Below, piece after piece: positions 1-64,000 of a stretch of DNA of 64,000 nucleotides. The stretch is from a virus (taxonomy: Duplodnaviria > Heunggongvirae > Uroviricota > Caudoviricetes). Under the pieces are notes generated by a model. The model had not been told where the DNA came from. It saw nothing but the letters and a program-made list of their open reading frames with translations, and did no database searches. Numbering within the stretch: position 1 is the stretch's first letter; every line of letters starts with the position of its first letter. Where the stretch lies: positions 19,467-83,466 of IMG/VR virus record IMGVR_UViG_3300010430_000005; one strand, written 5' to 3'. A program made the translations under genes and the position numbers.

Positions 1-600
1 GGTTACAACGAGTATCTAGAAACACAAAAGCAAGATTCCAAGGAAAGCGGAATCGAAACTTTCGTTTCTCTTTATAAATTTAACGGTAATGACGTTATTA
101 ACGTTATCGACCGAAAGTCTATTGAAGACGTAGAGTCACTGACGACTTCTCAATACACTCCAAACGGCATGACGAATCTTTATGATGCTGTAGGGTCTGT
201 TATGGCTACGATCAATAAGGATCTATCATCCAAGAAAAAAAAGAATCGCGATTCTATCATTATTACTATCTTGACAGACGGCGGTGAGAATGCGTCGAGG
301 TCATTCAATAACAAAGATGTCAAAATGATGGTCGAGAAAGCAGAGGGTAAGAACTGGGGCTTCATGTTCCTAGGTGCTAACATTAATGCTTTTGACGTAG
401 GCAGTGTTATGGGATTTAAAGCCGAAAACACCATCCAATACGAAACAACTAGCATGGGCGCTACTATGCGTACAGCATCTGCTATGACATCGCGACTAAA
501 ACACTCATACGATACCGGCGTAGCGACAGCGGACGCGTATGTGTCTAATGCGTTTACTCCCGAAGAGAGGATGTCTGTAGTGGGCGATAAAGATGCCTAA
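1..600 (+). CDS. vWA (von Willebrand factor A)-like domain protein, C-terminal part (5' end outside window)
   Basis: Frame is open from nt 1 with no stop. Contains the motif ILTDGGENA and TNLYDAV, typical of vWA/MIDAS-fold proteins. Confidence 0.45.
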   Translation, partial: GYNEYLETQKQDSKESGIETFVSLYKFNGNDVINVIDRKSIEDVESLTTSQYTPNGMTNLYDAVGSVMATINKDLSSKKKKNRDSIIITILTDGGENASRSFNNKDVKMMVEKAEGKNWGFMFLGANINAFDVGSVMGFKAENTIQYETTSMGATMRTASAMTSRLKHSYDTGVATADAYVSNAFTPEERMSVVGDKDA

Positions 601-853
601 AACACCGTATGAAATTAGGCTAGACGTACTTCGTCTAGCCAACGAAATCGCTTCTAAAGATTTTAACTCTAAAATGGAAGTGTTTGCCGAAGAAGTTACT
701 ACTATGAGGCAACAGAGTGATTGGAGCACGGTAAACCACATACGCACCAACACTCCTAAAATGTACAGCGTCGATGACATAAAAAAACAAGCATCTTCGT
801 TGTATGAATTTGTAATTGACAAAAATCCTAAGAAAGGAAAACATAATGAATAA
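593..853 (+). CDS. hypothetical protein
   Basis: 86-aa ORF whose ATG overlaps the upstream stop (ATGCCTAA). Confidence 0.35.
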   Translation: MPKTPYEIRLDVLRLANEIASKDFNSKMEVFAEEVTTMRQQSDWSTVNHIRTNTPKMYSVDDIKKQASSLYEFVIDKNPKKGKHNE

Positions 854-1088
854 ACTAGCAATCGCAACCGTAGCAGTTACAATTTTCGGTGCAACCGCGG
901 CAACAGCAAATGAATTGACTTGGGTAGCAGGTGCCGAATATGCTATAGAAGCAGACACCGCAGAGACAACCGCAGGTCTTGAGTACGCAGTTAACGATTT
1001 TACTTTTGCGCCTTTGCTGACTGTTAATGATGCCTCTGGCAGTTTCGACTATGCAGAAACGACTGTAGGTTTCGCGGTTCGCTTCTAA
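846..1088 (+). CDS. small secreted/exported hypothetical protein
   Basis: RBS aaaggaaaacatAATG. N-terminal hydrophobic signal-like segment NKLAIATVAVTIFGATAATA. Confidence 0.4.
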   Translation: MNKLAIATVAVTIFGATAATANELTWVAGAEYAIEADTAETTAGLEYAVNDFTFAPLLTVNDASGSFDYAETTVGFAVRF

Positions 1089-1171
1089 TAGCGAGATAGG
1101 TTGGACGCTAAAAATAGTCCCGCGCGAGGCCAACGGTAAGCCTCGCAACTTATACACAGAAGGAGAATAAT

Positions 1172-1414
1172 ATGAATAAGCCACAAGTAAAAATTGGCAA
1201 AAACGGATATGAAATTCGCTCGGATATCCTGGAAATAGCTCACCAATATGTCATGGACGAATACAAGTTCAAGATGATGGGATGGGAAATGTCTGCGACT
1301 AAAGGTGACGACGGAAGTGTCACTACAAAGGTAGAGATGCCATCGTTCCCTGGTAAAGAGCAAGTGCTTGAGACGGCAAGAATTTTCTATGGGTTTGTCG
1401 ACGAAAAACGATAA
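1172..1414 (+). CDS. hypothetical protein
   Basis: 80-aa ORF with strong RBS gaaggagaataatATG. Confidence 0.5.
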   Translation: MNKPQVKIGKNGYEIRSDILEIAHQYVMDEYKFKMMGWEMSATKGDDGSVTTKVEMPSFPGKEQVLETARIFYGFVDEKR

Positions 1415-1425
1415 GGATAAAGTTA

Positions 1426-1619
1426 TGCTTGTTTCTACACACTACAAAGAAGGCCATGGTCGGGCAGAAATCAAAAAAGCCGATTCAGGTTATGTCGTGG
1501 AATTCTATAACGAACGAGGCGACATGATAGAAAGTAAAAACTTCTTCGATAAATCGATCTACTTTGTCGAAGATGTTGCCGAAAATTGGACTCTTGGTTA
1601 CAAGGTTATCAACGGATGA
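1426..1619 (+). CDS. hypothetical protein
   Basis: ORF with RBS aaggataaagttATG. The track's alternative start at 1368 overlaps the upstream gene. Confidence 0.4.
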
Positions 1620-1849
1620 TAGTAAGACTGTCTGCTGAAATTATTCACAGAGAGATAAGCCCCATGCTACAAAATGGGGCCTCTTACATCGATGCGTTGA
1701 CTATATACGCACACGATAACAATATGGAAATAGAGGCTCTGGCCAGCATAATTTCAAAGTCTGAAGTTATCGTCGAGAAGATTAGGTCAGAAGCTGTTTC
1801 TATGAGACTAGTTAAAGACGAAAGAATCAATGCAACAATTTGCGACTAG
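1615..1849 (+). CDS. hypothetical protein
   Basis: ORF overlapping the previous stop (ATGATAG). Start is uncertain; the track gives 1586. Confidence 0.3.
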
Positions 1850-2420
1850 AGAAGCATTTGTTACATATGTCGATTACTTAGCGCTCAAACGCCACTTCAC
1901 AACAACAACTTATGATTACCACAAATTCAACGGTAAAATTCGTTGCGGGTTGGATTCTTTCAAGAAAAGACGTGACGTTGAGGTTTTTTACAGACTTTCG
2001 AAAGAAAGCGATAGCCACAATATGTTGCTTTCGAATTTTGTAGAAAAACCTAAGTTTTGGGTCGGAAAAATACTTGACGCCGAATCTAAAGACATATATA
2101 ACGATTGGAAACGACGGACACAGTCGTTTGAGTATTTGTTTAGCTTAGATCTTAATAAGTTAGACGATAATTTCCAAAACAATTTTTATATTCGCCAGGG
2201 TGAGAATCCCCTGCTGCTTGACCTATACATGAGAAAACAAATCATGATAGAGACGGTAGCAGTCTTGCTCAAAACTACGAATACATTAGAGTATTGGAAG
2301 ACAAATATTTCTGATAAGATAATAGCATTAGACAAAATCAATCATATCGGAAATTACATTCCTTTCGTAAAATACAACGAAAAGAATATTGAAAAAAAGT
2401 TACGTGAAATGTTCTTTTAA
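1830..2420 (+). CDS. hypothetical protein
   Basis: 196-aa ORF with no recognisable motifs. Confidence 0.45.
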   Translation: MQQFATREAFVTYVDYLALKRHFTTTTYDYHKFNGKIRCGLDSFKKRRDVEVFYRLSKESDSHNMLLSNFVEKPKFWVGKILDAESKDIYNDWKRRTQSFEYLFSLDLNKLDDNFQNNFYIRQGENPLLLDLYMRKQIMIETVAVLLKTTNTLEYWKTNISDKIIALDKINHIGNYIPFVKYNEKNIEKKLREMFF

Positions 2421-2441
2421 CCATAGTTTCGTTATAAATAA

Positions 2442-2449
2442 ACATGCCC
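2442..2449 (+). promoter_or_regulatory. T4-type late promoter box TATAAATA upstream of gene 32
   Basis: Exact TATAAATA about 60 nt upstream of the SSB gene start. Confidence 0.35.
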
Positions 2450-2508
2450 TAGAGGCGAAACATACTGCGTAATACAACAAAATACATTAAAATACAGGAG
2501 AAATACAA

Positions 2509-3438
2509 ATGGCTTCATCATTTAGTTCACTTAAAAAATCCCGCACCAATGCTTTTGATAAGCTCAACAAACAGCTTTCTAGCATGGCAAACAGCGGTTA
2601 TTCCAACCCAGACGAAGATAAATATTGGCAGCCTAAAGTAGACGCTTCGGGTAACGGTATGGCTATCATCAGATTCCTTCCGGCACCTAACGGTGAAGAT
2701 ATGCCCTTTATTCGTCTTTGGACACACGGTTTTCAGGGCCCTTCGGGCAAATGGTATATTGAAAACTGCCGTTCTACAATTAACGAAGATGACCCGGTCA
2801 ACGATCTCAACAACACTCTTTGGAATAGCGGTGTTGAGGCAGACAAAGAAATCGCACGTAAACAAAAACGTCGTTTGAGCTACATCTCAAATATCTATGT
2901 TGTGCGCGATCCTAGCAACCCAGATAACGAAGGTAAAGTATTCTTGTACAAGTACGGCAAGAAAATCTTCGATAAGCTGAACGATGCTATGAACCCAGAG
3001 TTTGAGGGCGAAGTGGCCGTTAATCCGTTCGATTTCTGGGAAGGCGCAAACTTCCGTCTAAAGATCCGTAAGGTAGAAGGTTATCGCAACTACGATAAAT
3101 CGGAGTTTGATTCTCCAGAGGCATTGCTAGATGACGATGATAAACTAGAGGAAATCTGGAAACAGCAACATTCCTTGCAGGAAATCATCGACCCTAAAAA
3201 CTTCAAGCCATACGATGAGCTAAAGAAAAAGCTGGACATGGTATTGGGTAAAAACACTTCTTCTTCCTCGGCTGCGACAGCAAATGACGAAGATATGGGT
3301 AGCAGCAGCGACTTTGATCTATCTAAACTAGGTTCCTCGGACCCCGAACCAGAAATCAATTCCTCCTCTTCTGAAGATAGTGGTTCTGGCGAAGTTGATG
3401 ACGATATCGCGTTTTTCCAATCTCTAGCAAATAGCTAA
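2509..3438 (+). CDS. 32: single-stranded DNA-binding protein (T4 gp32 family)
   Basis: The blocks WQPKVDASGNGMAIIRFLPAPNGEDMPFIRLWTHGF...GKWYIENCRST, FLYKYGKKIFDKL and WEGANFRLKIRKV are colinear with T4 gp32. Acidic C-terminal tail. Confidence 0.9.
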   Translation: MASSFSSLKKSRTNAFDKLNKQLSSMANSGYSNPDEDKYWQPKVDASGNGMAIIRFLPAPNGEDMPFIRLWTHGFQGPSGKWYIENCRSTINEDDPVNDLNNTLWNSGVEADKEIARKQKRRLSYISNIYVVRDPSNPDNEGKVFLYKYGKKIFDKLNDAMNPEFEGEVAVNPFDFWEGANFRLKIRKVEGYRNYDKSEFDSPEALLDDDDKLEEIWKQQHSLQEIIDPKNFKPYDELKKKLDMVLGKNTSSSSAATANDEDMGSSSDFDLSKLGSSDPEPEINSSSSEDSGSGEVDDDIAFFQSLANS

Positions 3439-3445
3439 AAAGAAA

Positions 3446-3477
3446 AGCGGTAAGGCCCCGAGTCTTACCGCTCTTTT
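3446..3477 (+). terminator. rho-independent terminator
   Basis: AGCGGTAAG-gccccgagt-CTTACCGCT followed by CTTTT. Confidence 0.6.
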
Positions 3478-3482
3478 GCCCA

Positions 3483-3731
3483 ATGGCAATAAATGATTTT
3501 GGCTTCTCTTTTATTGACGATACTAGAGACGAACTTGAAAGAGTCACAAACGAAAAAGAAGTAACTATAGGCGATCTCCAGAATCGGCTTCAGTTAATGT
3601 ATGATGCTATAGATCCGCTACTAAATAATCTTGCATCCAATCCAGAAAAAACAACAATATATTGGCCCAATCGAGAAGAGGTTATTAAACAGTTTCGTTC
3701 TGAACTGGAAGCCTTGCTACGAATAGAATAG
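3483..3731 (+). CDS. hypothetical protein
   Basis: 82-aa ORF between gene 32 and uvsX. Confidence 0.35.
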   Translation: MAINDFGFSFIDDTRDELERVTNEKEVTIGDLQNRLQLMYDAIDPLLNNLASNPEKTTIYWPNREEVIKQFRSELEALLRIE

Positions 3732-3740
3732 GAGAATAAT

Positions 3741-5186
3741 ATGAGCCTTTTAGATAAAATGCTTAAGAGCGGCAGCACTAAGAATACTACACTATTGTCC
3801 AAGTCGGACTTTTTCGGAGGAGACGAGTCCAACATTGTTCCTATTGGCATTCCGATTCTTAACACGGCTTTCAGCGGAGAAATTGACGGCGGTTTGACAC
3901 CAGGACTTATTGTTGTCGCGGGAGCGAGTAAGACGTTCAAAACTATGATTTCTTTGCTATGTATGAAAGCATTCTTAGATAAATACGATGACGGTATCGC
4001 TCTGCTTTATGATTCAGAATTTGGCATTACACCTGAGTATATCGAAAGTTTCGGGATCGACACAGAACGAGTTGTCCATATACCCATCGAGAATATCGAA
4101 ATACTGAAATTTGACCTTGTAGGTAAGCTACAAGAAATCGATAAAAAAGATAATGTCTTTATTATGATAGATTCTGTAGGCAACTTGGCTTCTAAAAAGG
4201 AAGTCGAAGACGCCGAGAATGAAAAGTCTGTAGCAGACATGACTCGTGCTAAATCTCTCAAATCGTTGTTTAGGATCATCACTCCTCACCTAACAATGAA
4301 AAAGATTCCTTGCTTGGCTATCAACCACATATATCTCGAGCAGGGTCTTTATCCGAAAGCTATTGTCTCGGGTGGATGCTTAGATGGTTCTACGGAAATT
4401 ATTATGTCCGACGGTTCAACAAAGAAGATTCAAGACATAGACGCTGGCGAATCCGTACTTACTCTTGAAGGCGGGCGTGAAGTTACGCACACATGGGACC
4501 CCGACACATTAGAAGAAGGAACGCCAGAGTGTTACGAAATAAAGTTCGACGATGGTAGTAGTGTCATTTGCTCGGATTCGCACCGGTTTATGAATATGAA
4601 CGGTGAATGGGAAGAAGTGTCATTACTTAACGTCGGAGACGTTCTGGGGCAAGAAACAAAAAAAATCACTTCTATAAAAAAAATAGGTAAGCGGCCCGTA
4701 TACGATATTACAGTCAGTGACGTGGCCCATTACATCTTAAAAAACGGCTTAGTGTCTCACAACACAGGTGTGATGTATTCTGCAAACCAAGTGTTCATCA
4801 TTACTAAATCGCAAGAAAAAGATGGCACTGATCTAGCAGGTTACAAATTCACCATCAACATTGAAAAATCGAGATATGTACGAGAAAAAGCCAAACTTCC
4901 ATTTACTGTTTTGTACGAAACAGGTATCAGAAAATGGTCAGGAATGTTTGACTTAGCACTCGAATTCGGTTATGTTGTAAAAGCGAATCAAGGCTGGTAC
5001 AACAAGGTAGACTTCGAAACAGGCGAAGTGATTGAACCTAAGTGCCGAGCCAAAGACATAGACAACGATGACGAGTTCTTCGAAGCGCTAGTTAAAGATT
5101 CGGCTTTCAAAAAATTCATAGAGAAAAAATATAAGTTGGGTGCCCCGTTGTTAGATCAAGGGGAGCATCAGGAACCTGAGGAGTAA
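3741..5186 (+). CDS. uvsX: UvsX/RecA-family recombinase interrupted by an in-frame mini-intein
   Basis: RBS ggagaataatATG. RecA-type Walker A in GLIVVAGASKTFKT. Extein similarity to UvsX resumes after the insert (TGVMYSANQVFIITKS). Confidence 0.8.
   Translation: MSLLDKMLKSGSTKNTTLLSKSDFFGGDESNIVPIGIPILNTAFSGEIDGGLTPGLIVVAGASKTFKTMISLLCMKAFLDKYDDGIALLYDSEFGITPEYIESFGIDTERVVHIPIENIEILKFDLVGKLQEIDKKDNVFIMIDSVGNLASKKEVEDAENEKSVADMTRAKSLKSLFRIITPHLTMKKIPCLAINHIYLEQGLYPKAIVSGGCLDGSTEIIMSDGSTKKIQDIDAGESVLTLEGGREVTHTWDPDTLEEGTPECYEIKFDDGSSVICSDSHRFMNMNGEWEEVSLLNVGDVLGQETKKITSIKKIGKRPVYDITVSDVAHYILKNGLVSHNTGVMYSANQVFIITKSQEKDGTDLAGYKFTINIEKSRYVREKAKLPFTVLYETGIRKWSGMFDLALEFGYVVKANQGWYNKVDFETGEVIEPKCRAKDIDNDDEFFEALVKDSAFKKFIEKKYKLGAPLLDQGEHQEPEE
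4377..4763 (+). other. mini-intein (Hint domain) inside uvsX
   Basis: Insert starts at Cys (CLDGSTEIIMSDG, block A-like) and ends in ...LVSHN followed by Thr (+1 nucleophile). About 129 aa with no homing-endonuclease domain. Confidence 0.7.
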
Positions 5187-5191
5187 TTTTT

Positions 5192-6616
5192 GTGATCGAA
5201 AAGACTATTTTATCGAATCTACTATATAATGAGGAGTATGCTCGAAATGTTTTTCCTTACATCAAAGAAGAATATTTCGAGAGTCAATCACAGAAAAAAT
5301 TATTCCAGGCTTATAGCGAATACATGGACAACTTTAAGGAGCCTCCTTCAATGGAGGCTCTTCAAATCACTATCGAAAATTTGAAGGGTGTTAACGAAGA
5401 GACGTTCAAAGAAATAAACAAGCTGTGCGATAGTTTGGAAGTAGACGAAAAGACTAATCAGCAATGGCTAGTCGGAGAAACAGAGAAGTTTTGTCAAGAA
5501 AGAGACCTATACAATTCTATCCATCGAGCTATCCTCATCATCCAAGGCGAGGATAAAGTTAACGATAAAGGCAACATTCCTAAGATGCTGTCTGACTCGC
5601 TAGGAATTAGTTTCGACAGTAACCTAGGACACGACTACGCCGAAGACTTAGACGAGCGATATGAATTTTACCACAGGAGAGAAGAGCGCATAGAGTTTGA
5701 TATTGACCTCCTCAACACCATTACAAAAGGCGGTCTGCCTCGAAAATCCTTGACTGTTTTTATGGCCGAAACAGGCGGCGGTAAGACTATCGTTAAGTGT
5801 CACGCGGCGGCAGCAGCATATGCTCTAGGCAAAAATGTCCTTTACATTACAGCAGAAATGGCAGAAGAACGCATCGCCGAACGTATAGACGCTAATCTAT
5901 TGGGTGTTACTATGGATGAAGTGAAGGAAATTCCGAGAGACGTATTTGCCAAAAAAGTCAATCGCGTTAAGAGCAAAACTCCTGGCAGACTAAAGATTAA
6001 GGAATACCCCACAGGTGCCGCACACGCGGGACACTTTAGGCATTTCATTAATGAACTCCAAATGAAAGAGAACTTTGTCCCCGATATCATTTTTATAGAT
6101 TACTTGAACATATGCGGGTCCTCAAGAATCAAAGGTGCGGCTGCGGCTAATTCTTATACGTTGGTTAAGTCCATCGCAGAAGAACTACGTGGTCTAGCTA
6201 TGGAATTCAACCTACCCATTGTAACCTCGACTCAGCTAAACAGGGGCGGTTATGGTAACAGCGAGGTTGACTTGACTAACATCTCCGAATCCATGGGTCT
6301 TGGACACACTGCAGATGCTATCTTTGCTATTATCAATTCGGAAGACTTGAGTGACAGAGGGCAGATAATGTTCAAGCAATTAAAGAATCGCTGGGGAGAT
6401 CTAAATTATTACAGAAAGTTTGTAGTGGGTATAGACCGTTCTAGAATGAAACTATATAACGTAGATTTATCCGCACAATCGGAAATTGAAGGCAACAACA
6501 GCCAAAAGTCGAACAATTCTAGCGGGCCGTCGAGCAAGTTAGATTTCGACACGCCGACATTCGATAAAACTAGATTTGGTAAAAAGAGAAACTTTTCTAC
6601 AGGAGGAATAAAATGA
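5192..6616 (+). CDS. 41: DnaB-like replicative DNA helicase (T4 gp41 family)
   Basis: GTG start with GGAG RBS. Walker A FMAETGGGKT. DnaB-family motifs (YITAEMAEERIAERI, SESMGLGHTAD). Confidence 0.85.
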   Translation: MIEKTILSNLLYNEEYARNVFPYIKEEYFESQSQKKLFQAYSEYMDNFKEPPSMEALQITIENLKGVNEETFKEINKLCDSLEVDEKTNQQWLVGETEKFCQERDLYNSIHRAILIIQGEDKVNDKGNIPKMLSDSLGISFDSNLGHDYAEDLDERYEFYHRREERIEFDIDLLNTITKGGLPRKSLTVFMAETGGGKTIVKCHAAAAAYALGKNVLYITAEMAEERIAERIDANLLGVTMDEVKEIPRDVFAKKVNRVKSKTPGRLKIKEYPTGAAHAGHFRHFINELQMKENFVPDIIFIDYLNICGSSRIKGAAAANSYTLVKSIAEELRGLAMEFNLPIVTSTQLNRGGYGNSEVDLTNISESMGLGHTADAIFAIINSEDLSDRGQIMFKQLKNRWGDLNYYRKFVVGIDRSRMKLYNVDLSAQSEIEGNNSQKSNNSSGPSSKLDFDTPTFDKTRFGKKRNFSTGGIK

Positions 6617-6777
6617 GCTATGTCGTGAAAGAATCCAAAATCGTCGAAGAAGAAACCGAAACCGTTATTGAATTCAAAAAACCCACAACCCAACTAAACA
6701 CCTTGTGTCGAAAGTTGAATCTAGGATCCGGGTTTGTCGGTTTTACTCCTCTATTTTTTGCGGAGTCGTGGAAATGA
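6613..6777 (+). CDS. small hypothetical protein (54 aa)
   Basis: Strong RBS acaggaggaataaaATGA overlapping the gp41 stop. Not in the ORF track because it is under 60 aa. Confidence 0.3.
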   Translation: MSYVVKESKIVEEETETVIEFKKPTTQLNTLCRKLNLGSGFVGFTPLFFAESWK

Positions 6778-7184
6778 ACATAACTTTTGAAGGGGCGGTT
6801 CCGGATTTCATAACAGAAGAAATGCAAAAATTATCTGACTTTGTTGTTGAGTATTTTGGCCCTGGGTTAGACTGCGAAGTGGTAATGGTTTTTGACGATA
6901 ACATGGCAGAGCACGAGCACGGATTTATTGGGCAGACTAATGATGATAGCTACGAAGCGGAGATAAACTCTAACATGTCGTACGAGGAAACCATTCGAAG
7001 CATATTTCACGAAATGGTACATGCGCACCAGTTGTTCTCTGGTAAATTGGTCGTGGAGAAAAGCAATAAATACTGGGAAGGACAATGTTTTTCGCAATGC
7101 GAATATAGCGATTCTCCTTGGGAAATAGAAGCCCACCAAAAAGAAAATGACATGTATTCATTATGGGAGTTCAAGTATGGATGA
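6774..7184 (+). CDS. hypothetical protein with HExxH (zinc-metallopeptidase-like) motif
   Basis: ATGA overlap start. The motif FHEMVHAHQ contains HEMVH. Confidence 0.4.
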   Translation: MNITFEGAVPDFITEEMQKLSDFVVEYFGPGLDCEVVMVFDDNMAEHEHGFIGQTNDDSYEAEINSNMSYEETIRSIFHEMVHAHQLFSGKLVVEKSNKYWEGQCFSQCEYSDSPWEIEAHQKENDMYSLWEFKYG

Positions 7185-8805
7185 GATAGACACAAAACAG
7201 CTAATAATAGAAGCTTATCTAGATATAGTAGAAACGAATATGGCCGTGCCGGTCCAAAGCGATTTTGTCGAATACGGCATAAAACGAGGCGCCATCCGTT
7301 ACCATTTTGGTAACATGGAAAACCTGCATAGATATATAAGCAATAACCATAAAAATGCTATTAGCGAATATTTCTCTACGGTAGACAATGTCTTCAAAGG
7401 CGGCGAGTACGTCGAGCAAAATATGAACAAGAAAAAATATGTCGTGACAACTGCTGTTGCGGATGCTAAGGCACACAAAGGTTTTCTTGATTCTATAAAA
7501 CATTACTGCAAAACCCACGATGCTAGCATAATAATAATGCCTTGCGAAAGCATCACTAACAGTTTTGAGCGCAGAACTGCGACTTTTGATAAAGAATTCA
7601 ACAACGAAGATTATATATTCGTCACAGACGACACTCAGCTAAACGAAAATATTTCGTTATGTAGCATTCAAGTATCGGCCAAGCAAATAAAGCCCATAAC
7701 GGGCCTTAACCGAATAGGTCACCGTGAGGGTTCTTATGTTTTTGCGAGTCCGAAGCAATTCTTAGAGTACGTACCCACAGGACATTCTAGGGGTAAAAAC
7801 TATGCTGTCATGACTCCGGGCGCATGCACCAAACCAAGTTATTATTCGGATACGTTTGTTTCTAAACGACTTTCCTACATCGCGGACCATGACCACACAT
7901 ACGGTGCACTAATAATCGAGATAGAGGACGACAAGACTTTCCACTTCAGACAAGTGCAGGCAGATGAAGAAGGTAAATTTATTGATTTAGGTGTGATGTA
8001 CTCGCCCGAAGGAACAACTAAAGATGTAGAAACTAATGTTATATTGGGCGATGTGCATGCGGCGCAGGTAGACAAAGATGTAGTAGATTCTTTCATAGGA
8101 GCAATGAAAGACATAAACATAAAAAGGTGCTTCCTACACGACATATTTGACGGACACTCTATAAACCACCACATTACAACAATAGGCGAAAGAGCTATGA
8201 GAGCTCTGTATAAAGAGCAATCACTAGAAGAAGAGCTCAGAGTTACTTGGTCCGTAATCAATCACATAAGAGAAGGTTTGGGTGCTGACCACACATATGT
8301 AGTAAAATCTAACCACGATGAGTTTCTTGATCGTTACTTGAAAGAAGGTAGGTATATAGATGACCCAGAAAACCATTACATTAGCTTAAAGATAGCACCT
8401 TCTCTTTTTGGGGAGCTTTGCGGAGATCCTTTGGTGGCCGGTCTAATTTTATCGAACGGTATAGAAACTTTCGAGAACATAACATTCCTTCGTCGCGATT
8501 CGGACGTTACTGTGGGCGGTTCTCAATGCGCAGCACACGGAGACCTAGGCTTGAACGGTGCCAAATCCTCCCTCAACGGTTTAGAAAAAATATACGGTAA
8601 TTGTGTAGTCGGGCATGTCCACAGCGCTGCTATACAACGAGGTGTTTTTCGAGTAGGCACGTTCACTAAGATGGATATGGGATACAACAGAGGGCCTTCG
8701 TCGTGGACACATACTGCATGTCTCTTGTACGAAAATGGCCAACGACAACTCATCAATTGCGTAAATGGTAAGTTTTACAAAGATCAAGAACAAAATACGC
8801 AATAA
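7177..8805 (+). CDS. calcineurin-like metallophosphoesterase domain protein
   Basis: Ordered motifs LGDVHA (GDxH), FDGHS, KSNHDEF (GNHD/E) and VVGHVHS (GHxH). Has a large N-terminal extension. Confidence 0.55.
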   Translation: MDEIDTKQLIIEAYLDIVETNMAVPVQSDFVEYGIKRGAIRYHFGNMENLHRYISNNHKNAISEYFSTVDNVFKGGEYVEQNMNKKKYVVTTAVADAKAHKGFLDSIKHYCKTHDASIIIMPCESITNSFERRTATFDKEFNNEDYIFVTDDTQLNENISLCSIQVSAKQIKPITGLNRIGHREGSYVFASPKQFLEYVPTGHSRGKNYAVMTPGACTKPSYYSDTFVSKRLSYIADHDHTYGALIIEIEDDKTFHFRQVQADEEGKFIDLGVMYSPEGTTKDVETNVILGDVHAAQVDKDVVDSFIGAMKDINIKRCFLHDIFDGHSINHHITTIGERAMRALYKEQSLEEELRVTWSVINHIREGLGADHTYVVKSNHDEFLDRYLKEGRYIDDPENHYISLKIAPSLFGELCGDPLVAGLILSNGIETFENITFLRRDSDVTVGGSQCAAHGDLGLNGAKSSLNGLEKIYGNCVVGHVHSAAIQRGVFRVGTFTKMDMGYNRGPSSWTHTACLLYENGQRQLINCVNGKFYKDQEQNTQ

Positions 8806-8933
8806 AATTTTATTGCGACTATTGGAAGGATATAGTGGACATATTCGCAAAAATGAGTCTAAATGGAAATCGGTTAGTGACGAAGAAAAAGCTAGCGTAA
8901 CAAACTTAATTAGATATGTGCGTTACCGAATAA

Positions 8934-8960
8934 GAGAGGGCCTTTAGGGCCCTTTCTTTA
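8934..8960 (+). terminator. rho-independent terminator
   Basis: GAGAGGGCC-ttta-GGGCCCTTTC hairpin followed by TTTAT. Confidence 0.5.
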
Positions 8961-8992
8961 TAAATAAAATAAAACCGAAGGAGACTCTTATT

Positions 8993-10720
8993 GTGACTAA
9001 AAAAGAAAAAGACCCGGAGATCAAAGACGTATCTAAGTATGTTGATTTTGATCCAGAGATTACAGAGAACGAACAAGTATCTGAAGCCCTAACACCCGCA
9101 GAAAGAAGGAAACGCGGCCAAGTTATGCGTCGCTATAAGTCCAAAATAGCTGCCGGTAAGCGAAGAGCATCCAAGAAGAGAGCTACGCCGGAGAAACTAA
9201 AGAAAAGAGCTATTAAAAAAGCTAGAGGGTTGATCAAGGACAAGCTGAACAAGTCTAAGTCATATTCCGAAATGTCTGCTGCCGAAAAGGTGGCGCTAGA
9301 TAAGAGAATGGAAAAGATTCCGCAGGCTAGAATAGACAGGTTGGCCAAAAAGCTATTGCCTCAAGTCAAAAAAGACGAGTTAGAACGTATGTCTAAGAAG
9401 AAATCGACGAATGAAGAATTCGAATTATTTCTTGAAAATTGCTGTTTCCCAAAAAGATATCATAAATTACTCACTAAAGACAACTGCGTAAACATAGATC
9501 GTAGATTCAAGATGTACAGGCAGAGGTTTTTAGAAGACGAAAATTTGCACGAAGTTCTAAAGAAAGTAGATGGTAGATGGGCTCTAGTAAGCCGTAAAGA
9601 TCCGTCTAAAGTTCTCCAATATTACGATGGTGAAGGCAAACCTTCAGATGAGTGGGTAAATAAAGTCGAAAAAAGAGTTCAGATGTTTAAACACATGGGT
9701 GAAGAGCATGGCGCTGGCGAATGGGGTACTGACGAGCTAACAGACAAATACAAAAAAGATACTCCAGGTGAAAGCTTGAATGAAAATGCTCTAGGTGCTC
9801 TTAGGTGGGCTACAAAGGCACATTCTGGCCAGAAAAGAAGAAGTGGGGAGCCTTACATTAACCACCCAAAAGAAGTTGCTAGGTTCGTCAAGCAGTTTAA
9901 GAAGTCTCATAACCTGGATGCTCTAATATCGGCAGCTTACTTGCACGACACAATCGAAGACACTGACACGACCCACCAAGACTTAGTTCGTCAATTCGGT
10001 GGCCTTATAGCCGATATGGTTAAAGAACTTACTAGCGACAAAAAAGCTATCGAAGCCATGGGCAAGGGAGAATACATCGCTCAGAAAATGACCAAAATGA
10101 GCAGTTGGGCCCTAGTCGTAAAGCTAGCAGACAGGCTAGCAAATGTCCAAGACATAGATTCGCAATCGCCAGAGTTTCAGAAGAAGTATGCCAACCAAAC
10201 CAAGGTGGCGTTAGACAGGCTGAGAAAAGACCGCGTTTTGACAAAGGCCCACGGTGACCTTATTGATGCTATAGAGAAAAAGATAAAAGAGTATGTCACC
10301 GAGGGTAACCTAATGGGTGTAAACGAGTCTTTCGAGGCTTTGTTAGAGCAAGATTCGTGTGATATAATCACAATGGGGCAAATGAAGGCTTTTGAAAAAT
10401 TTGTGGATAGGATATTCGATAAGTACGATATAGATTTCCAATTCACAAAACACTTCGGAGACCGCATGAGTGACGATAGAAATAAACCATGCATAAAGAT
10501 GAAAGAATTAGCCGACTTTGTTACGAAGATATATAAAAGACAAGGTAAATCCCTAAAAGCAGAAGTAGGCGCCGAAGCAGTAATAAAAGATATGCAATCA
10601 GATTTGAATATTCCTTTGGTTGTGAAATATGACCAAAAGAATGACGAATTCGACATTGTTATGAAGACTATAATGCGCAAAAAGAATTTCAAAACGCCAA
10701 ACAAAGTGATAGAATACTGA
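8993..10720 (+). CDS. RelA/SpoT-type HD-domain protein (candidate (p)ppGpp / alarmone hydrolase) with Lys/Arg-rich N-terminus
   Basis: GTG start with GAAGGAG RBS. HSGQKRRSGEPYINHP...AAYLHDTIEDT matches the RelA/SpoT hydrolase HD motif (R-x-SGEPYI-x-HP ... LHDxxEDT). Preceded by TATAAATA at 8960. Confidence 0.6.
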   Translation: MTKKEKDPEIKDVSKYVDFDPEITENEQVSEALTPAERRKRGQVMRRYKSKIAAGKRRASKKRATPEKLKKRAIKKARGLIKDKLNKSKSYSEMSAAEKVALDKRMEKIPQARIDRLAKKLLPQVKKDELERMSKKKSTNEEFELFLENCCFPKRYHKLLTKDNCVNIDRRFKMYRQRFLEDENLHEVLKKVDGRWALVSRKDPSKVLQYYDGEGKPSDEWVNKVEKRVQMFKHMGEEHGAGEWGTDELTDKYKKDTPGESLNENALGALRWATKAHSGQKRRSGEPYINHPKEVARFVKQFKKSHNLDALISAAYLHDTIEDTDTTHQDLVRQFGGLIADMVKELTSDKKAIEAMGKGEYIAQKMTKMSSWALVVKLADRLANVQDIDSQSPEFQKKYANQTKVALDRLRKDRVLTKAHGDLIDAIEKKIKEYVTEGNLMGVNESFEALLEQDSCDIITMGQMKAFEKFVDRIFDKYDIDFQFTKHFGDRMSDDRNKPCIKMKELADFVTKIYKRQGKSLKAEVGAEAVIKDMQSDLNIPLVVKYDQKNDEFDIVMKTIMRKKNFKTPNKVIEY

Positions 10721-10721
10721 T

Positions 10722-11171
10722 ATGCTAAAATATAAAGATTACGTTTCCGGTTTGGAGGTCTACACGCCAAACCGGAAACAAACATTAGATATGCCTAGAG
10801 GCAGAATGCCCCAAGTTCCTGACGACGCTTTGGGTGAGCTTGCAGATTTCTTTGACGGTAAGGGGATAACTCTGACCTCTAAAAAGGTTAAGGCAGATAC
10901 GCTCCAAGCATCTCAGCGCAATTTCAATAAAGATAAGATACTCAGTGCGGCAGCAAACTATGCTACATCAGACAAAGCCCCACCAATAATAGTATCTAAA
11001 GATAATTATGTTATAGATGGGCACCACAGATGGTTAGGTGCGCTTAATGTTGGGGGCGAAATTCGTGTGTTACAATCTTCAGAAAACGCTAAAGAAACCA
11101 TAGAAGCTATGCTAGACTTTCCTAAGTCATTCAAAAAGAACATAAACGAGAGCTCACAAAGAATGATTTGA
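10722..11171 (+). CDS. ParB/sulfiredoxin-fold nuclease-like protein
   Basis: Contains the DGHHR motif (VIDGHHRWLGA). Confidence 0.5.
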   Translation: MLKYKDYVSGLEVYTPNRKQTLDMPRGRMPQVPDDALGELADFFDGKGITLTSKKVKADTLQASQRNFNKDKILSAAANYATSDKAPPIIVSKDNYVIDGHHRWLGALNVGGEIRVLQSSENAKETIEAMLDFPKSFKKNINESSQRMI

Positions 11172-11797
11172 CTTCCATGAGACATTGCGGCGTTGAAGGG
11201 GTCGATGAGCTTTTATGGGTCAGTAAAGATAAGGGCGCATTTGGTTCTATGACTGACGGGCCTCTTTTCGACTGGATATCCGATAGTGTTAAATTCATGG
11301 AAAACGTCAAAAAATTCGAAACTGTTTTACAGGCTGGCGGTAATTGCGGAATGTATGCTAGATTCTACAGTAATTATTTCGACAGAGTAATAACATTCGA
11401 ACCAGAACCTCTTAACTTCTATTGCTTAGATCGTAATTGCGTAGGTCCTAAATTTGTTAAATACAACGGAGGCTTAGGAAACACCACAACAGAGATGGGC
11501 ATCAAGCAAGGACCGCCGACTAACGTAGGCATGCATAAGATGGTGCCTGGGGAGGGTACTAAAATGTATCGCATAGACGATCTAGATATTAACTCATGCG
11601 ATCTAATCCATCTCGATGTGGAGGGGTACGAAACGGAAGCATTAAAAGGTGCTATAGAGACAATCAAAAAGTTCATGCCAATTATCATAACCGAAAGGTC
11701 AAATGGCGAAAGTATACTAAGAGATTTAGGGTACGTTATGCAAGAGAAATTGAGGATGGATACTGTCTATGTCCCAAAAAATAAAACTGAAGTATAA
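11168..11797 (+). CDS. FkbM-family SAM-dependent methyltransferase
   Basis: Contains GGNCGMYARFYSNYF...VITFEPEP and IHLDVEGYE, typical of FkbM methyltransferases. Start uncertain (TTG at 11168 or ATG at 11177). Confidence 0.55.
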   Translation: MTSMRHCGVEGVDELLWVSKDKGAFGSMTDGPLFDWISDSVKFMENVKKFETVLQAGGNCGMYARFYSNYFDRVITFEPEPLNFYCLDRNCVGPKFVKYNGGLGNTTTEMGIKQGPPTNVGMHKMVPGEGTKMYRIDDLDINSCDLIHLDVEGYETEALKGAIETIKKFMPIIITERSNGESILRDLGYVMQEKLRMDTVYVPKNKTEV

Positions 11798-12350
11798 CAT
11801 ATCATCTTGGGATGCGTCCGGTCTTAATTTCTGGGGAATCACCAAATCAGGCAATACGTCGGTTAAACTAGCATTAATAAGTATACGAGACAGAGAGAGC
11901 AAAAGCCTTGGCGGCACTGAACAGTGGGCCCATAGTGAAAAAATGGCGAACTACATAACACCTGACGAAGCACTAGAAAATGGCAATTACAATTTTTCTG
12001 TTACGCGTCATCCTTTTGATCGTTTCGTTAGCATGTATAAAGATGCTTTAAATAGAAGAAACATATATGGTTTTTCTGGGCATTCGATCGACGATTTTAT
12101 CGAGTATGTTAAAAAGAGACCAGACTCTGAGAACAATATACATGTTAGATCACAGTCATATTTTATAGGCGATAACAATATCGAAACTATCGACTTATAC
12201 GACACCGACAGAATAGAAGAATTATTAGGTGTGCCAATATCGAAAGCAAACCCGTCCGAAGGTTTTGCAGAATTAAATGAAAAACAAAAACAAATCGTAT
12301 ATTCTTTATACGAGAAGGATTTCGAAAGATTAGGCTATGAATACAGATAA
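11769..12350 (+). CDS. sulfotransferase-family protein (PAPS-binding motifs)
   Basis: GITKSGNTS resembles the 5'-PSB loop (PKSGTTW). RHPFDRFVS resembles the 3'-PB motif (RDPxDxxxS). Confidence 0.5.
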   Translation: MSQKIKLKYNISSWDASGLNFWGITKSGNTSVKLALISIRDRESKSLGGTEQWAHSEKMANYITPDEALENGNYNFSVTRHPFDRFVSMYKDALNRRNIYGFSGHSIDDFIEYVKKRPDSENNIHVRSQSYFIGDNNIETIDLYDTDRIEELLGVPISKANPSEGFAELNEKQKQIVYSLYEKDFERLGYEYR

Positions 12351-12933
12351 ATTACTATTAGTGGCTAGCGGATTCAGTGCTAAGCAAATTAATGACTATG
12401 ACTATAAAGGAAATGGATGGAAAATAGTAACCATAAACAACGGCTGGATGGCATGTGAGGATTGGGATTATTGGGTAAGATCAAGAGATTTTACCGGGGA
12501 AAGACCAACATCTATAAAGGACTCTCAATTCGAAGTTAGAAAATACGCAGGCTCTCTAAATAAGTTCGGAGGTCATGCTGCGTGTGGGTACTCGATAACC
12601 TTATGTGCGGGATATTGGTGTTTAGATAATCTAAACCCGAAAGTTATAGGTTACTTGGACGCTGACATGAATTACACACCTGACGGTAAGGGTCACACTC
12701 ATATATACGGTGTGGGTTACGACATAGAGAAAAGAGGTATACCTGACCCAGACAGAATGGCAGAAATGCACGGAAAAGGGAACCCAAACTACCTTACAGA
12801 CATATACAATAGATTCCGAGATATAGCTAAAGATAACGATTGTAGTGTTTATAATTTCTCAAAAGATACGAATACGAGACTACCTTATAGTAAAAACGAT
12901 CCTTCAATTATAGATAAGGAGATAGAGAGTTGA
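12337..12933 (+). CDS. hypothetical protein (overlaps neighbours; same operon as methyltransferase/sulfotransferase)
   Basis: 198-aa ORF overlapping both neighbouring genes by a few codons. Confidence 0.4.
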   Translation: MNTDKLLLVASGFSAKQINDYDYKGNGWKIVTINNGWMACEDWDYWVRSRDFTGERPTSIKDSQFEVRKYAGSLNKFGGHAACGYSITLCAGYWCLDNLNPKVIGYLDADMNYTPDGKGHTHIYGVGYDIEKRGIPDPDRMAEMHGKGNPNYLTDIYNRFRDIAKDNDCSVYNFSKDTNTRLPYSKNDPSIIDKEIES

Positions 12934-13763
12934 TTACGAAAAACGATTTAAGCAAGTTAATCAAAAAAGATGTAGATGAATGGTTTGACATTATATCAGA
13001 ATTGCTGCCCATCTATAAAATAGACACTCCAGAAAGAATTGCCGGATTCCTCTCTCAGTGTTTACATGAAAGTGCTGGGTTTTCTGTGTTAGAGGAAAAC
13101 CTAAATTATAGCGAAGCCGGCCTAAACAGAACATTCGCAAAATACTTCAAAAAAGCGGGGAGAGACGCTAAACCTTATGCGAGACGACCCGAAAAGATAG
13201 CAAATCTAGTTTATGCTAATAGGATAGGTAATGGGAGTGTTTCTTCAGGAGACGGTTGGCGTTATAGAGGACGCGGAGTGATACAACTCACAGGGAAAAG
13301 CAATTACAGAGATTTTGCTAAATTCCTAAACATTAGTGTAGAAAGAGCGATTGGGTACCTAGGGACGAAGAAGGGCGCCATGGAGTCTGCGTGTTGGTTC
13401 TGGTATAAGAACAACATTAACGATTTAGCGGATAAAAGGGATGTTACCAAAATGACGAGAAAAGTCAACGGTGGCAGGCACGGTTTAGCCGAAAGAAAGC
13501 GTTGGTATAATATCATTATTGGCTTGTTTGAAGGTGATTCTTCAGAAAAAGAGGCAGTCAATTCTATAAACTTGCCTACGTTAGGTGTAGGCGATCGTGG
13601 AGATAGTGTCGCTAAGATGCAAAAAGCACTAGGTTTAAGAGCAGACGGCATATTCGGACCAAACACTAAAAGAGCAGTTAAGAAATATCAAAGAAGTAAT
13701 GGCCTAATTGCTGACGGTGTTGCGGGCCCTAAAACATTGTCAAAATTATATGGTGCACAATGA
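12930..13763 (+). CDS. endolysin: GH19 chitinase-like lysozyme with C-terminal peptidoglycan-binding domain
   Basis: The N-terminal GFLSQCLHESAGF...NYSEAGLNRTF is GH19-like. The C-terminal GDRGDSVAKMQKALGLRADGIFGPNTKRAVKKYQRSNGLIADGVAGPKT is a PG_binding_1 repeat. Confidence 0.7.
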   Translation: MITKNDLSKLIKKDVDEWFDIISELLPIYKIDTPERIAGFLSQCLHESAGFSVLEENLNYSEAGLNRTFAKYFKKAGRDAKPYARRPEKIANLVYANRIGNGSVSSGDGWRYRGRGVIQLTGKSNYRDFAKFLNISVERAIGYLGTKKGAMESACWFWYKNNINDLADKRDVTKMTRKVNGGRHGLAERKRWYNIIIGLFEGDSSEKEAVNSINLPTLGVGDRGDSVAKMQKALGLRADGIFGPNTKRAVKKYQRSNGLIADGVAGPKTLSKLYGAQ

Positions 13764-13927
13764 TAAATTTTAAACAGCATACCATCGTCGAATCTTTTCA
13801 GAAAGGCGATAAGATAGTCATAGACGGAGAATCCGTGACTATTACCAAAGTAGACAAAGAGTTTGAGATTGTATATTTTGAAGACAGTGAAGGAAAAAAA
13901 GATTCTAGAGGATTTGAAGAATTATGA
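13760..13927 (+). CDS. small hypothetical protein (55 aa)
   Basis: ATGA overlap with the endolysin stop and with the next start. Confidence 0.25.
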   Translation: MINFKQHTIVESFQKGDKIVIDGESVTITKVDKEFEIVYFEDSEGKKDSRGFEEL

Positions 13928-14478
13928 AGAATTTTTTCGAACACAATATACAAATGGCTATCGAATACCATATAGAAAAAGGCATACCTTTTAGCGAAAA
14001 TGTCTTCAGGCCCCACTCAAAAACAAACTACGCTTTATTCAGAGAAGCATCTACCATGCTAAAAGAGGGCAACTATACTCCTAACGATGAGCTAGAAGAA
14101 GAATTGTTGATGACAGATATAGGAAATTTTGGCATATACGAAGGTAAGGAAGTGCCACTAGATTTTCCTCTAAGCGAAGCAGAATACAAAGGCAGAGATG
14201 TAGATTTAGATACGCCCAAAAGAGGCGGGTCTAGAAAGTTCTATGTGTACACCAAAAACCCCGATACGGGTAAAGTCATTAAAGTAGAGTTCGGTGCTAA
14301 AGATGGCGGGCAAGATCTAGCAATTAAAATAGACGACCCCAAGGCTCGGAAAAACTTTGCCGCGAGGCATAATTGCAAAGACAAAAAAGACAAAACCAAA
14401 GCAGGCTATTGGAGTTGTAGATTGCCGTATTACGCGAAATCTTTGGGTCTATCGACCGGAGGAAACTTTTTTTGGTGA
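13924..14478 (+). CDS. hypothetical protein
   Basis: 184-aa ORF. Confidence 0.45.
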   Translation: MKNFFEHNIQMAIEYHIEKGIPFSENVFRPHSKTNYALFREASTMLKEGNYTPNDELEEELLMTDIGNFGIYEGKEVPLDFPLSEAEYKGRDVDLDTPKRGGSRKFYVYTKNPDTGKVIKVEFGAKDGGQDLAIKIDDPKARKNFAARHNCKDKKDKTKAGYWSCRLPYYAKSLGLSTGGNFFW

Positions 14479-14744
14479 AGCCTTATACAGACGTTGCGCT
14501 ATGCGAAAATTCATGGATTAGGATATTCGACATAAACAATGCAAAAGAACAAGATTTTGTTTGGCACAGAGATAGTCGAGATAGAAAGATTAAAGTCATA
14601 TATGGCGCCAATTGGTATTTCCAATACGATGATTCTATGCCTATCAACATTACAGAAGGCGATGTTTTATATGTAGAGGCAATGGAGTATCACAGACTTA
14701 TTATGGGCGATACTACTTTGGCGTTATACATACAAGAACTATGA
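14472..14744 (+). CDS. hypothetical protein
   Basis: 90-aa ORF with a non-ATG start in the track. Confidence 0.3.
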   Translation: MVKPYTDVALCENSWIRIFDINNAKEQDFVWHRDSRDRKIKVIYGANWYFQYDDSMPINITEGDVLYVEAMEYHRLIMGDTTLALYIQEL

Positions 14745-14748
14745 TATT

Positions 14749-14756
14749 ATAAATAA
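14749..14756 (+). promoter_or_regulatory. T4-type late promoter TATAAATA
   Basis: Exact TATAAATA 35 nt upstream of the 14792 gene, which has a structural-like composition. Confidence 0.4.
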
Positions 14757-14791
14757 AAAAGAACTCATAACAATAACAAAAGGAGAAGTTC

Positions 14792-15349
14792 ATGTCACTT
14801 TGGGGCAATACAGATAACCTTGCGGGTGCGCCTAAATGGCTAGCGCCAACATTAACTATAGACGCAACATCAAATACGGTTGTTATTGCGGCGTCGGATT
14901 CTATAGTTTATGCTGACCATGGCCTAGTTACTGGAGACCCAGTAACTTATTCTAGCGACGATGCAAATAACGTAATAGTCGGCCTTACCGACTCTACTCT
15001 ATACTACGCTATCAGAGTAGACGAAGACACTATCAAATTAGCTAGCAACACATCAAACGCAATTGCGGGTACTGCTGTTGATATTACAGATGTTGGTCTT
15101 AACGATGCTGACACTCTACAGAAAACACCAGATAACCTTTATTTTGTAGACACGACTGAAGTAGGTGTTGCTGCAAACAAAGCAAAGGGCTTCACTGCTC
15201 CTGGCTGGTGGGTATACGAAACATATACAGATAGCGGCTCAAATACTCGCCATAAAGCTGTTTGTGTTGCGGAACTATCTGTTGCGGTCGGTACATCTGG
15301 CGATGCTGGCGTCGACGGTAGCGATGACGCGGTTGTTGCTGATTCCTAA
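14792..15349 (+). CDS. Ser/Thr/Asp/Ala-rich hypothetical protein, possibly virion-associated
   Basis: RBS aaaggagaagttcATG. Composition resembles capsid-decoration or fibre proteins. Has a late promoter. Confidence 0.45.
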   Translation: MSLWGNTDNLAGAPKWLAPTLTIDATSNTVVIAASDSIVYADHGLVTGDPVTYSSDDANNVIVGLTDSTLYYAIRVDEDTIKLASNTSNAIAGTAVDITDVGLNDADTLQKTPDNLYFVDTTEVGVAANKAKGFTAPGWWVYETYTDSGSNTRHKAVCVAELSVAVGTSGDAGVDGSDDAVVADS

Positions 15350-15366
15350 TAGGGTCACATAAATAA

Positions 15367-15750
15367 ATGGAACTAAGAGAATCAACCTTCATTAGATATG
15401 CAATGAACCATTACGACAACCCTCATTGCACAAGTGTAGATGAATTTGAAGAAGACATAAAAAGATTTATGTATGTTCGAAAACTGTTCAACAAATACGA
15501 ATCTTTAGGCGATCTTAATGAGAGGTTGATTCTCAACCATTTAATAATTTTATTTAACTGTTTTGGTCAAGCAGCGACTAATATGCTATTCTTTCAAATG
15601 CAGGAATACCACAGCTACTTGAAACCATTTATAGTGTTGCTTAATTACATGCCAGATGCAATACATTATGAAAACAAAACAATAATATCAAAAAACGTCG
15701 AATCAGATATTAGGATATCTGTTAGATTAGAAAAAATCGCAAAGGCATAA
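15367..15750 (+). CDS. hypothetical protein
   Basis: 127-aa ORF. Confidence 0.4.
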   Translation: MELRESTFIRYAMNHYDNPHCTSVDEFEEDIKRFMYVRKLFNKYESLGDLNERLILNHLIILFNCFGQAATNMLFFQMQEYHSYLKPFIVLLNYMPDAIHYENKTIISKNVESDIRISVRLEKIAKA

Positions 15751-15751
15751 C

Positions 15752-16312
15752 ATGTTAGACTTATTTCTATTATATCAATTTATTAGGCGCTTGGCCACAC
15801 CTTTTAATAAGTGGAAGGCGTATGACTTAGGCATAATAGATGAAAGAGGAGAGATACTCAAGCCAAGAAAATCACTCAAAACAGTCAAAGAAAGAGACGC
15901 ATTTGGCTTATTCGACGTCCTTATTTTGAATATCAAAAAATTAATCGAAAAGGCACCCGGCGGTAAATCAAGACTAGCTTCATACGCTGCCGCATTATAT
16001 TTGATAAAAGAACACAATATGTTTAACAAAAACAAAACATTGTTAAACGAACAAATAATAAACATAAATTATCATTTATTACAACAATATGTTGAGTATA
16101 CAGTCAACGAGAAGTTTGTCAACACAAAAATAGAGGAATCTTTAGAAATGTTGAAGGAAGAGATAACCATGTCTGCAGGTTCAGGACAAGTAGCAGGCAT
16201 AGGTATCGGCCCTGATGGCGAGCCGGGTGTTACTCCCGAAAAACAAAAAGAATACAAAAAGAAAAACCGTAAATCTTACAAAAAATTCGTAAAGGAATTA
16301 GAGGTAGATTGA
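15752..16312 (+). CDS. hypothetical protein with basic C-terminus
   Basis: 186-aa ORF ending KKNRKSYKKFVKELEVD. Confidence 0.4.
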   Translation: MLDLFLLYQFIRRLATPFNKWKAYDLGIIDERGEILKPRKSLKTVKERDAFGLFDVLILNIKKLIEKAPGGKSRLASYAAALYLIKEHNMFNKNKTLLNEQIININYHLLQQYVEYTVNEKFVNTKIEESLEMLKEEITMSAGSGQVAGIGIGPDGEPGVTPEKQKEYKKKNRKSYKKFVKELEVD

Positions 16313-16313
16313 T

Positions 16314-16784
16314 TTGAGACAGTGGGTAATTATAGGAATTCTTGTTTCGGTCATGTGCGCGGCTGCGTATGTGTACTTTACCTATACCCAAAACACCATA
16401 AATGATCTGGTCGAAGAAAAGTCTACCCTTGAAGAAAATTTATCTTCGCTCGAAATCGCCAATAACGAAAACTTAAATACCATCGAAAGTATGAACGAGT
16501 CTTATGCCGAAATACGTAGAAATTTCGATTCTCTGGAAAGAGATTTCAAAGATATAAGCTCTAAGAACAATGAGTTGCTAGAAAGATTGTCGAAGCACGA
16601 CATAGGTGCTTTAGCATATTCGAAACCTAACTTAGTCGAGAATATAGTGAACAATGCCAGCAGTAAGGCTCTTAGGTGTTTTGAGATAATGTCAGGTGCA
16701 CCCTTAACAAACAAAGAAAGGAACGCTAGTAATGCTAAAGAGTTTAACTCTGAGTGTCCTTGGCTTTTCGGTACTGTTGACTAG
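16314..16784 (+). CDS. i-spanin-like protein (N-terminal TM + periplasmic coiled coil)
   Basis: TM segment WVIIGILVSVMCAAAYVYF followed by heptad-rich, charged coiled-coil sequence. Confidence 0.45.
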   Translation: MRQWVIIGILVSVMCAAAYVYFTYTQNTINDLVEEKSTLEENLSSLEIANNENLNTIESMNESYAEIRRNFDSLERDFKDISSKNNELLERLSKHDIGALAYSKPNLVENIVNNASSKALRCFEIMSGAPLTNKERNASNAKEFNSECPWLFGTVD

Positions 16785-17082
16785 CGCGTGTTCGACACAA
16801 CCTATCGAAAAAATAGTAGTAAGAAAAGAATTAATAGAGAAACCCGCACCTATAATTCCTTCTATAGAGCCTGTAAATCTCAAGCCAGTACAGTGGAAAG
16901 TGATAACAGATAAAAACAGCGATACGGTCTTTGCAGAGATTCGTAACACAGGTAAAGACCCTGTTGTGTTCGCTTTAACTAAAGATCAATATGAGAATAT
17001 TTCATATAATTTGAATGACCTTAGGTCGTACATAGCCAAACAACAAGAAGTTATAAATACGTATAGACGTTCATACAAATAA
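16732..17082 (+). CDS. o-spanin-like outer-membrane lipoprotein
   Basis: Lipobox LLTSAC after a hydrophobic signal. Pro-rich mature region. 5' end overlaps the i-spanin-like gene in another frame (Rz/Rz1-like architecture). Confidence 0.45.
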   Translation: MLKSLTLSVLGFSVLLTSACSTQPIEKIVVRKELIEKPAPIIPSIEPVNLKPVQWKVITDKNSDTVFAEIRNTGKDPVVFALTKDQYENISYNLNDLRSYIAKQQEVINTYRRSYK

Positions 17083-17093
17083 GGAGAATTAAC

Positions 17094-17573
17094 ATGTCTG
17101 TGGATAAAATCCTAACAGAAGCAGTAAGCGAAAACCCTATCGCATTTAAAAAACTCGTAGAAGAGGAAATCCGTTCTAGGGTTGTTTTAGCTTTAGAAGC
17201 AAAAAGAGAAGAAATGGAAGCTGACGAAGAAGAAATGGAAGCTGACCAGCTTGATGAAATGCGTAATGGTAAGATTGTAAAGGATCTCGGTAGAGGTATA
17301 AAGGTAACTATTGAGGACGGCGGTGCTGTTATTTCCGATAGAACAGCACCTGGTGGGCGCCAGATGGTAGTTTTGGAACCAGAGCAGGTTGAAAAAATGT
17401 CTTCGATGGTGAAGTCAAAAAAATCTGTAAAGGGTGAAAATCTTGGCAGCGGAATAAAAATGAGCATAGATGGTGACGGTGCTGTGGTTTTGACTGATAG
17501 GACATCACCCGGTGGCCAGGAAATGGTGGTTCTAGAACCAGAGCAGGTCGATAAAATTATGAGTATGGTCTAA
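17094..17573 (+). CDS. acidic protein with internal tandem repeats
   Basis: RBS aaggagaattaacATG. Contains a duplicated EEEMEAD and two ~42-aa repeats of GxGIKxxIxDGGAVxxDRTxPGGxxMVVLEPEQVxKxxSMV. Confidence 0.5.
   Translation: MSVDKILTEAVSENPIAFKKLVEEEIRSRVVLALEAKREEMEADEEEMEADQLDEMRNGKIVKDLGRGIKVTIEDGGAVISDRTAPGGRQMVVLEPEQVEKMSSMVKSKKSVKGENLGSGIKMSIDGDGAVVLTDRTSPGGQEMVVLEPEQVDKIMSMV
17283..17570 (+). repeat. two tandem ~125-nt coding repeats inside the 17094 ORF
   Basis: Repeat 1 (~17283-17414) and repeat 2 (~17445-17570) encode near-identical peptide units. Confidence 0.5.
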
Positions 17574-17625
17574 TATTTCTAGAACAACACGGAATAACAC
17601 TCCGTTAATTTCGCAGAAGCAGTTA

Positions 17626-17667
17626 GAAGAAGTGGCGGTTTTTTATGGACCGCCACTTCTTCTTTTA
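17626..17667 (+). terminator. rho-independent terminator
   Basis: AGAAGAAGTGGCGG-loop-CCGCCACTTCTTCT (14-bp perfect stem) followed by TTTT. Confidence 0.65.
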
Positions 17668-17678
17668 TAAATACGTAT

Positions 17679-17975
17679 ATGAGACGAGATAAAGAAAGTT
17701 GGATACAGTCCCATTGGAGACCAATGGTCGCTGTTGTTTACGTTATGATAATCATATTCGATTTTATGGTAGCGCCGATAATGTGGAGTATCCTTCAATG
17801 GATAGCTTCTGGTGATGTTGTTTCACAATGGGTGCCCCTCACAGCCACATCCGGTGGCTTGTTTCATGCTGCGATGGGCGGCATAATAGGTGCAAGTGCT
17901 TTTACACGCGGCCAAGAAAAAGTAGAACGTATAAAAGCAGAGGGAAAATTCGATGACATCGAACGAGGAATTTAA
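17679..17975 (+). CDS. small membrane protein
   Basis: Two predicted TM helices. TATAAATA at 17666 immediately upstream. Confidence 0.45.
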   Translation: MRRDKESWIQSHWRPMVAVVYVMIIIFDFMVAPIMWSILQWIASGDVVSQWVPLTATSGGLFHAAMGGIIGASAFTRGQEKVERIKAEGKFDDIERGI

Positions 17976-18372
17976 CGAGATAAAAACAGACGTAGCTTTA
18001 ATAAAAAATGATCTCAAGAACCTAAGCGAAAATCTTAAGATCATAACAAACATAAGCAAAACATTGGCGGTTCAGGAGAATATGTTGTCTACGGACAATG
18101 TACGAATGAACAAGTTAGAGACAGAAGTATTGGCACTTGAAGAAACAAATGCACGCCTCCAGAAGGAATTTATTCAGTATATAGACAAAAGAAACGACGA
18201 GTTGTTAGATAATATACGCGAAATGAATAAGTCCTTTAGCGATAAGCAGGAAATTCTAGAAAAGAAAATAAACCGTCACGACAATCTTTTCAACTATCTG
18301 TTTGGTGCTGCTTTTGTGGTTGGTTTTATTATAGGAAAAACTCCCATACTGACTATGCTTTTCGGAGGGTAA
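17953..18372 (+). CDS. coiled-coil protein with C-terminal membrane anchor
   Basis: Heptad-rich sequence ending in hydrophobic LFGAAFVVGFIIGKTPILTMLFGG. Confidence 0.45.
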   Translation: MTSNEEFNEIKTDVALIKNDLKNLSENLKIITNISKTLAVQENMLSTDNVRMNKLETEVLALEETNARLQKEFIQYIDKRNDELLDNIREMNKSFSDKQEILEKKINRHDNLFNYLFGAAFVVGFIIGKTPILTMLFGG

Positions 18373-18375
18373 GGT

Positions 18376-18404
18376 GTTGACACACTAGCAGAAAACGTTT
18401 AGTG
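18376..18404 (+). promoter_or_regulatory. sigma70-like promoter (TTGACA-17-TAGTGT) within a GTGTTGACAC palindromic element
   Basis: -35 TTGACA at 18376-18381 and -10 TAGTGT at 18399-18404. Flanked by the inverted repeat CACACTAG/TAGTGTG and a second TTGACA at 18409. Confidence 0.4.
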
Positions 18405-18438
18405 TGTTTGACATCGAATTTAACCACTAAGGATTATT

Positions 18439-19455
18439 ATGAGCTACCTTGATGTGAAATATGCATCTTTTCTATCTACTAGGCTCGATAGATACAAAGT
18501 TGTACAGACGTCACCATACAGGGCCAATTTTAGGTGCCCTGTATGTGGTGACTCCAGTAAAAACAAAACTAAAGCTAGAGGATGGTTGCTCGAATCGACC
18601 AGAGACCAAGGGATGGTCTTCTATTGCCATAACTGTGGTGCGTCTATGGGGTTTCGCAACTTCTTGAAACAACAAGACCCTTCTCTCTTTGACGAATATG
18701 TGTCGGAATCTTTCTTCAAAAATAAGAGAGAAACACTAACTAAACCCGTAAAAGAAAAACCTAAATATGAAGCGCCCGTCTTCGATAAGTCTCCCTTGTC
18801 TAAGATTAAGAAGATTAGCCAGCTGAAGCACGATCATCCTGTTAAGAAGTATATCTTAGAAAGACAAATCCCTGCAAACCAGCACTATAGGTTATACTAT
18901 GCGCCCAAGTTTAGGAATTGGGTCAATACTATGATACCAAACAAGTTTCCAAAAATCGTTAAAGATGAGCCTCGACTCATTATGCCTTTCCTAGACAAAA
19001 ACAAAAAATTCTTCGGTATGGCTGCGAGGGGGTTTGATCCCAAAGGTCTGAGATATATGAGCATTATGATGAGTGACTCTCATCCGAAGGTTTTTGGTTT
19101 GGACGTCGTCGACTTTAATAAGCCATATATGGTCGTAGAAGGTGCAATAGATAGCCTATTCTTGAGTAATGCCATTGCTATGGCGGGCGCTGACGGTAGT
19201 GCTCTGGATTCTATCAATAAAGACAATGCCATATTAGTTTACGATAATGAGCCCAGAAACAAGGAAATTTGCTCTCGAATGTTGAAGAATATCCGTGCCG
19301 GCTATGCTGTTTGTATCTGGCCAAAACACATAGAACAAAAAGATATTAACGATATGTGGTTGAATGGGTATCGTAACGTCGAAGACATAATTAAAGAGAA
19401 TACTCATTCTGGCCTCAATGCAGAATTACGTCTTGCGGCTTGGAAAAGGTGTTGA
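18439..19455 (+). CDS. 61: DNA primase (T4 gp61 family)
   Basis: N-terminal zinc ribbon CPVCGDSSKN...YCHNCG. Toprim-like VVEGAIDSLFL ... VYDNEPRN. Confidence 0.8.
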   Translation: MSYLDVKYASFLSTRLDRYKVVQTSPYRANFRCPVCGDSSKNKTKARGWLLESTRDQGMVFYCHNCGASMGFRNFLKQQDPSLFDEYVSESFFKNKRETLTKPVKEKPKYEAPVFDKSPLSKIKKISQLKHDHPVKKYILERQIPANQHYRLYYAPKFRNWVNTMIPNKFPKIVKDEPRLIMPFLDKNKKFFGMAARGFDPKGLRYMSIMMSDSHPKVFGLDVVDFNKPYMVVEGAIDSLFLSNAIAMAGADGSALDSINKDNAILVYDNEPRNKEICSRMLKNIRAGYAVCIWPKHIEQKDINDMWLNGYRNVEDIIKENTHSGLNAELRLAAWKRC

Positions 19456-19503
19456 CGCCGTAGTGTGTCAATGTTAAAACCGTGTTACAAAAGGAGACGT
19501 AAC

Positions 19504-20640
19504 ATGTTTTACACTATCCCAGCAGCGCGTAAAAAGGCAGTCGAGTTTCGTATTTTTAAACTCGCCAAGAAAGCGAAAAAATACGGTAACGAAGATATCA
19601 ATATTACGTTCTCGGACCCTTACTTTTCAGAAATGAAAGACGTTCACGGGATAGAGAGAACGGTAGAGCTAGTAGACGTGGAAGTAACCGGAGAGGCGCC
19701 TGTTTATCAGGAAGGCTGGTCACTTATTGCTCGTGTAGAGCTGCTGGGTGACGAAAATCTTGTACATGAGGTACCCACCAAGTCGGTAGAAATTGACGGT
19801 CGGTTTCGTACACATAATGGTAACTGCGAACACTGTAAGAAATTGCGTAAGCGTAACGATGTTTATGTTTTCGATAATGGCGAAGAACAGATCGCAGTAG
19901 GTCGGCAGTGTCTCAGAGATTTTATTGGTGCCGATGACCCAAAAGCTATTGTGTCTCGAGCCCAGTTTTTTGAGAGTGTTAAGCGAGATATCGACGAAGA
20001 ATGCGAAGGCTTCGCCAAATCAGCCATTTATGTTGAGGACGCACTAGCATTGACCTCGGCGTTTATTCGCAAAGACGGCTGGGTTTCGAAAGCCAAGATG
20101 CGCGACACTGGCACTATTTCGACCGCGGATTGTGTACTTAATAGCATGAACCATGTTAAGGGTTATGATATGAAAGTCGACGACGAGGACATGGACTTGG
20201 CAGAAGAAGTCGTTGCTCGTTTCCGTAACTCCAAAGGAGAAGAAAACAATTATATGGAGAACCTCCGTGTTCTTATCAAACAAGACATGGTGCAGGAAAA
20301 GAATCTGGGTCTTCTGTGTAGTGCGGTGTCGGTTCTCATTGAAGAGAAAACTGTTAAGGCAGAATCGGAAAGTTCGCGGTCCGAATACGTAGGAGAAATT
20401 AAGCAGCGCATCCGTGGGTTGGGAGTTACTGTAAGTAAAGAGATTTATTTGGGTACTTCGGAATTTGGCGAACGGTATGTGTACAACTTCGTTACCCGTG
20501 AGGACGATGTGTTGGTTTGGTTTACTGGCAAGAAAGATGTTAGTGTCGGCGATGAAGTTAACCTCGATTTTACTGTTAAAGACCATAACGAATATAGAGG
20601 AATCAAGCAGACCGTAGTAACAAGAGCAAAAATCAAATGA
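19504..20640 (+). CDS. hypothetical protein
   Basis: RBS aaaaggagacgtaacATG. The track's alternative start is 19465. Confidence 0.45.
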   Translation: MFYTIPAARKKAVEFRIFKLAKKAKKYGNEDINITFSDPYFSEMKDVHGIERTVELVDVEVTGEAPVYQEGWSLIARVELLGDENLVHEVPTKSVEIDGRFRTHNGNCEHCKKLRKRNDVYVFDNGEEQIAVGRQCLRDFIGADDPKAIVSRAQFFESVKRDIDEECEGFAKSAIYVEDALALTSAFIRKDGWVSKAKMRDTGTISTADCVLNSMNHVKGYDMKVDDEDMDLAEEVVARFRNSKGEENNYMENLRVLIKQDMVQEKNLGLLCSAVSVLIEEKTVKAESESSRSEYVGEIKQRIRGLGVTVSKEIYLGTSEFGERYVYNFVTREDDVLVWFTGKKDVSVGDEVNLDFTVKDHNEYRGIKQTVVTRAKIK

Positions 20641-20646
20641 GGTATT

Positions 20647-21459
20647 ATGGAAGTCAAATGGGCAGTAAGCACTGGAGTTTTTGATAGACCAGGCTTTCTT
20701 AAAATAACAGACGCTCTTGATAGAGCAGGCATAGAGTATTTTCAGAGTGAATATGATACAGTATCTCGAAAATACAAAGACATACCATATGGCGTAGATG
20801 AATGTGTCGTCATGTATGGTCCTATCCAATTCGTTAAAAATAATGACAAAGGATTTTTGCCTGGTCCTTTTGGGTACGAAAACCCAAACACAACTCAATA
20901 TATGTCCAAATTGCCTATAGAATGGTTCTTTAATAGTGAATCTATCTATCTTCCGTTTGGGCAAATAATGTCTAAGATCGACTTTATAAATAAGGTGTAC
21001 GGTGACAGACTATTCATAAGACCAGATTCGGGGTTCAAAAGTTTCACCGGATTTAACGTCAACATCGAAGATTTAGAATTTGAATTATCCTCTAGGGCAC
21101 AGACAGAACCTGTTTTTTATGACGAATTGTGTCTTGTAGCTAAAGAAAAACAAATACTTGGAGAATATAGATTTGTCATTTGCGACAAAAAAGTCGTAAC
21201 TGGCTCCCAATATAGATATGACGGAGTGTTGGATATTCGTATTGACGTAAACAGCGATGCTCTGAAAATGGCAGAGAAAGTCGCTCAACACCCTTGGCAG
21301 ATGGATACATGTTACGTTGTAGATATATTTCTGGACGCTCTAGGTGCGCCTAGCATTGGAGAATTCAATAGTTTTTCGAGTAGTGGGCTTTATAGTTGCG
21401 ACGTGGATAAGATAGTAAAAGAAGTAAGTGCTTGTGCACTAAAAGAATGGGAATTTTGA
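20647..21459 (+). CDS. hypothetical protein, possibly ATP-grasp fold
   Basis: The C-terminal SIGEFNSFSSSG resembles the ATP-grasp E-x-N motif. Weak evidence. Confidence 0.35.
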   Translation: MEVKWAVSTGVFDRPGFLKITDALDRAGIEYFQSEYDTVSRKYKDIPYGVDECVVMYGPIQFVKNNDKGFLPGPFGYENPNTTQYMSKLPIEWFFNSESIYLPFGQIMSKIDFINKVYGDRLFIRPDSGFKSFTGFNVNIEDLEFELSSRAQTEPVFYDELCLVAKEKQILGEYRFVICDKKVVTGSQYRYDGVLDIRIDVNSDALKMAEKVAQHPWQMDTCYVVDIFLDALGAPSIGEFNSFSSSGLYSCDVDKIVKEVSACALKEWEF

Positions 21460-21939
21460 ATGATAAGAGCGATTTTAGCTTGCGACGACGGTTGGGGTAT
21501 AGGTAAAGATAATAAACTCCCTTGGCCTCATAACAGTGCGGATCTTAAATGGTTTAAAGAATGCACATATAATGGCATCGTTGTTATGGGAAGAAACACA
21601 TGGGATAGCTTGCCATCAAAACCTCTTAAAGGTAGGACGAACATGGTCGTTTCTGATACCATGAGCCCAAGAAATGATTGCGAGGTTGTCAAGTCTGACA
21701 TATTCAAGTCTCGCATGTCTGTAGTGAAAGGTCACGAAACAAGGGACTTGTGGGTCATAGGTGGCGCTAAACTTTTCTCTACTGCATTAGACATAATTGA
21801 TGAGATTTGGTTAAGTCGTATAGAATACGAGTATGGTTGCGATGTGTTTCTGCCATCTTCAGATATAAAGTCACAGTTTGTATTATCTGAGAACATGTTT
21901 GGAGAAGGGTTACATATTGAGAAGTGGACACGTAAATGA
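21460..21939 (+). CDS. frd: dihydrofolate reductase
   Basis: ILACDDGWGIGKDNKLPW ... VMGRNTWDSLP ... LWVIGGAKLF match DHFR motifs. Confidence 0.85.
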   Translation: MIRAILACDDGWGIGKDNKLPWPHNSADLKWFKECTYNGIVVMGRNTWDSLPSKPLKGRTNMVVSDTMSPRNDCEVVKSDIFKSRMSVVKGHETRDLWVIGGAKLFSTALDIIDEIWLSRIEYEYGCDVFLPSSDIKSQFVLSENMFGEGLHIEKWTRK

Positions 21940-22808
21940 AACAGTATTTAGATGCTTTGAGATTCGTTAAAGAAAATGGGGAGTTTGTAGATGACCGGAC
22001 CGGTGTGGGAACTAAATCAGTCTTTGGATACCAAATGCGATTTAACTTGCAAGATGGCTTTCCTGCAGTCACAACAAAAAGACTTGCATGGAAATCAGTC
22101 GTCGGAGAACTTATCTGGTTTATTGAAGGAAGCACAGATGAACGAAGATTGGCTGAAATTACATATGGAAAGCCTAGAGAAGCCCTTGTGGGAAAGAATA
22201 CTATTTGGACAGCAAATGCTGATAAGCAAGGCAAAGAACTCGGATACGAAAACCACGATATGTATAAAGGACTCGGCCCAGTCTACGGCGCGCAGTGGCG
22301 CAACTTCGACGGCTTCGGATCATACAGCGGAACAGACCAGCTCGAATGGCTTGCCAATGAAATACGAACCAATCCAGATTCGAGACGACTTATCTTATCA
22401 GCATGGAACCCTAACCAGCTGGACGAAATGGCATTGCCGCCCTGTCATACTCTCGCCCAATTCCGTGTATATAACGGCAAGTTGAGTTGTCAGTTATACC
22501 AAAGATCGGCGGATTTGCCTTTGGGAATTCCGTTCAATATTGCATCATATTCGCTGTTAACGCACATATTTGCGCAACTATGTGGGCTTGAAGTAGGCGA
22601 CTTTGTCCATACCATAGGGGATGCGCACATATACCAGAATCAAATTCCGTTCGTTGAAAAGCAACTTGAAAGAAAACCGAAGTCGCTGCCTACTCTTCAA
22701 ATGCCAACATTCACGACATTAGAAGAAGTTTTTGATACGACTCCTAGCGACTATAAACTAATCGGATACGACCCTTATCCTACTATAAAAATCCCCTTCG
22801 CAGTATAG
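21936..22808 (+). CDS. td: thymidylate synthase (no intron)
   Basis: PPCHTLAQF active-site motif, DLPLGIPFNIASYSLL and GDAHIY. Continuous 290-aa ORF. Confidence 0.9.
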   Translation: MKQYLDALRFVKENGEFVDDRTGVGTKSVFGYQMRFNLQDGFPAVTTKRLAWKSVVGELIWFIEGSTDERRLAEITYGKPREALVGKNTIWTANADKQGKELGYENHDMYKGLGPVYGAQWRNFDGFGSYSGTDQLEWLANEIRTNPDSRRLILSAWNPNQLDEMALPPCHTLAQFRVYNGKLSCQLYQRSADLPLGIPFNIASYSLLTHIFAQLCGLEVGDFVHTIGDAHIYQNQIPFVEKQLERKPKSLPTLQMPTFTTLEEVFDTTPSDYKLIGYDPYPTIKIPFAV

Positions 22809-22998
22809 TTTCTAGGTCCTCCTTTTTTAAATAAAATTAAAAAGAAAACCAAAGGCACTGCCTAAATTGGTAATGCCTAAAATAAATTCGATAAATAAAC
22901 AAGCGGTGAGTAACTTGTCCGTAGGCGATTTCATCCTAGAAAGTTACGACCCGATAGATTCAATTAAAGCACCGATGGCGGTCTAAAAAAACAAAAAA

Positions 22999-23029
22999 AG
23001 AACAGAGCTTCTGTGCCTGTTCTTTTCTT
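22999..23029 (+). terminator. rho-independent terminator
   Basis: AGAACAG-agcttctgtgc-CTGTTCT followed by TTTCTT. An A-run upstream could extend the stem. Confidence 0.5.
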
Positions 23030-23046
23030 ATTCTAAAGAGGTATTG

Positions 23047-25332
23047 ATGATAAACGTAATAAAAAGAGATGGTAGTAAAGAACCACTGGATCTAAACAAA
23101 ATACACAAGGTTGTTGGGTGGTCATGCGAAGGCATAACGGGAGTATCTGTTTCTCAGGTGGAATTAAAATCTCATATCCAATTCTATGACGGCATAACAA
23201 CAGAAGACATCCACGAAACACTTATTAGTTCGGCGTCGGAACTAATATCTGAAGACACACCTAATTACCAATACGTTGCGGCCAAATTGATAAATTTTGA
23301 TCTCAGGAAAAGAGCCTACGGAAAATATGAGCCAGATACGTTGAAAGAGATAGTTGAGCGGGGCGTGAAAGACGGTTTTTACAATCCGGATCTTTTAACC
23401 GAATATAACGATTCTGATTGGTCTTTTATGGAAGGTGTTATAAATCATGATCGTGACAATTACATCTCTTATGCTGGCATGGTGCAGTTCAAAACCAAAT
23501 ACCTAGTAAAGAATAAGATAAGTAACCATTATTACGAAACACCTCAAGTCGCTTATATGCTGATCGCGGCAAGCGGGTGTCTAGTAGAAGAAAAAGAAAG
23601 TCGTCTCAAAACAATAAAACAAGTGTATAACCATTTGTCTAAGTTTGACTTTACTCTACCTACACCGATCATGGCCGGTTTGCGTACTAAAGTAAAGCAG
23701 TTCTCTTCCTGCACTCTTATTGACTCGGGCGACTCTTTGGATTCTATCAATGCTGCCGCATCTGCCATAGTTAAATATGCTGCGAACCGCGCCGGTATAG
23801 GTTTGAATATTGGACGCATTCGTGCTGTTGGTTCCCCCATAAGAAACGGAGAAGCAACTCATACGGGTATTGTGCCTTTCATCAAATATTTCAATTCTGC
23901 ATTGAAAAGCTGTAACCAAGGCGGTTTGAGAAATTCCAGCGGAACATTCTATTACCCTATGTGGCATTATGAATACGAAGATCTCATCGTCCTGAAAAAT
24001 AACAAAGGTACCGAAGATTCGAGAGTCCGTTCTGTAGACTATGGCGTGCAGCTAAATAGATTTTTGATACAGCGTCTCATTAACGGTGAGGACATAACTT
24101 TATTCTCACCTAGCGATGTGCCTGGACTATATGACGCTTTCTTCGCAGACCAAAAGAAGTTTGCTGAGCTTTATGTGAAATACGAAAAAGATAAATCCAT
24201 TAGGAAAAAGACAATCAGCGCGATGGATGCTTTTGGTCACTTGGCTCAAGAGCGAGTCGAAACGGGCAGAATTTATATACAGTTCGTAGACAATACTAAC
24301 GAGCAAGGCATGTTAGGTGAAGACAACCTTGTTGTCATGTCGAACTTGTGTGCGGAAGTTGTACAAACAACAAAACCCATGGAGTCTGTGTTTGATTCTG
24401 ACGGTATGGTATCTCTATGTACATTAGCCGCATTCAATATGGGCAATATTAAACAGCCTTCCGACTTTGAGAAGCTTTCTAGAGTTATGGTGCGGTTCAT
24501 TGATAACGTGTTAACTTATCAGACGTACCTTTTACCTGCTTCGGAGAACTCGACTCGTATGTTCCGGAATATAGGTATAGGCATGTCTAACTTGGCTTAT
24601 TTCTTGGCTAAAAACGGATACAAATATACCGACTCTGAAGCACCGGCGTTTATGCACCCTTATATGGAAGCTATGGGATACTACTCTATAAAAGCATCTG
24701 CAGAGTTAGCAAAAGAGCGAGGTTCCTTTGAAGCTTTCGATACGACAAAGTGGGCTAAAGGTATTCTTCCGATAGATACTTACCGTGATGCTGTCGACGA
24801 AATCGCGGCGGCGGAATATGAACTGGACTGGGAAGAATTGAGGCTTTTGACTAAAGAAGGTATGAGAAACGCTACAGTTCTTAGCTTCATGCCCGTGGAA
24901 ACCTCGAGTCAGTTGGTTAATGCCACGAATGGTGTAGAACCACCGCGTGGGTTGATCTCTGTTAAAGGATCAAAAGACGGTGTTATGAAGCAAGTAGTTC
25001 CCGAAATACACAGACTGAAGAACAAGTATGATCTGCTTTGGGATCAGGAAAGCCCAAGAGGATATTTGAATATTATGGCTGTAATGCAAAAATTTGTAGA
25101 CCAGTCCATATCGGTAAATACTTCTTATAATCCAGAGTTTTATGAAGACGGTAATATACCACTAACAGACATATTGGGAGACATAATTTATGCTTGTAAG
25201 ATGGGCCTAAAGACACTATATTACAACAACACATTTGATATGAGTGGCGAAGTCGAATTTAAAGACGAAGAACAAGCGCCACTAACCGAAGAAGAAGAAT
25301 CTGAAGAATATTGCGATTCTTGTGTACTTTAA
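23047..25332 (+). CDS. nrdA: ribonucleotide reductase class Ia large subunit
   Basis: ATP-cone at the N-terminus. Contains NLCAEV, PMESVFDSDG and MPVETSSQ. Acidic C-terminus with CDSC. Confidence 0.9.
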   Translation: MINVIKRDGSKEPLDLNKIHKVVGWSCEGITGVSVSQVELKSHIQFYDGITTEDIHETLISSASELISEDTPNYQYVAAKLINFDLRKRAYGKYEPDTLKEIVERGVKDGFYNPDLLTEYNDSDWSFMEGVINHDRDNYISYAGMVQFKTKYLVKNKISNHYYETPQVAYMLIAASGCLVEEKESRLKTIKQVYNHLSKFDFTLPTPIMAGLRTKVKQFSSCTLIDSGDSLDSINAAASAIVKYAANRAGIGLNIGRIRAVGSPIRNGEATHTGIVPFIKYFNSALKSCNQGGLRNSSGTFYYPMWHYEYEDLIVLKNNKGTEDSRVRSVDYGVQLNRFLIQRLINGEDITLFSPSDVPGLYDAFFADQKKFAELYVKYEKDKSIRKKTISAMDAFGHLAQERVETGRIYIQFVDNTNEQGMLGEDNLVVMSNLCAEVVQTTKPMESVFDSDGMVSLCTLAAFNMGNIKQPSDFEKLSRVMVRFIDNVLTYQTYLLPASENSTRMFRNIGIGMSNLAYFLAKNGYKYTDSEAPAFMHPYMEAMGYYSIKASAELAKERGSFEAFDTTKWAKGILPIDTYRDAVDEIAAAEYELDWEELRLLTKEGMRNATVLSFMPVETSSQLVNATNGVEPPRGLISVKGSKDGVMKQVVPEIHRLKNKYDLLWDQESPRGYLNIMAVMQKFVDQSISVNTSYNPEFYEDGNIPLTDILGDIIYACKMGLKTLYYNNTFDMSGEVEFKDEEQAPLTEEEESEEYCDSCVL

Positions 25333-25347
25333 CGTGAAAGGATTATT

Positions 25348-26433
25348 ATGGCTTTAAATGTAGATTATAAAGGACGGAAGATGTTCCTCGATGGTTCTGT
25401 GGATATTGCACGGTACGATCAGATACAATACCCGACCTTGGATAGGATTGTTAAACAACAGCGAGGATTCTTTTGGGTCCCCGAAGAAATCAACGATATT
25501 AACAAAGATAAGGTTGATTTCAGGAAACTAAACGAGCACGAACAGCACATATTCATTTCGAACCTACTAAGGCAGACCCTACTAGATAGTATTCAGGGTA
25601 GAGCCCCTTCCGAAGTCTTTAGTCCGATTACTTCTGTACCCGAAGCGGAGATTTGGACTCAGACATGGGCATTTAGCGAAACAATTCATTCTTATTCGTA
25701 TACGTATATCATACGGAATGTGTTTTCGAATCCCGACGAAGTGTTTGGCCGTATGCCCGAAATTCAAGAGATTGTCGATTGTTCTGTAGACGTTTCTAAG
25801 TATTACAACGAACTGGACGATTTTAATAAGCTAGTTTCTTTGTACGGTTACGAAGACGGTCGGACATTGCGAAAACATAAAGAACTTCTATGGAAATGTC
25901 TCATGTCTGTTAACATCTTAGAAGGCGTGCGCTTTTATGTTTCGTTTGCGTGTTCTTGGAATTTTGCCGAACGTAAATTGATGGAAGGCAATGCGAAAAT
26001 CATCAAGTTGATCGCAAGGGATGAGAATTTGCACCTAGCGTCTACGCAATATATGCTAAGAGAACTTGTCCGTACAGATCCCGAATTTGCAGAGATCGCC
26101 AAAGAAACTGAACAAGAGTGCATAGAGTTGTTTAACGCTGCTATAGATCAAGAAAAAGATTGGGCTAAGTACCTATTCAAAGATGGCTCTATGGTTGGTC
26201 TAAATGAAAACATACTGTGCGAATATGTTGATTATATAGCAAAACAGCGTATGAAAGTTGTGGGTCTACCTTCAGACATAGAGATAACACAGAACCCGCT
26301 ACCTTGGACCTTGAAATGGATCGGCGGCAAGGAAATGCAACCGGCAGCACAAGAAACCAACATCACATCTTATCGAATAGGCGGGCTGAAAAGCGATGTT
26401 AGTAAAAACTCGTTCAAAGGTTTTGAACTTTGA
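25348..26433 (+). CDS. nrdB: ribonucleotide reductase small subunit
   Basis: Di-iron ligand helices: ETIHSYSYTYI, ILEGVRFYVSFA and ARDENLHLA. Confidence 0.9.
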   Translation: MALNVDYKGRKMFLDGSVDIARYDQIQYPTLDRIVKQQRGFFWVPEEINDINKDKVDFRKLNEHEQHIFISNLLRQTLLDSIQGRAPSEVFSPITSVPEAEIWTQTWAFSETIHSYSYTYIIRNVFSNPDEVFGRMPEIQEIVDCSVDVSKYYNELDDFNKLVSLYGYEDGRTLRKHKELLWKCLMSVNILEGVRFYVSFACSWNFAERKLMEGNAKIIKLIARDENLHLASTQYMLRELVRTDPEFAEIAKETEQECIELFNAAIDQEKDWAKYLFKDGSMVGLNENILCEYVDYIAKQRMKVVGLPSDIEITQNPLPWTLKWIGGKEMQPAAQETNITSYRIGGLKSDVSKNSFKGFEL

Positions 26434-26831
26434 ATAAGTGGGATGAAGCATACATGAAAACGGCAGAGACTTTTGGGTCTCTGTCTTCGGCTAAAAAGCT
26501 CAAGGTGGGTGCGATAGTAGTCAAAGAAGACAGAATCATATCTATAGGATATAACGGAACACCTAACGGGTGGGGTAACGAATGCGAAGATGATGACCAC
26601 AAAACTAAGCCGGAAGTCGTACATGCCGAGGCTAATTGTATTACTAAGTTGGCTAGATCTGTAGAATCTGCCTATGGTTCTACCATGTATGTCACCCATG
26701 CGCCTTGTATTGAATGTGCTAAATTAATTGACGGAGCGGGAATAACTAAGGTTTTTTACCGAGAAGATTTTAAGAACACTAAAGGTCTGAATTTTCTTAT
26801 ATTGAGGGGCATCGCTGTAGAAAAATTATAA
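26430..26831 (+). CDS. cd: dCMP deaminase
   Basis: Zinc-binding HAEANCI ... PCIECAKLI (CDA fold). Confidence 0.8.
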   Translation: MNKWDEAYMKTAETFGSLSSAKKLKVGAIVVKEDRIISIGYNGTPNGWGNECEDDDHKTKPEVVHAEANCITKLARSVESAYGSTMYVTHAPCIECAKLIDGAGITKVFYREDFKNTKGLNFLILRGIAVEKL

Positions 26832-26836
26832 ATAAA
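26829..26836 (+). promoter_or_regulatory. T4-type late promoter TATAAATA
   Basis: Exact TATAAATA 19 nt upstream of the 26855 start. Confidence 0.4.
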
Positions 26837-26854
26837 AAAAAAACAGGAGACACC

Positions 26855-29095
26855 ATGAAACACTTAGATGAATCTTTGGATGAAATATATCCAATACAAC
26901 GACAAGAATCCAAAATATCTCATATATTTGACCATTGGTCTTTTGATGTTGAGAATGGGCAAGAACACGCCGTTAGATTCGTTAAGGGCCAAAATGGACC
27001 AAAAACTTCTAGAATTGTCTTTGGGGTTAAAAGAGGCAAAAAGATTGTTTCGAAAATCGAAAGTGTGCCAAACATTAGGAAGTATTTAGCTACTGTTATG
27101 CGTGCGGTAGAGACAGCTTTAGAAAATCCGACAAAAAAGGTTAAGGGCAGGATAGATGGTTTTGAGGTCAACGTGCCGCAAAAAGCATTTGATATTCTTG
27201 GTGATAGGATGATACGCATCTTGAGTAAGAGGCTCAGGGCAAGATTTAATGTGGCGGATAAATACACCGAGATGAAAGAGGATGGTTTTTCTTGCATTTT
27301 TGTTTGGAAAAAATCCAAACAATTTTCGGCAGTATTTCAAGAGTTAGATAAATCGGACATTGATGTTATGACCGAATTAGGTGACGTTGCGGGCATCGCG
27401 TCTAAAAAACACACGGAACATATGACCGATACATCTTCGGATAGGAGTCCTCAAGATGCTATCTCTTCAGTATCTTCGACTGCTTCAGCAGATTCGGAAA
27501 TCGATTTCGAAACAAACACTAAACAAAAAAGCGAAACAGATGTTGTTATAGATAAGAAGTCTGTAGTTTATAGTATGGGCGGGAAAGATATACGTAAAAA
27601 ACTATCTCAACAGGAAATAGAAAACAAAGTCAAGCGTCTGGCGATTTTGTCTGGCATTACCTCTTTCTATCATAGCAAAGAAATTTTTACGGATGTGCCG
27701 GTGTACGGGCCCGACGACATATCGTCTCTTATAGCCTCGGGTGGCGAAATATATATGGATTTCCCTAAACTTATATATTCTTTGATGTATAAAATAAAAG
27801 GTGTCTACACTGATGATATAATGTGGGGAAGCGACTATGCGTATTTAAGTGATGCTATAAAAAAAGCTACAGGTAATTATATAGATGTTAAGAAAGATGT
27901 GCAAGACATAATCGAAAAGAAGTTGCCTTCAGATTATGTTGTGGAAATGGCTTTGAATGTAGACAATATAAACAAAACGTTTATTGACAGGTATGGTGTA
28001 TCTGCTACAGATATAGTTAATGCTATGAAAGAAATGGATCCTAAGGGGTATAAGCATAAAAATCTAGAATTGAATAGTTCATCTTTTGTTAGTGGCATAG
28101 AAGACACGAAACAGGCTATTTTAGACGCCCTAGCTTCATCTGATACGCTGGAGACATCTGAGATGTACAAATTTGAAGAATCGATTGACGGTAAGCGAAT
28201 GATTAGAGGCAAGAATTATACCTTCGAAGACGTTCCTGCTAATCATTATTTGCAATCTTTAATACGACAAGCAAAAGAATTACCGCCTGAAGAATACCTA
28301 GAGATACAAAAGGTATTGCCCGAACATCTAAAAGATTATGTTATTTCTGATGATCTCGAATATTTTGAGACAATGATGGTTTCCGGCTGGACTATTTCTG
28401 GCGGTAATGTTGTGCAGACATTGGCGCATAGATATGCTAGTGAGGTAGGAGTTAATGCAGAATTGGGCGAATTTTGGAACTCGTCGAGTGAGGATTTTTC
28501 AAAAGAAAACGTAAGCAAAGCATATGATATTATGGCCGATAAGATCGCTGGCAATTTCGAAAGTATCTACGGAAAAACACAATCTTTCTATAAGAATAAA
28601 ATGAATAAAAAGTACGAGACTGCCAAAATCAAGTTATATAGAGGAATCGGCCAGAAAGACGTAGGTACTTATACTCCTGGTTCTTTAGAGTCTTGGACAT
28701 CTGTAGTATCTACGGCTAAAAAATTCGCTAAAATGATGTCCGATGCTGATAATGAAGGTACAATACTTTATGCTGAAGTGCCTATACAGCACATATTTGG
28801 CTCTTACGAATCGTTTTATGAAACTTGGCCCAACGAACAAGATCTGAAAGGCAAAAAAGAGTTTATAGTTATGGGCGGCACTTTTGCTACGACTCCTTTA
28901 TACTTATATGATCCTAGCACAAAAGAGAAGGTGTCTACATTGAACTTTAAAGAATGGATTGAATTGAAAGAGTCTAAGGAAACAAAATCAATTAAAGTGG
29001 TAACACCTTCCGATGATGGTTTTGATCCTAATGATCCTAAAGCTGCTTTTGGTAACGATCCGAAAGAAGAAAAAATCGACAAGAGAGAAGAATAG
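26855..29095 (+). CDS. large (746 aa) protein with possible C-terminal ADP-ribosyltransferase (R-S-E, Alt-like) domain
   Basis: RBS acaggagacaccATG. The C-terminal region has LYRG (R), about 20 aa later ESWTSVVST (S-T-S), and about 45 aa later YETWPNEQDLKGKKEF (candidate Q/ExE ARTT loop). Late promoter upstream, as for T4 alt. Confidence 0.35.
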   Translation: MKHLDESLDEIYPIQRQESKISHIFDHWSFDVENGQEHAVRFVKGQNGPKTSRIVFGVKRGKKIVSKIESVPNIRKYLATVMRAVETALENPTKKVKGRIDGFEVNVPQKAFDILGDRMIRILSKRLRARFNVADKYTEMKEDGFSCIFVWKKSKQFSAVFQELDKSDIDVMTELGDVAGIASKKHTEHMTDTSSDRSPQDAISSVSSTASADSEIDFETNTKQKSETDVVIDKKSVVYSMGGKDIRKKLSQQEIENKVKRLAILSGITSFYHSKEIFTDVPVYGPDDISSLIASGGEIYMDFPKLIYSLMYKIKGVYTDDIMWGSDYAYLSDAIKKATGNYIDVKKDVQDIIEKKLPSDYVVEMALNVDNINKTFIDRYGVSATDIVNAMKEMDPKGYKHKNLELNSSSFVSGIEDTKQAILDALASSDTLETSEMYKFEESIDGKRMIRGKNYTFEDVPANHYLQSLIRQAKELPPEEYLEIQKVLPEHLKDYVISDDLEYFETMMVSGWTISGGNVVQTLAHRYASEVGVNAELGEFWNSSSEDFSKENVSKAYDIMADKIAGNFESIYGKTQSFYKNKMNKKYETAKIKLYRGIGQKDVGTYTPGSLESWTSVVSTAKKFAKMMSDADNEGTILYAEVPIQHIFGSYESFYETWPNEQDLKGKKEFIVMGGTFATTPLYLYDPSTKEKVSTLNFKEWIELKESKETKSIKVVTPSDDGFDPNDPKAAFGNDPKEEKIDKREE

Positions 29096-29103
29096 GTTGA
29101 CTT

Positions 29104-29150
29104 AGCCTCTTATTTGTGTTAGATACATACAACATGAATAAGAGGCTTTT
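29104..29150 (+). terminator. long hairpin followed by TTTTAT (terminator-like) with embedded promoter-like boxes
   Basis: AGCCTCTTATT ... AATAAGAGGCT (11-bp stem, with inner TGTT/AACA pairing) then TTTTAT. TTGACT (29097) -17- TAGATA overlaps the 5' arm. Confidence 0.35.
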
Positions 29151-29152
29151 AT

Positions 29153-29776
29153 ATGATTGTCATGCAGGGTAAATTGCCGCGTAAAGTTAGTGTAGCATGT
29201 AGCGGGGGTGTCGATAGTATGGCCGTCGTCGACTTCCTAAAACGAAATCATAATGTGACTTTGTTGTTTTTTCATCACGGCACAGAAACCAGCGAAAAAG
29301 CATACCAATTCCTTAAATCGTATTCTTCAGCTAACGGCGTAGAATTAATATCAGAACGCATTAAAGATACTTCTGTTCCTAAAGATCAGAGTCAAGAGGA
29401 ATATTGGCGTAATTGTCGATATAAGTTTTTCCTTAACCGCGACGAGCCCGTTGTAACATGCCACCACCTTGACGATTGTGTCGAGACTTGGGTTTGGAGC
29501 TCTTTGAATGGAAACGGCAAGATCATTCCTTACAATAACCGTAACGTTATTAGGCCCTTTAGGGTCAATAAAAAGTCTGAATTTGTTTCTTGGGCCAAAC
29601 GAAATGATGTGCCGTGGGTAGAGGACGAGAGCAACAAAGATACAAAATATACTCGAAATTTTATTAGACACGAAATGATGCCAAAAGTTTTGACTGTTAA
29701 TCCCGGCATCCACAAAACTATTGCTAGAAAGGTGAGAAAAGATTATGGGAAATTATGTAGTAAAACCTCCTGTTGA
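29153..29776 (+). CDS. PP-loop (SGGxDS) ATP-pyrophosphatase family protein (TilS/QueC-like N-type ATPase)
   Basis: VACSGGVDSMAVVDFL PP-loop motif near the N-terminus. About 207 aa. Confidence 0.55.
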   Translation: MIVMQGKLPRKVSVACSGGVDSMAVVDFLKRNHNVTLLFFHHGTETSEKAYQFLKSYSSANGVELISERIKDTSVPKDQSQEEYWRNCRYKFFLNRDEPVVTCHHLDDCVETWVWSSLNGNGKIIPYNNRNVIRPFRVNKKSEFVSWAKRNDVPWVEDESNKDTKYTRNFIRHEMMPKVLTVNPGIHKTIARKVRKDYGKLCSKTSC

Positions 29777-30233
29777 GATTAAACAAGACGATAGGCTATC
29801 TATATTTTTGGGTGGCAGTATTGAGATGGGCAAAGCCGAAGACTGGCAGTCTCGTCTAGCTAATGACCTGTCAGAATACTCGGATAAAATCATGCTCATC
29901 AATCCACGCAGAGATGACTGGGATTCCTCGTGGGTGCAAGATCCCACCAAAGGCACTAAATTCCACGAGCAAGTAGATTGGGAATTGAAAGGTCAGTTGC
30001 GCCATTCTGATATATGTGTATATTACTTCTCTCCAGAGACGAAATCGCCTATCACTCTAATGGAATTGGGTATGATGGGCACAATCGACCCATATAACGT
30101 CATTGTTTGTTGCCCTAAAGAATTTTATCGTTATGGTAATGTTGTTATGTTCTGTAAAGAAATTGGTGTAGAATATTGCGAATCTTACGAAGATTTTCTT
30201 GAAGCAATAAAGACTATGATAATTACTCCTTGA
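29745..30233 (+). CDS. nucleoside 2-deoxyribosyltransferase-like protein
   Basis: Composition and size resemble the NDT/Rcl fold: LINPRRDDWDSSW ... SDICVYYFSPETKSPITLMELGMM. Weak evidence. Confidence 0.35.
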   Translation: MGNYVVKPPVEIKQDDRLSIFLGGSIEMGKAEDWQSRLANDLSEYSDKIMLINPRRDDWDSSWVQDPTKGTKFHEQVDWELKGQLRHSDICVYYFSPETKSPITLMELGMMGTIDPYNVIVCCPKEFYRYGNVVMFCKEIGVEYCESYEDFLEAIKTMIITP

Positions 30234-30249
30234 TTTGCGAGATATTAAA

Positions 30250-30414
30250 ATGACAGAAATGCCTAGTGACGAAGATATAGAAAAGTTTGTTAAGCAATAC
30301 GAAGGTAAAGGTGTTCCAAACCCGACGAACTACCCAAAATCATTCATGTTTTATTGGAAATTGTTCGAAAGATCAAATAAAGGCGTTGATGTTGTCGTCA
30401 GAGACAACCCATGA
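30250..30414 (+). CDS. small hypothetical protein (54 aa)
   Basis: ATG ORF with a weak RBS. The alternative overlapping track ORF is 30287..30505. Confidence 0.2.
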   Translation: MTEMPSDEDIEKFVKQYEGKGVPNPTNYPKSFMFYWKLFERSNKGVDVVVRDNP

Positions 30415-30429
30415 TGAAAGGTACATATT

Positions 30430-30657
30430 ATGTCTAAAAATAGGTTTTACGTCTGTGTGGGTGATGTTATCGAGGATTTTGACGGTAATGTCTATGATAT
30501 TCTAGATGAGCGCAAAAGCATCAATCAAAACAGCCACACTGTCGCGACTAATATGGACTATTTGTGTCGAGATAAAGGCCGCGGCAAAGAACGTTGGGTT
30601 CGCGATTCGACTATGATTATCATGCACAATGAAGGCAAACTTGAGAAATTGTGTTGA
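30430..30657 (+). CDS. hypothetical protein
   Basis: 75-aa ORF with RBS gaaaggtacatattATG. Confidence 0.35.
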   Translation: MSKNRFYVCVGDVIEDFDGNVYDILDERKSINQNSHTVATNMDYLCRDKGRGKERWVRDSTMIIMHNEGKLEKLC

Positions 30658-30682
30658 CACGGGTCATGTGATGTGTTAGCTA
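30654..30682 (+). promoter_or_regulatory. possible sigma70-like promoter (TTGACA-17-TAGCTA) in GTGTTGACAC element
   Basis: -35 is perfect but -10 is weak. Located upstream of the 30704 gene. Confidence 0.3.
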
Positions 30683-30703
30683 TAAGTTAACAAGGAGAGT
30701 AAC

Positions 30704-30958
30704 ATGACACACACAAAGATCACTGCAGATAACATTTTTAATTTTTCTCTCGGTACAAAAGTTGTGATGAATTGGGGAGCATATCACCCCATCGAAGAAG
30801 GTATGGTTGTGGATTATAAAGTAACCCCAGCCTCGAAGCATTTTCCGGCCATGTATGAATTGGTTATTGAAGACAGCGAAGGCGAAGAACATACTACTTC
30901 GATGCTAGTTACAAAAGGTATCGGTGTGTATCTCGAAGAAGAGTATTACAAGGTCTGA
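30704..30958 (+). CDS. hypothetical protein
   Basis: RBS caaggagagtaacATG. Confidence 0.45.
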   Translation: MTHTKITADNIFNFSLGTKVVMNWGAYHPIEEGMVVDYKVTPASKHFPAMYELVIEDSEGEEHTTSMLVTKGIGVYLEEEYYKV

Positions 30959-30994
30959 GGTAGATCTATTGGTGCGCAAATAAAGGAGTTTAGA

Positions 30995-31507
30995 ATGAAG
31001 ATGATTACACTATCAGAAGCCATGGAGGCTGCAAATTATCATGTTTGTGGTGGAGAAACTTACGGTTGGTCGTGTTTCGGACCGAACGCCAGGTATCTGG
31101 ATTTTTACTCTGAGCCTGATAGGTATATGAGTGTAGTTTACGATACGGAGACGCAAGAAGTTTATTGTGCCCAAGTATCAGATGACACCAACAACTATAT
31201 GTTAATCAACGAAGACTACAGGAAAGAATATGAGAAAGAGGCATCGTCGAAAGCACTGCGACCTTATATCGCATATGATGATGTAGAATATACTATTCTG
31301 TCTTGTGGCGAAGATTACCTAGAAAAAGCATCTGCTATTTCGAATGGTGAACCTTACGATACGCGAGTGGCGATTCCGATGTCGTTGAATAAACAAGAAG
31401 CTCTAAATGCGATGACTATCGCTCATCGAATGGATATTACTTTTAATGAGTATGTCGCCATTGCTATCGAAAATGCGATCGAGCAGGACTGGTCCGATCA
31501 AGAATAA
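30995..31507 (+). CDS. hypothetical protein
   Basis: RBS aaaggagtttagaATG. 170 aa. Confidence 0.45.
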   Translation: MKMITLSEAMEAANYHVCGGETYGWSCFGPNARYLDFYSEPDRYMSVVYDTETQEVYCAQVSDDTNNYMLINEDYRKEYEKEASSKALRPYIAYDDVEYTILSCGEDYLEKASAISNGEPYDTRVAIPMSLNKQEALNAMTIAHRMDITFNEYVAIAIENAIEQDWSDQE

Positions 31508-31552
31508 TGGTTGCTACCGCAACCGTGTAATGAATTATGAAAGGATAAAAAT

Positions 31553-32464
31553 ATGAAAAGTGTGGCTAAAATCTTTGGTGGACTACTGCTCGCTTCGACT
31601 CTATCGGGTTGTATTGGTGAGAAAGTAGAAATTCCGCCTGCAAGTGTTGGCATGGTACTGGGAGCAAATGGTTATCAGGGCGATATCATTCCTCCGAGCC
31701 GATTCCGTCTCCCAGCATGTTTTACTCAGTGTGATAAACTAGTTGTGATTGAAGCTGGCGATATTGGCATGAAAGAGGACATGAAAGTGTTGATGCCAAA
31801 AGATAACCTTGACCTCGGTGTAGATGTGCGATTCACTCTGGCGATGTCTCAAGATAAAGCCCAAATTCTATCAGTTTTTGATCGGGTAGTGCCTGTTCGT
31901 CTGGAAAGCGGGAACTATGGCGCAACCCTACAAATGATCTATACCACATATGGTCAAGCTGTTGTTCGTAATGTTGTTCGCTCAACATTGTCAGAATACT
32001 CCATTGCAGAAATTGCCAATAACCAGAATGCCGTTTCGGAGCGACTTCGCCAGGAAGTGTCGAAGGCACTTGAAAAGACCCCGCTTGAAATCAAACAGTT
32101 TGGCCTTGCCAATATCGTTTACCCCAGCGTAGTGACAGAAGCTCGCGAAGCCACTATGTCGAAGAAAATTGAGGTCGAACGTGCAGAAGCCGAAGCTCAG
32201 GTCGATATTCGTAAAGCACAGGCTCGCCTAGAAGTGACCCGCGCAGAACGTGAGGCTGACCTGCTAGCGGCACAAACTATTGCAGAACAGAATCGTATCT
32301 TGGCTGATGGCGTAACCCCCGAAGTACTTCGTTACATGGAACTGGAAGTGCTGAAGAAAATGGCAGAGAACCAAAACACCATTTTCTTCCCTGTAGATAT
32401 GATGGGGAGCGAAGCCGGACGAACTGCTCTTACTAACCGTGTTCTTAAAGAAGGTGCTAAATAA
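31553..32464 (+). CDS. SPFH/band-7 (stomatin/prohibitin-like) lipoprotein
   Basis: Lipobox LSGC in LLLASTLSGCIG. SPFH-like core with an Ala/Glu/Arg-rich coiled coil (ERAEAEAQVDIRKAQARLEVTRAEREADLLAAQ). Confidence 0.6.
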   Translation: MKSVAKIFGGLLLASTLSGCIGEKVEIPPASVGMVLGANGYQGDIIPPSRFRLPACFTQCDKLVVIEAGDIGMKEDMKVLMPKDNLDLGVDVRFTLAMSQDKAQILSVFDRVVPVRLESGNYGATLQMIYTTYGQAVVRNVVRSTLSEYSIAEIANNQNAVSERLRQEVSKALEKTPLEIKQFGLANIVYPSVVTEAREATMSKKIEVERAEAEAQVDIRKAQARLEVTRAEREADLLAAQTIAEQNRILADGVTPEVLRYMELEVLKKMAENQNTIFFPVDMMGSEAGRTALTNRVLKEGAK

Positions 32465-32805
32465 TGGGCGTTGATTTTATGACGGGGGCGACTTTGTTCG
32501 CCCTGGTTAACCTAGTCGGAATTGCTTTTGTGGTTTTGGTTGGTTATCGAATTTGGACTAAAGTTTCGGCTTTCGTTAAAAGTGGTGAAGACAAAACACT
32601 CAATATCAAATGGGAACTGATTGTTTTTGCTTTGATTATATTCTTCGGTATTTTTGCCGGATCTGTTATGCGGCCAAAAGTAACTATTGATGTTCCTATT
32701 AATCGAGAACTAAAACAATACCAAAACAACAACCAGGAGATTGTTATTGAAACGCCTGCTCCTCGGACAGAAAAGTTAGATGGTTTCAAACCTCTAGGTG
32801 AATAA
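32464..32805 (+). CDS. small membrane protein downstream of SPFH gene
   Basis: Two TM helices. ATGA overlap with the SPFH stop. Confidence 0.45.
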   Translation: MGVDFMTGATLFALVNLVGIAFVVLVGYRIWTKVSAFVKSGEDKTLNIKWELIVFALIIFFGIFAGSVMRPKVTIDVPINRELKQYQNNNQEIVIETPAPRTEKLDGFKPLGE

Positions 32806-32854
32806 CGTTTAATGTCGCTAAATACAAGAGGAGGCAAAGCAGTCTCCTCTTTAT

Positions 32855-33484
32855 TTGGGAGCTACTATGGATGATTCTGATGCGTGGGCTTTGTATCCTC
32901 ATCATAGGTTATGGTTCGATAAATTATGGTTATCTGAAAAATTAGGGCACTTATGTGGCCCTTGTGGGGTGGCTCCTAAGGTATCTCAGAAATATATTGT
33001 TCGGCCGATATACAACCTTTCCGGAATGGGTGTCGGGTCTAGATATAGATATATTCGAGCAAACGATTGTACTCAAGTACCTCCCGGATATTTTTGGCAG
33101 GAGTTCTTTAGTGGTGATCACTACAGCATAACGTATCGTCAAGAAAAAGGTCGGTGGGAACAAGAATCGTGTTTTCGAGGGTTCAATAGCTCTACAGACT
33201 TAACGAAGTTTAGTCGATGGCGACGAAGTAACCTAACCATCAAATTACCGCCTATTATGGATGCTTTGTTAGATGTTGATATAATCAACGTTGAGTTCAA
33301 AGGAGATAAAATTATCGAGGTCCATCTAAGGGGCACTCCCGACCCAGATTACGACGAGATTATTCCGGTTTGGGGAGACACCGATGTCGACCATTATACC
33401 CAAGAAGGATATCAGTATATCGACTCATACGATGACGCAGACGGGTTTCTACTAAAGCCTCGAATGGGTTTCATGGTAAAGTAA
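32855..33484 (+). CDS. hypothetical protein, possibly ATP-grasp-like
   Basis: IINVEFKGDKIIEVHLRGTPD resembles the ATP-grasp C-terminal signature. Weak evidence. Confidence 0.35.
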   Translation: MGATMDDSDAWALYPHHRLWFDKLWLSEKLGHLCGPCGVAPKVSQKYIVRPIYNLSGMGVGSRYRYIRANDCTQVPPGYFWQEFFSGDHYSITYRQEKGRWEQESCFRGFNSSTDLTKFSRWRRSNLTIKLPPIMDALLDVDIINVEFKGDKIIEVHLRGTPDPDYDEIIPVWGDTDVDHYTQEGYQYIDSYDDADGFLLKPRMGFMVK

Positions 33485-33488
33485 TACG

Positions 33489-33517
33489 TTGACATCACCG
33501 ACGTGATATACTATATT
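33489..33517 (+). promoter_or_regulatory. sigma70-like early promoter TTGACA-17-TATATT
   Basis: Perfect -35 at 33489-33494 and -10 TATATT at 33512-33517. Confidence 0.5.
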
Positions 33518-33545
33518 GTGTTTAGAATAACTAAGATATCATGGG

Positions 33546-33749
33546 ATGTTTACAATGATGAAAATTGAGGTTAAAGAGATTGATGGAGTTTGGTATGCTA
33601 TGACCATTTATTGGAAGATTGCATGTGCTAATCGGGAAAATGCCAATCGCTGTGCGGATATTATTGAGCATTTCTACAATATGGGTCGAAAAGACCTACA
33701 AAAAGAATTGCGAGATCTAATCATACCAACAGAAGGGCATGGGCTTTGA
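33546..33749 (+). CDS. hypothetical protein
   Basis: 67-aa ORF downstream of the promoter. Confidence 0.35.
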   Translation: MFTMMKIEVKEIDGVWYAMTIYWKIACANRENANRCADIIEHFYNMGRKDLQKELRDLIIPTEGHGL

Positions 33750-34072
33750 TTAATAAAGATAATATGCGTCAAGCCGTTAAGGACTACAAAAACGATTTTC
33801 GGTCTGCATTGTGGGATTATGGAGGCATGATCGAAGATGCGCTGGAACACATCGAGCAGCTAGAGAGGGCTCTTGATATCTATAAACGAGAGCGGGATCG
33901 TTACGCTCACGCTACTCCCGAAATGACCGGCCAATATTTTCTGGCAGGTGGGTTAGGCGAAGAGGATAAAAACCTATTGCCGGAGTATGTTGAGATTTGT
34001 CCGGCGTACGGCTGTGCTTGGACGCAACTTTATAAAAGAACCGAAAAAACAATCAATATGGAAGGATCGTGA
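33746..34072 (+). CDS. hypothetical protein
   Basis: 108-aa ORF with ATGA overlap. Confidence 0.4.
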   Translation: MINKDNMRQAVKDYKNDFRSALWDYGGMIEDALEHIEQLERALDIYKRERDRYAHATPEMTGQYFLAGGLGEEDKNLLPEYVEICPAYGCAWTQLYKRTEKTINMEGS

Positions 34073-34332
34073 TGCACACTCTAATTGAAAATAATACACT
34101 GTATATCTTCTCTAGCGAAGAATTGATGGTAAAAGCCGCTTCGATGTCTGGCCAAATGAGAAAAATGTATGCTGCGACATTCGTAATGAATTTAAAATAT
34201 TACAATGATAGACGTTGGTGCAATTTTATTAAAGATAGGTCGGGCTTTTTTAATAAAAATGTGTCGATGGACTTGGAGTTGGTATTGTCTTTAATCAAAA
34301 CATACGAAAATTACCATAATAATAAAGGATAA
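34069..34332 (+). CDS. hypothetical protein
   Basis: 87-aa ORF with ATGA overlap. Confidence 0.4.
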   Translation: MMHTLIENNTLYIFSSEELMVKAASMSGQMRKMYAATFVMNLKYYNDRRWCNFIKDRSGFFNKNVSMDLELVLSLIKTYENYHNNKG

Positions 34333-34336
34333 CATT

Positions 34337-34810
34337 ATGACTAAACTTTTCAATGACTGCGAATTCAACGAGTTTGGTGGCGATCTTATTTCGATGGCTC
34401 TTGTTGCAGAAAATGGGCAAGAGTTTTATGAGGTGCTGAATCTAGAGAATAATTACAATTATGGCCCTTGGGTGTCGAAAAACGTCGTCCCGATTTTGAA
34501 CAAAGACCCCATCATTAAAGATTTGTTCACTAATAGACTTTGGCACTTCCTGAATCAATGGAAAGAAGTCCATATTATCGCCGATTGGCCTGACGACATT
34601 AAATATTTCTGCATGTCTCTTGTTACAGGCCCAGGAAGAGCAATCAACACACCTCCGAAAATGACTATGCAAATAGATAGGGAGTTATCGGCAGAAACAA
34701 GTGCTATTCCGCATAACGCTCTTGAGGATGCTAGGGCAATTAAACGAAGCTGGGAGCGCCGTGAGAAAGAGATGATCGGTTACGGGATAAAAGGTGTTGA
34801 CTTTGTGTAG
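34337..34810 (+). CDS. DEDD-family (DnaQ-like) 3'-5' exonuclease
   Basis: The N-terminal acidic motif region (DCEFNEFGGDLISMA) and C-terminal PHNALEDARA (Exo III H-x4-D) fit the DEDDh fold. Confidence 0.5.
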   Translation: MTKLFNDCEFNEFGGDLISMALVAENGQEFYEVLNLENNYNYGPWVSKNVVPILNKDPIIKDLFTNRLWHFLNQWKEVHIIADWPDDIKYFCMSLVTGPGRAINTPPKMTMQIDRELSAETSAIPHNALEDARAIKRSWERREKEMIGYGIKGVDFV

Positions 34811-34914
34811 GTTGCATTTATAATAAAGACTATACAAAGGATAGGAAACATGGTAAAACATTGGATGAATTACGACGACTTCTAAGGCAACAACAACCTT
34901 AGAAGGAGAAGAAA

Positions 34915-35415
34915 ATGGCGAGAACTTATCGCAAATCAAAAATTAAAGAAACCAAAGAAGAATACATCAACCGTCGTATCGCACGTCTTAAAAATCACTA
35001 TACTGTCGAATATTATATGACAGAACACGACAGACTGAACTATGAGCGCGCAATGGAAGAATATAAAATTGCGTATAAGGTTTGGTTGAATTCTGAGCGT
35101 TGTTTTGATCCATGCTTTTGGAAGCGCCCAAAAGAACCAACAATGTGGGAATTTAAACGCCGCCGTTACACAAAAGTGGAATACGACTATGATTATGAAG
35201 TCGAAAGGCTCGGCAAAGAATATGATGATTTTAAACGTGACGGGAGACTTTGCGAAACCGGAAGAAACATGTCTTTCAAAAAGCATTGTGCTAAAGACCT
35301 AAGACACAAAAACAAAGAAGTCATCAACAAAATCCTAAAAGATGACGAAAGTTGGGAAGACAAACCATTTCCCGATACTTACCTTGGTAAACAATATGTC
35401 TGGGATTATTGGTGA
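34915..35415 (+). CDS. basic hypothetical protein
   Basis: RBS aaggagaagaaaATG. Lys/Arg/Tyr-rich. Confidence 0.4.
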   Translation: MARTYRKSKIKETKEEYINRRIARLKNHYTVEYYMTEHDRLNYERAMEEYKIAYKVWLNSERCFDPCFWKRPKEPTMWEFKRRRYTKVEYDYDYEVERLGKEYDDFKRDGRLCETGRNMSFKKHCAKDLRHKNKEVINKILKDDESWEDKPFPDTYLGKQYVWDYW

Positions 35416-35506
35416 TTATTATGAAAGGCGTCCTAAATGGTTACTACCTATAGTTCCAGAAATCGCGGTCAAAGTATTCATTTTTGTATGAAATGCGCGA
35501 AACAAA

Positions 35507-35959
35507 TTGGCGAATTGGCAAAGGATGGAAATGATGAAGTTTGAGAAACAAGAAATTGTAGAATATGATGTTGATAAAATTCATTGCATGATGGGTGTCC
35601 GGTATTGGGAAGATGCTCGTGTGAACGGCGAAGAAGATACTGATGGCGACAAAATCCCACTTCGTAAAGGAGATACTTGGGATATCACTATTGATCTTGA
35701 AAGCGGAACAATTGAAAATTGGACAAAAGGTGTTGTCGCGTCTGTTCACTACAAAGTTTGTGATGCTGGTGTATATCGACTCATTTCAACTGATGGTAAT
35801 GTTGTGGTAGAGCGAGATGGTTATGTACCAAGTTTTCTTTGCCCTAATAAAAACGGGTATGGCGATTACGTAATCATGGACATTGACGAAAATGGAAATA
35901 TTGGTGAGTGGTATATTTCATCTGGTGATTTGGATGATTATTTTCAAAATGAGTATTGA
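35507..35959 (+). CDS. hypothetical protein
   Basis: 150-aa ORF. Confidence 0.4.
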   Translation: MANWQRMEMMKFEKQEIVEYDVDKIHCMMGVRYWEDARVNGEEDTDGDKIPLRKGDTWDITIDLESGTIENWTKGVVASVHYKVCDAGVYRLISTDGNVVVERDGYVPSFLCPNKNGYGDYVIMDIDENGNIGEWYISSGDLDDYFQNEY

Positions 35960-36429
35960 AGGATTCGTTTGGATATGTTATAAAGAGCACATTAAAAGGA
36001 GATTTAGACATGACTCGTGACGAATTCCAAAAAATAGTAGATGAAATAACTGGTGGGAAATATTACTCGCCAGAACGTAAGCGAAAAAACACAGGTATAC
36101 AAGGTCGTAAAGGTTATTACGGACCTACTATTGAACTAAAAGTAGAATGGATGACTGGTGGTGCTTGGGGTGGAAACTGTTGGGATGATTCGGACCCAAG
36201 TAGTTATTGCCCAGAACCTGACAAAGAACCAGAGTTAGAACACATAGATCAAATTTTGGAAAAGGTTGCCCCTACGATTGGGTTTATTCAATACAAGACT
36301 TTGATGCAAAAAGTTGAGTATGATACCAGAACTGAACTTGAATACTATGGAAACCATACCAGTTACGGTATCAAGAAAATTCTAATAGAAGATATTTGGG
36401 AATTTTTGCAGGAAAAGGGTTATGTATAG
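35956..36429 (+). CDS. hypothetical protein
   Basis: 157-aa ORF with ATGA overlap. Confidence 0.4.
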   Translation: MKDSFGYVIKSTLKGDLDMTRDEFQKIVDEITGGKYYSPERKRKNTGIQGRKGYYGPTIELKVEWMTGGAWGGNCWDDSDPSSYCPEPDKEPELEHIDQILEKVAPTIGFIQYKTLMQKVEYDTRTELEYYGNHTSYGIKKILIEDIWEFLQEKGYV

Positions 36430-36799
36430 TGACATAATATTGTGGGTTGGCCTACCTGGTTCGGGCAAAACCTACAATGCCCAAAAATACTGTGATATTG
36501 TCATTGATGATATCACTGACCTTTCGCAGTTACCATCCTCAGAAGAAATTAAAGGAAAGCGATTGGGTATCGCAGATGTAAACTTCTGCGACAAGAAAAT
36601 TCTTCACAAAGCAATATCAAAAATCTTGGAAATTTATCCAAGCGCAATGATTGACATATATTATTTTGAAAATGACGTCGACAAATGTCGTGCTAATGTG
36701 TTATATCGTAATGATGGTAGAAATGTAGAAGGAACCATTCTAAGATTTGAAAAAATATACGAACCGCCTAAGTGGGCGGCTAAAATATGGAGTGAATAA
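36422..36799 (+). CDS. P-loop kinase (polynucleotide 5'-kinase-like, stand-alone)
   Basis: Walker A VGLPGSGKTY at the N-terminus. 125 aa. Sits directly upstream of an RNA ligase. Confidence 0.45.
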   Translation: MYSDIILWVGLPGSGKTYNAQKYCDIVIDDITDLSQLPSSEEIKGKRLGIADVNFCDKKILHKAISKILEIYPSAMIDIYYFENDVDKCRANVLYRNDGRNVEGTILRFEKIYEPPKWAAKIWSE

Positions 36800-36800
36800 A

Positions 36801-37853
36801 ATGCTACTAACACGCGACGAATTCAGAAATAAAGTTTTTGAACGAGATAACCATCGTTGCGTGATATGTGGCGCAACTGAAAGTGATACTGTCAAACTTG
36901 ATGCACATCACATCATTGAACGCCGTTTGTGGTTGGATGGTGGCTATTATGTTGATAATGGGGCAACTCTTTGCGATAAAGGCGAAGATGGTTGTCACAT
37001 GAAAACAGAAATCACAACATTGTCAGTTGACGATATTCGCATTGCTGCCAACATTCAAAAACCTATCATACCAGAAGATATGTATGCAGACCACGTTTAT
37101 GACAAATGGGGTAATATCATATTGGGCAATGGAACCAGAACTAAGGGTCCGTTGTTTGGAGACGAATCTGTTCAAAAGGTTTTGTCGAAACATCCAAACT
37201 TTGAAAGTTTGTTTGTTGACTATGTGAAATATCCGAGAACTTATCACCTTCCATGGTCATTGGGTATTACGGATGATGATCGTATTATGCGTGATTTGTC
37301 TAATTTCGAAGGTAAGCGTGTTATTGTTACACGTAAAATGGATGGCGAAAATTTCACAGGATATAATGACTATAGTCATGCACGTTCTGTGGATGGACGC
37401 CACCATTATACCAGAGATTGGGCAAAGAATTTTTGGATGCAGCGTTCTTATGAATTGCCAAAAGGATGGCGTGTATGCGCTGAAAATCTCTATGCAGTCC
37501 ATTCAATTCGGTATGATGATCTTGACAGTTATCTTATGGGGTTTTCGATTTGGAATGATAAAAACGAATGCCTGTCTTGGGATGAAACAGTAGAATGGTT
37601 TCAACTTCTAGACATTCCTAGCGTTCCAGTCTTGTATGACGGTATCTTTGATGAAGAAAAGATCAAATCTCTTTATGATGTAAAGGAAGATTATGATAAT
37701 CATGAAGGGTATGTTATGCGAACTGCGGATGGGTTCAACTATGGAAATTTTAAAAATTGTGTTGCTAAATTCGTAAGACCAAATCACGTGCAATCGCAAA
37801 AGCACTGGTTTTATGGGAGAAGCGACCATGATGTAAATGGGATGAAAGAATGA
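36801..37853 (+). CDS. HNH-motif domain fused to Rnl2-like ATP-dependent RNA ligase
   Basis: RBS ggagtgaataaaATG. N-terminal HNH motif CVICG...LDAHHIIERRLW...NGATLC...CH. Nucleotidyltransferase motif I VTRKMDGENFTGY (compare Rnl2 KIHGTNF). Confidence 0.5.
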   Translation: MLLTRDEFRNKVFERDNHRCVICGATESDTVKLDAHHIIERRLWLDGGYYVDNGATLCDKGEDGCHMKTEITTLSVDDIRIAANIQKPIIPEDMYADHVYDKWGNIILGNGTRTKGPLFGDESVQKVLSKHPNFESLFVDYVKYPRTYHLPWSLGITDDDRIMRDLSNFEGKRVIVTRKMDGENFTGYNDYSHARSVDGRHHYTRDWAKNFWMQRSYELPKGWRVCAENLYAVHSIRYDDLDSYLMGFSIWNDKNECLSWDETVEWFQLLDIPSVPVLYDGIFDEEKIKSLYDVKEDYDNHEGYVMRTADGFNYGNFKNCVAKFVRPNHVQSQKHWFYGRSDHDVNGMKE

Positions 37854-38122
37854 GTATACATTTCAATTTCGACATAACAAATCCGTTTGTAAAAAAACAC
37901 TGCGGCAAAACCATTTTTTTCTTTGAACCAAAAGTATCTAAAAACAAGGCAATCTGCTTCCAGTTCGATGGATTTGATTGGAAGCAGATATTTGAAATTG
38001 GTTTTTGGTGGAGAGATAAAACTATGGGTCATTGGGGTATGAGTATAGAATTCGGACTTTTAGGGTTTTGGTTCAACTTAGACTTTTATGATATCAGACA
38101 TGTAGAGGAAGATGATGAATAG
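37850..38122 (+). CDS. hypothetical protein
   Basis: 90-aa ORF with ATGA overlap. Confidence 0.35.
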   Translation: MSIHFNFDITNPFVKKHCGKTIFFFEPKVSKNKAICFQFDGFDWKQIFEIGFWWRDKTMGHWGMSIEFGLLGFWFNLDFYDIRHVEEDDE

Positions 38123-38627
38123 AAAATATCTTGTATTTTTGGACATTGACGGTGTTTTTACATCGTCAAGAGTCCATTATGCACATAATGCAGAATATGG
38201 TATGTGGCATAGGTTTGATCCTGTTGCGGTCGATTTTTTGAATCGTATCCATGACACTTATCCTGTTGAATTTGTTCTAATGTCAACATGGAAAAATAAT
38301 ATAAAATATGATCATAAAATGATCGAACATTGGGTTCGTTCTGCATTTGCTAATAGTGGGTTTCGTGGAATGATTGCCAAACCATGGAAGGCTGATCCGG
38401 ACGATTTTGCGGTAATGAAGCGTTGGGATAGGGCACATGAAGTCAAAGATTATCTAGAAAACTTCGGAGAAGATGTAAAAGACTTCATCTTGTTTGATGA
38501 TAACGCATATCGTTTCAAGGAAATTCTTGGTAAAGGTAGACTTGTTAGAACCGATCCAGACAATGGATTGCTACATAAACATATGCTAAATGCTATGTCT
38601 ATCATGGGAACTTGGGTGGAGAAATGA
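38112..38627 (+). CDS. HAD-superfamily phosphatase (DxDG motif; Pnk-phosphatase-like)
   Basis: N-terminal LVFLDIDGVFTS matches HAD motif I DxDx(T/V). Motif IV-like FDDNAYR. Confidence 0.5.
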   Translation: MMNRKYLVFLDIDGVFTSSRVHYAHNAEYGMWHRFDPVAVDFLNRIHDTYPVEFVLMSTWKNNIKYDHKMIEHWVRSAFANSGFRGMIAKPWKADPDDFAVMKRWDRAHEVKDYLENFGEDVKDFILFDDNAYRFKEILGKGRLVRTDPDNGLLHKHMLNAMSIMGTWVEK

Positions 38628-38718
38628 AATAGACTGTCGGATTTTGAACATATTCGCAGTATGGCCCATTGCGGGAACAAACTTTTACTTTCTGTCTACG
38701 CAAAAAAGGAGAAAAATA

Positions 38719-39018
38719 ATGAAAAAGTTCTTGACAGCAGTTGCTATTTGTGTTACTCTGCCAACAATCGCACTAACAGAAACAGTTTATTACCCACAAG
38801 AATCTTGTGCAGAAATTGTTTCTCAAGAATATTCTACTGGTGGCGGTAATACGTCTTGGCAATATCTGGAAATCCTGTGTAAAGACAAAGATGGTAAATA
38901 TACTGGTTTTGTCGCTAGTTGGGGTTCTGTTGCAGGGTTTCTTGGCGCTGGTCGTTGGGATATGGTCGATCGTTTCGATTATGTTCCGTACAAAGGAAAA
39001 ACTCTGAAAGTAGAGTAA
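38719..39018 (+). CDS. small secreted protein
   Basis: RBS aaaaggagaaaaataATG. N-terminal signal peptide KKFLTAVAICVTLPTIALT. Confidence 0.45.
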   Translation: MKKFLTAVAICVTLPTIALTETVYYPQESCAEIVSQEYSTGGGNTSWQYLEILCKDKDGKYTGFVASWGSVAGFLGAGRWDMVDRFDYVPYKGKTLKVE

Positions 39019-39025
39019 AAAGTTC

Positions 39026-39054
39026 TTGACAAGCACATATACATGTAGTATAGT
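39026..39054 (+). promoter_or_regulatory. sigma70 consensus promoter TTGACA-17-TATAGT driving the tRNA-like RNA
   Basis: -35 at 39026-39031 and -10 at 39049-39054. Predicted TSS around 39061, 7 nt before the acceptor-like stem. Confidence 0.6.
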
Positions 39055-39067
39055 GCTTAAATAGTTT

Positions 39068-39187
39068 CCCGCTGTGGTGTAACGGTTAGCACACGTGCAC
39101 AAAGTCAATCCTGCAAAGGATTGTTACAGCAACAAAATTGCATATCATTGGAAGATCGTGGTCTAGGTTCGATTCCTAGCGGCGGGA
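39068..39187 (+). ncRNA. tRNA-like non-coding RNA, ~120 nt, non-canonical (candidate Y RNA, or intron/insert-containing tRNA)
   Basis: Acceptor-like stem CCCGCTG/CGGCGGG (one G-U pair). D-arm GTGT-AACGGTTAGC-ACAC. Canonical T-arm CTAGG-TTCGATT-CCTAG. Discriminator A with no encoded CCA. About 67 nt lie between the D- and T-arms instead of about 22-40, containing the hairpin CAATCC-TGCAAA-GGATTG, so no standard anticodon arm could be drawn by hand. Confidence 0.5.
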
Positions 39188-39261
39188 CTGTTAATTGAAT
39201 ACCTAGGTTAGATTCGGCAGAGTCTAATTAAAACAAAACTAACCTGAAAGGAGAATATAAG

Positions 39262-40686
39262 ATGAACACTTTTTCTAACGCAGTTGCTAATATCAAATCA
39301 AAAGAAATCTCACGCACCGAAAACGGTATGAAAGCTTTTGCTACTTCCGATTCTAAAGTTCTTGACCTATTTGGTAAGATCGGTTCTGGTCGCGGTCGTG
39401 ATATGTCTCGCGAATTTATGGCAGCACTTGGTGAAGATCAAGAACTTGCGATTCGTGTTCTCCTATGGGCACGTGATGTTCGTGGTGGTGCGGGTGAACG
39501 CGAAACTTTCCGTTCGCTACTAAAGGCGCTAGAAAACGGCAATCCGACACTTGCTGGTAAAATCATGCACCTAATCCCGGTTCTGGGTCGTTGGGATGAT
39601 CTGTTCGTGTATGAGGATGCTATCAACCGTAAAGCAGCACTTCGCATGTATGCAGATGCTCTTACGGACGGAAATGGTCTAGCCGCAAAATGGGCACCGC
39701 GTGAAAAGTCAACCAAGAAAGAACGTGCAGCAATGCTACGCAAATTCATGGGTCTTTCACCTAAGGAATATCGTAAACTCCTAGTCTCGAATACGAATGT
39801 TGTGGAGACTCAAATGTGCGCGAAGGACTGGGGAGGTATCGACTTTTCGAAAGTTCCTTCTCTAGCGTCTGCACGTTATCAAAAGGCATTTGGTCGTAAT
39901 GCGAGCGAGCAATATGCAGCATACATTCGTGAACTCCAAAAGCCTCAGGCAGAGCGCAATCCGAAAGTTAAAATTAATGCTGGTGCAGTATACCCATATG
40001 ATATTGTGAAGTCTCTATCAAAAGGTAATGCTGCTGTTGCGGATGCACAATTCGAAGCACTCCCAAACTATGTAGGTGATTCTAAAATCCTACCAATGGT
40101 TGATGTTTCGGGTTCTATGTATACTCCACTTGCTGGAAATACCAATGCACTTGAAGTTGCTATCTCACTAGGTCTGTATCTTTCTGACCGCACCAGTTCT
40201 GATTTTAAGGACATGTTCCTTACTTTCTCTGGTGAGTCAAAGATCGAAACCCTAAAAGGTAGTCTGTCACAGAAGTATAACCAACTTCGTCGTGCGGAAT
40301 GGGGAATGAACACTAACCTACACTCTGCGTTTGAGGAAATTCTTCGAGTTGCAAAGGACGGCAATGTCTCGCAAGAGAACATGCCAGACACTGTTCTTAT
40401 CCTTAGTGATATGCAGTTTGATCGTTGCGTTCGTCACGATGACAATGCTCTTGGCATGATTAAACGCAAATATGCAGAAGCGGGATACACTATGCCTTCT
40501 GTTGTATTCTGGAACCTAACTGCACGTGCTGATAACACACCAGTTAAAACTAACGACAAAGGCGTTGCCCTTGTTTCGGGTTTTAGTCCAGCGATCATGG
40601 CAACGGTTCTTGGTGCGGATCCTACGGAATTTACACCATATGCAATGATGCTAAACACTATCATGAGCGACCGTTACAATTTTTAA
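39262..40686 (+). CDS. rsr: Ro60-like protein (TROVE domain + C-terminal vWA/MIDAS domain)
   Basis: RBS aaaggagaatataagATG. N-terminal TROVE-like region (LFGKIGSGRGRD...IRVLLWARDVRGGAGER...LIPVLGRWDDL). vWA MIDAS motif MVDVSGSM with a downstream Ser/Thr/Asp series. Same architecture as bacterial Rsr. Confidence 0.65.
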   Translation: MNTFSNAVANIKSKEISRTENGMKAFATSDSKVLDLFGKIGSGRGRDMSREFMAALGEDQELAIRVLLWARDVRGGAGERETFRSLLKALENGNPTLAGKIMHLIPVLGRWDDLFVYEDAINRKAALRMYADALTDGNGLAAKWAPREKSTKKERAAMLRKFMGLSPKEYRKLLVSNTNVVETQMCAKDWGGIDFSKVPSLASARYQKAFGRNASEQYAAYIRELQKPQAERNPKVKINAGAVYPYDIVKSLSKGNAAVADAQFEALPNYVGDSKILPMVDVSGSMYTPLAGNTNALEVAISLGLYLSDRTSSDFKDMFLTFSGESKIETLKGSLSQKYNQLRRAEWGMNTNLHSAFEEILRVAKDGNVSQENMPDTVLILSDMQFDRCVRHDDNALGMIKRKYAEAGYTMPSVVFWNLTARADNTPVKTNDKGVALVSGFSPAIMATVLGADPTEFTPYAMMLNTIMSDRYNF

Positions 40687-40688
40687 TA

Positions 40689-40712
40689 AAAGGGGCTCTA
40701 CGGCGCCCTTTT
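40689..40712 (+). terminator. probable rho-independent terminator
   Basis: AAAGGGGC-tctacg-GCGCCCTTTT directly after the rsr stop. Confidence 0.45.
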
Positions 40713-40753
40713 ACAATAAGGACTGATTCGTGAGAATTGAAAGGTAAAATGAT

Positions 40754-40957
40754 ATGAGCGAAAAATATGAAGTATGTACCATTGAAAGTGAACGTGGTTG
40801 GGGTCAGAAAAGAGAATATGACCTTTTTGATACTTATGAAGAAGCAAAAAAATATCGCGATCATATAAACAGTTTCAACAAACCTCTAGAAAAAGGCGAA
40901 ATTGCCCCTGATTGGTATATGATTGCAGAACAAGAAATACGAATAGTTGAAAATTGA
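40754..40957 (+). CDS. hypothetical protein
   Basis: 67-aa ORF with RBS gaaaggtaaaatgatATG. Confidence 0.4.
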   Translation: MSEKYEVCTIESERGWGQKREYDLFDTYEEAKKYRDHINSFNKPLEKGEIAPDWYMIAEQEIRIVEN

Positions 40958-40968
40958 TTAAAGAGGGG

Positions 40969-40997
40969 TTGACAATGCCTCTCTTTCGCTTTATGTT
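40969..40997 (+). promoter_or_regulatory. sigma70-like promoter TTGACA-17-TATGTT
   Basis: -35 at 40969-40974 and -10 at 40992-40997. Confidence 0.45.
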
Positions 40998-41025
40998 AAT
41001 ACTGTAGATGTAGATAGGTTATAGC

Positions 41026-41274
41026 ATGTATAATAGCGAAGCAGAAAAGAAAGAGCGTCGGAAACAAATGGTAGAATCCGCTCTTTCGGATTACCGAAAC
41101 AAAACCAATACAACAAACGCTGGAGTTAATATTTTGCGTTATTCGAATCAGGGTCTGATTAGAGTAAAAGAATTTGTTAGTCCAAACGAGTTTATGGATT
41201 GGTATCCCCGCCATCAAGGTTATGTAATTCTTCGTCTGGCAAAACTTGGTCTTTTAGTATATAACGACAACTGA
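41026..41274 (+). CDS. hypothetical protein
   Basis: 82-aa ORF. Confidence 0.4.
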   Translation: MYNSEAEKKERRKQMVESALSDYRNKTNTTNAGVNILRYSNQGLIRVKEFVSPNEFMDWYPRHQGYVILRLAKLGLLVYNDN

Positions 41275-41303
41275 CGATATGTGCTTGTATATTATGGACG
41301 CAA

Positions 41304-42428
41304 ATGAAAGGACATGTAATGTTCGTTGAAGCTTTAATGTTTATTGTTCCGGTTCTTGTGTGGCTATGCGTAGTAGTGCTGTATTTCCATTTCACCGTAA
41401 CATGGAAAGAGGCTCTGCTACAGGGCGGAATAACGGTATTAGTCATTACTTTGGTTTTTGGTGCTGGTAGCTATAGTGCAACACACGACGTTAAGTACGT
41501 CAATGGCGCCGTAACTTCTAAAAAGATTAAGCAACAGAGTTGTCCTTGGGGTTGGAACGACTACACTGACGGTTTCTGTACAGAGTATAGAACTCGTTCT
41601 GTTCCTGATGGCAAAACGTGCACGACAGATTCAAAGGGTCGCCGCTCGTGCCGTACCAAGTATAAGACGCAATATAACTACATCTATCCGTGGGAGCGAA
41701 AATATTATGTCTTTAGCGACATAGACAGGACTTTCACTATCAGTAGGGTAGACCCGCAAGGCGCTAACACACCGAGTCGTTACGATGAAGCTCAAAAAGG
41801 CGATCCGGTCGCGGCTACTGTTAATTACACCAATTACATCAAAGGAGCATCTGACAGTCTTTTTAACGAAAGCTTGGATGATCTCCCTCCTATTGCATAT
41901 CCTAGGGTAAAGGATTATTACAAAGCAAATAGATTTATTGTTTTTGGGTACAAATACTCTAACGATAGCTTTAAACTATGGAATAGTCGCCTAGCCGAAG
42001 TGAATCGAAATATTTCAAAAACAGGCGCGAACGCTATTATTGTGGTCACAGAGCAACCTAAACAGTTTGCAGATAAATTAGCAAAGGCCTGGGACGCACA
42101 TAATATCAATGATGTGGTTACTGTGATAGGCATGCAGGGAGACAAAGTATCTTGGGTAGATGTACGAAGCTGGAGCGACAATAGCATTACGAATTTGAAC
42201 ATTCGAGATGGTATTACCGAAGTAGGAGAGCTTGACGTCGACAAGATTATGTTTATAGTAGAAAATGCGATACGTGAAGGATACAAACTAAAGCCGATGG
42301 AAGACTTCGAATACCTCGCAGACGACATTAAACCTCCTATGTGGGTATATGTTTTTGGCATGATTGTACTGTTAATATGCACACCGTTGGCAACTTTGGC
42401 CCTACACAAATATGATATCTTTAAATGA
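41304..42428 (+). CDS. membrane protein (N- and C-terminal TM segments, large extracytoplasmic domain)
   Basis: N-terminal TM segments FVEALMFIVPVLVWLCVVVLYF. C-terminal TM segment WVYVFGMIVLLICTPLATLAL. Confidence 0.45.
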   Translation: MKGHVMFVEALMFIVPVLVWLCVVVLYFHFTVTWKEALLQGGITVLVITLVFGAGSYSATHDVKYVNGAVTSKKIKQQSCPWGWNDYTDGFCTEYRTRSVPDGKTCTTDSKGRRSCRTKYKTQYNYIYPWERKYYVFSDIDRTFTISRVDPQGANTPSRYDEAQKGDPVAATVNYTNYIKGASDSLFNESLDDLPPIAYPRVKDYYKANRFIVFGYKYSNDSFKLWNSRLAEVNRNISKTGANAIIVVTEQPKQFADKLAKAWDAHNINDVVTVIGMQGDKVSWVDVRSWSDNSITNLNIRDGITEVGELDVDKIMFIVENAIREGYKLKPMEDFEYLADDIKPPMWVYVFGMIVLLICTPLATLALHKYDIFK

Positions 42429-42438
42429 AGGAAAGAAA

Positions 42439-42990
42439 ATGAAAACACTAATCGCAGTTATTGCAGTTATCGTCGGAATCGTAGTTATCGGGTTCGCTAG
42501 TTATGTTAGTGCACACAACAGCGGCAATAGGCTCGAACAAACAATCAAAGCTACCTACGAAGATAACCAAAACGTTCTGGCGCAATATAGCAACAAGATT
42601 GCCGAAGCTGCCCAAATCCCAGCGATGCAACGAGACGACCTGAAAGAAGTTGTTACCGCTGCCCTTGGGTCTCGATATGGCGAAGAAGGTTCTAAGGCAA
42701 TGTTCCAATTCATCCAAGAACAAAACCCACAGATCGATAGTTCTGTTTACACTCAACTCCAGCGTATGGTTGAAGCTGGGCGCGATGACTTTAAGAACTC
42801 CCAGACTCGACTAATTGACCAAAAGCGAGTTTACGAAACAAAACTGGGTACTTTCTGGGGTGGTATGTGGATGCGAATTGCCGGTTATCCGAAGATCGAT
42901 CTGGACGACTACAAAATCGTGATCAATGACCGCACCGAGAAAGCATTCGAAACTGGCAAAGAAGAAGCCATTCAGATTAGGAAGCAGTGA
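42439..42990 (+). CDS. LemA-like signal-anchored protein
   Basis: RBS gaaggaaagaaaATG. N-terminal TM MKTLIAVIAVIVGIVVIGF followed by soluble LemA-like sequence (tentative). Confidence 0.4.
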   Translation: MKTLIAVIAVIVGIVVIGFASYVSAHNSGNRLEQTIKATYEDNQNVLAQYSNKIAEAAQIPAMQRDDLKEVVTAALGSRYGEEGSKAMFQFIQEQNPQIDSSVYTQLQRMVEAGRDDFKNSQTRLIDQKRVYETKLGTFWGGMWMRIAGYPKIDLDDYKIVINDRTEKAFETGKEEAIQIRKQ

Positions 42991-43331
42991 TGGAAGCTCA
43001 AGAACCAGCAACAGGTATTCTCAAACATGGCGACTTCGGTGATGTTAAGTTCTACTATATTCAATGTACTTGTGGGAGCGAAGATTGTTCCCACGACATT
43101 GAAGTAGAAGCTGGCGAGGTTGGTGTTAGTGTTTATATATATGTTACGCAACACACTAAATGGTGGGAAGCTAATCGTTGGAAGCAAATCTGGCAGATTC
43201 TCACAAAGGGATACGCAGAAATTAAGTCTACAATTGTAATGGACCAACAAACAGCATTTAACTACGCCAACGCGTTGACTTCTGCTGTAGAAGATGTTAA
43301 ACAGTTTCGTAACGATTCTAAGAGGAGGTGA
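42990..43331 (+). CDS. hypothetical protein
   Basis: 113-aa ORF. Confidence 0.4.
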   Translation: MEAQEPATGILKHGDFGDVKFYYIQCTCGSEDCSHDIEVEAGEVGVSVYIYVTQHTKWWEANRWKQIWQILTKGYAEIKSTIVMDQQTAFNYANALTSAVEDVKQFRNDSKRR

Positions 43332-43333
43332 AT

Positions 43334-43666
43334 ATGTTATATCCAGATAATTGGGTTGTTATTAAGATAAAAACTGAAGAAAATGGAATAATCTATAAAG
43401 TTTTAGCAGGCTGGTCCGGCGGATACACGCAGGGGTCGTCTTGGAAGTTGAATAGCGGCATTACTGGAGTATCACTCGAAGATGATCGGTATATCTTTAA
43501 AGGACATTCAGGTTCAATTTATAGCTGCCATAAAAATTCTTACGGTTTGCGTGTGAATAATGCTTATATTTGGAATCGGTTACAAGAACTTTGCAAAGAC
43601 AAAGTAGAAATGATGCCTGAAGATACAGACTGGTTGAATGTAGATTGGCTAGCGAATAAAGTATGA
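43334..43666 (+). CDS. hypothetical protein
   Basis: RBS agaggaggtgaatATG. Confidence 0.45.
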   Translation: MLYPDNWVVIKIKTEENGIIYKVLAGWSGGYTQGSSWKLNSGITGVSLEDDRYIFKGHSGSIYSCHKNSYGLRVNNAYIWNRLQELCKDKVEMMPEDTDWLNVDWLANKV

Positions 43667-43824
43667 AAGTAGAAATAGATAAAGCCGGTTTCATTCGAAT
43701 AACCGCCGAAACTATCGAAGAAGCATTTGCATTGAAATATGTAATGAAAGACCATAGAGGCGAATCTAAAGTTATTGTGGATTGCAGTATTTTAACAGAT
43801 AAAGATAATGACAAAATATATTAA
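43663..43824 (+). CDS. small hypothetical protein (53 aa)
   Basis: ATGA overlap with the upstream stop. Confidence 0.25.
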   Translation: MKVEIDKAGFIRITAETIEEAFALKYVMKDHRGESKVIVDCSILTDKDNDKIY

Positions 43825-43851
43825 TTGATGATGTAGAAAGGCACGGATAAA

Positions 43852-44109
43852 ATGAAAGTAAAAGAACTAATTGAAGTATTGAAAGAACTTGATCCAGAAA
43901 TGGAATGCATTATGCAAAAAGATAGTGAAGGTAATGGATATAGCCCGCTTTCTGGTGCTGATCCAGATGGGATTTATATTGCAGATTCAACTTGGAGTGG
44001 TGATGTATATGATTCCAATTGGAGTGCAAAAGATGCTGCTATGGATGAGGAAGAATGGAATGAAATTCTTGAAATGCCACGTGCATTGATTCTTTTTCCT
44101 AATAATTGA
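43852..44109 (+). CDS. acidic hypothetical protein
   Basis: 85-aa ORF. Confidence 0.4.
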   Translation: MKVKELIEVLKELDPEMECIMQKDSEGNGYSPLSGADPDGIYIADSTWSGDVYDSNWSAKDAAMDEEEWNEILEMPRALILFPNN

Positions 44110-44173
44110 ATCATAATATAGTTACTATTTCTCCGATAATATATGTCGACCCCTAAAATGAAGGAAACTAAAA

Positions 44174-44359
44174 ATGTTTGTATATAGTGGATTTGAAGCT
44201 GTTTTGATTTTTGTGATTGTTCTGTGCTTTGCGATTTTTGCGGGTGGTTCTTATTATGGAAAAATGGAACTCAAAAACGAAGCAGCTGAACGTGGGTATG
44301 CCACATATTGTTCGCACGATGGTTCGTGGGCATGGGAAGGTGAATGCCAAAATGAGTGA
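44174..44359 (+). CDS. small membrane protein
   Basis: RBS aaggaaactaaaaATG. One TM segment, AVLIFVIVLCFAIFAGG. Confidence 0.4.
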   Translation: MFVYSGFEAVLIFVIVLCFAIFAGGSYYGKMELKNEAAERGYATYCSHDGSWAWEGECQNE

Positions 44360-44669
44360 TATGGTTGAAATGTTAAACCGTGTTCTTTGGGAATACGAAG
44401 AAAACAGAAGACAGACTGGAAGAACAACCAGACTAGTAGAGCAAGCAAAGAAAACAAATTCTATAATTGTTTGCCATAATTGTAGTTGGGCATCTTATCT
44501 ACAAAAAGATTTTGGCGTAAAGGCGATTTCTCTTGACGCTTATCTTGATCCGTATTATCATCTCGGAAAGATGAAAAAAGAAAAGCATATATTTGATAGT
44601 CCAGCAGAAGTTGAACTTATCATGAGAAAATTGAAAGAAGCGAAAAGGATAATAGAAAATGGGCCGTAA
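44352..44669 (+). CDS. hypothetical protein
   Basis: ATGA overlap with the upstream stop. The track's longer start at 44217 overlaps the previous gene. Confidence 0.4.
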   Translation: MSDMVEMLNRVLWEYEENRRQTGRTTRLVEQAKKTNSIIVCHNCSWASYLQKDFGVKAISLDAYLDPYYHLGKMKKEKHIFDSPAEVELIMRKLKEAKRIIENGP

Positions 44670-44910
44670 ATACGAAGTAGAGTGGTTGACAGAACAACCA
44701 CATCTAACAGAAGATGAATATGTTACACTCGAAAAAGAGATTGATTATATTTCTGAGAGCATCGAAAAAGCAAGTGATCTTATTTTTCATACTGTCAATC
44801 TGACGGATGATCCTGATGTTCGTGTTATTATTATTGATAGCAAAGATGGGGTCGACAACACACTTTACTTAACGTATTATGACAAAATTGAACATGTGTG
44901 GGTGGCATAG
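44659..44910 (+). CDS. hypothetical protein
   Basis: 83-aa ORF. Confidence 0.4.
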   Translation: MGRKYEVEWLTEQPHLTEDEYVTLEKEIDYISESIEKASDLIFHTVNLTDDPDVRVIIIDSKDGVDNTLYLTYYDKIEHVWVA

Positions 44911-44956
44911 ATAGCAACACCCAAATTGAAAAGCAATATTGAAGGAGATTTATATT

Positions 44957-45409
44957 ATGGGAACACGTTCAATTACTCGAATTCAAGTTGATGGCGAAAC
45001 TCTAGTCGCAGTATATCGTCAATACGATGGATATATTGATGGTCAAGGACAAGATTTGGCGAATATCTTGAAAGATAGAAAAATCGTCAATGGTATTACG
45101 TTTGGTAGCGAAAACAAAGTGTTCAACGGACCAGGTTGCCTTGCTGCAAACATTATCTGCGAAATGAAGCGCAAAGATAATGGAGATGCAGGTGGGGTTT
45201 ATATTAATAGTGTTGAATGTGATGACGAAGAATTCACTTATAACGTGAATGTGATTACAGATGAAAACGAAGGTGGTTGGCCACTGTCTTATCAAGATTA
45301 TCCAATCGTTACCGTAATCTGTTGGGGCGAAAAAATCTTTGAAGGAAATTCTATCGAATTTTATGAATTCACCCAAAAAGGTGATGTTTACGATGATGTA
45401 GACGAATAA
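44957..45409 (+). CDS. hypothetical protein
   Basis: RBS gaaggagatttatattATG. Confidence 0.45.
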   Translation: MGTRSITRIQVDGETLVAVYRQYDGYIDGQGQDLANILKDRKIVNGITFGSENKVFNGPGCLAANIICEMKRKDNGDAGGVYINSVECDDEEFTYNVNVITDENEGGWPLSYQDYPIVTVICWGEKIFEGNSIEFYEFTQKGDVYDDVDE

Positions 45410-45422
45410 CGGTTGACATAAA

Positions 45423-45451
45423 CAGAACAATAACATATATTGCTTAGGTAA
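45423..45451 (+). promoter_or_regulatory. sigma70-like early promoter TTGACA-17-TATATT
   Basis: -35 at 45423-45428 and -10 at 45446-45451. Confidence 0.5.
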
Positions 45452-45469
45452 GTAGAAAGGGACATAGAC

Positions 45470-45889
45470 ATGGAAACATTTTTTGTGACATATAACACTG
45501 GCGAATATGACTCATATTATGAGCATGTCTATGCCATTGATGCAGAATCCAAAGAAGCATTGTATGTAGAGATTCATGATGCTTTTGATGCATACGTTGA
45601 ATATCAAACAAAATACCGTGAAGGCCAAAAACAAGTTAACGAAAAATATCGCCCAAAATCTTCAAGCGCGGGCGAAAAACAATACAAATTGTATCATGAA
45701 AAACTGCTGGAATTTTATGAGAAATATCCATATGTGAGCGATTTTGTTGTCTTTGGATATAAAATTCCTTCATTCGATGAAGCGATGACCTCTGAAAAAG
45801 ACGATGTTTTTTCAAACGCAGGTCTTGAAATCCATTCTGTTTCCGAGTATATTGAGTTTGTTCGCCCACAGAAGAAAGAAAACAAATGA
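45470..45889 (+). CDS. hypothetical protein
   Basis: 139-aa ORF. Confidence 0.4.
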   Translation: METFFVTYNTGEYDSYYEHVYAIDAESKEALYVEIHDAFDAYVEYQTKYREGQKQVNEKYRPKSSSAGEKQYKLYHEKLLEFYEKYPYVSDFVVFGYKIPSFDEAMTSEKDDVFSNAGLEIHSVSEYIEFVRPQKKENK

Positions 45890-46125
45890 CAAAAGTTACA
45901 ATCGAATATGACGATAGCGAACTGCTTGGTTGTATGTTTCGGGATGCCATCATACATTGTCATACGATGAAGATGGAATTGTTAGTCAAAATGGGCAAGG
46001 AAAAAGATACTGCAACCGAAGAACAAAAACTGCTTGACAATCATATGCTAGAGTTTTATGATGACAAAATTGAAGCATATGAAAAGATGCGCGACAGTAT
46101 GTCTTGGGAGAACAAAAATGTTTGA
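45886..46125 (+). CDS. hypothetical protein
   Basis: 79-aa ORF with ATGA overlap. Confidence 0.4.
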   Translation: MTKVTIEYDDSELLGCMFRDAIIHCHTMKMELLVKMGKEKDTATEEQKLLDNHMLEFYDDKIEAYEKMRDSMSWENKNV

Positions 46126-46378
46126 CGAATTTTCACTTCCTGAATTGGTTAATCTTGCAAAATGGATTCTTGATAAAAAAGGCGAAGCAGGTCTAATCAA
46201 CTATCAAGTTTTCTATGGCATGTGTGGTTGCATGGGTCCAGCGAAGGGTGAACGTCTTTGTTCCTGTAAAAAAGCAGTCACGTTAAAAACCAATATGGTT
46301 GAAGTTGTTGCGCAGTTTGATGAAGAACTCGCGAAAAGAATTTGGTTGGCACATTTTGTAAAAGGATTGCCAGGATGA
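46118..46378 (+). CDS. hypothetical protein (Cys-rich)
   Basis: Start overlaps the upstream stop. Contains CGCMGPAKGERLCSC. Confidence 0.4.
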   Translation: MFDEFSLPELVNLAKWILDKKGEAGLINYQVFYGMCGCMGPAKGERLCSCKKAVTLKTNMVEVVAQFDEELAKRIWLAHFVKGLPG

Positions 46379-46761
46379 TGGAAAAGATTGGATATACTGT
46401 TGGTATTTGTATTGCTTGCGTGACAGTTTCTTTTGCGAGCTATAGCGGCATGTTATATGAACGGCATACTGCACCAGAACCTTGCATCACAAACTTGTCA
46501 ATCCATAGTTATCCCACCTTTGAATCGGAACAGATTATGCTTGACAATATTGTTGATTACAACGAAGATAGCGATTTCTATCGGAATGGCATCCAAACGA
46601 GCGAAGAACTTGCAGAAATGCTAGTTGAAATGAGTCAAGATAGCAAATGGCCAAGTTCAATTTATACCAATCCACAAGACGGGCGCAGATATTATGTTCC
46701 GGGTTTGTGTTATGTGGGTGAAGTGAATGTCTTTGGAGAACCAGTTCTATATAGGAGATAA
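46375..46761 (+). CDS. hypothetical protein with N-terminal TM segment
   Basis: ATGA overlap with the upstream stop. Confidence 0.4.
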   Translation: MMEKIGYTVGICIACVTVSFASYSGMLYERHTAPEPCITNLSIHSYPTFESEQIMLDNIVDYNEDSDFYRNGIQTSEELAEMLVEMSQDSKWPSSIYTNPQDGRRYYVPGLCYVGEVNVFGEPVLYRR

Positions 46762-46762
46762 A

Positions 46763-46933
46763 ATGGATATATATATAGAATTCTTACTGTTTTTTTCTAT
46801 CTTGACTGTAATAATCTTGTCTTATGTAGTCTTAACTCGAGAACCGAATCAGGGTTATTCACACCTTGCCTCAGTAGATTGCGAATCTATTCCTACAAAA
46901 TTGCTTCATGTGACGGGGATTACAAATGATTAG
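46763..46933 (+). CDS. small membrane protein (56 aa)
   Basis: RBS ataggagataaaATG. One TM segment. Confidence 0.35.
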   Translation: MDIYIEFLLFFSILTVIILSYVVLTREPNQGYSHLASVDCESIPTKLLHVTGITND

Positions 46934-47321
46934 AGACTTTATTGTTTGGGTAAGTGAAGGTCTATTCTGGTTGCAGGGTGGAGTTATGCTTGTTAACACA
47001 CCTTGGATTATCGCGTGGGTTTTATTTTGGAGTCTATTGATTGCGTCTCCGGTGGTCTATCACACACATATAAATCCAAACCCAATTGCTCTTCCAGTAT
47101 TTTTAATCATATTCTTTCCGGGATTGTTTATGGCAATATCGCCAAGAATTATCCAACAGCAAATGATAGGCGAATGTCGTGATACTGTTTCGGAATTGAA
47201 CATTATTGTTGATGGTGAAGTGACCGAACAATCTGAAATCAATATCAGACAGTGCCGGTACAAGGAAAACTATTACGACGAAGAATATGGAGAATGGCAG
47301 ATCGTGGGGCAGAGACAATAA
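46926..47321 (+). CDS. membrane protein (3 TM)
   Basis: 131-aa ORF, hydrophobic. Confidence 0.4.
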   Translation: MIRDFIVWVSEGLFWLQGGVMLVNTPWIIAWVLFWSLLIASPVVYHTHINPNPIALPVFLIIFFPGLFMAISPRIIQQQMIGECRDTVSELNIIVDGEVTEQSEINIRQCRYKENYYDEEYGEWQIVGQRQ

Positions 47322-47357
47322 TTGTGTTTACAATATATGTAAATTAGTATATACTGG

Positions 47358-47365
47358 TATTATTC
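47358..47365 (+). promoter_or_regulatory. T4-type late promoter TATAAATA
   Basis: Exact TATAAATA followed by the RBS aggagttaacattATG of the next gene. Confidence 0.35.
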
Positions 47366-47386
47366 TTATAAATAGGAGTTAACATT

Positions 47387-48553
47387 ATGGGAAGTGAAAT
47401 TCATCGCAAATTGGCATCTATTCAGCGAATTGAAGAAGTTCGGGACATTGAAGGCGCAGATCTAATCCAAGCATACCGCGTTCTAGGTTGGTGGGTAGTT
47501 GATAAACGTGCTGCACATAAAGTAGGCGATCTCGTAGTATACATTTCTATTGATTCATGGGTGCCACATGAACTTGCACCTTTCTTGTCCAGTGGAAAAG
47601 AACCCCGCGAATACAACGGTGTGAAAGGTGAACGTCTTCGCACAATCAAACTTCGTGGACAGGTTTCGCAAGGATTGCTCATCAAAATTTCAGATATTCC
47701 TATTCACGTATTTGCCACTGAGAATGTAGATACTGGTGAAGTATATGCAATGGATGAAATCGTTTGGAATGAAGGAGACGATCTTACTCTTGATCTAAAC
47801 ATCCAAAAGTGGGAAGCACCAATTCCTGCACAACTTCAAGGACAAGCAAAAGGCACATTCCCTACCAGTCTTATTCCTAAGACTGACCAGGAACGCATTC
47901 AAAACTGCTTTGGTGCTATCCAAAAGCGTGATGGTCTTTTCTTGACTGAAAAGTTTTGGAATGAGGAATTGCAAGAAGTCCAAGAGCGTGATGTTGTTCT
48001 TCCAGAAGATTTCAAGAAGCCTACTTATGAGGTTACCATGAAACTTGATGGTAGCAGTATGACCATTTTCCGTTGGGAAGATGAACTTCGTGTTTGTAGT
48101 CGCAACATGGAACTGAAAATTAACGAAGAAAATGCCGATAACACTTTTGTTAAAATGGCATTGAAACTTGATGATTGCATCCCAGAAGGACTTGCTTTCC
48201 AAGGCGAACTTTGCGGCGAAGGAATCCAAGGCAACCGTGAAGGGTTTAAGGGGCATCACTTCTTTGTGTTTGATGTTTTCGACATAAAAGAACACAAATA
48301 CCTTTCGCCTTCCGAACGGCATGATATCATAAAAGACATGAATTCCATCATGGGATTGCCGTTCATCGACCATGTTCCTGTTCTTGGAACAGACTGGAAT
48401 GCACCTGAGAGTGTTGCAAAGGGTCTTGAACTGGCAGAAGGCCCAAGCATTAATCACAAGGTTCGCGAAGGTCTTGTGTGGAAATGCAATGAAGACCCGA
48501 GTTTCAGTTTCAAAACGATCAGCAACAAATTCTTGCTCAAAGGTGGGAATTGA
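47387..48553 (+). CDS. ATP-dependent RNA ligase-like nucleotidyltransferase (KxDG family)
   Basis: Motif I EVTMKLDGSSMTIFRW (compare Rnl1 KEDGS). N-terminal extension precedes the NTase domain. 388 aa. Confidence 0.45.
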   Translation: MGSEIHRKLASIQRIEEVRDIEGADLIQAYRVLGWWVVDKRAAHKVGDLVVYISIDSWVPHELAPFLSSGKEPREYNGVKGERLRTIKLRGQVSQGLLIKISDIPIHVFATENVDTGEVYAMDEIVWNEGDDLTLDLNIQKWEAPIPAQLQGQAKGTFPTSLIPKTDQERIQNCFGAIQKRDGLFLTEKFWNEELQEVQERDVVLPEDFKKPTYEVTMKLDGSSMTIFRWEDELRVCSRNMELKINEENADNTFVKMALKLDDCIPEGLAFQGELCGEGIQGNREGFKGHHFFVFDVFDIKEHKYLSPSERHDIIKDMNSIMGLPFIDHVPVLGTDWNAPESVAKGLELAEGPSINHKVREGLVWKCNEDPSFSFKTISNKFLLKGGN

Positions 48554-48554
48554 C

Positions 48555-48893
48555 ATGAAGCGTGTTATATCGCTTATTCTTCTGGTAGGCACTCTTTCGG
48601 GGTGCCTACCAGAAAATCCTATTCCAACACACTGGAATGCGGATTATGCACAATATATGCAGGAATTTGGATATACATACAACGAAAACGATGGGGTCAT
48701 TTTAAAGAATGGTGTTACAATATGGGCACTTCCCATACATTGTATTCGTTACTGTGTCTCTTCTTATGTAGGCCCACATGGTTTACAAGGCGATTTAGCT
48801 GAAGATTACAACCGAGCAATTGAGCAATCTATTAAGGCGTATAAGCAAGAAAATTTGCAAATTTTAGGATTGGACGAAGAATATGAAAATTAA
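48555..48893 (+). CDS. lipoprotein
   Basis: Lipobox LSGC in LLVGTLSGC. Confidence 0.45.
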   Translation: MKRVISLILLVGTLSGCLPENPIPTHWNADYAQYMQEFGYTYNENDGVILKNGVTIWALPIHCIRYCVSSYVGPHGLQGDLAEDYNRAIEQSIKAYKQENLQILGLDEEYEN

Positions 48894-49605
48894 TATCGGT
48901 CCCTACAAAAATTGGTTCGGCCCTTACCAGCTGGCCGAATTTATATTTTTTTGGGCTAAGACAAAACCAGACGAATATGGTATAATCGACAAGCCAGATT
49001 GGGTGCATAGTTTTGGAGAATGGTTAGCGTACGGAAGTGTACAGCCAAAACCCAAAGTAGGCGACATTACTAGTTTAGAAGACCCGCGTAAGCCCACATT
49101 GCTCTATTCTTTTTTGACTTGGGTATACTCGCTACGCAACCGAAAAATATCTGTTCGTATCGACGAGTATGATACTTGGAGCATGGATAGCACCCTAGGT
49201 TATGTTATCTTGCCGATGCTCAAGCAAATCAAAGAACAGAAGAACGGCTCGCCTTGGGTAGAATATGACGATGTGCCCGAAAATCTTTGGCCGCCTGAAG
49301 GGCAAGAAAATCTGCACGAAGAAGGCGAAATAGACGATAATCACCACAATAGGTGGGATTGGGTACTTGATGAGATGATTTTTGCCTTTGAGACGAAAGT
49401 CGGGTCTTTGCAGGATTGGGAAGACCAGTTCAGAAAAGGTACAGTCGACATCAAATTTAAAGAACTCGAAAACGGCCTTAGCCAGACCGCGTATGGACCA
49501 AACCACACCTACGAAACTGATCTTGAAGGTTTGAGAGAGTATCAGAAACGAATCAGTAACGGGTTTCGTCTGTTTGGAAAGTATTACGAATCGTTGTGGT
49601 CATGA
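48883..49605 (+). CDS. hypothetical protein
   Basis: 240-aa ORF. Confidence 0.45.
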   Translation: MKINIGPYKNWFGPYQLAEFIFFWAKTKPDEYGIIDKPDWVHSFGEWLAYGSVQPKPKVGDITSLEDPRKPTLLYSFLTWVYSLRNRKISVRIDEYDTWSMDSTLGYVILPMLKQIKEQKNGSPWVEYDDVPENLWPPEGQENLHEEGEIDDNHHNRWDWVLDEMIFAFETKVGSLQDWEDQFRKGTVDIKFKELENGLSQTAYGPNHTYETDLEGLREYQKRISNGFRLFGKYYESLWS

Positions 49606-49826
49606 TTTTAATCAAAAAGAAAACGCTGTTCATAAAAAGAAACGGCAAATGGATAAATGTGAGACTAGAAACCATCGGCAACGGCGGGGGCCTAAAAGGA
49701 TTCTTACATTTTTTGAAGGAATTGGTTGCTTGCCTAGCAGGTAAACATACGTATATCCATACATTCAACACTCCTAACATGACTACTCGTGTAGAATGTA
49801 AATATTGCAGAAAGGAAAGTTTATGA
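49596..49826 (+). CDS. hypothetical protein
   Basis: 76-aa ORF with ATGA overlap. Confidence 0.3.
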   Translation: MVMILIKKKTLFIKRNGKWINVRLETIGNGGGLKGFLHFLKELVACLAGKHTYIHTFNTPNMTTRVECKYCRKESL

Positions 49827-49872
49827 ATTTTAAAAATTGTTGCGATTTTCTTTGGAATACTAAGGAGGTGTC

Positions 49873-50334
49873 ATGGAAATAGAGTACAGAAAAGGCGACC
49901 TGATGGATACAGATGCGCACGCTATCTTGCATGGTTGCAATGCTCAGGGTGTAATGGGGTCGGGAGTGGCTGCTTTGGTTCGAAAGAAATACCCCGAGGC
50001 ATATGAGGTATACCGAAAAACATATGAGATGACCGACCACTTCGTACCGGGCTTAATTATCCCTGCGGTGTGTGATTACGGCATTAACGTAAAAATTATC
50101 ATTAACGCGATAACCCAAGAATACTACGGTCGAGACGGAAAACGATATGTTAGTTATGACGGGGTGGCTGAATGCCTAAAAAAAGCAAATTCTTGGTTAT
50201 ATTCGCATAACGTGAATCGACTAGCAATGCCTCAGATAGGGGCTGGTTTAGGTGGCGGCGACTGGCGCGTGATTGAGGCCATTATTGAGAGCGAAATGAC
50301 CAACGTCAAACCAATTGTTTATGTGTATAGGTAA
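49873..50334 (+). CDS. macro-domain protein (ADP-ribose binding / de-ADP-ribosylating hydrolase fold)
   Basis: RBS taaggaggtgtcATG. Macro signatures GDLMDTDAHAILHGCNAQGVMGSGVAALV... and PQIGAGLGGGDW. Confidence 0.6.
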   Translation: MEIEYRKGDLMDTDAHAILHGCNAQGVMGSGVAALVRKKYPEAYEVYRKTYEMTDHFVPGLIIPAVCDYGINVKIIINAITQEYYGRDGKRYVSYDGVAECLKKANSWLYSHNVNRLAMPQIGAGLGGGDWRVIEAIIESEMTNVKPIVYVYR

Positions 50335-50337
50335 ATT

Positions 50338-50577
50338 ATGTTTACAGTAGAAATGGACTTTGACGAGACGGCTGTTCGTATTCTAGACGATTCGGGTAGC
50401 TATGAAGATTTAGAGTTGTTTCTTTATGATGATATTGTTATTATTAGGCAATGGGACGAAGAAGAGCAGAATTTTTGCACTTTATATATGTCTCCTGATA
50501 TGTTAAATGAGATGCGAGAGTCGTTCAATCAGAGCGAAGGTGTATACCATATGCGCAAAGTTAAGGAAAATAAATGA
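50338..50577 (+). CDS. hypothetical protein
   Basis: 79-aa ORF. Confidence 0.4.
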   Translation: MFTVEMDFDETAVRILDDSGSYEDLELFLYDDIVIIRQWDEEEQNFCTLYMSPDMLNEMRESFNQSEGVYHMRKVKENK

Positions 50578-50990
50578 ATATCAAACATAGACCGCACTTC
50601 GACACAGATAAGGCAGCCAGACTTTATTCTGAGAAAGACGGGGCCCCTGTCAAATATGTGTGTACGTCTTCGGCTACAGGACAAGGTGCCGAATCTGGAG
50701 ATATATTCTACAGAGAAACGCCCCATCCAGAATTCGGAAACCGGTACTTTATCTTGTTTCGTAAGGCCGGCGGTATCTACATCGGAAATGCTGATTCTAT
50801 AGAAAAATTGGATTTCTACATGGTCGATGTAGATGGCGAACTGCATTACAGCCAACATAGACACGATTATAATGTTGTTAACGATACTGCTATTGATGGC
50901 GGAAGGGCGTACTTGCGTCGATCAGGCAATCTAACATACCCAGTAAAGCGTCTGAACATTGTTGACGGTAACTTTGTGGATAACGAATGA
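50574..50990 (+). CDS. hypothetical protein
   Basis: 138-aa ORF with ATGA overlap. Confidence 0.4.
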   Translation: MNIKHRPHFDTDKAARLYSEKDGAPVKYVCTSSATGQGAESGDIFYRETPHPEFGNRYFILFRKAGGIYIGNADSIEKLDFYMVDVDGELHYSQHRHDYNVVNDTAIDGGRAYLRRSGNLTYPVKRLNIVDGNFVDNE

Positions 50991-51241
50991 CTAAGTACAA
51001 ACAATATCCATGGAAATTCGAGCTAAAATGGAACGGCATCGAGTGGGGCCAGTCTGAAGTAACATTAGATTCGGGCACTTATTTTTATTACTTCTATTGG
51101 TTCGATTGGATTTCAAAACCTGAGAACCGTTTTATTGGGTACGAATATATGTATTATGACGGGCCCCATCGAATGTTGTGTTTCTGGTGGTTTTGCATGT
51201 GTTGGTCGACTCCCTGGAGTAAAGTCAAAAAAAGTAGTTGA
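50987..51241 (+). CDS. hypothetical protein (Trp/Cys-rich)
   Basis: 84-aa ORF with ATGA overlap. Confidence 0.4.
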   Translation: MTKYKQYPWKFELKWNGIEWGQSEVTLDSGTYFYYFYWFDWISKPENRFIGYEYMYYDGPHRMLCFWWFCMCWSTPWSKVKKSS

Positions 51242-51266
51242 CTGTGTCTATCGTGCCCTATACATT
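51238..51266 (+). promoter_or_regulatory. sigma70-like promoter TTGACT-17-TACATT
   Basis: -35 at 51238-51243 and -10 at 51261-51266. Confidence 0.4.
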
Positions 51267-51291
51267 ATTAGTATAAACAAGGAGATACACG

Positions 51292-51513
51292 ATGTTGACT
51301 CAAGAAACTAAAAAACTGTTTGTTTCTTTCGCAAAAGATGCGCCGAACTGGAGCGGAACTCCTCTACTTGACATCACATCGGCCCAACGAGGCAATTTGT
51401 CCGACCTCAAGAAAAAGGGGCTGGTCGAAACATTTCGCGATGAAGGTTGCGATTGGGTTATCTTTACAAAGGCCGGTGAAGAGTTGGCGGCAGAATATGG
51501 TTATGAGGTGTGA
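51292..51513 (+). CDS. hypothetical protein
   Basis: RBS caaggagatacacgATG. Confidence 0.45.
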   Translation: MLTQETKKLFVSFAKDAPNWSGTPLLDITSAQRGNLSDLKKKGLVETFRDEGCDWVIFTKAGEELAAEYGYEV

Positions 51514-51514
51514 A

Positions 51515-51874
51515 ATGAATTATTTCTTGTTTATCGACGATGAACGAAACCCGGAAGATGTTACTTGGGCTCCACAGCGAGTCAAAGACCTATATAACAA
51601 TCGCAGTTGGGTTGTGTGTCGTAATCATTGCGATGTGATGAAAACAGTATCTAGCTTAGGTATGCCGACATTCGTTTCTTTCGATCACGACTTGGGCGAG
51701 GTCTCGAAAGACGGGTATTGGATTGCTAAAAAGTTAGTCGATACCGAGCTAAGTGGTCTGTTCAGTTTTCCTGGCGAGTTTGATTATTATGTCCACAGCA
51801 AGAACCCCATCGGCAAAGCAAATATCGAAATGTACCTTAATGGGTATATGACAACAAAATTAACAGTGACGTGA
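51515..51874 (+). CDS. hypothetical protein
   Basis: RBS gaggtgtgaaATG overlapping the previous stop. Confidence 0.4.
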   Translation: MNYFLFIDDERNPEDVTWAPQRVKDLYNNRSWVVCRNHCDVMKTVSSLGMPTFVSFDHDLGEVSKDGYWIAKKLVDTELSGLFSFPGEFDYYVHSKNPIGKANIEMYLNGYMTTKLTVT

Positions 51875-51886
51875 AGAAACACATAG

Positions 51887-52225
51887 ATGAAATTTACACA
51901 CACAGATAACGCAAAATATAGAGTTGGCATTGGGTATGTCCCCAAACCATGGGTTGACTATGGGAAAAGTCACAAAGACAGCATCATGGGATACTTTGAA
52001 GATAAAGTAAGGGTTTGGGATGCCGACATTTGTGGCGATGTTAAAATCGACTTCGTTTTCGAAGACGGCAAAGCATATAGGTTGGACTATTCATGGTGGT
52101 GTAATGAATTTGGCGAAGAAGACGAATATGGAGAAAAACCATGGATCATGGATGAATATTTTATCGAAGAAATTTCAATTGATGATGCAGACGTGAAAGA
52201 AAAAAGAGAGCGGGATTGGCTATGA
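51887..52225 (+). CDS. hypothetical protein
   Basis: 112-aa ORF. Confidence 0.4.
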   Translation: MKFTHTDNAKYRVGIGYVPKPWVDYGKSHKDSIMGYFEDKVRVWDADICGDVKIDFVFEDGKAYRLDYSWWCNEFGEEDEYGEKPWIMDEYFIEEISIDDADVKEKRERDWL

Positions 52226-52389
52226 AAAGACAAGATGTAGCAGATATGGTATACGCAATCATACAAGAGGCAGACTACGACTTGGCAAAACAGTTAAATG
52301 AAGAAACCGCAGAAGAACCGGAATTTGCAGAAGAGTTTATGGGTTCTTTGATCTATGTCGCAGGACAGTGGGTCGAAATAGAAGAATAA
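52222..52389 (+). CDS. small acidic hypothetical protein (55 aa)
   Basis: ATGA overlap with the upstream stop. Coordinates may be off by 1 nt. Confidence 0.25.
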   Translation: MKRQDVADMVYAIIQEADYDLAKQLNEETAEEPEFAEEFMGSLIYVAGQWVEIEE

Positions 52390-52395
52390 TTTCTG

Positions 52396-52424
52396 TTGAC
52401 AAGCCCAAAATGTTTCTGTATTTT
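52396..52424 (+). promoter_or_regulatory. sigma70-like promoter TTGACA-17-TATTTT
   Basis: -35 at 52396-52401 and -10 at 52419-52424. Confidence 0.45.
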
Positions 52425-52451
52425 GTAATAGAAACAAAAGAGAGATATGAA

Positions 52452-52679
52452 ATGTTCAACGAATTTATGAATAAAATCTACAATGCAATCGGCAGCGAAG
52501 TTTCGGGTTTCCGCAACGGAAAACCATTTCTCGGAACCATCACTGCGACTCGGGTCGCATATGGAAATGATATTCGTGTTACTGTTGAAGAAAACGACAA
52601 TATTTTCTTGATCGACGGTTCGACTTTGTATAAAGGTGAAGATGGGGTATACACTAATCTTCACGTATACTTCCAATAA
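52452..52679 (+). CDS. hypothetical protein
   Basis: 75-aa ORF downstream of the promoter. Confidence 0.4.
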   Translation: MFNEFMNKIYNAIGSEVSGFRNGKPFLGTITATRVAYGNDIRVTVEENDNIFLIDGSTLYKGEDGVYTNLHVYFQ

Positions 52680-52694
52680 GCGAAAGGCGATAAA

Positions 52695-53324
52695 ATGAAC
52701 ATCAACGAAAATCTCAATAAAATATCCCAAAACGAAACTCTTGATGGTCGGACTGTTGCTGCCCTAAAGCGTAAAGGTTACGTGCAAAGCGACGGATCTC
52801 TTACTATGCATGGGTTGCACCAAATTGGTGAATATAAGCATGTCCCGCAAGTTCCATATGCAGATATTGAAAAATGTGTTGGTAAAATCATTCAAATTAA
52901 CGAAGTAATCATAGTTGGTTGCGAGTGTTGTGGAAGTCAATACACCGAAACTTATCTTGTTTCTGCGGAAAAACTAGCCAAAGAATATAACCAATATGTG
53001 GATTGGATGAACAAAAAACTTCACGATATGTGGGGCGAAACTTTCGACTATGACGTCGAATCTGGGTTTTCGACTAAAAACATTGGTCGAGTCTTCATCA
53101 GTTCTTTGAAGCGTGAACACTACAGTGACAAACCTGATTTTGATCGTCGCTACATCCAAGATATTCTTAATGGTGCGATGGAACAAATGGTAAATGGCAA
53201 AACACAAGGCTATAAAAGTTCCAGTTACAAATATTCGATCACCGACACTATTGGAGAAATCGAAGATTTGCTGATGGATGAAGGCGAAAAAATCTTTACT
53301 CTTGAAGTTGAAATTTATCGGTAG
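52695..53324 (+). CDS. hypothetical protein
   Basis: 209-aa ORF. Confidence 0.45.
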   Translation: MNINENLNKISQNETLDGRTVAALKRKGYVQSDGSLTMHGLHQIGEYKHVPQVPYADIEKCVGKIIQINEVIIVGCECCGSQYTETYLVSAEKLAKEYNQYVDWMNKKLHDMWGETFDYDVESGFSTKNIGRVFISSLKREHYSDKPDFDRRYIQDILNGAMEQMVNGKTQGYKSSSYKYSITDTIGEIEDLLMDEGEKIFTLEVEIYR

Positions 53325-53328
53325 GGTG

Positions 53329-53357
53329 TTTACATTCGGGTAAAACTCGGTTATTTT
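53329..53357 (+). promoter_or_regulatory. sigma70-like promoter TTTACA-17-TATTTT
   Basis: -35 at 53329-53334 and -10 at 53352-53357. A second TTGACA lies at 53371. Confidence 0.4.
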
Positions 53358-53407
53358 GACGATTACTGGTTTGACAATCAAATTATGCAAATGAAGGAGA
53401 ATGTATA

Positions 53408-53863
53408 ATGGGTCTTGATATGTATATTACCGCACGGCGTTATCTCTGGGATTTTGGGGATCATGATGACGTTAAAATTGCACAAGCAATTGGTGACTTG
53501 TTTCCAGAACTAAAAGGGCAGAAAGCAAAAACTGTTTCTGTCGAAGCAATGTATTGGCGCAAAGCAAATGCAATTCACAAGTGGTTTGTTGATAATGTCC
53601 AAGATGGGGTGGATGAATGTCAAGAGACTTATTTGAATCGTGAAGATATGCAAAATCTTCTAGATGTTTGTCGGGCAGTTATTGCAAGTCCAGATCAAGC
53701 AAATGTGCTTTTACCTGCACAAAGTGGTTTCTTTTTCGGTTCGACTGATTATGATGAGTGGTATTTTGACGATGTGAAAAAGACCATCGAATTCCTTGAA
53801 AATCTATTTTCGAATGAAAAAATGATGAAACATTGGGATTTTTACTACCAGTCAAGTTGGTGA
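53408..53863 (+). CDS. hypothetical protein
   Basis: RBS aaggagaatgtataATG. Confidence 0.45.
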   Translation: MGLDMYITARRYLWDFGDHDDVKIAQAIGDLFPELKGQKAKTVSVEAMYWRKANAIHKWFVDNVQDGVDECQETYLNREDMQNLLDVCRAVIASPDQANVLLPAQSGFFFGSTDYDEWYFDDVKKTIEFLENLFSNEKMMKHWDFYYQSSW

Positions 53864-53868
53864 TTGAT

Positions 53869-54510
53869 ATGAAATGGTCTAAAGTATATGAAACTGATTT
53901 GGGCATTTATGCCCAAAATCTTATTTCAGAAAACACAAAAAAATATGGTTTAGAATATCATAACATGGATCATATTGTTTCTATGTATGATTATCTGGAT
54001 AAAACAAATGAACCTTATGATGAAGCATTAGATTGGGCGGTTCTTTTTCATGACATTGTATATGATGATCAACCGAAAAAAGAATGGCGTTCTTCTCTCG
54101 AATTTTCCAAATCGTCAAAAGAATATTGTGGGTGTAGTTTAAGTCTTTATGATATTTCAAAAGTGTCTGGTCTTATCATGATGACAGAAAAACATTGTCT
54201 AGAAAGTAAAAATCTTGACAGGACATATTCAGCGATCATTCGTGCAGATTTGCATCAATTGGGTGATCGAGTGAAGGCATTCACCAATTATTATAAAATC
54301 ATGCAAGAAAGTATGAATTTGTATAATGTTGATGAAGTCGCTTTTGCACAAGCAAATCTTGACTTCATGAATGGTCTGTATCAAAGGGTTGGTGAAAACT
54401 ATTACAAATATGATAGGGACTATCAAGAATTTCACAAATCGGTTGGTGATGGTGTTTTGATGACAATTAATCTTTCTGAAACTCTTTTGGGGTTGACAAC
54501 TCACATGTGA
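53869..54510 (+). CDS. HD-domain phosphohydrolase-like protein
   Basis: H...HD pattern: EYHNMDHIVSMYDYL ... AVLFHDIVYD. Confidence 0.45.
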   Translation: MKWSKVYETDLGIYAQNLISENTKKYGLEYHNMDHIVSMYDYLDKTNEPYDEALDWAVLFHDIVYDDQPKKEWRSSLEFSKSSKEYCGCSLSLYDISKVSGLIMMTEKHCLESKNLDRTYSAIIRADLHQLGDRVKAFTNYYKIMQESMNLYNVDEVAFAQANLDFMNGLYQRVGENYYKYDRDYQEFHKSVGDGVLMTINLSETLLGLTTHM

Positions 54511-54550
54511 TTCTTTATAACTATAAGGACTAAACAGAAAAGGTTAAAAC

Positions 54551-55057
54551 ATGAAAACTTGTTATGTTATGGTCGGGTTGCCTGCTTCCGGCAAATCTAC
54601 CTTTATCGAAGAGATGTGCAAAATGGATCCTAATGCTTATGTCTATAGCACAGACAACATCATCGAAGACGCAGCAAAACGGCTTGGGAAAACTTACGAT
54701 CAAGTATGGAAAAAACATATCAAAGGCGCGCAAGCCGAAGCAGATATTTGGTTGGATGAAGCAACCAAAAACGATTTGAATATCATTTGGGACCAAACCA
54801 ATCTTTCTGTTAAAAAACGGCGCGGTATTATTGATAAAATGGTTCGTAAGAACTATCAGATTGAATGCATCGCTTTTCGTATGCCAGAAAGTGTTGATGA
54901 TATTACGGAATGGAATCGTCGTCTGCATAGTCGCAAAGGTAAATCCATTCCAGATTTCGTCATCCAAAATATGGTCAAGACATATGTCGAACCTACTCTT
55001 GATGAAGGTTTTGATCGTGTGACGATTATGGATATTTATGGTAAGGTTGTCCAATGA
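54551..55057 (+). CDS. P-loop NTPase / nucleotide or polynucleotide kinase-like protein
   Basis: Walker A MVGLPASGKST. Size is typical of zeta-toxin/AAA_33-type kinases. Confidence 0.5.
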   Translation: MKTCYVMVGLPASGKSTFIEEMCKMDPNAYVYSTDNIIEDAAKRLGKTYDQVWKKHIKGAQAEADIWLDEATKNDLNIIWDQTNLSVKKRRGIIDKMVRKNYQIECIAFRMPESVDDITEWNRRLHSRKGKSIPDFVIQNMVKTYVEPTLDEGFDRVTIMDIYGKVVQ

Positions 55058-55308
55058 GAAAAATCACTTTGTATCAATATTGTGAATGGGATGGTGGCGA
55101 CCGTCATTTTCCTAAAGATATTTGTTTTGAAAGTAGAGAAGAAGCAAATTTGTTTCTTGGATCAAACAAATATGATCGTGTCGAAAAAAAGGTATTCACG
55201 GTTTTTGAAACTGCTGATGAATATGAGCAAAGCAAATCAGAAGAACTAAAAAAATCTGCATTGGCAAAATTGACCGATCTTGAAAAGAAAGCATTGGGTT
55301 TGATCTAA
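55054..55308 (+). CDS. hypothetical protein
   Basis: 84-aa ORF with ATGA overlap. Confidence 0.4.
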   Translation: MRKITLYQYCEWDGGDRHFPKDICFESREEANLFLGSNKYDRVEKKVFTVFETADEYEQSKSEELKKSALAKLTDLEKKALGLI

Positions 55309-55469
55309 TGAACCTAATAGAAAAGGGGCGCGAACTTGGATATACACCTGCCCAAGTTCGCGCCATGATAAATGAACAAAGACTTTATAACGAAGTCTTG
55401 GAATGCGAAACCGTAGAAGATATAAAAATATTGCTACTACATTGGATAGAAAAAGGAAAGATACGATGA
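55308..55469 (+). CDS. small hypothetical protein (53 aa)
   Basis: TAATG overlap start. Confidence 0.25.
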   Translation: MNLIEKGRELGYTPAQVRAMINEQRLYNEVLECETVEDIKILLLHWIEKGKIR

Positions 55470-55936
55470 AAGAGATTATGGATAAAATTGCAGTAACCAC
55501 TAAGGCAATTCAGGATGCAAAAGAGGCATATAGTGTTGCTTTGAAAGAAGCAGTAGATCCAACACTAGACCATATCGCAAAAAATTGTGGTGAACTTGAC
55601 GTTATTACAATCATTGGTTACACCCCAGGGTTTAATGACGGTGAACCTTGCACACATGGTTCTTATTGGGGTTTTGGGTGGGGTTTCCTTGCAGGTTATG
55701 GAATCGAAGATTACGTAGAAGATTATATCGAAGTCGATGACGAAGATTTGCTAGAAGAAAAAATGGATGAACTTCTCAACAAAAAAGTAACAGTTTCACA
55801 AGAAGTGGAAGATTTTGTCCGCGAAGTTCTTGATCCATACTTTGAAGAAAAGTTGGAAACCGACTATCGTGTTCATATTCTCTTTGAAAATGGAACTTAC
55901 AAAATCGAAGAACATGAATATGACTGCGGTTACTAA
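55466..55936 (+). CDS. acidic hypothetical protein
   Basis: ATGA overlap start. Glu/Asp-rich. Confidence 0.4.
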   Translation: MKEIMDKIAVTTKAIQDAKEAYSVALKEAVDPTLDHIAKNCGELDVITIIGYTPGFNDGEPCTHGSYWGFGWGFLAGYGIEDYVEDYIEVDDEDLLEEKMDELLNKKVTVSQEVEDFVREVLDPYFEEKLETDYRVHILFENGTYKIEEHEYDCGY

Positions 55937-56510
55937 AAAAGTGAAGTTCAATAGGGGGTTGAAATATACCCCCGTCGAACTCAATAAATTTGAATATCCA
56001 AAAGTGAATTGGAAGTATGCTTCTGCTAAGTGGGTTTTAGCACATGCAGAATCTACAAACGATACGCTTAGGGATATTATCCTTCAATGTCCTATCGAAG
56101 GAAATCACAAAAGAATTTTGCTTGATGTGAAGGTCCAGGATCTGGTTCCTTCAAAGACTTCATGTATTCCTGGTTGGCATCTTGACGGGCCCGAAAATCC
56201 TCTACATGATTCAAAACCAGAAATCCATCATTTGTATATTCACGAAGAAGGTGGAGAAACCGAATTTATTAAGGATGAATTTGACCTTAAAGTTAATGAT
56301 AAAATGACGCAAAAGCAAATCGTGGGTATGATTCCGGATGATGTTAATGTCACAAAATGCTCTGCTGGATATTTCACAACTTTCACTCGTTTTGACTTCC
56401 ATAGGGGAATTAATGTAAAGAAGCCAATGCGCAGATTGCTGGTTAGACTTACTGAAACTGATGTGATTTTGCCTCGCAATAAACCTTATCTCCATGCGGT
56501 TGGGACTTGA
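55914..56510 (+). CDS. hypothetical protein
   Basis: Start overlaps the upstream gene's end. Confidence 0.4.
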   Translation: MNMTAVTKKVKFNRGLKYTPVELNKFEYPKVNWKYASAKWVLAHAESTNDTLRDIILQCPIEGNHKRILLDVKVQDLVPSKTSCIPGWHLDGPENPLHDSKPEIHHLYIHEEGGETEFIKDEFDLKVNDKMTQKQIVGMIPDDVNVTKCSAGYFTTFTRFDFHRGINVKKPMRRLLVRLTETDVILPRNKPYLHAVGT

Positions 56511-56534
56511 CAATTAATATTTTTCGTGTAGTAT
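56507..56534 (+). promoter_or_regulatory. sigma70-like promoter TTGACA-16-TAGTAT
   Basis: -35 at 56507-56512 and -10 at 56529-56534. Confidence 0.45.
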
Positions 56535-56567
56535 ATGAATTACACGAATCGAAAAGGAAACTTTGTT

Positions 56568-57365
56568 ATGAAAAAAGACGAATTCGGCGATCGTATGAAG
56601 CACTATGAACGAGCATACACAGATGTTCGTATCCCAATTGATGTGCCTCTTTGTGTTCGTATCGACGGCAAAGGATTCAGTAAATTCACCAAAGGATTTG
56701 CGAAACCGTTTGATAAAGATTTGACCCAAGCAATGATCGATACCACAAAGCATTTGGTTAAAGAGACCAATGCAAGTGTCGGTCATACACAATCAGATGA
56801 AATTACACTAATCTGGTTCCGACGTAGCGAAAAGCAAAGCGAACACATCTTTGGCGGCAAAGTATCCAAAATCAATAGTATTCTTGCTAGTATGGCGTCA
56901 GCAGCGTTCAATCACTATATTGCTAAGTATTCCCCCGACGCTTATGCGGGCAAGGGATTGGCTTATTTTGATTGTCGCGCATGGTCTGTTCCGAGCGATA
57001 TTGAAGCAAGTAATGTTCTGCTTTGGCGCATTCAGGATGCTAAAAAGAATAGTATCTCCTGTCACTATCGTTGGACACTTGGACATAGCAGTATGCACGG
57101 ACTCAACGGTAAGCAGATGATGGATAAGCTGAAATCAAGTGGTAATGACTGGGAACAGTTGCCAGCAAAATATCGATATGGCGTTTGTGTTCGTCGCAAG
57201 AACCGTATGGTTGAACTAGATGGCGAAACTCTTGCAAAGATTCCAGTTGACAAGCAACCAGAAAATGCTATAGTAACGAGAAGTGAATATGTTGAAGAAC
57301 GAGCAGATGAGTTTGTTAAGCGCAATCTCAAAACTCGGGTAAAATATGTCAAAGGAGAAAAATAA
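56568..57365 (+). CDS. Thg1-like protein (tRNA-His guanylyltransferase family; 3'-5' nucleotide addition)
   Basis: RBS aaaggaaactttgttATG. VRIDGKGFSKFTKGF matches the Thg1 core (VRxDGRxFxxF). Size fits (about 265 aa). Confidence 0.55.
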   Translation: MKKDEFGDRMKHYERAYTDVRIPIDVPLCVRIDGKGFSKFTKGFAKPFDKDLTQAMIDTTKHLVKETNASVGHTQSDEITLIWFRRSEKQSEHIFGGKVSKINSILASMASAAFNHYIAKYSPDAYAGKGLAYFDCRAWSVPSDIEASNVLLWRIQDAKKNSISCHYRWTLGHSSMHGLNGKQMMDKLKSSGNDWEQLPAKYRYGVCVRRKNRMVELDGETLAKIPVDKQPENAIVTRSEYVEERADEFVKRNLKTRVKYVKGEK

Positions 57366-57757
57366 TGTCAGTAAAAGACAAACTTGATAGCATTCGTTGT
57401 CGTGTTCTTAATGGTGCTGCAATGGTAAACGAATACCGTGAACATTGGGGTGATGATTATTGCTTCAAAGAACTTGGTAACGCACTTTCAACTAAAGAAG
57501 GTTTTGGTTGGAGCAAAATTGATATTATTTCACAATCTGATCTGAAAACTATTGATAGACAAACTCTTTATACGTATGGGTTTGGTAATTGGGATGGCAA
57601 GTTGATCCTTATTCCGCTTTGGTTGGCGAATTTCATGGACCAAACCGAAAAAGTCATTTCCATTCTGGGCGATGTATCTACACTTGCAGATTGCGATAAA
57701 GATGTTCGCGGTGGTTGCCTTGCATTTGGGTTTCATTTGGGGGATGACAATGGTTGA
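57365..57757 (+). CDS. hypothetical protein
   Basis: 130-aa ORF with ATGA overlap. Confidence 0.4.
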   Translation: MSVKDKLDSIRCRVLNGAAMVNEYREHWGDDYCFKELGNALSTKEGFGWSKIDIISQSDLKTIDRQTLYTYGFGNWDGKLILIPLWLANFMDQTEKVISILGDVSTLADCDKDVRGGCLAFGFHLGDDNG

Positions 57758-58229
57758 AACCATTACGACTGTAAAATTCAAATCCAAAGATGGTAATGTT
57801 TACGACACTTTGGAAAAAGCAGAACTTGCGGATAAAGAATTTGATCGTAAGAACTCTTTTGATCCTGCTAAAGAAGTTGCAACATTTCAAAAGATGTGCG
57901 AAAACAACTTTTCCCGCATTCGAAAACGCATTGATGCCGGGAAAAAACAATTTCCGTCTTTCTGGATGACAGAGCAAAAATACGGTCAAGATTACTATAT
58001 GTGTAATAGTTTTGATGATATGGAAGAGATGGGTTGGTCTGCATTTATCATGTGGTATGACTACTATATGTGTGAAACTGATGAAACCGTCGCGGTCGCA
58101 AAATTGATCAAAGAAACCGAAAACAAAAAAGCAGCACTTGCATTCGTTCTTGATCGTTGCTCAGAAGGCTACGAATATGAGCGCATGGAACAAATTTACG
58201 TGAAAACATTTGGAGATAAAAATGTCTAA
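57746..58229 (+). CDS. hypothetical protein
   Basis: About 160-aa ORF. The track's alternative start is 57672. Confidence 0.4.
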
Positions 58230-58584
58230 TTATAAAATTGGTGATACGTTTACTATCACTATAAATCACCTTATGTTGCTAATGAATATGCACGTATACT
58301 TCGATGATTATGACTATGATGGTGCTCCAGCGGTAGACGGCAAGCGCCCGTATGGTAATTCTGGTGATGTCGCTTATGAAGTCTATCGTGTTCTAAACGA
58401 CGAAGATTGGGATTGGGGCGAATACGATGACAATGAAATGCCCGAAGAACTACACGAACAGCTTTACAAAATTCACAAAGAAACTGCAACCGCACTTCAG
58501 ATTTGTCTTGTAATGCAGGAATTTAAGACTGGCACATTCAAAAAAACTTTCTATGGAAACACTTCATGGGAAAGAATCTCTTGA
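58222..58584 (+). CDS. acidic hypothetical protein
   Basis: RBS tttggagataaaaATG. Confidence 0.4.
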   Translation: MSNYKIGDTFTITINHLMLLMNMHVYFDDYDYDGAPAVDGKRPYGNSGDVAYEVYRVLNDEDWDWGEYDDNEMPEELHEQLYKIHKETATALQICLVMQEFKTGTFKKTFYGNTSWERIS

Positions 58585-58609
58585 CATATAAGCGTGAATA
58601 GTCTATATT
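58581..58609 (+). promoter_or_regulatory. sigma70-like early promoter TTGACA-17-TATATT
   Basis: -35 at 58581-58586 and -10 at 58604-58609. Confidence 0.5.
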
Positions 58610-58639
58610 GATCTTGTAGACAGAAAAAGGTTAACTCAG

Positions 58640-58813
58640 ATGACAAAACAAGATGCAATCAAAATGTTCCTTGAAATGTGGCGTGAACAAACGGTATATT
58701 CGAAAAACGATACTGTTGCGAAAATCACAGAATGGAATGATTTTACTGACATGCTGAATCGCAATGGCGATATTACAGATAAACAATATGCAAATTGGAG
58801 CAATCCTTTCTAA
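58640..58813 (+). CDS. small hypothetical protein (57 aa)
   Basis: RBS aaaaagg then ATG. Lies downstream of the promoter. Confidence 0.3.
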   Translation: MTKQDAIKMFLEMWREQTVYSKNDTVAKITEWNDFTDMLNRNGDITDKQYANWSNPF

Positions 58814-58834
58814 AAAGCAAAAGGAGTTTTTGCA

Positions 58835-59470
58835 ATGGAAATTATTATGGCAATCGTAAATTATTTCTCAGGAACATGGGGAATGGTCGAACTAGCAGGG
58901 ACTATCTTTAGTCTTATCTGCGTATATCTCGCAACAAAACACAATCAATGGACTTGGTTCTTTGGAGCATTGGGGGTCATTCTCTTTGGCGCTCTGTTTT
59001 ATCAGTTTAAGCTATATTCTGATGCTGGCCTACAAATTCTTTTCTTCTTGCCCATGCAAATTTGGGGATTTTATGTCTGGCGAAATATGTCAAAACAGGA
59101 GCACAACTCCTCAGTAACAAAGTCGTTTGTCTCGGACGGCATCAGTAAAGTTTTTTCGTGGGATATCGTTATTGTTGCTATTGCAGGACTAACCGCGATC
59201 AACGGGGCACTGATGATGAAATATACCGATGCGAGTTTTCCCTTTGCTGACGCTTTCACAACTTGGATGAGCGTGTTTGCACAAGTCCTCATGGTTAAAA
59301 AATATTGGGAGTCATGGGTATTGTGGGTCACTATGGATATTGTTGCAATTGGTATCTATTTTGCAAAAGGACTTTATGTAGTGTCATTTTTGTACGTTAT
59401 ATTCCTTATCCTTGCTACTATCGGCCTAATCAAATGGTATCGTGATTGGAAGAGTCAGCAAATTGTATAA
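58835..59470 (+). CDS. pnuC: PnuC-family nicotinamide riboside/NMN transporter
   Basis: RBS aaaggagtttttgcaATG. Multi-TM protein carrying the PnuC signature region QWTWFFGALGVILFGALFYQFKLYSDAGLQILFFLPMQIWGFYVWR. Confidence 0.65.
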   Translation: MEIIMAIVNYFSGTWGMVELAGTIFSLICVYLATKHNQWTWFFGALGVILFGALFYQFKLYSDAGLQILFFLPMQIWGFYVWRNMSKQEHNSSVTKSFVSDGISKVFSWDIVIVAIAGLTAINGALMMKYTDASFPFADAFTTWMSVFAQVLMVKKYWESWVLWVTMDIVAIGIYFAKGLYVVSFLYVIFLILATIGLIKWYRDWKSQQIV

Positions 59471-59477
59471 GAAACAG

Positions 59478-59509
59478 GTCTCCATCGAATCTTTCGATGG
59501 AGACTTTTA
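59478..59509 (+). terminator. rho-independent terminator
   Basis: GTCTCCATCGA-atctt-TCGATGGAGAC (11-bp perfect stem) followed by TTTTAT. Confidence 0.65.
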
Positions 59510-59518
59510 TGTTAAATA

Positions 59519-59561
59519 TTGACATAGTGCTTGACGAGTCTTTAGTGCCGTGTTATACAAT
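59519..59561 (+). promoter_or_regulatory. promoter-like region with tandem TTGACA/TTGACG -35 boxes
   Basis: TTGACA at 59519 and TTGACG at 59531, with TATACA / TACAAT candidates downstream. Exact -10 is unclear. Confidence 0.3.
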
Positions 59562-59586
59562 ATATAGCAACAAGAAAGAGCCTGGT

Positions 59587-59853
59587 ATGAAAATTAACAT
59601 CGTAAACACTCCCGCAATTGAAATTGTAGCAGACGAAAACTTGCGTGTTTTCTTCGTAAACAAAAATGTTGTGGAAGTTGATAAAATGTCGATGACACTT
59701 GCCGATCTTGTGCAACACCGAGGTCTTTCGGAAAAAATCATTTACGATTTCAACGACGGTATGGTTAACAACGGCCAAGGCATCGGCTCTCTTGTATGTA
59801 ATGAAAATGCCGACAGAATTACAGCCGGCGCATTTAAAATTATAGACGGCTAA
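59587..59853 (+). CDS. hypothetical protein
   Basis: About 88-aa ORF after RBS aagagcctggtATG. Confidence 0.4.
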   Translation: MKINIVNTPAIEIVADENLRVFFVNKNVVEVDKMSMTLADLVQHRGLSEKIIYDFNDGMVNNGQGIGSLVCNENADRITAGAFKIIDG

Positions 59854-59924
59854 GGAGGAGACTACCAATCAATGGTAGGCTTTATTATACAAACATCGAA
59901 CAACCTTAATATGGAGTTTATACT

Positions 59925-61592
59925 ATGACAAGCAATGCAGCATCACTAAAGCGCAAAGAACAACTGGATGAAATCCTTAATGTTCGTGGTCGTGCGGCAC
60001 CAACCAAACAGCAAAAAGAAGAAGTCGAAGCAAAGGATTCTCGGTTTGCAAATATCGAATCAAACCCATTCTTTCAGGCGGTTTTTGATGAAGCAGCTTC
60101 GCCAGAAGAAAAACAAGCCGCAGTCACTAAACTGCTAACTTTTGTGGGCACCCGCGAAGAAAATCGTGAACGTGTCAAAGCATTTGACACATTTAAAGAA
60201 TACCTACAAGCAGAGCGCGAAGTTATGGCAACGCAGATTATTAAAATGTCTGACACCAAAAACTTCGCAACACTGAAACAGGTCTTTGAAGAAATCAACA
60301 CTGCACTTCTTGATTTTGAAAAAGATATGGAACCTCTTACTGATATCATTGATGCACTTCATGAACTTCGTGCCGAAAACCAAACTCTAGATGCTTTCCG
60401 CGAAATCAAAGATGATGAGGCGCGTCAAGAAAAAATTCAAAAGCGTGAAAAGGAACTGAATGAGCAAATCTCTATGGTTCAGAACACTATCAATGAACTA
60501 AAAGCGCAAAACAAAATCAAACAAGAAGAGAAATCATTCTTCGGCCTTGGTTCTACAAAGCAATCTGCCTTGGAAGATATTGCACGCAACAACGTGACAA
60601 TTGAAAATAACCTTGATCAGATTCGTTCTCTTCAACAACAAATTGAAGAAACAAACAAATCAGATGCGCCAGAATCCAAAATCAAGAATGTAGAGGCAAA
60701 GCAAAAACTGAAAGAAATGCTTGATCTTGCAAGTGATGAGCACCAACAGCGTTCGCAAAATCTTGTCAACTCTGCGGTAAATTTCGTCGAGACTTCGAAA
60801 AACAAGATTCAAGACATTCGCGGCCATCTCGGTAATATGGCGGACCAAACCAAAAATCTTGAAGACGCAAATGGTCAGATGAGTTTTATCTATGCCATTC
60901 TAGGCGAAGGTGTGAAGGGCGCAGAAGAAGAAAACAAGAAAATTCGCGAAGAAATTCTGAAAACCCCGGCCACCGAAAATATGGTCGAAAAATTGACTCG
61001 CGAAGGCAAGCAACGTGATCTAGATGAACACATTCAAATGTTGGAGGTATCCTCTGTTGATACGCAAGCAACTGTTGCGGACTTGACAAGCGCATCTATT
61101 CGTATTAAGAATATGATTGATGCTAACCAACAACAGTCGCAAATGGCACGTGATATGCATTCGCGAGGTGTTGCTGGTGTCGCAGATCGTTTGTCAACAG
61201 TCATCCAAGCAGTGGGAGCAGCAGCAATCGCAGAATCTAACGCAATGACTGCGGAAACTTTGAATGCGATGTCAGATAACACTGATATGATTGCGCAAAA
61301 AGAATCTATGCGTCTGGCATTGGGTCTTGATGAACGTAATAGTGAACTAAACCGCGCAATCGAAAGTCTCGCACAATACGGCGAAGTGAACAAAGTTGCA
61401 ACAGATTTTACTCGTCGAGGCATCTCAGAAATGAAAGAAAACCTTGCGGTGCTTGAAAACACTGCCATGGAAGTTGCCGAAACTGTTCGCGAAAGCAAAT
61501 CCGCATATGCAGATATTGTTATGGGCAAAGACGGTTCTTCTGACAAGCAACAAACCAAAAAAGCAACAACCAAAAGCCCCTTTAAACTGTAA
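59925..61592 (+). CDS. large coiled-coil protein
   Basis: 555 aa, rich in Glu/Lys/Gln/Ala heptads. No enzymatic motifs. Confidence 0.5.
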   Translation: MTSNAASLKRKEQLDEILNVRGRAAPTKQQKEEVEAKDSRFANIESNPFFQAVFDEAASPEEKQAAVTKLLTFVGTREENRERVKAFDTFKEYLQAEREVMATQIIKMSDTKNFATLKQVFEEINTALLDFEKDMEPLTDIIDALHELRAENQTLDAFREIKDDEARQEKIQKREKELNEQISMVQNTINELKAQNKIKQEEKSFFGLGSTKQSALEDIARNNVTIENNLDQIRSLQQQIEETNKSDAPESKIKNVEAKQKLKEMLDLASDEHQQRSQNLVNSAVNFVETSKNKIQDIRGHLGNMADQTKNLEDANGQMSFIYAILGEGVKGAEEENKKIREEILKTPATENMVEKLTREGKQRDLDEHIQMLEVSSVDTQATVADLTSASIRIKNMIDANQQQSQMARDMHSRGVAGVADRLSTVIQAVGAAAIAESNAMTAETLNAMSDNTDMIAQKESMRLALGLDERNSELNRAIESLAQYGEVNKVATDFTRRGISEMKENLAVLENTAMEVAETVRESKSAYADIVMGKDGSSDKQQTKKATTKSPFKL

Positions 61593-61604
61593 GGAAACTA
61601 TAAT

Positions 61605-63731
61605 ATGAAATACCTTATTACAGGTCACGAAATGCTAGAAACTGCGCCCGACTTTAAACTGGTCGGGCGCAACAAGGACATGACACGACTAACGTCTGTG
61701 CTACTTCGCAACAAAGCGGCATCTGTTATCCTTGTCGGCCCTGGTGGTGTTGGTGTAACATCACTGATTATGGGTCTACAGTCCCTTAAAAACCAATCTG
61801 ATGTCCCCTTTGATATTGTCTCGAAGCGCATCTTTTGGTTGAAAACAGATGAACTCTTTTCGTCTGGTGATAATGAGCAGATTAATAAAGGGTTTGGGAA
61901 TGTGTCAAACATCCTGAAACGAACGCCTGATTCAATTCTCGTTATCGAAGATACTCGCGACTTCATTGAAGCATGTCGTAATCATGGTTCAATGCATTTT
62001 ATCAATTCTATCAATTCTATGGTAAAATCTGGTCATACACAAGTCATTCTTGAAACTCGTGACCCTGATATCGAAATGGTTTTGAATGCACACTCTGATA
62101 TGCGTCAATGCTACACTATTGTGGATATCAATGAACCGATTGGAGATGATCTTAAACTGATTGTCAACGAAACAACATCTTCGCTTTCGAAACACCATGA
62201 TATCATGGTGTCGGAGGGTGTGATTGAGACTGCCATTGAATTGACCAATAAGTATCGCACTCGTGATTCGAGTCTTAGTCGTGCCCAGCCAGAACGTAGC
62301 ACAAACTTGATTGACCGCGCTTTGTCTTCATATCGTCTAGAAGCACATAAACGCCACCCAGACGCTATCATGTTGCTTTCCGAAGGTGTTGACGAAAATG
62401 ATCCTCGCATTCGAGAACTCGACGCCGAATTCGAAAAGATGCAAGAGCGTATCAAATATCTGTTTAACATGCAACGCGAAGGCGAAACCGCCATCATCGA
62501 ACTTGAAGAACAAATCACTACAATCAAAGAACAAGAAAAAGAAAGCCCGAAAGAGGTCGTTGAAGAAAACATGAACAATCGCCGTATTCAAATGTTTTCT
62601 AATGTTGCGAGTGTTGGTGGGATCGAAAGCGCAGAAATTCGTGCTTTGCGTGATAAAATTCGTCAATTCGAAGAAGTTATCAAAACAAACAAAGCAGAAT
62701 TTGACACACTGACTTCTAGTATCAATGAAAAACTTTTGTTGACAAAGGACCATGTTCTTGCTGAATTTAGTCGCCTTTCTGGTATCCCGGCAAGTAAACT
62801 AAATGAGAACGAAAAAGAGAAACTTCGTAATCTTGAAGCAGTTTTGAATTCTCGCGTATTTGGTCAAGAAAATGTCATTAAAAAGATTTCAGATGCTATT
62901 AAAGTATCTCGGATTGGTCAACGTAATGGTGGGAAACCACAAGCATCTTTCCTTATCATGGGTCCGAGTGGCACGGGTAAGACAGAAGTTTGTAAAGCAC
63001 TGGCACATGCATTGAAAGATGATGAAGCGGCACTAACACGTTTTGATATGTCAGAATACATGGAAAAGCATAGTGTTGCAAAACTCATTGGTGCCCCTGC
63101 TGGTTATGAGGGTAGTGAACGTGGTGGTATTCTAACCAATGCTATGCGTCAAAATCCGCACCGCATCATTCTTTTTGATGAAATTGAAAAAGCAGACCCT
63201 GCTGTGTTTGACTTGTTCTTGCAAATTCTTTCAGATGGTCGCCTTACAGACAACCATGGTCGGACTGTTAATTTTTCGGAATCAATGGTCATCATGACTA
63301 CCAATATTGGGCAATCGTTTTTCCTTGACGAAACCCTATCGGACGAAGAATCCGAACGCCTTGCAAACATTGAATTGGACGAAATTTACCGACCAGAATT
63401 TTTGAACCGTTTTGCTGGTCGTCAAAATATTGTGTGTTTTAATCGTTTGGGTATTGACTCTATCGTCAAAATCGTTAAAAGAGAACTATCTGCATTGAAA
63501 AGTGCATATGCCAATAATGGAGTTGATATTCGTATCAGCGAACAAGACATTGTTAGTTTCTGCGAAGATCACTATGAAGCAAAGCATGGTGCCCGTGGTC
63601 TACAAGGTTATATTGTTGCCAATGTCGAACCATTGATCGTTAACATGATTCTTTCGTCTGACGTTGATGGTAAAGTTCTTGATCTTGAATACAACAAAGA
63701 AACCAAGAGTTTTGATACTGTAGTCACATAA
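61605..63731 (+). CDS. ClpB/ClpA-like AAA+ ATPase (intact second NBD, degenerate first)
   Basis: RBS taaggaaactataatATG. The second NBD has FLIMGPSGTGKTE (Walker A), ILFDEIEKA (Walker B), a sensor region and the ClpB-type KLIGAPAGYEGSE. The N-terminal module VILVGPGGVGVTSL lacks the Walker A lysine. Confidence 0.6.
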   Translation: MKYLITGHEMLETAPDFKLVGRNKDMTRLTSVLLRNKAASVILVGPGGVGVTSLIMGLQSLKNQSDVPFDIVSKRIFWLKTDELFSSGDNEQINKGFGNVSNILKRTPDSILVIEDTRDFIEACRNHGSMHFINSINSMVKSGHTQVILETRDPDIEMVLNAHSDMRQCYTIVDINEPIGDDLKLIVNETTSSLSKHHDIMVSEGVIETAIELTNKYRTRDSSLSRAQPERSTNLIDRALSSYRLEAHKRHPDAIMLLSEGVDENDPRIRELDAEFEKMQERIKYLFNMQREGETAIIELEEQITTIKEQEKESPKEVVEENMNNRRIQMFSNVASVGGIESAEIRALRDKIRQFEEVIKTNKAEFDTLTSSINEKLLLTKDHVLAEFSRLSGIPASKLNENEKEKLRNLEAVLNSRVFGQENVIKKISDAIKVSRIGQRNGGKPQASFLIMGPSGTGKTEVCKALAHALKDDEAALTRFDMSEYMEKHSVAKLIGAPAGYEGSERGGILTNAMRQNPHRIILFDEIEKADPAVFDLFLQILSDGRLTDNHGRTVNFSESMVIMTTNIGQSFFLDETLSDEESERLANIELDEIYRPEFLNRFAGRQNIVCFNRLGIDSIVKIVKRELSALKSAYANNGVDIRISEQDIVSFCEDHYEAKHGARGLQGYIVANVEPLIVNMILSSDVDGKVLDLEYNKETKSFDTVVT

Positions 63732-63741
63732 GGAAATCCAA

Positions 63742-64000
63742 ATGGATGATGATATCGACAAATTCATTCGCGAAACAAATAAAAACATTGATCGCGATAA
63801 CGAAACAATCGAAAACCACTGGTTCACTCGCTTGAAAAAGCGGGTGATCGGTCTTGAAGCGATTGCAACTTTCCTATACACTGTGTTTTCTTTTGTTAGA
63901 AAATACATTGCCAAACCTTTTTGGAGTGTCGTAAGTTTCTTTTGGGGACATTACCAAAAAATCTGGAAACGTTTTGCGTATGTTAAAAACGAAAAAGGCA
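63742..64000 (+). CDS. hypothetical protein (3' end outside window)
   Basis: RBS aaggaaatccaaATG. Open to the window end. Confidence 0.4.
   Translation, partial: MDDDIDKFIRETNKNIDRDNETIENHWFTRLKKRVIGLEAIATFLYTVFSFVRKYIAKPFWSVVSFFWGHYQKIWKRFAYVKNEKG

Follow-up and report, generated by a model that had tools for sequence, protein, structure and literature searches.

Does the run of closely spaced genes at 36010-38627 in this 64,000-nucleotide stretch of phage DNA (the whole of which is called the window here) encode enzymes for mending broken RNA? A preliminary description had recognised a P-loop kinase, an RNA ligase and a HAD phosphatase in three consecutive genes, and had read them as the T4 Pnk and ligase repair pathway with Pnk split in two. 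From comparison of the predicted proteins with known families, we consider it fairly probable that with this run a large, uncultured phage of the jumbo type encodes a kit for healing and sealing RNA ends, which would most likely serve the mending of cut tRNA. Such a kit is of a kind already predicted for jumbo phages.

Arrangement of the genes

The genes of the run share one orientation, lie close together and are near ribonucleotide reductase genes:

36010-36429, + strand: KAD, 139 aa, an orphan family that partners the mini-kinase
36422-36799, + strand: minimal PNK-family P-loop kinase, 125 aa (family profile, hhalign, AF2 model)
36801-37853, + strand: HNH nuclease-RNA ligase fusion, 350 aa (Pfam, PHROGs, invariant residues)
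37850-38122, + strand: 90-aa ORF, no family match
38112-38627, + strand: stand-alone HAD_SAK_2 phosphatase, 171 aa (PF18143, invariant residues)

The KAD ORF as called mechanically begins at 35956. The ligase ORF was called at 36747-37853 and its start was reassigned to the ATG at 36801, which is almost certainly the real one because homologues begin MLLTRDEF. The KAD stop overlaps the kinase start by 8 nt, a 1-nt gap separates kinase and ligase, the ligase stop overlaps the 90-aa ORF by 4 nt, and that ORF overlaps the HAD start by 11 nt. A promoter search of 35569-39026 gave no strong candidate, and the sole terminator-like site on the + strand of this interval, at 36921-36942, is weak. The genes of the run appear to be co-transcribed and translationally coupled, and the KAD gene is part of the same unit as the kinase, ligase and HAD genes.

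The kinase, ligase and HAD genes were thus found where they had been described, and the motifs GLPGSGKT, RKMDGENF and FLDIDGV are each present in the gene named for them; they are not strictly consecutive, since the 90-aa ORF separates ligase from HAD. This ORF had no family match in Pfam or PHROGs profile searches. A weak relative precedes the HAD gene in locus L018 (pairwise E 8e-6), another occurs in L058 (tblastn E 3e-6), and the ORF is probably a real gene. All three enzyme assignments survived profile searches and the catalytic residues are conserved among homologues, so the lack of family similarity or of residue conservation, which the preliminary description had named as counting against itself, was looked for and not observed.

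A minimal kinase and its partner

The Walker A motif GLPGSGKT occupies kinase residues 10-17. In an alignment of homologues G10, P12, G13, S14, G15, K16, D29, D30, C56, F82, R96, D98 and R100 are invariant and D52 is nearly so; the family comprises 2029 representative clusters, almost all of 120-140 aa. By itself the single sequence scores only 14.7 bits with Pfam AAA_33, where the cut-off is 27. When the family profile was compared with solved structures, it matched the stand-alone RNA 5'-OH kinases of Rhizopus and relatives (9d8a/9drz) over the full length at E ~2e-6. By hhalign, it aligned with residues 1-141 of T4 Pnk, the whole kinase domain (prob 95.5%, E 1.6e-8), the general-base Asp and lid arginines included: D29/D30 pair with the 'RDD' motif, D52 with 'SDTN' and R96/R100 with 'RNSKR'. 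The kinase has no equivalent of T4 Pnk Arg38, which was counted against the repair-kit reading. The AF2 model is confident (pLDDT 93.9); its top Foldseek matches were the mammalian PNKP kinase domain, PSTK, gluconokinase and C. thermocellum Pnkp, with the best resemblance to the PNKP and Pnkp kinase domains.

The kinase had been described as standing alone. This did not hold, as the 139-aa KAD adjoins it in every one of the 20 loci with the top-scoring kinase homologues (E <= 2.6e-23). KAD is an orphan family with the invariant motifs W..GG..GGxCW and EYYGN.T.Y, and in Bacillus phage G it is fused to the kinase (gp242), with a 2H phosphoesterase two genes away. A 2H cyclic phosphodiesterase and a kinase form the classic healing pair of Trl1-type tRNA ligases. 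Judged by these associations, KAD is the constant partner of the mini-kinase, and it probably provides an acceptor- or nucleotide-binding surface missing from the truncated kinase. This two-part design is the only new element of the kit, for which earlier priority is possible; no ~125-aa kinase that depends on a partner domain is mentioned in section 3.4.9 of PMC7824862.

An RNA ligase fused to an HNH domain

The ligase comprises an HNH domain (~1-90), a conserved linker (~91-140) and a nucleotidyltransferase domain (~140-345) in which RKMDGENF supplies the catalytic Lys179 in 350-aa numbering; it has neither a C-terminal Rnl2 domain nor an N-terminal OB domain. It matched Pfam RNA_ligase PF09414 (E 2.4e-26), Pfam HNH just below the cut-off (E 6e-4, 20.4 bits against 21.4), phrog_24030 'RNA ligase' over its full length (E 1.5e-136) and HNH PHROGs (E 1e-7 to 1e-8). 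The sole link to the PDB was a weak one, to the Naegleria ligase (E 0.04). Orthologues are found in the jumbo phages RsoM2USA, SCTP-2, CcrBL9 and ME3 (50-60% identity) and in IMG/VR contigs (70-74%). Residues invariant among homologues are K179, D181 and G182 (motif I), E228, E302 and G303 (motif IV) and K323 and R326 (motif V) in the ligase, and C20, C23, H36, H37, N53, C58 and H66 in the HNH domain. The extra N-terminal domain of the preliminary description is therefore present and is an HNH nuclease. The role of this conserved domain is not explained by the repair-kit model, and was counted against it.

HNH domains are typically DNases, and Iyer et al. (PMC7824862) propose DNA as the target of the HNH domain in these fusions. 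The whole set could accordingly act on DNA ends, in PNKP-like nick repair or anti-restriction, with kinase and phosphatase cleaning 5'-OH/3'-phosphate nicks, HNH cutting DNA and the ligase sealing it. The top structural matches of the kinase are to mammalian PNKP, a DNA repair enzyme, and the Mucorales kinases and T4 Pnk accept DNA too (PMC11571804). Against this, the ligase domain belongs to an RNA_ligase family, the HAD is associated with tRNA arrays, and the RNA-directed enzymes Thg1 and Rnl5 adjoin the ligase in other phages: in L017 the HNH-ligase orthologue is followed immediately by a Thg1 gene (E 3.4e-25), and in L036 an Rnl5-type ligase lies near a ligase that is 6 kb from a KAD-kinase pair. 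We regard action on DNA ends as very improbable.

The phosphatase, tRNA genes and an adjacent tRNA-like RNA

The HAD protein, with its motif FLDIDGV, matched Pfam HAD_SAK_2 PF18143 (E 2.8e-19, 70 bits against a cut-off of 27.5). Among 278 homologues, many at 65-85% identity, D11 and D13 (motif I), S58 (motif II), R107, and D129 and D130 (motif IV) are invariant, and are kept even in a 24%-identical relative. Family membership points to a 'Swiss-army-knife' RNA-repair phosphatase, predicted to remove 3'- (or 2'-) phosphates from polynucleotides. The notion of a split Pnk stands for the kinase, which is homologous to the T4 Pnk kinase domain, but not for the phosphatase, whose SAK_2 family resembles the T4 Pnk phosphatase at the level of motifs only (prob 15%).

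Close HAD orthologues are usually part of tRNA gene arrays: 21 of 31 loci have one or more tRNA genes no further than 3 kb away, and in L062 and L073-L075 the orthologue is surrounded by dozens of tRNAs and a tmRNA. A Ro-like vWA gene follows 1-5 kb downstream in 7 loci. Section 3.4.9 of PMC7824862 contains no mention of this location in tRNA arrays next to a Ro-like gene. A 150-ORF census around distant HAD-like genes gave no enrichment of RNA-repair families, which was counted against the repair-kit reading. The corresponding region of the window contains:

39026-39054, + strand: sigma-70-like promoter, the best of the region (TTGACA-17-TATAGT, 11/12 positions match)
39068-39187, + strand: tRNA-like RNA, 120 nt (Rfam tRNA model 39.6 bits, gathering score 29, E 3.9e-7)
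39262-40686, + strand: Ro-like helical-repeat and vWA protein (DUF2828/DUF7788/VWA_2; phrog_850 'RNA-binding protein')

In the tRNA-like RNA a 61-nt insertion replaces the anticodon arm, and its 3' end is 75 nt upstream of the Ro-like gene; it was missed by ARAGORN and by the gathering scan of the whole window, and matched no Rfam Y-RNA family. The Ro-like protein had no TROVE match at E <= 0.1 and no sequence match to solved Ro60/Rsr structures. Of the Ro60/Y-RNA pair that had been placed 1 kb downstream, a Ro-like gene and an RNA are indeed there; the gene begins ~0.6 kb downstream and lacks a TROVE match, and the 'Y RNA' is the tRNA-like RNA.

These neighbours raise the alternative that the HAD, together with the tRNA-like RNA, the Ro-like protein and the phage's tRNAs, serves mainly in the maturation or quality control of tRNA, not in break repair, its adjacency to the ligase being secondary. 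Besides the tRNA arrays and the recurrent Ro-like gene, this would accommodate the promoter-driven RNA and Ro-like gene that follow within 0.5 kb of the HAD in the window, as well as the scarcity of HAD-ligase proximity, which was seen only in L018/L081 (the same contig, HAD 2 kb downstream of the ligase in L018) apart from a weak ligase-profile match in L108 (E 3.5e-6). The HAD start, however, overlaps the preceding ORF of the ligase run, and the tRNA-like RNA has its own promoter; a maturation role would moreover be compatible with repair, because Ro/Y-RNA particles have been linked to RNA repair and decay (literature cited in PMC7824862). We judge this alternative quite unlikely as the main function. 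A canonical tRNA gene was looked for in the whole window and none was found, which was counted against the repair-kit reading.

Further RNA-repair-type genes in the window

Profile and structure searches confirmed the second ligase and the Thg1 gene of the preliminary description, and a cRec protein was found as well:

47387-48553, + strand: second RNA ligase, Rnl5 type, N-terminal OB and nucleotidyltransferase (PHA02142 OB-fold and RNA_ligase)
51320-51874, + strand: cRec (cyclic-phosphate-processing receiver) domain protein (PF20274, E 1.8e-17)
56535-57365, + strand: Thg1-like 3'-5' nucleotidyltransferase (PF04446, E 1.1e-30)

The second ligase matched the Naegleria gruberi RNA ligase 5cot at E 6e-64; its relation to the HNH-ligase is remote (hhalign E 0.12). 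The cRec protein is a candidate opener of 2',3'-cyclic phosphate ends, a role proposed in PMC7824862. The repertoire had been called unusually rich; it matches the jumbo-phage set in section 3.4.9 of the same paper.

Conservation of the arrangement

Kinase, ligase and HAD do not form a module of conserved order, as had been implied; in the relatives compared the genes are usually dispersed, and partial juxtapositions recur in differing orders. Within 10 kb of the ligase in 15 ligase loci there was no kinase and KAD pair and no HAD, except the HAD in L018; L001, L023 and L024 gave weak kinase-profile matches only (E 1e-4 to 1e-5). The ligase is missing from most kinase and HAD loci. Other kinases do occur near it: the ligase is flanked by NADAR and an AAA_33 kinase in L021, and in phage RsoM2USA a kinase of the APS_kinase/AAA_33 type is found 2 kb upstream of it.

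The genes might therefore be independent accessories, neighbours by chance in a hypervariable region, with kinase-KAD and HAD acting on small molecules and only the ligase on RNA. The gene order around all three varies from phage to phage. Thymidine kinase, dCMP deaminase, MazG-like, Metallophos and glutaredoxin genes often adjoin the kinase and HAD homologues (the frequency of thymidine kinase, dCMP deaminase and Metallophos neighbours was counted against the repair-kit reading), and a copy on a Bosea replicon lies near NDK and ADK genes. An Asp after strand 2 is also seen in P-loop kinases that act on small molecules; gluconokinase, itself counted against the repair kit, and adenylate or guanylate kinases are among the fold matches. 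The best sequence relatives of the kinase, over the full domain, are nevertheless polynucleotide kinases, and its KAD fusion in phage G lies near a 2H phosphoesterase. The HAD is a SAK_2 member, and two thirds of the loci with a close orthologue have it within a tRNA array; in a distant phage (L032) the KAD-kinase pair again adjoins the ligase, in the order ligase, KAD, kinase. The proven tRNA-repair genes of T4 sit in a similar setting: rnlA and pseT point the same way, with 1.4 kb between them, and are surrounded by nrd, td and cd genes, so nucleotide-metabolism neighbours are expected and not contradictory. Chance neighbourhood is on these grounds unlikely.

Proposed pathway

The analysis establishes to which families the enzymes belong, that their catalytic residues are conserved, that kinase and KAD are partners, and which genes accompany them in genomes; from this we infer substrates, order of steps, biological trigger and any role of the HNH domain. 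In the repair-kit reading, a host or competitor ribonuclease would cut tRNA or another RNA, leaving 5'-OH and 2',3'-cyclic or 3'-phosphate ends. Opening of the cyclic end could fall to the cRec protein at 51320 or to the HAD itself, and HAD_SAK_2 would remove the phosphate via an Asp11 phospho-enzyme intermediate. The minimal kinase, in complex with KAD, would then phosphorylate the 5'-OH, and the ligase domain, adenylylated on Lys179, would join 3'-OH to 5'-phosphate. By analogy with T4, the kit may defend against anticodon nucleases.

Comparison with known systems

Like bacterial Rsr (Ro60) and YrlA, the window has a gene for a vWA helical-repeat protein beside an RNA that has its own promoter and a tRNA-like module of acceptor, D and T arms; unlike them, its protein is DUF2828/DUF7788, not TROVE, and its RNA has no Rfam Y-RNA match. 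The bacterial Pnkp-Hen1 system (Clostridium thermocellum Pnkp) likewise combines a healing kinase and phosphatase with a sealing ligase, likewise involves a partner protein, which there is needed by the ligase, and has its kinase domain among the fold matches of the window kinase. It differs in having a calcineurin-type metallophosphoesterase as phosphatase, all activities on one polypeptide, and a methyltransferase, Hen1, as the partner; the Pfam search of the window run gave neither calcineurin-type metallophosphoesterase nor Hen1-type methyltransferase domains. The HNH-ligase shares Pfam family PF09414 with Rnl5 of Naegleria gruberi and Deinococcus radiodurans but lacks its N-terminal OB domain; the second ligase of the window is a true Rnl5.

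No solved structures matched the kinase sequence better than the stand-alone RNA 5'-OH kinases of Mucorales (MciKIN, RazKIN; PDB 9D8A) and the Trl1 kinase domain, and the match extends over its full length. The alignment brings together the P-loops, the DD motifs (with Asp36, essential in MciKIN) and the lid arginines (Arg103 of RazKIN, R96 in the window). The phage protein stops shortly after strand 5 and so has no counterpart of the C-terminal G-loop and helix, which in RazKIN hold the guanine of GTP. The Mucorales enzymes are experimentally characterised (PMC11571804).

With T4 tRNA repair (Pnk/PseT and Rnl1; also Rnl2) the window shares three chemistries, which are predicted here: 5'-kinase, 3'-phosphatase and ATP-dependent RNA ligase. 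The kinase is homologous across the whole T4 Pnk kinase domain, and the genes are co-oriented, close and near ribonucleotide reductase genes, as are rnlA and pseT. In contrast to T4 Pnk, the two healing activities are divided between two proteins. Between strands 2 and 3 the kinase is ~30 residues shorter; it has no Arg38 equivalent and depends on a 139-aa partner, and the phosphatase is a SAK_2 HAD, not a Pnk-type HAD. The ligase differs from Rnl1 and Rnl2 in carrying an HNH domain and in having none of their C-terminal domains.

A jumbo-phage RNA repair toolkit was reportedly predicted by Burroughs and Aravind in 2016. The window ligase fits such a toolkit in that its orthologues sit in jumbo phages. 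In the computational catalogue of Iyer et al. 2021 (PMC7824862), section 3.4.9 describes 'Rnl2-family' ligases with an N-terminal HNH in jumbo phages, and also lists stand-alone Swiss-army-knife HAD phosphatases, polynucleotide kinases, cRec, ROT/TROVE proteins and Thg1.

Gene organization of the cluster

All sizeable ORFs between positions 35507 and 39018 of the window lie on the + strand and are closely packed. A preliminary description had read a kinase, an RNA ligase and a HAD phosphatase in this stretch as three consecutive genes forming a split Pnk/Rnl module for tRNA repair. The motifs quoted for the three proteins were all found in the sequence; the genes are not consecutive, as a 90-aa ORF separates the ligase and HAD genes. 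This ORF and the gene of a kinase-associated protein (KAD) had been missed.

Features of the gene run and of the RNA 3' of it
36010-36429, + strand: KAD, 139 aa; the mechanical ORF runs from 35956, and homologues begin at the Met of 36010
36422-36799, + strand: P-loop kinase (mini-kinase), 125 aa; start codon within an 8-nt overlap with the KAD stop
36801-37853, + strand: HNH-RNA ligase fusion, 350 aa; ATG one base past the kinase stop; homologues start MLLTRDEF
37850-38122, + strand: 90-aa ORF; 4-nt overlap with the ligase stop
38112-38627, + strand: HAD protein, 171 aa; 11-nt overlap with the 90-aa ORF
39068-39187, + strand: tRNA-like RNA, 120 nt; tRNA model 39.6 bits

The stretch AGGAAAAGG precedes the kinase ATG. 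No strong promoter-like site was found within 35569-39026, and the sole + strand terminator-like site there is weak, G-T-rich and located inside the ligase gene, so the run looks co-transcribed. It probably encodes an RNA end-healing and sealing kit, whose substrates and trigger we infer.

Near-identical DNA was absent from 50,697 phage records, which marks the phage as an uncultured one with metagenome contigs as its sole source. Contigs carrying kinase or HAD relatives are likewise metagenomic and measure 100-500 kb. Nearly all of the window is coded on the + strand; it has a G+C content of about 40%, also encodes ribonucleotide reductase and a ClpB-like ATPase, and gave no match to PADLOC defence models. 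Upstream of the cluster lie two possibly RNA-directed genes, one for a PP-loop ATPase (ATP_bind_3, TilS-like, E 1e-31; 29153-29776) and one with a weak match to Rv2179c-like 3'-5' exoribonucleases (E 0.003; 34337-34810). L005 has a homologue of the former at a distance of 3 kb from its kinase pair (L numbers denote fetched loci holding homologues of window genes). Directly after the ribonucleotide reductase genes, a 746-aa protein (26855-29095) gave a weak match to DRAT, an ADP-ribosyltransferase family (E 0.003).

The mini-kinase resembles polynucleotide kinases

The Walker A motif GLPGSGKT (pattern GxxxxGK[ST]) is invariant in 41 homologues. Invariant positions of the family are the P-loop, D29-D30, R96, D98 and R100, with D52 nearly invariant. 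D29-D30, at the general-base position after strand 2, pairs with 'RDD' of T4 Pnk and 'QDD' of RazKIN, a Mucorales RNA 5'-OH kinase; the lid arginines R96 and R100 pair with T4 'RNSKR', R96 being equivalent to RazKIN Arg103, and D52 pairs with SDTN. In T4 Pnk the lid arginines at the donor phosphates are Arg122 and Arg126, and the acceptor phosphate is bound by Arg38, three residues past the general base Asp35. No conserved arginine was found at the equivalent of Arg38, where the mini-kinase family reads D-D-I/P-x-x; KAD could supply the missing Arg38-like function. The general-base Asp36 of MciKIN, also a Mucorales RNA 5'-OH kinase, is essential (PMC11571804).

When the PDB was searched with a profile of the mini-kinase family, the Mucorales RNA 5'-OH kinases were matched across the full length of the mini-kinase (9d8a, E 1.8e-6, residues 3-115); tRNA-splicing kinase activity of these stand-alone enzymes has been demonstrated (PMC11571804). 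Alignment by hhalign covered the entire T4 Pnk kinase domain (probability 95.5%, E 1.6e-8). This profile-profile alignment overturned the view, drawn from a PDB match confined to the P-loop, that there is no homology to T4 Pnk. Compared with T4 Pnk, about 30 residues are missing from the mini-kinase between strands 2 and 3, and compared with RazKIN it lacks the C-terminal base-binding loop. The single kinase sequence matched AAA_33 below the Pfam threshold. A confident AF2 model of the kinase (pLDDT 93.9) found its best fold matches in the kinase domain of mammalian PNKP and in PSTK, gluconokinase and CthPnkp.

On the strength of the P-loop, general-base aspartate, lid arginines and full-domain similarity, the protein is predicted to be a PNK-family 5'-OH polynucleotide kinase. 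That the gene run as a whole repairs DNA ends is highly improbable. The family comprises proteins of 120-140 aa, with 143 close homologues and 2029 representative clusters matching the profile. Ten longer proteins among the top 150 representatives, candidates for kinase domain fusions, gave P-loop matches only, and the KAD domain is absent from the candidates P0335 and P0298.

KAD is the partner of the mini-kinase

A KAD homologue lies directly upstream of the kinase gene in all 20 of the 20 best-scoring kinase homologues in the fetched loci (E <= 2.6e-23), usually with a gene overlap of 1-44 nt. A few members of the kinase family have no adjacent KAD, for example that of Microcoleus phage My-WqHQDG. 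KAD itself gave no family match and no PDB fold match. A structure search of its model against viral models returned one significant match, gp242 of Bacillus phage G, in which residues 8-129 correspond to the mini-kinase (probability 97.5%, E 6e-12) and residues 180-278 to KAD (probability 93.4%, E 2.6e-7). Their fusion in this protein shows that KAD and the kinase function jointly. The gene gp240, two genes upstream of gp242, encodes a 2H (LigT-type) phosphoesterase; in Trl1-type tRNA ligases, RNA ends are healed by just such a pair, a 2H cyclic phosphodiesterase and a kinase (PMC11571804).

In the phage G record (JN638751, L123; 19389-21371) gp240 is annotated as 'RNA ligase', and gp241, between it and gp242, is a Cys-rich 148-aa protein. 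Together the three genes resemble an RNA-healing cluster that has gone unannotated, here in a phage under cultivation.

Two other readings of KAD were rejected. As a 2H phosphoesterase it offers a single H-T-S, the His of which is replaced in distant homologues. A small upstream gene that overlaps a P-loop kinase gene recalls an epsilon/zeta-like toxin-antitoxin pair. Against this stand the phage G fusion, a kinase only half as large as zeta toxins, and a Zeta_toxin match that stays below threshold (20.3 bits, cut-off 22.3).

In L031 (9134-10390) one kinase gene is preceded by two tandem KAD paralogues. The pair also occurs in Bosea sp. RAC05 (CP016463, L121; 7567-8396) on a 709-kb bacterial replicon, in a region rich in methyltransferases, AbiEii and repeated DUF8359 genes. 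The region may be a giant mobile element, either integrated or plasmid-like.

The ligase is fused to an HNH nuclease domain

The ligase matched RNA_ligase PF09414 with E 2.4e-26 (93.3 bits, cut-off 27), and PHROG 24030, 'RNA ligase', spans the entire fusion (E 1.5e-136). Pfam HNH scored 20.4 bits, slightly under its cut-off of 21.4, and thirteen HNH PHROGs matched (E 4.5e-8 to 7e-4). Ten orthologues of 51-76% identity share without exception the HNH residues C20, C23, H36, H37, N53, C58 and H66, which make up the HH...N...H catalytic motif of beta-beta-alpha-metal nucleases and its flanking Cys pairs. The same holds for motif I (K179-M-D181-G182), the KxDG motif that in RNA ligases contains the adenylylated lysine, and for ligase motifs III-V (E228 in AEN, E302-G303-x-V-x-R, K323-x-V-R326). 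Since the catalytic sets of both domains are kept, both are under selection.

Nick sealing by Rnl2 (T4 RnlB type) needs a C-terminal helical domain. Such a domain is absent here, the protein ending about 25 residues past motif V, and Rnl2 structures gave no PDB match at E <= 1. The sole solved structure touched by the profile was the Naegleria ligase (E 0.04). Compared with Rnl5 enzymes (NgrRnl/DraRnl), the N-terminus is an HNH domain in place of the OB domain (PHA02142 OB-fold). The second ligase of the window (47387-48553), a clear Rnl5 (E 6e-64) with its OB domain, is only remotely related to the HNH-ligase. Relatives of the fusion occur in the jumbo phages Ralstonia RsoM2USA, Salicola SCTP-2, Caulobacter CcrBL9 and its relatives, and Acinetobacter ME3, and in huge metagenomic phages; members of the clade without HNH also exist. 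The L022 orthologue is interrupted at residue 184 (628-1143 and 2627-3097) by an insertion of about 1.5 kb, perhaps an intron, intein or mobile element within the ligase gene.

HNH nuclease chemistry leaves 3'-OH and 5'-phosphate ends. One conceivable role is that of a self-contained 'trim-and-seal' enzyme, in which the HNH domain would excise damaged or blocked terminal nucleotides from a broken RNA or an RNA-DNA junction, and so produce the very ends that its own ligase domain joins; the kinase-KAD complex and the HAD protein would then form a parallel route. There is only a slim chance that this holds; if it did, the HNH domain would serve RNA repair of a new kind, by nuclease-ligase coupling, and not the suggested DNA attack on competitors.

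Close HAD orthologues usually lie among tRNA genes, in some loci near a Ro-like gene

The HAD protein matched HAD_SAK_2 PF18143 with E 2.8e-19 (70.3 bits, cut-off 27.5). D11, D13, S58, R107, D129 and D130 are invariant, even in a 24%-identical relative, and from its position R107 presumably represents HAD motif III. Alignment with the T4 Pnk phosphatase by hhalign reached a probability of 15.5% and covered motifs I-II only, Pfam PNK3P and HAD_PNKP gave no match at E <= 0.1, and no solved relative was found. Judged by its sequence, the protein is not of the T4 Pnk type. Action of stand-alone Swiss-army-knife (SAK) HAD enzymes on polynucleotide 3'-phosphate ends is presented as a prediction in Iyer et al. 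2021 (PMC7824862).

Close orthologues are found inside phage tRNA arrays: 21 of 31 loci had at least one tRNA, and up to 15, within 3 kb, compared with 5/20 for the kinase pair, 2/14 for the ligase and 3/36 for distant HAD-like genes. In 7 loci a Ro-like DUF2828/vWA gene follows 1-5 kb past the HAD gene. In a Pfam census of 150 ORFs flanking distant HAD-like genes, RNA-repair families were not enriched (two AAA_33, one Thg1, one HAD_PNKP). The setting of the close orthologues is what would be seen if the HAD protein served mainly tRNA or Ro-particle biology; we consider this clearly unlikely, and retain a place for it in RNA end healing. For the predicted action on polynucleotide 3'-phosphate ends, the tRNA arrays are supporting context.

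In the related phage contigs L062, L073, L074 and L075 the tRNA arrays are very large, each 20 kb containing over ten genes. A permuted tmRNA of alphaproteobacterial type in L062 (12515-12886) hints at an alphaproteobacterial host of this phage group.

In the window, the small ORF that comes after the HAD gene looks secreted. Beyond it lie the region's best promoter-like site (39026-39054), the tRNA-like RNA and the Ro-like gene, which starts at 39262. The RNA begins 14 nt past this near-consensus promoter, and 75 nt separate its end from the Ro-like gene. It has acceptor, D and T arms; a 61-nt insertion replaces the anticodon arm. ARAGORN and a whole-window Rfam gathering scan missed this RNA; its fold z-score is only -1.8, no Y-RNA family matched it, and blastn against relatives returned generic T-arm matches only. 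A 114-nt tRNA-like gene in L075 is possibly related. The Ro-like protein contains a vWA domain; its N-terminal part matched DUF2828, not TROVE, at E <= 0.1, and no Ro structure was matched in the PDB.

Conservation of the gene neighbourhood

Neighbourhoods were compared in 20-kb loci, with ligase loci scanned over +/- 5-10 kb. The 15 ligase loci contained no kinase-family gene with a KAD partner and no HAD gene, except for a HAD gene 2 kb downstream in L018; three of them (L001, L023, L024) gave weak kinase-profile matches only (E 1e-4 to 1e-5). The first kinase loci, obtained from exact-sequence look-ups, and most HAD loci were without a ligase. The run of kinase, ligase and HAD genes is not a conserved operon.

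Partial associations do recur, though not in one fixed form. The gene order in L032 is ligase, KAD, kinase; in L036 the distance from the ligase is 6 kb to a KAD-kinase pair and 1.5 kb to a ligase of Rnl5 type. Thg1 immediately follows the ligase in L017, and NADAR and AAA_33 kinase genes flank an HNH-less orthologue in L021. In RsoM2USA (L001, 2105-2894), 2 kb upstream of the HNH-ligase, two overlapping 'hypothetical' genes encode a 143-aa P-loop kinase of APS-kinase/AAA_33 type and a 124-aa protein that has two H-x-T motifs, looks 2H-like on inspection and gave no Pfam match. In L013 (5788-6516) a kinase remnant, the C-terminal 44 residues at 75% identity, ends exactly at the HAD start. An ancestral kinase-HAD adjacency with later insertion of the ligase and the 90-aa ORF in the lineage of the window, or a deletion in L013, fits this equally well.

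With an arrangement so variable, the genes might be neighbours by chance and act on small molecules, and homologues of the kinase and HAD genes do have nucleotide-metabolism neighbours. These are no argument against RNA repair, because the T4 tRNA-repair genes rnlA and pseT, 1.4 kb apart, sit likewise among nrd, td and cd genes; a chance grouping is rather unlikely. The preliminary observation is confirmed, with corrections, and its interpretation is supported in part: RNA end healing and sealing is retained as the probable function, and the phosphatase and the gene order depart from a split T4 module.

Discussion

If the RNA end-healing and sealing model is right, this phage lineage mends RNA breaks with parts unlike those of the T4 paradigm. 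The kinase would be the smallest known of PNK type, functional through a separate or fused accessory domain, and that domain, KAD, has neither a known fold relative nor an annotation. The repair phosphatase would come from a family not known to have been assayed, and the ligase would be permanently coupled to a nuclease. With 2029 clusters matching the kinase profile, the kinase-KAD pair is widespread and would offer a compact, easily expressed system for the study of acceptor recognition by polynucleotide kinases. The position of the HAD gene among phage tRNA genes and beside a Ro-like protein would connect the phage's supply of tRNA with the repair and quality control of RNA, a connection that is genetically testable.

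Components of this kind have been described. Section 3.4.9 of Iyer et al. 2021 (PMC7824862), citing Burroughs & Aravind 2016, includes among jumbo-phage components ATP-dependent RNA ligases, some of them 'Rnl2-family' members with an N-terminal HNH fusion, where the family name has a broader sense than the T4 RnlB type. The section also lists stand-alone HAD phosphatases of the Swiss-army-knife type, polynucleotide kinases, cRec domains, ROT/TROVE proteins and Thg1, and the set is viewed as a counter to tRNA-cleaving defences. The cluster is therefore a further instance of this predicted toolkit. Relative to that section, three points appear to be new: the minimal kinase with an obligate accessory domain, separate here and fused in phage G; the usual place of the HAD gene in tRNA arrays beside a Ro-like gene; and this particular tight gene arrangement. 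As jumbo-phage kits against tRNA-cleaving defences have already been published, the gain lies in the components and not in the concept.

Follow-up and report, generated by a model that had tools for sequence, protein, structure and literature searches.

An HNH nuclease domain fused to a minimal RNA ligase in a putative heal-and-seal gene cassette of a tailed phage

The HNH-ligase gene and its product

The window (i.e. the whole 64,000-nucleotide stretch of tailed-phage DNA analysed here) contains at positions 36801 to 37853 a continuous open reading frame of 350 codons plus a stop codon which, like every feature described below, lies on the + strand. This gene, here termed HNH-Rnl, starts with ATG behind a GGAG Shine-Dalgarno sequence, one base past the stop codon of the preceding gene. 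Its product comprises an HNH (beta-beta-alpha-Me) nuclease core (36801 to 37025, amino acids 1-75), a conserved extension that completes the N-terminal module (37026 to 37214, amino acids 76-138), and a minimal ATP-dependent RNA-ligase nucleotidyltransferase domain (37215 to 37820, amino acids 139-340). The family PHROG 24030 spans residues 2-340 (E=1e-136), and the AlphaFold model of the protein has a pLDDT of 91.4 and a pTM of 0.83. Two independent assemblies, one from ENA and one from JGI, encode the identical 350-residue protein, and hundreds of homologues share its architecture, so that the frameshift between two separate genes envisaged in the first-pass annotation finds no place in this single uninterrupted reading frame. 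The HNH-ligase fusion is real, and its HNH domain is intact.

All of the residues that had been named as an HNH pattern in the first ~75 amino acids are present (C20-V-I-C23-G, H36-H37-I38, N53, L57-C58 and C65-H66). Cys20, Cys23, Cys58 and Cys65 are the zinc ligands, and the catalytic residues are His36/His37 (nucleotides 36906-36911), Asn53 (36957-36959) and His66 (36996-36998), with predicted roles for His37 as general base, for His66 in metal binding and for Asn53 as the structural asparagine. Although the Pfam HNH model PF01844 scores below threshold (18.8 bits against a cutoff of 21.4, E=0.0018), this is compensated by the 13 PHROG HNH families that match residues 5-75 (best E 5e-8) and by the fold match; the NCBIfam IscB HNH region also matches (E=1.5e-6). 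The protein thus has both the beta-beta-alpha fold around a metal site and the catalytic His/Asn/His with Cys/His zinc ligands by which the HNH superfamily is recognised. The closest structural relatives of the domain, i.e. McrA, TagI, IscB/Cas9 and Cap5, all cut DNA, and on fold alone a DNA substrate would therefore be the default expectation. Searches of HNH-Rnl for a DNA-binding domain (Pfam, PHROG) and for Hint or LAGLIDADG domains (Pfam) gave no match, indicating that it is not an intein, and comparison with the PADLOC defence models returned only a negligible match to DpdF (E=0.009). The extension, for which no Pfam family was matched, is modelled with pLDDT 86-95 and carries two motifs that are invariant in two alignments, Y100-D-K-W-G-N105 and G..R.KG.LF.DESVQK.

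The ligase half matches Pfam RNA_ligase PF09414 above cutoff over residues 173-325 (E=2e-26). Motif I, already noted in the first-pass annotation, is K179-M-D-G-E-N (nucleotides 37335-37352); it is accompanied by KYPRTxH (residues 143-149), HARS (193-196), motif III (E228-N), motif IV (E302-G-Y-V-x-R307) and motif V (K323-F-V-R326). The domain therefore shows motifs I, III, IV and V with the lysine nucleophile and the nucleotidyltransferase fold characteristic of the PF09414 superfamily. Its earlier description as Rnl2-like holds for fold and motifs and fails for the C-terminal domain that defines Rnl2, which is missing from both the model and the Pfam matches, the protein ending about 25 residues past motif V. 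Nor did HNH-Rnl match PHA02142 or TIGR02306 in Pfam and NCBIfam searches for the OB domain of Rnl5 enzymes. NCBIfam and PADLOC contained no informative family for the ligase, and a sequence search of the PDB gave no match with the single protein and only non-significant hits to NgrRnl with a profile. A second RNA ligase, of the Rnl5/DraRnl type with an N-terminal OB fold and a nucleotidyltransferase domain, is encoded at 47387 to 48553 (Pfam PHA02142 OB fold and PF09414; NCBIfam TIGR02306 RNA_lig_DRB0094, E=1.5e-37), and pairwise comparison of its product with HNH-Rnl detected no significant similarity.

The surrounding cassette

The gene immediately upstream (36422 to 36799, 125 amino acids) encodes a small P-loop 5'-OH polynucleotide kinase with the Walker A motif GLPGSGKT; a profile built from five homologues matches the Rhizopus kinase 9d8a (E=3e-12), T4 Pnk (1ly1/1ltq, E=2e-8), the Clostridium thermocellum Pnkp kinase (E=5e-8) and PSTK. 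Downstream, ORF90 (37850 to 38122) overlaps both the HNH-Rnl stop codon (ATGA) and the start of the following gene; searches of Pfam, PHROGs, NCBIfam and PADLOC gave no match for it, and it recurs on both of the other assemblies with the HNH-Rnl gene. The following gene (38112 to 38627, 171 amino acids) encodes a HAD_SAK_2 phosphatase with a DxDGV motif, assigned to Pfam PF18143 'HAD domain in Swiss Army Knife RNA repair proteins' (E=3e-19) and predicted to heal 3'-phosphate ends. The cassette genes overlap or abut, and a promoter scan of 8 kb located no strong promoter between 35541 and 39026.

At 39026 to 39054 the same scan identified a sigma-70-like promoter, TTGACA-17-TATAGT, which agrees with consensus at 11 of 12 positions and ties for the best score. 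It precedes a tRNA-like non-coding RNA (39068 to 39187) that retains intact acceptor, D and T arms and has a 61-nucleotide insert in place of the anticodon arm. This RNA scores 39.6 bits with the Rfam tRNA model (gathering cutoff 29, E=1e-5), was missed by ARAGORN and by an Rfam scan with default filters, and gave no match to the YrlA model. Next comes a gene for a TROVE/Ro-like vWA protein (39262 to 40686; DUF2828, DUF7788 and VWA; PHROG 850 'RNA-binding protein'), homologues of which in other phages have tRNA genes and tmRNA around them and weak YrlA-like matches directly adjacent. An intron-containing tRNA spliced by the HNH and ligase domains was considered and rejected, because with the insert in place there is no canonical anticodon stem-loop; more plausibly, the RNA is a Y-RNA-like partner of the TROVE-like protein encoded next to it. 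Taken together, family matches and gene order point to a heal-and-seal cassette made up of the polynucleotide kinase, HNH-ligase, ORF90, HAD_SAK_2 phosphatase, tRNA-like RNA and TROVE-like protein.

Conservation of the fusion and its genomic settings

A search for homologues with the same fusion showed the architecture to be shared by at least 100 protein clusters formed at 50% identity, whose members come from jumbo phages, many bacteria and an archaeal virus, with the same domain boundaries constant in more than 100 clusters and across 80 viral and about 55 genomic loci. Relatives at 50-60% identity occur in Ralstonia phage RsoM2USA, Salicola phage SCTP-2, Caulobacter phages CcrBL9/CcrSC and Acinetobacter phage ME3, whilst gp233 of halovirus HGTV-1 is 29-32% identical; a megablast search of the 15 kb around HNH-Rnl against phage records found no close relative. 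The fusion had been called unusual in the first-pass annotation, a view that does not survive the end-to-end match to PHROG 24030, the RefSeq entry for HGTV-1 gene 233 (product 'RNA ligase', note 'HNH endonuclease domain') and the earlier account of Iyer et al. 2021 (PMC7824862).

Conservation was assessed over 292 distinct two-domain homologues with 35-100% identity to HNH-Rnl. In the HNH core Cys20 is conserved in 100%, Cys23 in 97%, His36 in 99%, His37 in 98.6%, Asn53 in 99.7%, Cys58 in 99.3% and His66 in 97.6%, with Cys or His at position 65 in 99%; the corresponding values for the ligase are 96.9% (Lys179), 96.6% (Glu228), 96.9% (Glu302) and 97% (Lys323). The conservation of the HNH residues expected for a genuine domain holds down to 32-35% identity. 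In a clade of Saprospiraceae/Lewinellaceae loci (L146, L148-L153) the ligase motifs have decayed (K179Q, E302T and others) and the HNH residues are all intact; at four of these loci (L148, L149, L150 and L153) the degenerate-ligase protein is directly followed by an intact minimal ligase and an HD+P-loop (HD-Pnk-type) gene. That this Bacteroidota clade retains an intact HNH argues that the domain is kept for an activity of its own within an RNA-repair cluster and, together with the 97-100% conservation of the HNH residues, that the nuclease is a selected activity and neither a homing passenger nor a bare zinc finger.

The two halves also occur apart. Ligase-only relatives exist, e.g. in Atu_ph07 and XacN1, and account for 23 of 146 family representatives. 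Stand-alone N-module proteins of ~136 amino acids include the extension, and in Rhodobacterales they adjoin YqeY and R2K genes, both of which recur beside the fusion in phages. Ligases of the same clade also form part of giant SAK RNA-repair proteins, where they are combined with CCA-adding, HAD_SAK_1, 2H and Topo IB domains, and three homologues contain inteins with LAGLIDADG after motif I. Some apparently split versions raised the idea of a two-subunit enzyme, which was rejected: one (L163) is interrupted by a single in-frame TAG at precisely the position of the conserved Gln125, suggesting a phage in which TAG is recoded as Gln, another (L161) has one in-frame TAA, and the third (L009) is a frameshifted copy that has lost the KYPRTxH segment.

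The neighbourhood of the gene is poorly conserved: clustering of neighbours at 80 phage and 67 genomic loci found no operon partner above about 12% of loci, and at phmmer/jackhmmer sensitivity the small kinase accompanies 5-6 of the 80 phage loci and HAD_SAK_2 two. Recurrent phage neighbours are YqeY (annotated as a tRNA-binding-type domain), Thg1-like, KTI12/AAA_28, Rnl5 and small Pnk genes; RtcB lies near family members at three bacterial loci, and the anti-defence genes Gad2 or Acb1 are directly downstream in two phage lineages. Half of the phage loci (40/80) have tRNA genes within 10 kb, the flanks, 1.36 Mb in total, contain 409 tRNAs, and several HNH-ligase genes sit inside tRNA arrays. 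The tRNA density shows no peak next to the gene, and its yardstick is the literature average of ~20 tRNAs per jumbo phage genome rather than a matched control, ribonucleotide-reductase loci having returned only 6 loci for that purpose.

Proposed function and alternatives

Our preferred interpretation, to which we assign a probability of roughly 0.5, is that HNH-Rnl is a two-activity RNA-repair enzyme of a large (jumbo-type) phage in which the nuclease would process broken ends. The ligase half, whose activity is suggested by intact motifs and fold, would form an adduct of AMP with Lys179, pass the AMP to a 5'-phosphate end and then seal that end to a 3'-OH. The kinase, immediately upstream and translationally coupled, and HAD_SAK_2, two genes downstream, would be co-expressed with the ligase, and family matches and gene order suggest that the cassette would repair, by healing and sealing, tRNA or other RNA left with 2',3'-cyclic-phosphate/5'-OH ends by host ribonucleases. 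Cleavage of tRNA is a major anti-phage strategy (PrrC, RloC, PARIS and retron-associated nucleases), to which phage RNA repair is a counter-measure. The HNH core and its 'YDKWGN' extension are predicted to form an independently evolving, catalytically intact, metal-dependent nuclease, most likely trimming or cleaning the ends of that same cut or damaged RNA; the 5'-phosphate and 3'-OH produced by HNH cleavage are precisely what the attached ligase joins. Several points count against this interpretation: the nearest structural relatives of the HNH domain cut DNA, classical end healing is already provided for by the kinase and the HAD phosphatase, which leaves no obvious need for a trimming nuclease, the gene neighbourhood is poorly conserved, and the tRNA density is set against a literature average, as described above. 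A bolder variant, which we consider decidedly unlikely, is a self-contained 'excise and reseal' enzyme in which the HNH domain would excise damaged, toxin-modified or mis-extended tRNA nucleotides, with 5'-phosphate and 3'-OH ends as the result, and the ligase would rejoin these directly. We know of no characterised enzyme of such a type, and if true this would constitute a protein-only RNA excision-repair (or RNA-editing-like) pathway directed against tRNA-targeting host defences.

Iyer et al. 2021 (PMC7824862) propose two halves with unrelated tasks, an RNA-repairing ligase joined to an offensive DNA endonuclease that acts on the DNA of the host or of a superinfecting phage. We regard such a role as unlikely, since the module has no DNA-recognition domain (SRA, AP2 or helix-turn-helix), the fusion and its association with RNA-repair genes persist across very distant lineages, and in the dead-ligase clade the HNH domain still adjoins an active ligase and HD-Pnk; in addition, PADLOC found no restriction-like or defence-system context, and a free DNase would endanger the phage's own DNA, for which no adjoining immunity or modification gene was found. 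Quite unlikely, in our view, is a non-catalytic module that binds nucleic acid or senses nicks in place of the Rnl2 C-terminal or Rnl5 OB domain, so enabling step 2 of ligation. The minimal ligase domain does lack any other accessory domain, the order of domains is that of Rnl5 (an N-terminal accessory domain, then the nucleotidyltransferase domain), the modelled pTM of 0.83 suggests that the HNH and ligase domains are fixed relative to each other, and a partner domain may be required if the Runella ligase-like protein discussed below is a minimal ligase of the HNH-Rnl family. However, a structural role would constrain the four zinc ligands and not His37, Asn53 and His66, which are 98-100% conserved; moreover the N-module also occurs alone, and the ligase-only members of the family do without it.

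HNH homing endonucleases are common in phages, which together with the ligase-only relatives and the contigs that show N-module and ligase as separate open reading frames might suggest a selfish endonuclease fused in frame, or an assembly or frameshift artefact joining two genes. Both are most improbable and can be considered largely refuted: the boundaries remain constant in more than 100 clusters (50% identity) that include bacteria and an archaeal virus at 32% identity, the open reading frame is identical in independent assemblies, the apparent splits are not real ones, and the genuine mobile elements of the family are the LAGLIDADG inteins after motif I. HNH-Rnl, which has no DNA-targeting modules, also shows neither the sporadic presence nor the absence of selection for linkage that mark HNH homing endonucleases. 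Of the three roles offered in the first-pass annotation, a coupled nuclease-ligase is accordingly the one best supported by context, the homing insertion and the zinc-finger adaptor both being disfavoured.

In jumbo phages HNH-ligases belong to the more frequent types of RNA ligase, and many bacteria encode them too; a full-text literature search found no paper on them as such and no report of one purified. The comparative data indicate a nuclease selected independently of its ligase, embedded in heal-and-seal clusters and located in tRNA-rich genome regions; a small single-chain nuclease-ligase could also have biotechnological interest.

Comparison with known systems

Among RNA ligases, T4 Rnl2 (PDB 1S68, 2HVQ) and trypanosome REL1 have an all-helical C-terminal domain where HNH-Rnl has none and carries an N-terminal HNH domain instead, and phmmer detected no similarity between these enzymes and HNH-Rnl. 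Rnl5 ligases (NgrRnl of Naegleria gruberi, 5COT; Deinococcus DraRnl) have an N-terminal OB-like fold in the place taken here by the HNH nuclease. In work from the Shuman laboratory the Rnl2 C-terminal domain is reportedly needed for nick sensing and step 2. Among nucleases, the McrA-type and IscB-Cas9-type HNH domains share the beta-beta-alpha-metal fold, the Cys4/Cys3His zinc site, the His base, the Asn and the His metal ligand, whereas HNH-Rnl has no DNA-targeting domain or guide RNA and adds a 60-residue extension with an invariant DKWG motif.

The cassette resembles T4 Pnkp with Rnl1/Rnl2, bacterial Pnkp-Hen1 and the Runella HD-Pnk/ligase/Tpt1 system in that kinase, phosphatase and ATP-dependent ligase are encoded together, but its kinase and phosphatase are separate small proteins in place of one Pnkp and its ligase carries an HNH nuclease; to our knowledge, nuclease domains are absent from all characterised heal-and-seal systems. 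The Bacteroidota homologues lie directly upstream of a minimal ligase that overlaps an HD+P-loop kinase gene, which is the arrangement described for Runella. Shuman's group (PMC6097658) reported the Runella HD-Pnk-adjacent ligase-like protein as self-adenylylating and sealing none of the tested 3'-OH/5'-PO4 substrates; if that protein is a related minimal ligase, the HNH module may explain its inactivity in vitro. With the rsr-yrlBA-rtcBA operon (Ro60 orthologue, Y RNAs, RtcB) the phage locus shares the clustering of a ligase gene, a TROVE/vWA protein and a tRNA-like RNA, although the phage ligase is an ATP-dependent lysine-adenylate enzyme and not RtcB, and the phage protein is of DUF2828/DUF7788 and not a canonical Ro60. 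The phage RNA also retains the normal tRNA strand order, from which the layout of YrlA differs.

The nearest known systems are the HNH-fused 'Rnl2-family' ligases of jumbo phages (PHROG 24030), which have the same full-length two-domain architecture. The presence of N-terminal HNH domains on some ligases of the Rnl2 family was noted by Iyer et al. 2021 (PMC7824862), who cite Burroughs & Aravind 2016. Nothing essential differs in HNH-Rnl, its one peculiarity being a four-residue insert that gives LC-x6-CH instead of LC-x2-(C/H)H at the last zinc ligand; it is a further member of this already known kind of HNH-ligase, with a nuclease half of predicted activity.

Gene and domain organisation

HNH-Rnl, a predicted protein joining an HNH module to a C-terminal RNA-ligase nucleotidyltransferase domain, is encoded by a single unbroken ORF of 350 codons (36801..37853, +), whose ATG at 36801 has a GGAG Shine-Dalgarno sequence before it and sits one base beyond the upstream gene's stop codon. 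An alternative upstream TTG start (36747) was rejected in favour of this ATG because homologue alignments begin at residue 1-2. All elements of the HNH pattern reported in the first-pass annotation were recovered (C20-x-x-C23-G, H36-H37-I, N53, L57-C58 and C65-H66), as was ligase motif I (K179-M-D-G-E-N), within a match to Pfam RNA_ligase (PF09414; aa 173-325, E=2e-26). The Pfam HNH model gave a sub-threshold match (E=0.0018); 13 PHROG HNH families match aa 5-75 (best E=5e-8), and the HNH region of the NCBIfam IscB model also matches (E=1.5e-6). An AlphaFold2 model built from 55 homologues is confident (pLDDT 91.4, pTM 0.83), and two independent assemblies carry an identical protein call. The intact ORF, domain matches, model and identical calls together confirm that the fusion is real, was correctly observed and is not a frameshift artefact, and that the protein belongs to both the HNH superfamily and the PF09414 RNA-ligase family.

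The chain comprises an HNH beta-beta-alpha-metal core (aa 1-75), an extension of 60 residues (aa 76-138) bearing the invariant motifs Y-D101-K-W-G-N and G..R.KG.LF.DESVQK, and a minimal nucleotidyltransferase domain (aa 139-340) with KYPRTxH, motif I, HARS and motifs III (E228), IV (E302-G-Y-V-x-R) and V (K323-F-V-R326). The extension, which with the core forms what we term the N-module, has sparse regular secondary structure yet is modelled with high confidence. Since the chain ends 24 residues beyond motif V, no domain follows the nucleotidyltransferase domain. Thus, whilst the earlier assignment as an Rnl2-like ligase holds for fold and motifs, HNH-Rnl lacks the C-terminal domain of Rnl2 in the strict sense, and likewise the OB domain of Rnl5. 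It fits best into an already recognised group of HNH-fused minimal ligases of the 'Swiss Army Knife' (SAK) type, PHROG 24030.

Distribution of the fusion and conservation of its two active sites

The suggestion that such a fusion is unusual was not upheld, and the architecture is not new: PHROG 24030 ('RNA ligase') spans HNH-Rnl end to end, and loci number 186 in IMG/VR and 67 in GTDB genomes, the latter from many phyla and including complete chromosomes. With tblastn, full-length homologues were recovered from Salicola phage SCTP-2, Ralstonia phage RsoM2USA (60%), Acinetobacter phage ME3, eight Caulobacter jumbo phages and several metagenomic megaphages. Another comes from an archaeal virus, HGTV-1 (29% identity), whose record is already annotated 'HNH endonuclease domain'. 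A profile search of 1.84 billion representatives returned 4354 relatives; among the 146 top-scoring clusters (50% identity) that were newly returned, 100 have both modules. N-terminal HNH domains on some Rnl2-family ligases had already been noted by Iyer et al. (PMC7824862). A literature search found no biochemical study of HNH-ligase fusions.

Each module also forms an evolutionary unit in its own right. Stand-alone N-module proteins (~136 aa) occur in Rhodobacterales (Leisingera, Epibacterium, Roseibium) and in phages, and the ligase domain is found free-standing (~210 aa), with different N-terminal extensions, or within giant SAK RNA-repair proteins such as P0314 (2792 aa), where it accompanies PolyA_pol, HAD_SAK_1, 2H phosphoesterase and Topo IB domains. 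Three homologues of ~700 aa (P0242, P0249, P0250) carry an intein (Hint + LAGLIDADG) immediately after ligase motif I, and two others (P0253, P0254) have the same insertion, judged by length and match pattern. In the phage locus L163, the lone in-frame TAG of the HNH-ligase gene (4346..4348) falls exactly on conserved Gln125, which indicates that this phage decodes TAG as Gln; tRNA genes with a CUA (suppressor) anticodon lie near the HNH-ligase gene at L034 (9799..9871) and L042 (685..759).

Conservation was assessed across 292 distinct two-domain homologues (35-100% identity to HNH-Rnl, median 58%) aligned to the family profile. The HNH residues are 97-100% conserved: the zinc ligands C20 (100%), C23 (97%), C58 (99.3%) and position 65 (Cys or His, 99%), the active-site H36 (99%), the general base H37 (98.6%), the structural N53 (99.7%) and the metal ligand H66 (97.6%). 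The corresponding values for the ligase are 96.9% for the nucleophile K179, 96.6% for E228 and 96.9% for E302, and the HNH site is therefore kept no less well than that of the ligase.

The two sites can nevertheless part company. In a Saprospiraceae/Lewinellaceae clade (L146, L148-L153) the ligase has decayed (K179Q, D181G/N, E183Q/L, N184P, E302T, motif V lost) despite which all HNH residues are intact. At four of these loci (L148, L149, L150, L153) the gene that follows codes for a minimal ligase with intact motifs (KLDGEN, EGVVCR, KYVR) and overlaps, at the 3' end of its ORF, a gene of HD-Pnk type (HD + P-loop kinase). The arrangement resembles the Runella repair cluster studied by Shuman's group. 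The reverse pattern, loss of HNH residues with an intact ligase, occurs in a few other lineages (P0320, P0294, P0293). Together these cases imply that the two predicted activities are separable and that each is normally under selection.

Genomic neighbourhoods

Immediately upstream of HNH-Rnl lies a gene (36422..36799, +) for a 125-aa protein with a GLPGSGKT motif. As a single sequence it gave a weak AAA_33 match alone, and a profile of five homologues matched a Rhizopus kinase (9d8a, E=3e-12), T4 Pnk (E=2e-8), the kinase of C. thermocellum Pnkp (E=5e-8), PSTK and mammalian PNKP; by these similarities it would be an unusually small 5'-OH polynucleotide kinase. Downstream, a 90-codon ORF overlapping both its neighbours is followed by a HAD_SAK_2 phosphatase gene (E=3e-19). 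No strong promoter-like site was found between 35541 and 39026, and the genes from kinase to phosphatase are therefore probably co-transcribed. Next comes a 99-aa ORF (38719..39018, +) that matches no family and starts with a hydrophobic segment resembling a signal peptide (MKKFLTAVAICVTLPTIALT...), then a near-consensus sigma-70 promoter (TTGACA-17-TATAGT; 39026..39054, +) preceding a 120-nt tRNA-like non-coding RNA (39068..39187, +; Rfam tRNA model 39.6 bits, cutoff 29). Missed by ARAGORN and by default Rfam filters, this RNA has intact acceptor, D and T arms and a 61-nt insert in place of the anticodon arm. Directly 3' of it is a TROVE/Ro-like vWA gene (39262..40686; DUF2828/DUF7788/vWA, PHROG 850 'RNA-binding protein'), for whose product it may be a Y-RNA-like partner. 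Among 18 scanned loci out of L166-L236, phage loci with TROVE-like homologues, the gene often lies among tRNA genes and sometimes beside tmRNA, and sub-threshold YrlA (Y RNA-like) matches adjoin it in three (L167, L202, L170).

A second, separate RNA ligase of Rnl5/DraRnl type is encoded 10 kb downstream of HNH-Rnl (47387..48553, +; PHA02142 OB fold + PF09414; TIGR02306 E=1.5e-37), and an R2K_3 protein at 20647..21459. Further annotated genes (23044..26433, 26855..29095, 29153..29776, 31553..32464 and 34337..34810) encode both the large and the small subunit of class I ribonucleotide reductase, a 746-aa protein that weakly matches a DRAT-like ADP-ribosyltransferase, an ATPase of the PP-loop (TilS-like) kind, an SPFH/Band 7 protein (the HGTV-1 homologue also has an SPFH gene nearby) and an exonuclease of DEDD type (PHROG 'RNase H'), which weakly matches an Rv2179c-like exoribonuclease.

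Neighbour clusters from 80 phage loci revealed no conserved single partner gene. Recurrent neighbours were ATP-dependent DNA ligase (10 loci), R2K ATP-grasp (8), small polynucleotide kinase (5-6), YqeY and NT5C-type HAD (5 each), Rnl5-type ligase (4-6), and Thg1-like and AAA_28/KTI12-like P-loop proteins (4 each); bacterial HNH-Rnl loci have RtcB adjacent in three cases and HD-Pnk in five. YqeY and R2K-clade ATP-grasp genes also adjoin stand-alone N-modules (L006-L008, from Leisingera sp. and related; L164), and are thus common to these and to the phage fusions. In two phage lineages an anti-defence gene lies directly 3' of the HNH-ligase gene, Gad2 in L009 (6973..7704) and Acb1 in L161 (5020..5547); both HNH-ligase copies are interrupted, the former by a frameshift and deletion, the latter by an in-frame TAA at a variable position.

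Half of the 80 phage loci (L014-L093) have tRNA genes within 10 kb of HNH-Rnl, and several HNH-Rnl genes are embedded in tRNA arrays, at most 300 nt from a tRNA. The 409 tRNAs in 1.36 Mb (~0.3 per kb) correspond to a ~3-4 fold enrichment, taken relative to the figure of about 20 tRNAs in a jumbo phage genome quoted by Iyer et al. (PMC7824862) rather than to matched control loci; tRNA density has no peak right beside the gene.

Possible roles of the HNH module

From the sequence, fold, conservation and gene context established here, we infer with good support that the C-terminal domain functions as an RNA ligase, ATP-dependent and acting via a Lys179-AMP intermediate, which with the adjacent kinase and phosphatase would reseal RNA, most likely tRNA, cut by host nucleases. 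More tentatively, the HNH module may be an active nuclease of the same repair pathway, with a role in end cleaning or in excision. HNH enzymes generate 5'-phosphate and 3'-OH ends, which are those joined by the attached ligase, so that such a role makes chemical sense; it would also account for the retention of the nuclease beside repair genes where its own ligase has decayed.

The main rival, an idea of Iyer et al. (PMC7824862), is that the HNH domain attacks DNA independently of the ligase. Every structural neighbour of the domain is indeed DNA-specific, but persistent coupling to RNA-repair genes and the absence of any DNA-targeting module are then left unexplained. The module might instead be only an adaptor, the zinc-finger option of the first-pass annotation, and a Runella ligase-like protein beside HD-Pnk, described in PMC6097658 as self-adenylylating and sealing none of the substrates tested there, would fit this if that protein belongs to the HNH-Rnl family. 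Conservation of the catalytic triad and the existence of stand-alone N-modules make an adaptor-only role disfavoured. Judged from sequence, moreover, the predicted nuclease stays inside RNA-repair clusters even where its own ligase domain appears dead, which speaks against both a zinc finger of purely structural function and a selfish passenger, such as the homing-endonuclease insertion also proposed. Returning to the repair pathway, we assign a probability of about 0.15 to HNH-Rnl being a single-chain excise-and-reseal RNA-repair enzyme.

The set of kinase, phosphatase and ligase encoded in the window follows the heal-and-seal logic of T4 Pnkp/Rnl. The cluster of ligase, Ro/TROVE-like protein and tRNA-like RNA in turn parallels the bacterial rsr-yrlBA-rtcBA operon, which is named in PMC7790460.

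Follow-up and report, generated by a model that had tools for sequence, protein, structure and literature searches.

The window is the 64-kb stretch of tailed-phage DNA analysed here. Near its middle, a gene for a 474-residue Ro60-like protein lies downstream of a 120-nt tRNA-like RNA (Table 1). The elements named by an earlier sequence-only reading are all present at the coordinates it gave, including the spacing of about 75 nt between RNA and protein, which measures 74 nt. The promoter, described there as perfect, is near-perfect: it matches the sigma-70 consensus at 11 of 12 positions and ranks top among the sites between 38000 and 41500 in a promoter scan. Equivalent promoters lie upstream of the RNA in two relatives of the locus (L086 and L088). 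A terminator scan found no terminator-like site between promoter and ORF, and the hairpin that follows the stop codon is absent from the consensus terminator scan because its U run is short. Genes for an HNH-RNA ligase and a HAD_SAK_2 RNA-repair phosphatase stand 1.4-2.5 kb upstream of the Ro60-like gene, in agreement with the RNA-repair neighbourhood that had been reported. Megablast returned no near relative among phage genomes.

Table 1. Features of the Ro60-like locus, in window coordinates
Feature	Position	Strand	Remarks
RNA ligase gene	36747-37853		HNH-RNA ligase
Sigma-70-type promoter	39026-39054	+	TTGACA (39026-39031), 17 nt, TATAGT (39049-39054); predicted to drive a single transcript of tRNA-like RNA, leader handle and Ro60-like gene
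tRNA-like RNA	39068-39187	+	120 nt; tRNA body with 48-nt insert; Rfam tRNA local match, ARAGORN with introns, covariation
Acceptor stem	39068-39074/39180-39186		CCCGCUG/CGGCGGG; discriminator A at 39187
D arm	39077-39092
Anticodon-like arm	39094-39095 and 39144-39158		Loop AUUGGAA
T arm	39163-39179		CUAGG-UUCGAUU-CCUAG
48-nt insert	39096-39143	+	Between tRNA positions 28 and 29; most conserved part of the RNA
Closed handle	39106-39132	+	CAAUCCU (39106-39112), loop GCAA (39113-39116), AGGAUUG (39117-39123), UUACAGCAA (39124-39132); motif scan
Leader mini-module, linear	39205-39246	+	AGGUUAG (39205-39211), AUUCGGCAG (39212-39220), A-rich spacer, CUAACCU-G (39239-39246); model R2
Shine-Dalgarno region	39247-39253	+	AAAGGAG; begins right after the 3' G of the leader handle, 8 nt before ATG
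Ro60-like ORF	39262-40686	+	474 aa; same strand as the tRNA-like RNA
Terminator-like hairpin	40687-40712	+	After the stop codon; AAAAGGGGC...GCGCCCUUUU; RNAfold -12.3 kcal/mol

The protein combines an alpha-helical HEAT-type ring (about residues 30-266) with a vWA domain that carries a MIDAS (about residues 276-470). Its predicted fold (model pLDDT 76) is closest to Ro60 structures over both ring and vWA domain. Foldseek gives seven matches in the PDB with E <= 0.001, its best, and all seven are full-length matches to Ro60/TROVE (E 1.7e-8 to 2.3e-5). The motif DVSGSM occupies residues 281-286, and 35-38 homologues all keep the MIDAS residues D281, S283, S285, T351 and D383. Searches by sequence assign the protein to DUF7788 (PF25043; 165.8 bits, cut-off 27.1) and DUF2828 (PF11443; 73.5 bits, cut-off 29), and it matches PHROG 850 over its full length (1.9e-145). 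Pfam TROVE (PF05731) gives no match, a scan to E 1 returning DUF7788, DUF2828 and a sub-threshold VWA_2 only, and neither phmmer nor a 38-sequence family profile detects Ro60 among PDB sequences. Since TROVE/Ro60 goes undetected by sequence, the case for homology to Ro60 depends on a structure prediction whose confidence is moderate. On that model, the protein is a DUF2828/DUF7788 member with the Ro60 architecture of HEAT ring plus vWA/MIDAS. The TROVE-plus-vWA architecture first proposed for it stands as regards the Ro60-like ring, the vWA fold and the MIDAS and falls short at the unmatched TROVE domain; the accompanying term "ortholog" of Ro60 was too strong.

The tRNA-like RNA and its insert

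The RNA carries the acceptor-like stem, D arm and T arm that had been noticed in it. It has no encoded CCA, and CUG comes next; in close relatives (L006, L085, L086 and L088) an RNA at the same position does encode CCA. Rfam tRNA (RF00005) matches in local search only (39.6 bits, E 3.9e-7, gathering score 29; 61 nt versus 13 expected). Neither the Rfam search of the whole window at gathering scores nor ARAGORN at its default settings detects the RNA, because of speed filters and the no-intron setting. ARAGORN calls no normal intron-less tRNA. With introns allowed it calls a tRNA with a 50-nt insert, and after in silico deletion of 39096-39143 a 73-nt tRNA-Pro(UGG).

The extra sequence, estimated at 30-40 nt in the sequence-only reading, measures 48 nt, and inserts of 48-49 nt occupy the same or a nearby site in L006, L085, L086 and L088. 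A canonical anticodon arm, which that reading could not fold, forms once the insert is looped out (C27G28 + AUC / GAUCG). We place the insert at 28/29, within the anticodon stem, because that stem is then perfect; the ARAGORN intron site 31/32 was rejected for two stem mismatches.

Across 12 homologous RNAs, the four helices are paired in 94.8% of cells, compared with 64% after shuffling and 40-49% for the slid controls. Compensatory changes occur at 19 of 23 pairs in this alignment, and the acceptor, D and T stems covary. The pairing exceeds chance. Folding of the single 120-nt sequence is uninformative (z -1.71, no cloverleaf). Within the insert lies a 7-bp hairpin, the closed handle, whose pairing reaches 97.6% over the 12 RNAs with compensatory changes in five of seven pairs. 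A GUGCA/UGCAU pairing, also within the insert and attractive in the window, was dropped because relatives do not keep it.

Removing the insert turns the RNA into a canonical cloverleaf of 73 nt, with 5 bp in the anticodon stem and 7 nt in its loop; the same is true of L006b and L088. The RNA could be a working tRNA-Pro(UGG) with an intron or extra arm, the insert being excised and resealed by phage enzymes or tolerated in decoding, and the Ro60-like gene merely adjacent. The CCA encoded in relatives and the nearby RNA ligase gene are in keeping with this, as is the labelling in RefSeq of homologous RNAs of 113-122 nt in phages S13 and Aeh1 as tRNAs. Counter to it, the anticodon is not conserved as expected of a decoding tRNA. 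Among positional orthologues (proteins 81-89% identical) it is UGG in the window, L006b and L088 and UGA in L085, and L086 has an 8-nt loop, whereas the handle in the insert is conserved. Position 37 of the window RNA is A; Pro tRNAs typically have G there. In S13 and Aeh1, the RNA lacks any anticodon loop and has the handle in its place. The same handle recurs in acceptor-closed permuted RNAs, in modules of 50-65 nt with no tRNA body and in mRNA leaders. We consider a working tRNA unlikely.

The handle and its distribution among phages

The handle has the form AGGNNNN + 3 nt + CAGCAA ... NNNNCCUG. Its helix of 7 bp starts A-U, G-C, G-C (5' AGG..., 3' ...CCU) and is followed by a 3' G; the 5' strand runs directly into a 3-nt linker and then CAGCAA. 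The sequence-only reading recognised no Ro-binding helix. A helix specific to this family is nevertheless found in the closed handle, and a second copy, in the leader of the Ro60-like gene, had been missed. The leader handle is the best match of the phage-derived model R2 in the window (E 0.019), as a weak family member with a CGGCAG core and 19.5 bits; its orthologues in L006, L085 and L086 score 38-40 bits. When a covariance model was built from the modules of other phages only, leaving out the window clade, its two best matches in the 64 kb were the two window handles, the closed handle coming second (39117-39160, 16.1 bits, E 0.13). A minus-strand motif match at 15228-15280 was set aside as chance because it is antisense within an ORF and has an E of 0.54.

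In the leader, the pairing P1 is less stable than a local hairpin that competes with it (GGUUAGAUUC-GGCA-GAGUCUAAUU; -5.8 versus -10.2 kcal/mol). The two pairings are mutually exclusive, and relatives carry compensatory changes in both. At no fewer than 52 of 65 distinct loci, the end of a module lies 11-35 nt upstream of the start codon and adjoins the ribosome-binding site of the Ro60-like gene. The leader handle may be an autoregulatory operator.

Matches in a strict motif scan of 859 kb numbered 314 for the gene strand, 36 for the other strand and 60 for shuffles (both strands); an earlier, permissive scan was discarded (223 matches versus about 185 in shuffles). We collected 247 distinct RNA modules beside homologous genes on about 80 phage contigs. 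Of 215 modules, 204 have a 3-nt linker, and positions that the scan leaves unconstrained are yet conserved (U5 88%, its partner A 88%, final core A 80%). The handle is partly defined by our own regular expression, which makes the pairing statistics of linear modules circular; the non-circular evidence consists of the strand bias, the shuffles and two covariance-model tests.

The cargo on the handle varies: an anticodon-stem-loop-like hairpin, a T arm, an acceptor-less tRNA or a whole circularly permuted tRNA, the architecture of YrlA. Large cargos (100-170 nt) at several loci matched no Rfam family. Modules often stand in tandem with U/A-rich linkers (consensus CCUG-UUGAAUUU-AGG), interspersed with tRNA genes. 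Coliphage mio has four unannotated modules among the annotated tRNAs of the cluster after its gene, and one module overlaps an annotated CDS. In mycobacteriophage UPIE, three modules lie in the 360-nt gap after the 'Ro-like RNA binding protein'. The DUF2828 branch itself is found in 711 of 50,697 GenBank phage records, among them Felix O1-like, KVP40-like, Listeria, Staphylococcus, Campylobacter and mycobacterial phages. The T4 stable RNAs C and D were considered as family members and rejected after a check.

Tandem modules mixed with tRNA genes would also suit a signal for processing or punctuation within phage tRNA clusters, such as an RNase recognition element between co-transcribed small RNAs, with no specific tie to the Ro60-like protein. 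Among 110 loci fetched by the handle pattern alone, 65 have no DUF2828 gene in the stretch examined (1-15 kb), as such a signal would allow. The other 45 encode the protein within that stretch, mostly just downstream of the handle on the same strand, and this co-occurrence of 41% within a few kb is well beyond plausible background. Also arguing against punctuation are the position of modules at the ribosome-binding site of the Ro60-like gene, the lack of any annotated tRNA gene in the 9.4 kb around the three UPIE modules, and our negative control, the tRNA cluster of T4, where the stretch scanned gave no match above 10 bits. We regard a punctuation signal as quite improbable.

Very improbable, too, is that both elements are purely cis-acting leader structures that sense a signal such as tRNA status and control downstream transcription or translation, instead of trans-acting partners: RNA and ORF are not separated by a terminator, and the two exclusive pairings lie beside the Shine-Dalgarno region, as this would predict, but the modules of mio, UPIE, S13 and Aeh1 are downstream of the gene or kilobases away, 3-6 modules with differing cargos stand at many loci, and the tRNA-like RNA has a processable acceptor end.

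Because the handle is shared by the RNA and the leader and is found beside the gene in many phages, it is probably the site at which the Ro60-like protein binds its partner RNAs. In the tRNA-like RNA, we propose the closed handle as this binding site.

Comparison with Ro60/Y-RNA systems and Class I RNAs

Ro60 binds a conserved helix made by the ends of Y RNAs, and bacterial YrlA has a tRNA-like domain (PMC4201824). As in the bacterial Ro60 (Rsr)/YrlA systems, a ring-plus-vWA protein and a small RNA are encoded here on one strand within a few kb (74 nt apart, where YrlA genes lie within about 4 kb of the Ro60 gene). Like YrlA-type RNAs, the window RNA joins a putative protein-binding helix to a tRNA-like domain that comprises a D arm, a T arm and an acceptor-type stem. 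It differs in its handle (AGG helix, CAGCAA and CCUG), in the absence of the canonical Ro60-binding motif of Y RNAs (GGUCCGA / GNCGAA) and in its connectivity, which is that of a tRNA with an open acceptor end and a handle closed by GCAA. By inspection, GNCGAA(N)G is absent from 39060-39260, and the core of the family is CAGCAA. Rfam YrlA (RF02553) has no match in 38950-39300 even at E <= 10, so the Rfam check proposed with the sequence-only reading yields tRNA, in local search, and no YrlA. By motif, Rfam match and topology, the window RNA is not a YrlA member.

The permuted YrlA layout is exactly shared by relatives of the window locus. For example, L050:1330-1448 has its ends in the binding stem and its acceptor closed by a loop. 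The matches of Rfam YrlA to the long permuted modules of relatives, many of them spanning the whole model, reach 31-46 bits (E 4e-7 to 6e-3), below the gathering score of 69. The Ro60/Y-RNA module originally envisaged at this locus is thus supported in its Ro60-type protein with a tRNA-mimicking RNA upstream, and not in the RNA's motif, YrlA match or topology.

Two phage systems are close at hand. The Ro60 of Thermus phage phiLo binds two Y-like RNAs (Yrl1/Yrl2) encoded upstream of its gene (PMC12135203), and so resembles the window in having a phage-encoded Ro60 with partner RNAs just upstream (PDB 9KOP, 9L5Y). The Ro60 of phiLo carries a TROVE-domain annotation (PDB title) and shares 18% identity with the window protein. 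Its RNAs, unlike the window RNA, have a CGAA motif in a stem-bulge-stem, and the phiLo text reports neither a tRNA-like body nor a leader copy at the ribosome-binding site (PMC12135203). In Felixounavirus Bas63, the Ro60-like gp130 acts against the Ppl defence system; the authors surmised that there are Y RNAs among the 'tRNAs', and the partner RNA was not identified there (PhageMaP preprint, PMC11482910). Compared via the homologue in Felixounavirus mio, which is 42% identical to the window protein and lies directly upstream of a tRNA cluster, gp130 and the window protein probably belong to the same family.

In red algae and archaea, tRNA genes that are circularly permuted or contain introns yield ordinary tRNAs via a bulge-helix-bulge splicing motif. 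Like them, the phage RNAs occur in normal and permuted orders and have extra nucleotides at non-canonical sites in the anticodon arm. In contrast to those genes, it is the extra sequence that is best conserved here, and it is also found where there is no tRNA body.

Unexpectedly, the handle also bears a close resemblance to the Class I RNAs of Dictyostelium (RF01414), which are about 60 nt long, abundant and developmentally regulated and have clustered genes. They are reported from Dictyostelia only (Kjellin et al. 2021, PMC7919456). As in linear handles, a short helix joins their 5' and 3' ends. The motif CUUACAGCAA comes right after the 5' strand, its window counterpart being UUACAGCAA at 39124-39132, and the conserved 3' end CUG(U) and variable A-rich interior are also like those of phage modules. 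Class I RNAs differ in their eukaryotic host, their own upstream promoter element and a linker that is 1 nt longer; they have no known tRNA-like cargo or tie to DUF2828, and their sole named binder is the RRM protein Rnp1A. RF01414 matches one phage module, L025:4534-4587, over its full model length (33.8 bits, E 2.8e-5, local search; gathering threshold 41.5) and has no match in the window region at E <= 10. A model from D. discoideum sequences alone gives matches of 15-19 bits only, ten of the 11 on the gene strand and seven coinciding with modules. With regard to the Class I pattern (helix + (C)CUUACAGCAA + 3' CUG(U)), the window has UUACAGCAA and CCUG, with the helix closed by a loop and the linker 1 nt shorter, and linear phage modules fit the pattern better than its closed handle does. 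A motif search for a Dictyostelium homologue in partial proteomes (Kjellin supplement) returned an unrelated vWA protein only.

It is conceivable, if rather doubtful, that the handle (7-bp helix starting AG, UUACAGCAA, CUG) is the recognition element of the whole DUF2828 Ro60-like branch in eukaryotes and phages. Class I RNAs would then be eukaryotic counterparts partnering a DUF2828 protein, and the phage modules a display system, in which one protein presents many tRNA-shaped or anticodon-loop-shaped decoys or repair scaffolds against the tRNA-cleaving defences of the host.

A candidate ribonucleoprotein module

We interpret the locus, with a probability of roughly 70%, as a divergent phage Ro60/Y-RNA-type ribonucleoprotein module in which we infer RNA binding. 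The core of this interpretation is supported independently by four findings: the fold, the two-way linkage of gene and RNA (about 80 loci), the permuted relatives detected by YrlA and the RNA-repair neighbours.

In such a module, a single transcript would start at the promoter, and RNase P and 3' trimming would release the tRNA-like RNA from it. The Ro60-like protein would bind the handle in the way that Ro60 binds the conserved Y RNA helix. The part shaped like a tRNA may recruit tRNA-handling enzymes, candidates being the neighbouring HNH-RNA ligase and HAD phosphatase and the host CCA-adding enzyme and PNPase. Alternatively, it may decoy host defence nucleases that cleave tRNA. Protein bound to the leader handle would hide the ribosome-binding site and so limit its own synthesis.

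Phage Ro60 proteins with Y-like RNAs are known for canonical TROVE proteins only, in 22 phages (Chen et al. 2014, PMC4201824) and in phiLo (PMC12135203), and the literature that we searched holds no description of partner RNAs for the DUF2828 branch. This branch is far commoner in phages than canonical TROVE, and its member Bas63 gp130 has a counter-defence phenotype. The handle offers a concrete, mutable binding-site hypothesis and a means to annotate hundreds of small RNAs that are unannotated or misannotated, such as the S13 and Aeh1 'tRNAs' and the mio module over a CDS. It also opens a direct experiment on the role of Ro60-like proteins during infection. The resemblance to Class I RNAs, if real, would connect an RNA class that has been an orphan for twenty years with a protein family.

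The tRNA-like RNA and its locus

A promoter, a tRNA-like RNA and the ORF for a Ro60-like protein lie in the window as the sequence-only reading had placed them (see table). The promoter is the top-scoring site in 38000-41500 in a promoter scan; called perfect in that reading, it matches 11 of 12 consensus positions. Because a terminator scan found no terminator-like site between promoter and ORF, the simplest reading is that RNA and ORF would share a single transcript. A small ORF, its N-terminus (MKKFLTAVAICVTLPTIALT...) resembling a signal peptide, stops just 5' of the promoter; it has no family match, and relative L085 keeps a counterpart upstream of its RNA.

Features of the window and of related phage loci (locus numbers with L)
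Feature	Coordinates	Strand	Detail
Exonuclease-like ORF	34337-34810		Pfam 3'-5' exoribonuclease Rv2179c-like, sub-threshold; PHROG name 'Rnase H'
125-aa ORF	36422-36799		GLPGSGKT (P-loop); no family match
HNH-RNA ligase fusion (PF01844 + PF09414)	36747-37853		PF09414 2.4e-26; PHROG 24030 1.5e-136
HAD domain in Swiss Army Knife RNA repair proteins (HAD_SAK_2)	38112-38627		2.8e-19
Small ORF	38716-39018
Promoter TTGACA-17 nt-TATAGT	-35 39026-31, -10 39049-54	+	11/12 consensus matches
tRNA-like RNA	39068-39187	+	120 nt
Second (leader) handle	39205-39246	+	AGGUUAG, AUUCGGCAG, spacer, CUAACCU-G
AAAGGAG	39247-53	+	directly 3' of second handle; ATG 39262
Ro60-like ORF	39262-40686	+	474 aa
Hairpin 3' of stop codon	40687-40712	+	-12.3 kcal/mol
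Second good promoter-like site, TTGACA-17-TATGTT, overlapped by terminator-like hairpin	40960-40997		10/12; ~270 nt 3' of Ro60-like gene
PP-loop ATPase (PF01171, lysidine-synthase family)	L085:1500-2129, L086:2064-2699, L088:1968-2609
Class II aminoacyl-tRNA synthetase core (PF00587)	L085:5150-5851, L086:5085-5801

The RNA escapes standard annotation. Default ARAGORN calls no tRNA gene in all 64 kb and Rfam at gathering thresholds has no match there; a tRNA emerges from a local Rfam search (39.6 bits against a gathering score of 29; E 3.9e-7), in which 61 nt stand in for the 13 of the model, or from ARAGORN with introns allowed, which reports a 50-nt insert. The window thus has no canonical tRNA gene, yet in most related loci the Ro60-like gene lies within or next to large clusters of tRNAs.

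The tRNA body is complete, with the acceptor-like stem (CCCGCUG/CGGCGGG), D arm (39077-92) and T arm (CUAGG-UUCGAUU-CCUAG) that had been described. The extra nucleotides separating the D arm from the T arm are likewise present, but number 48 rather than 30-40. With these (39096-39143) looped out, C27 G28 and AUC pair with GAUCG in a perfect 5-bp anticodon stem with loop AUUGGAA, and with them deleted ARAGORN calls tRNA-Pro(UGG); the earlier statement that no anticodon arm could fold was therefore wrong. The insert carries the hairpin CAAUCCU-GCAA-AGGAUUG (39106-23), followed by UUACAGCAA (39124-32).

We aligned this RNA with 11 others, five from four closely related phages and two each from other metagenomic phages, Cronobacter phage S13 and Aeromonas phage Aeh1. 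The acceptor, D, handle-hairpin and T helices are common to all 12, with 94.8% of cells paired (64% after shuffling, 40-49% with partners slid) and compensatory changes at 19 of 23 pairs. They have no anticodon stem in common, and in the S13 and Aeh1 RNAs, labelled as 113-122-nt tRNAs in RefSeq, the hairpin takes the place of the anticodon loop. A tRNA-Pro active in decoding, with an intron or an additional arm, would fit the ARAGORN call, but the anticodon drifts among orthologues and modules consisting of the handle alone exist; we consider it unlikely. The unusually long RefSeq 'tRNA-Ser' and 'tRNA-OTHER' of S13 (L001:4895-5018, 5025-5140) are handle-bearing tRNA-like RNAs, as is 'tRNA-Val' of Aeh1, which has a second, unannotated one (L003:7059-7175, 7193-7314).

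A handle linked to the gene across phages

In 80 IMG/VR loci, tandem modules stand within the 330 nt upstream of homologues of the gene. Each runs AGGNNNN, 3-nt linker, CAGCAA, variable part (the cargo), NNNNCCUG. The constant part, in which a 7-bp helix is joined to the CAGCAA core, is the handle. A strict scan gave 314 matches on the gene strand, against 36 on the other strand and 60 on both strands of shuffled loci, and yielded 247 distinct module sequences. The distance from the first A to the start of the core is exactly 10 nt in 204 of 215 modules. Positions that the scan leaves free are nevertheless kept (U5 88%, partner A 88%, last A of the core 80%), and the modules are flanked by U-rich sequence 5' and UUGA 3'.

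Besides strand bias and shuffles, two further tests avoid circularity. Of 110 IMG/VR loci fetched with nothing but a 19-nt pattern of the handle, 45 encode the protein in the 1-15 kb stretches examined, usually 80-600 nt downstream on the same strand. A covariance model of 71 short modules, from which the window's clade was left out, was run unfiltered over the whole window and had its two best matches at 39205-39246 (19.5 bits, E 0.019) and 39117-39160 (16.1 bits, E 0.13). With this model, close relatives reach 38-40 bits at their orthologous leader modules, and the stretch of the T4 tRNA region scanned has no match above 10 bits. The handle recurs across the family and is linked to the gene. 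That it is a processing signal with no relation to the protein is, given this linkage, improbable.

Cultured phages carry the handle too: coliphage mio has four unannotated modules among tRNAs downstream of the gene. One is a 126-nt permuted tRNA-like module (MN850631, L089:7369-7494) overlapping the minus-strand CDS mio_111 (locus 7362-7592), which is probably mis-called; the others lie at 6699-6766, 6866-6920 and 7282-7350. Mycobacterium phage UPIE (JF704113) has three modules (L090:5461-5709), which take up the 360-nt gap that follows gp53, 'Ro-like RNA binding protein'; the middle one is a permuted tRNA scoring 39.8 bits with Rfam YrlA.

The window's second handle directly precedes the AAAGGAG of the Ro60-like ORF. 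At least 52 of 65 distinct loci have a module whose 3' end lies 11-35 nt ahead of the start codon, and several of the other 13 hold near-misses of the strict pattern. In the window's clade the 5' strand of this handle also pairs locally, GGUUAGAUUC-GGCA-GAGUCUAAUU (-10.2 kcal/mol versus -5.8 for the long-range helix), and relatives show compensatory changes for both pairings. Protein bound to the leader handle might limit its own translation. Such an autoregulatory operator is the least secure step of our proposal, with chances slightly below even. A leader acting purely in cis would also suit this position, and is the least probable of the readings weighed here.

Cargo and likeness to other small RNAs

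Cargo ranges from an A-rich spacer alone, through hairpins with a 7-nt loop CU-NNN-AA (triplets include UUU, UGU, CUU, UCU, GUU and CAU), T arms and tRNAs missing the acceptor stem alone, to whole circularly permuted tRNAs. The last run handle 5' strand, CAGCA, T arm, acceptor hairpin (its loop often NCCA), D arm, handle 3' strand; this order of handle, T arm, acceptor hairpin and D arm is the layout of YrlA (PMC4201824). Permuted modules score 31-46 bits (E 4e-7 to 6e-3) with Rfam YrlA, short of its gathering score of 69, and the alignments often span the whole model. The tRNA-like domain alone aligns well, whereas the YrlA outer stem and GNCGAA motif have no correspondence to the phage handle. 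The window RNA has the opposite connectivity, its acceptor open and its handle closed by a GNNA-type loop, and is the same object in another topology. Because one family has both topologies, and some of its handles come with no tRNA body, we take the handle for a functional arm rather than an intron.

Several short modules of the closest relatives have CAU-anticodon-like loops. Large modules of 100-170 nt occur in many loci (for example, L016:~1090-1340, L025:~1500-1740, L076:5490-5603), with recurring GAGUUUCGAUUUCUC hairpins and AAAAAGUAGAAA preceding the 3' strand; they match no Rfam family. A permuted tmRNA (RF04321, 76.7 bits) lies at L059:2153-2440, ~3.5 kb upstream of the Ro60-like gene.

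One module (L025:4534-4587) matches the Rfam Dictyostelium Class I RNA model over its full length at 33.8 bits (gathering 41.5; E 0.01 when 45 kb were searched, 2.8e-5 locally). Class I RNAs, described as unique to Dictyostelia and of unknown mechanism, have clustered genes, a 6-bp terminal stem, an 11-nt motif beside its 5' strand and conserved ends AAG and CUGU (PMC7919456). Those of D. discoideum read GUUGAC-C-UUACAGCAA-variable-GUCAAC-UG, and have in common with the phage handle the terminal helix, the identically placed 9-mer (39124-39132 in the window) and the CUG end; the phage linker is 1 nt shorter. A D. discoideum-only model gave 11 matches with E <= 1 in 840 kb of phage loci, weak at 15-19 bits, 10 on the gene strand and seven coinciding with handle modules. 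DUF2828, the family of the window's protein, has eukaryotic members (Aeh1 record note; plant papers). A common origin or common partner is conceivable, though we doubt it.

A Ro60-like protein and its candidate RNA partners

Pfam assigns the protein to DUF7788 (1.2e-48) and DUF2828 (2e-20), with vWA sub-threshold and no match to TROVE; its full length is also covered by PHROG 850 ('RNA-binding protein'). No Ro60 came up when PDB sequences were searched with the sequence or with a profile. With an AlphaFold2 model (pLDDT 76, pTM 0.68), however, the seven best Foldseek matches in the PDB, all those with E <= 0.001, are Ro60/TROVE proteins aligned over the full length, and MIDAS residues D281, S283, S285, T351 and D383 are invariant in homologue alignments. 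The predicted structure and the alignments thus uphold the Ro60 architecture and vWA MIDAS of the sequence-only reading; the orthology and the TROVE assignment fall, since the sequence belongs to DUF2828. We regard the protein as a DUF2828 member of predicted Ro60-like architecture, not an Rsr orthologue. Homologues occur in 711 GenBank phage records, including Felixounaviruses, KVP40-/Aeh1-like, Listeria, Staphylococcus, Enterococcus, Campylobacter and mycobacterial phages, the last annotated 'Ro-like RNA binding protein'.

The RNA-repair neighbourhood reported earlier is there, with the RNA ligase fusion and the HAD_SAK_2 RNA-repair phosphatase just upstream of the module and the exonuclease-like ORF farther upstream. 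In close relatives the RNA has a PP-loop ATPase gene on its 5' side, and a class II aminoacyl-tRNA synthetase core is encoded 3' of the Ro60-like gene. These neighbours fit RNA or tRNA handling without fixing a mechanism.

Inferring function from sequence, predicted structure and comparative genomics, we favour a Ro60/Y-RNA-type particle (probability about 0.72). The Ro60-like protein would bind the handle, and tRNA-shaped cargo would recruit tRNA-binding enzymes or act as a decoy for host tRNA nucleases. These steps draw on Ro60-Y RNA recognition (PMC4201824), on the binding by phiLo Ro60 of Y-like RNAs encoded upstream (PMC12135203) and on the counter-defence phenotype of the Ro60-like gp130 of Bas63 (PMC11482910). 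Phage Ro60 with Y-like RNAs is so far known only for annotated TROVE proteins. Our literature search found no paper on RNAs tied to DUF2828, and the PhageMaP authors guessed that some tRNAs beside gp130 might be Y RNAs (PMC11482910). The Ro60/Y-RNA interpretation first offered was right in kind: fold likeness and a gene-linked handle point to a DUF2828 variant of this theme. With an RNA handle that can be defined, the biology of this widespread family of phage proteins is open to direct test.
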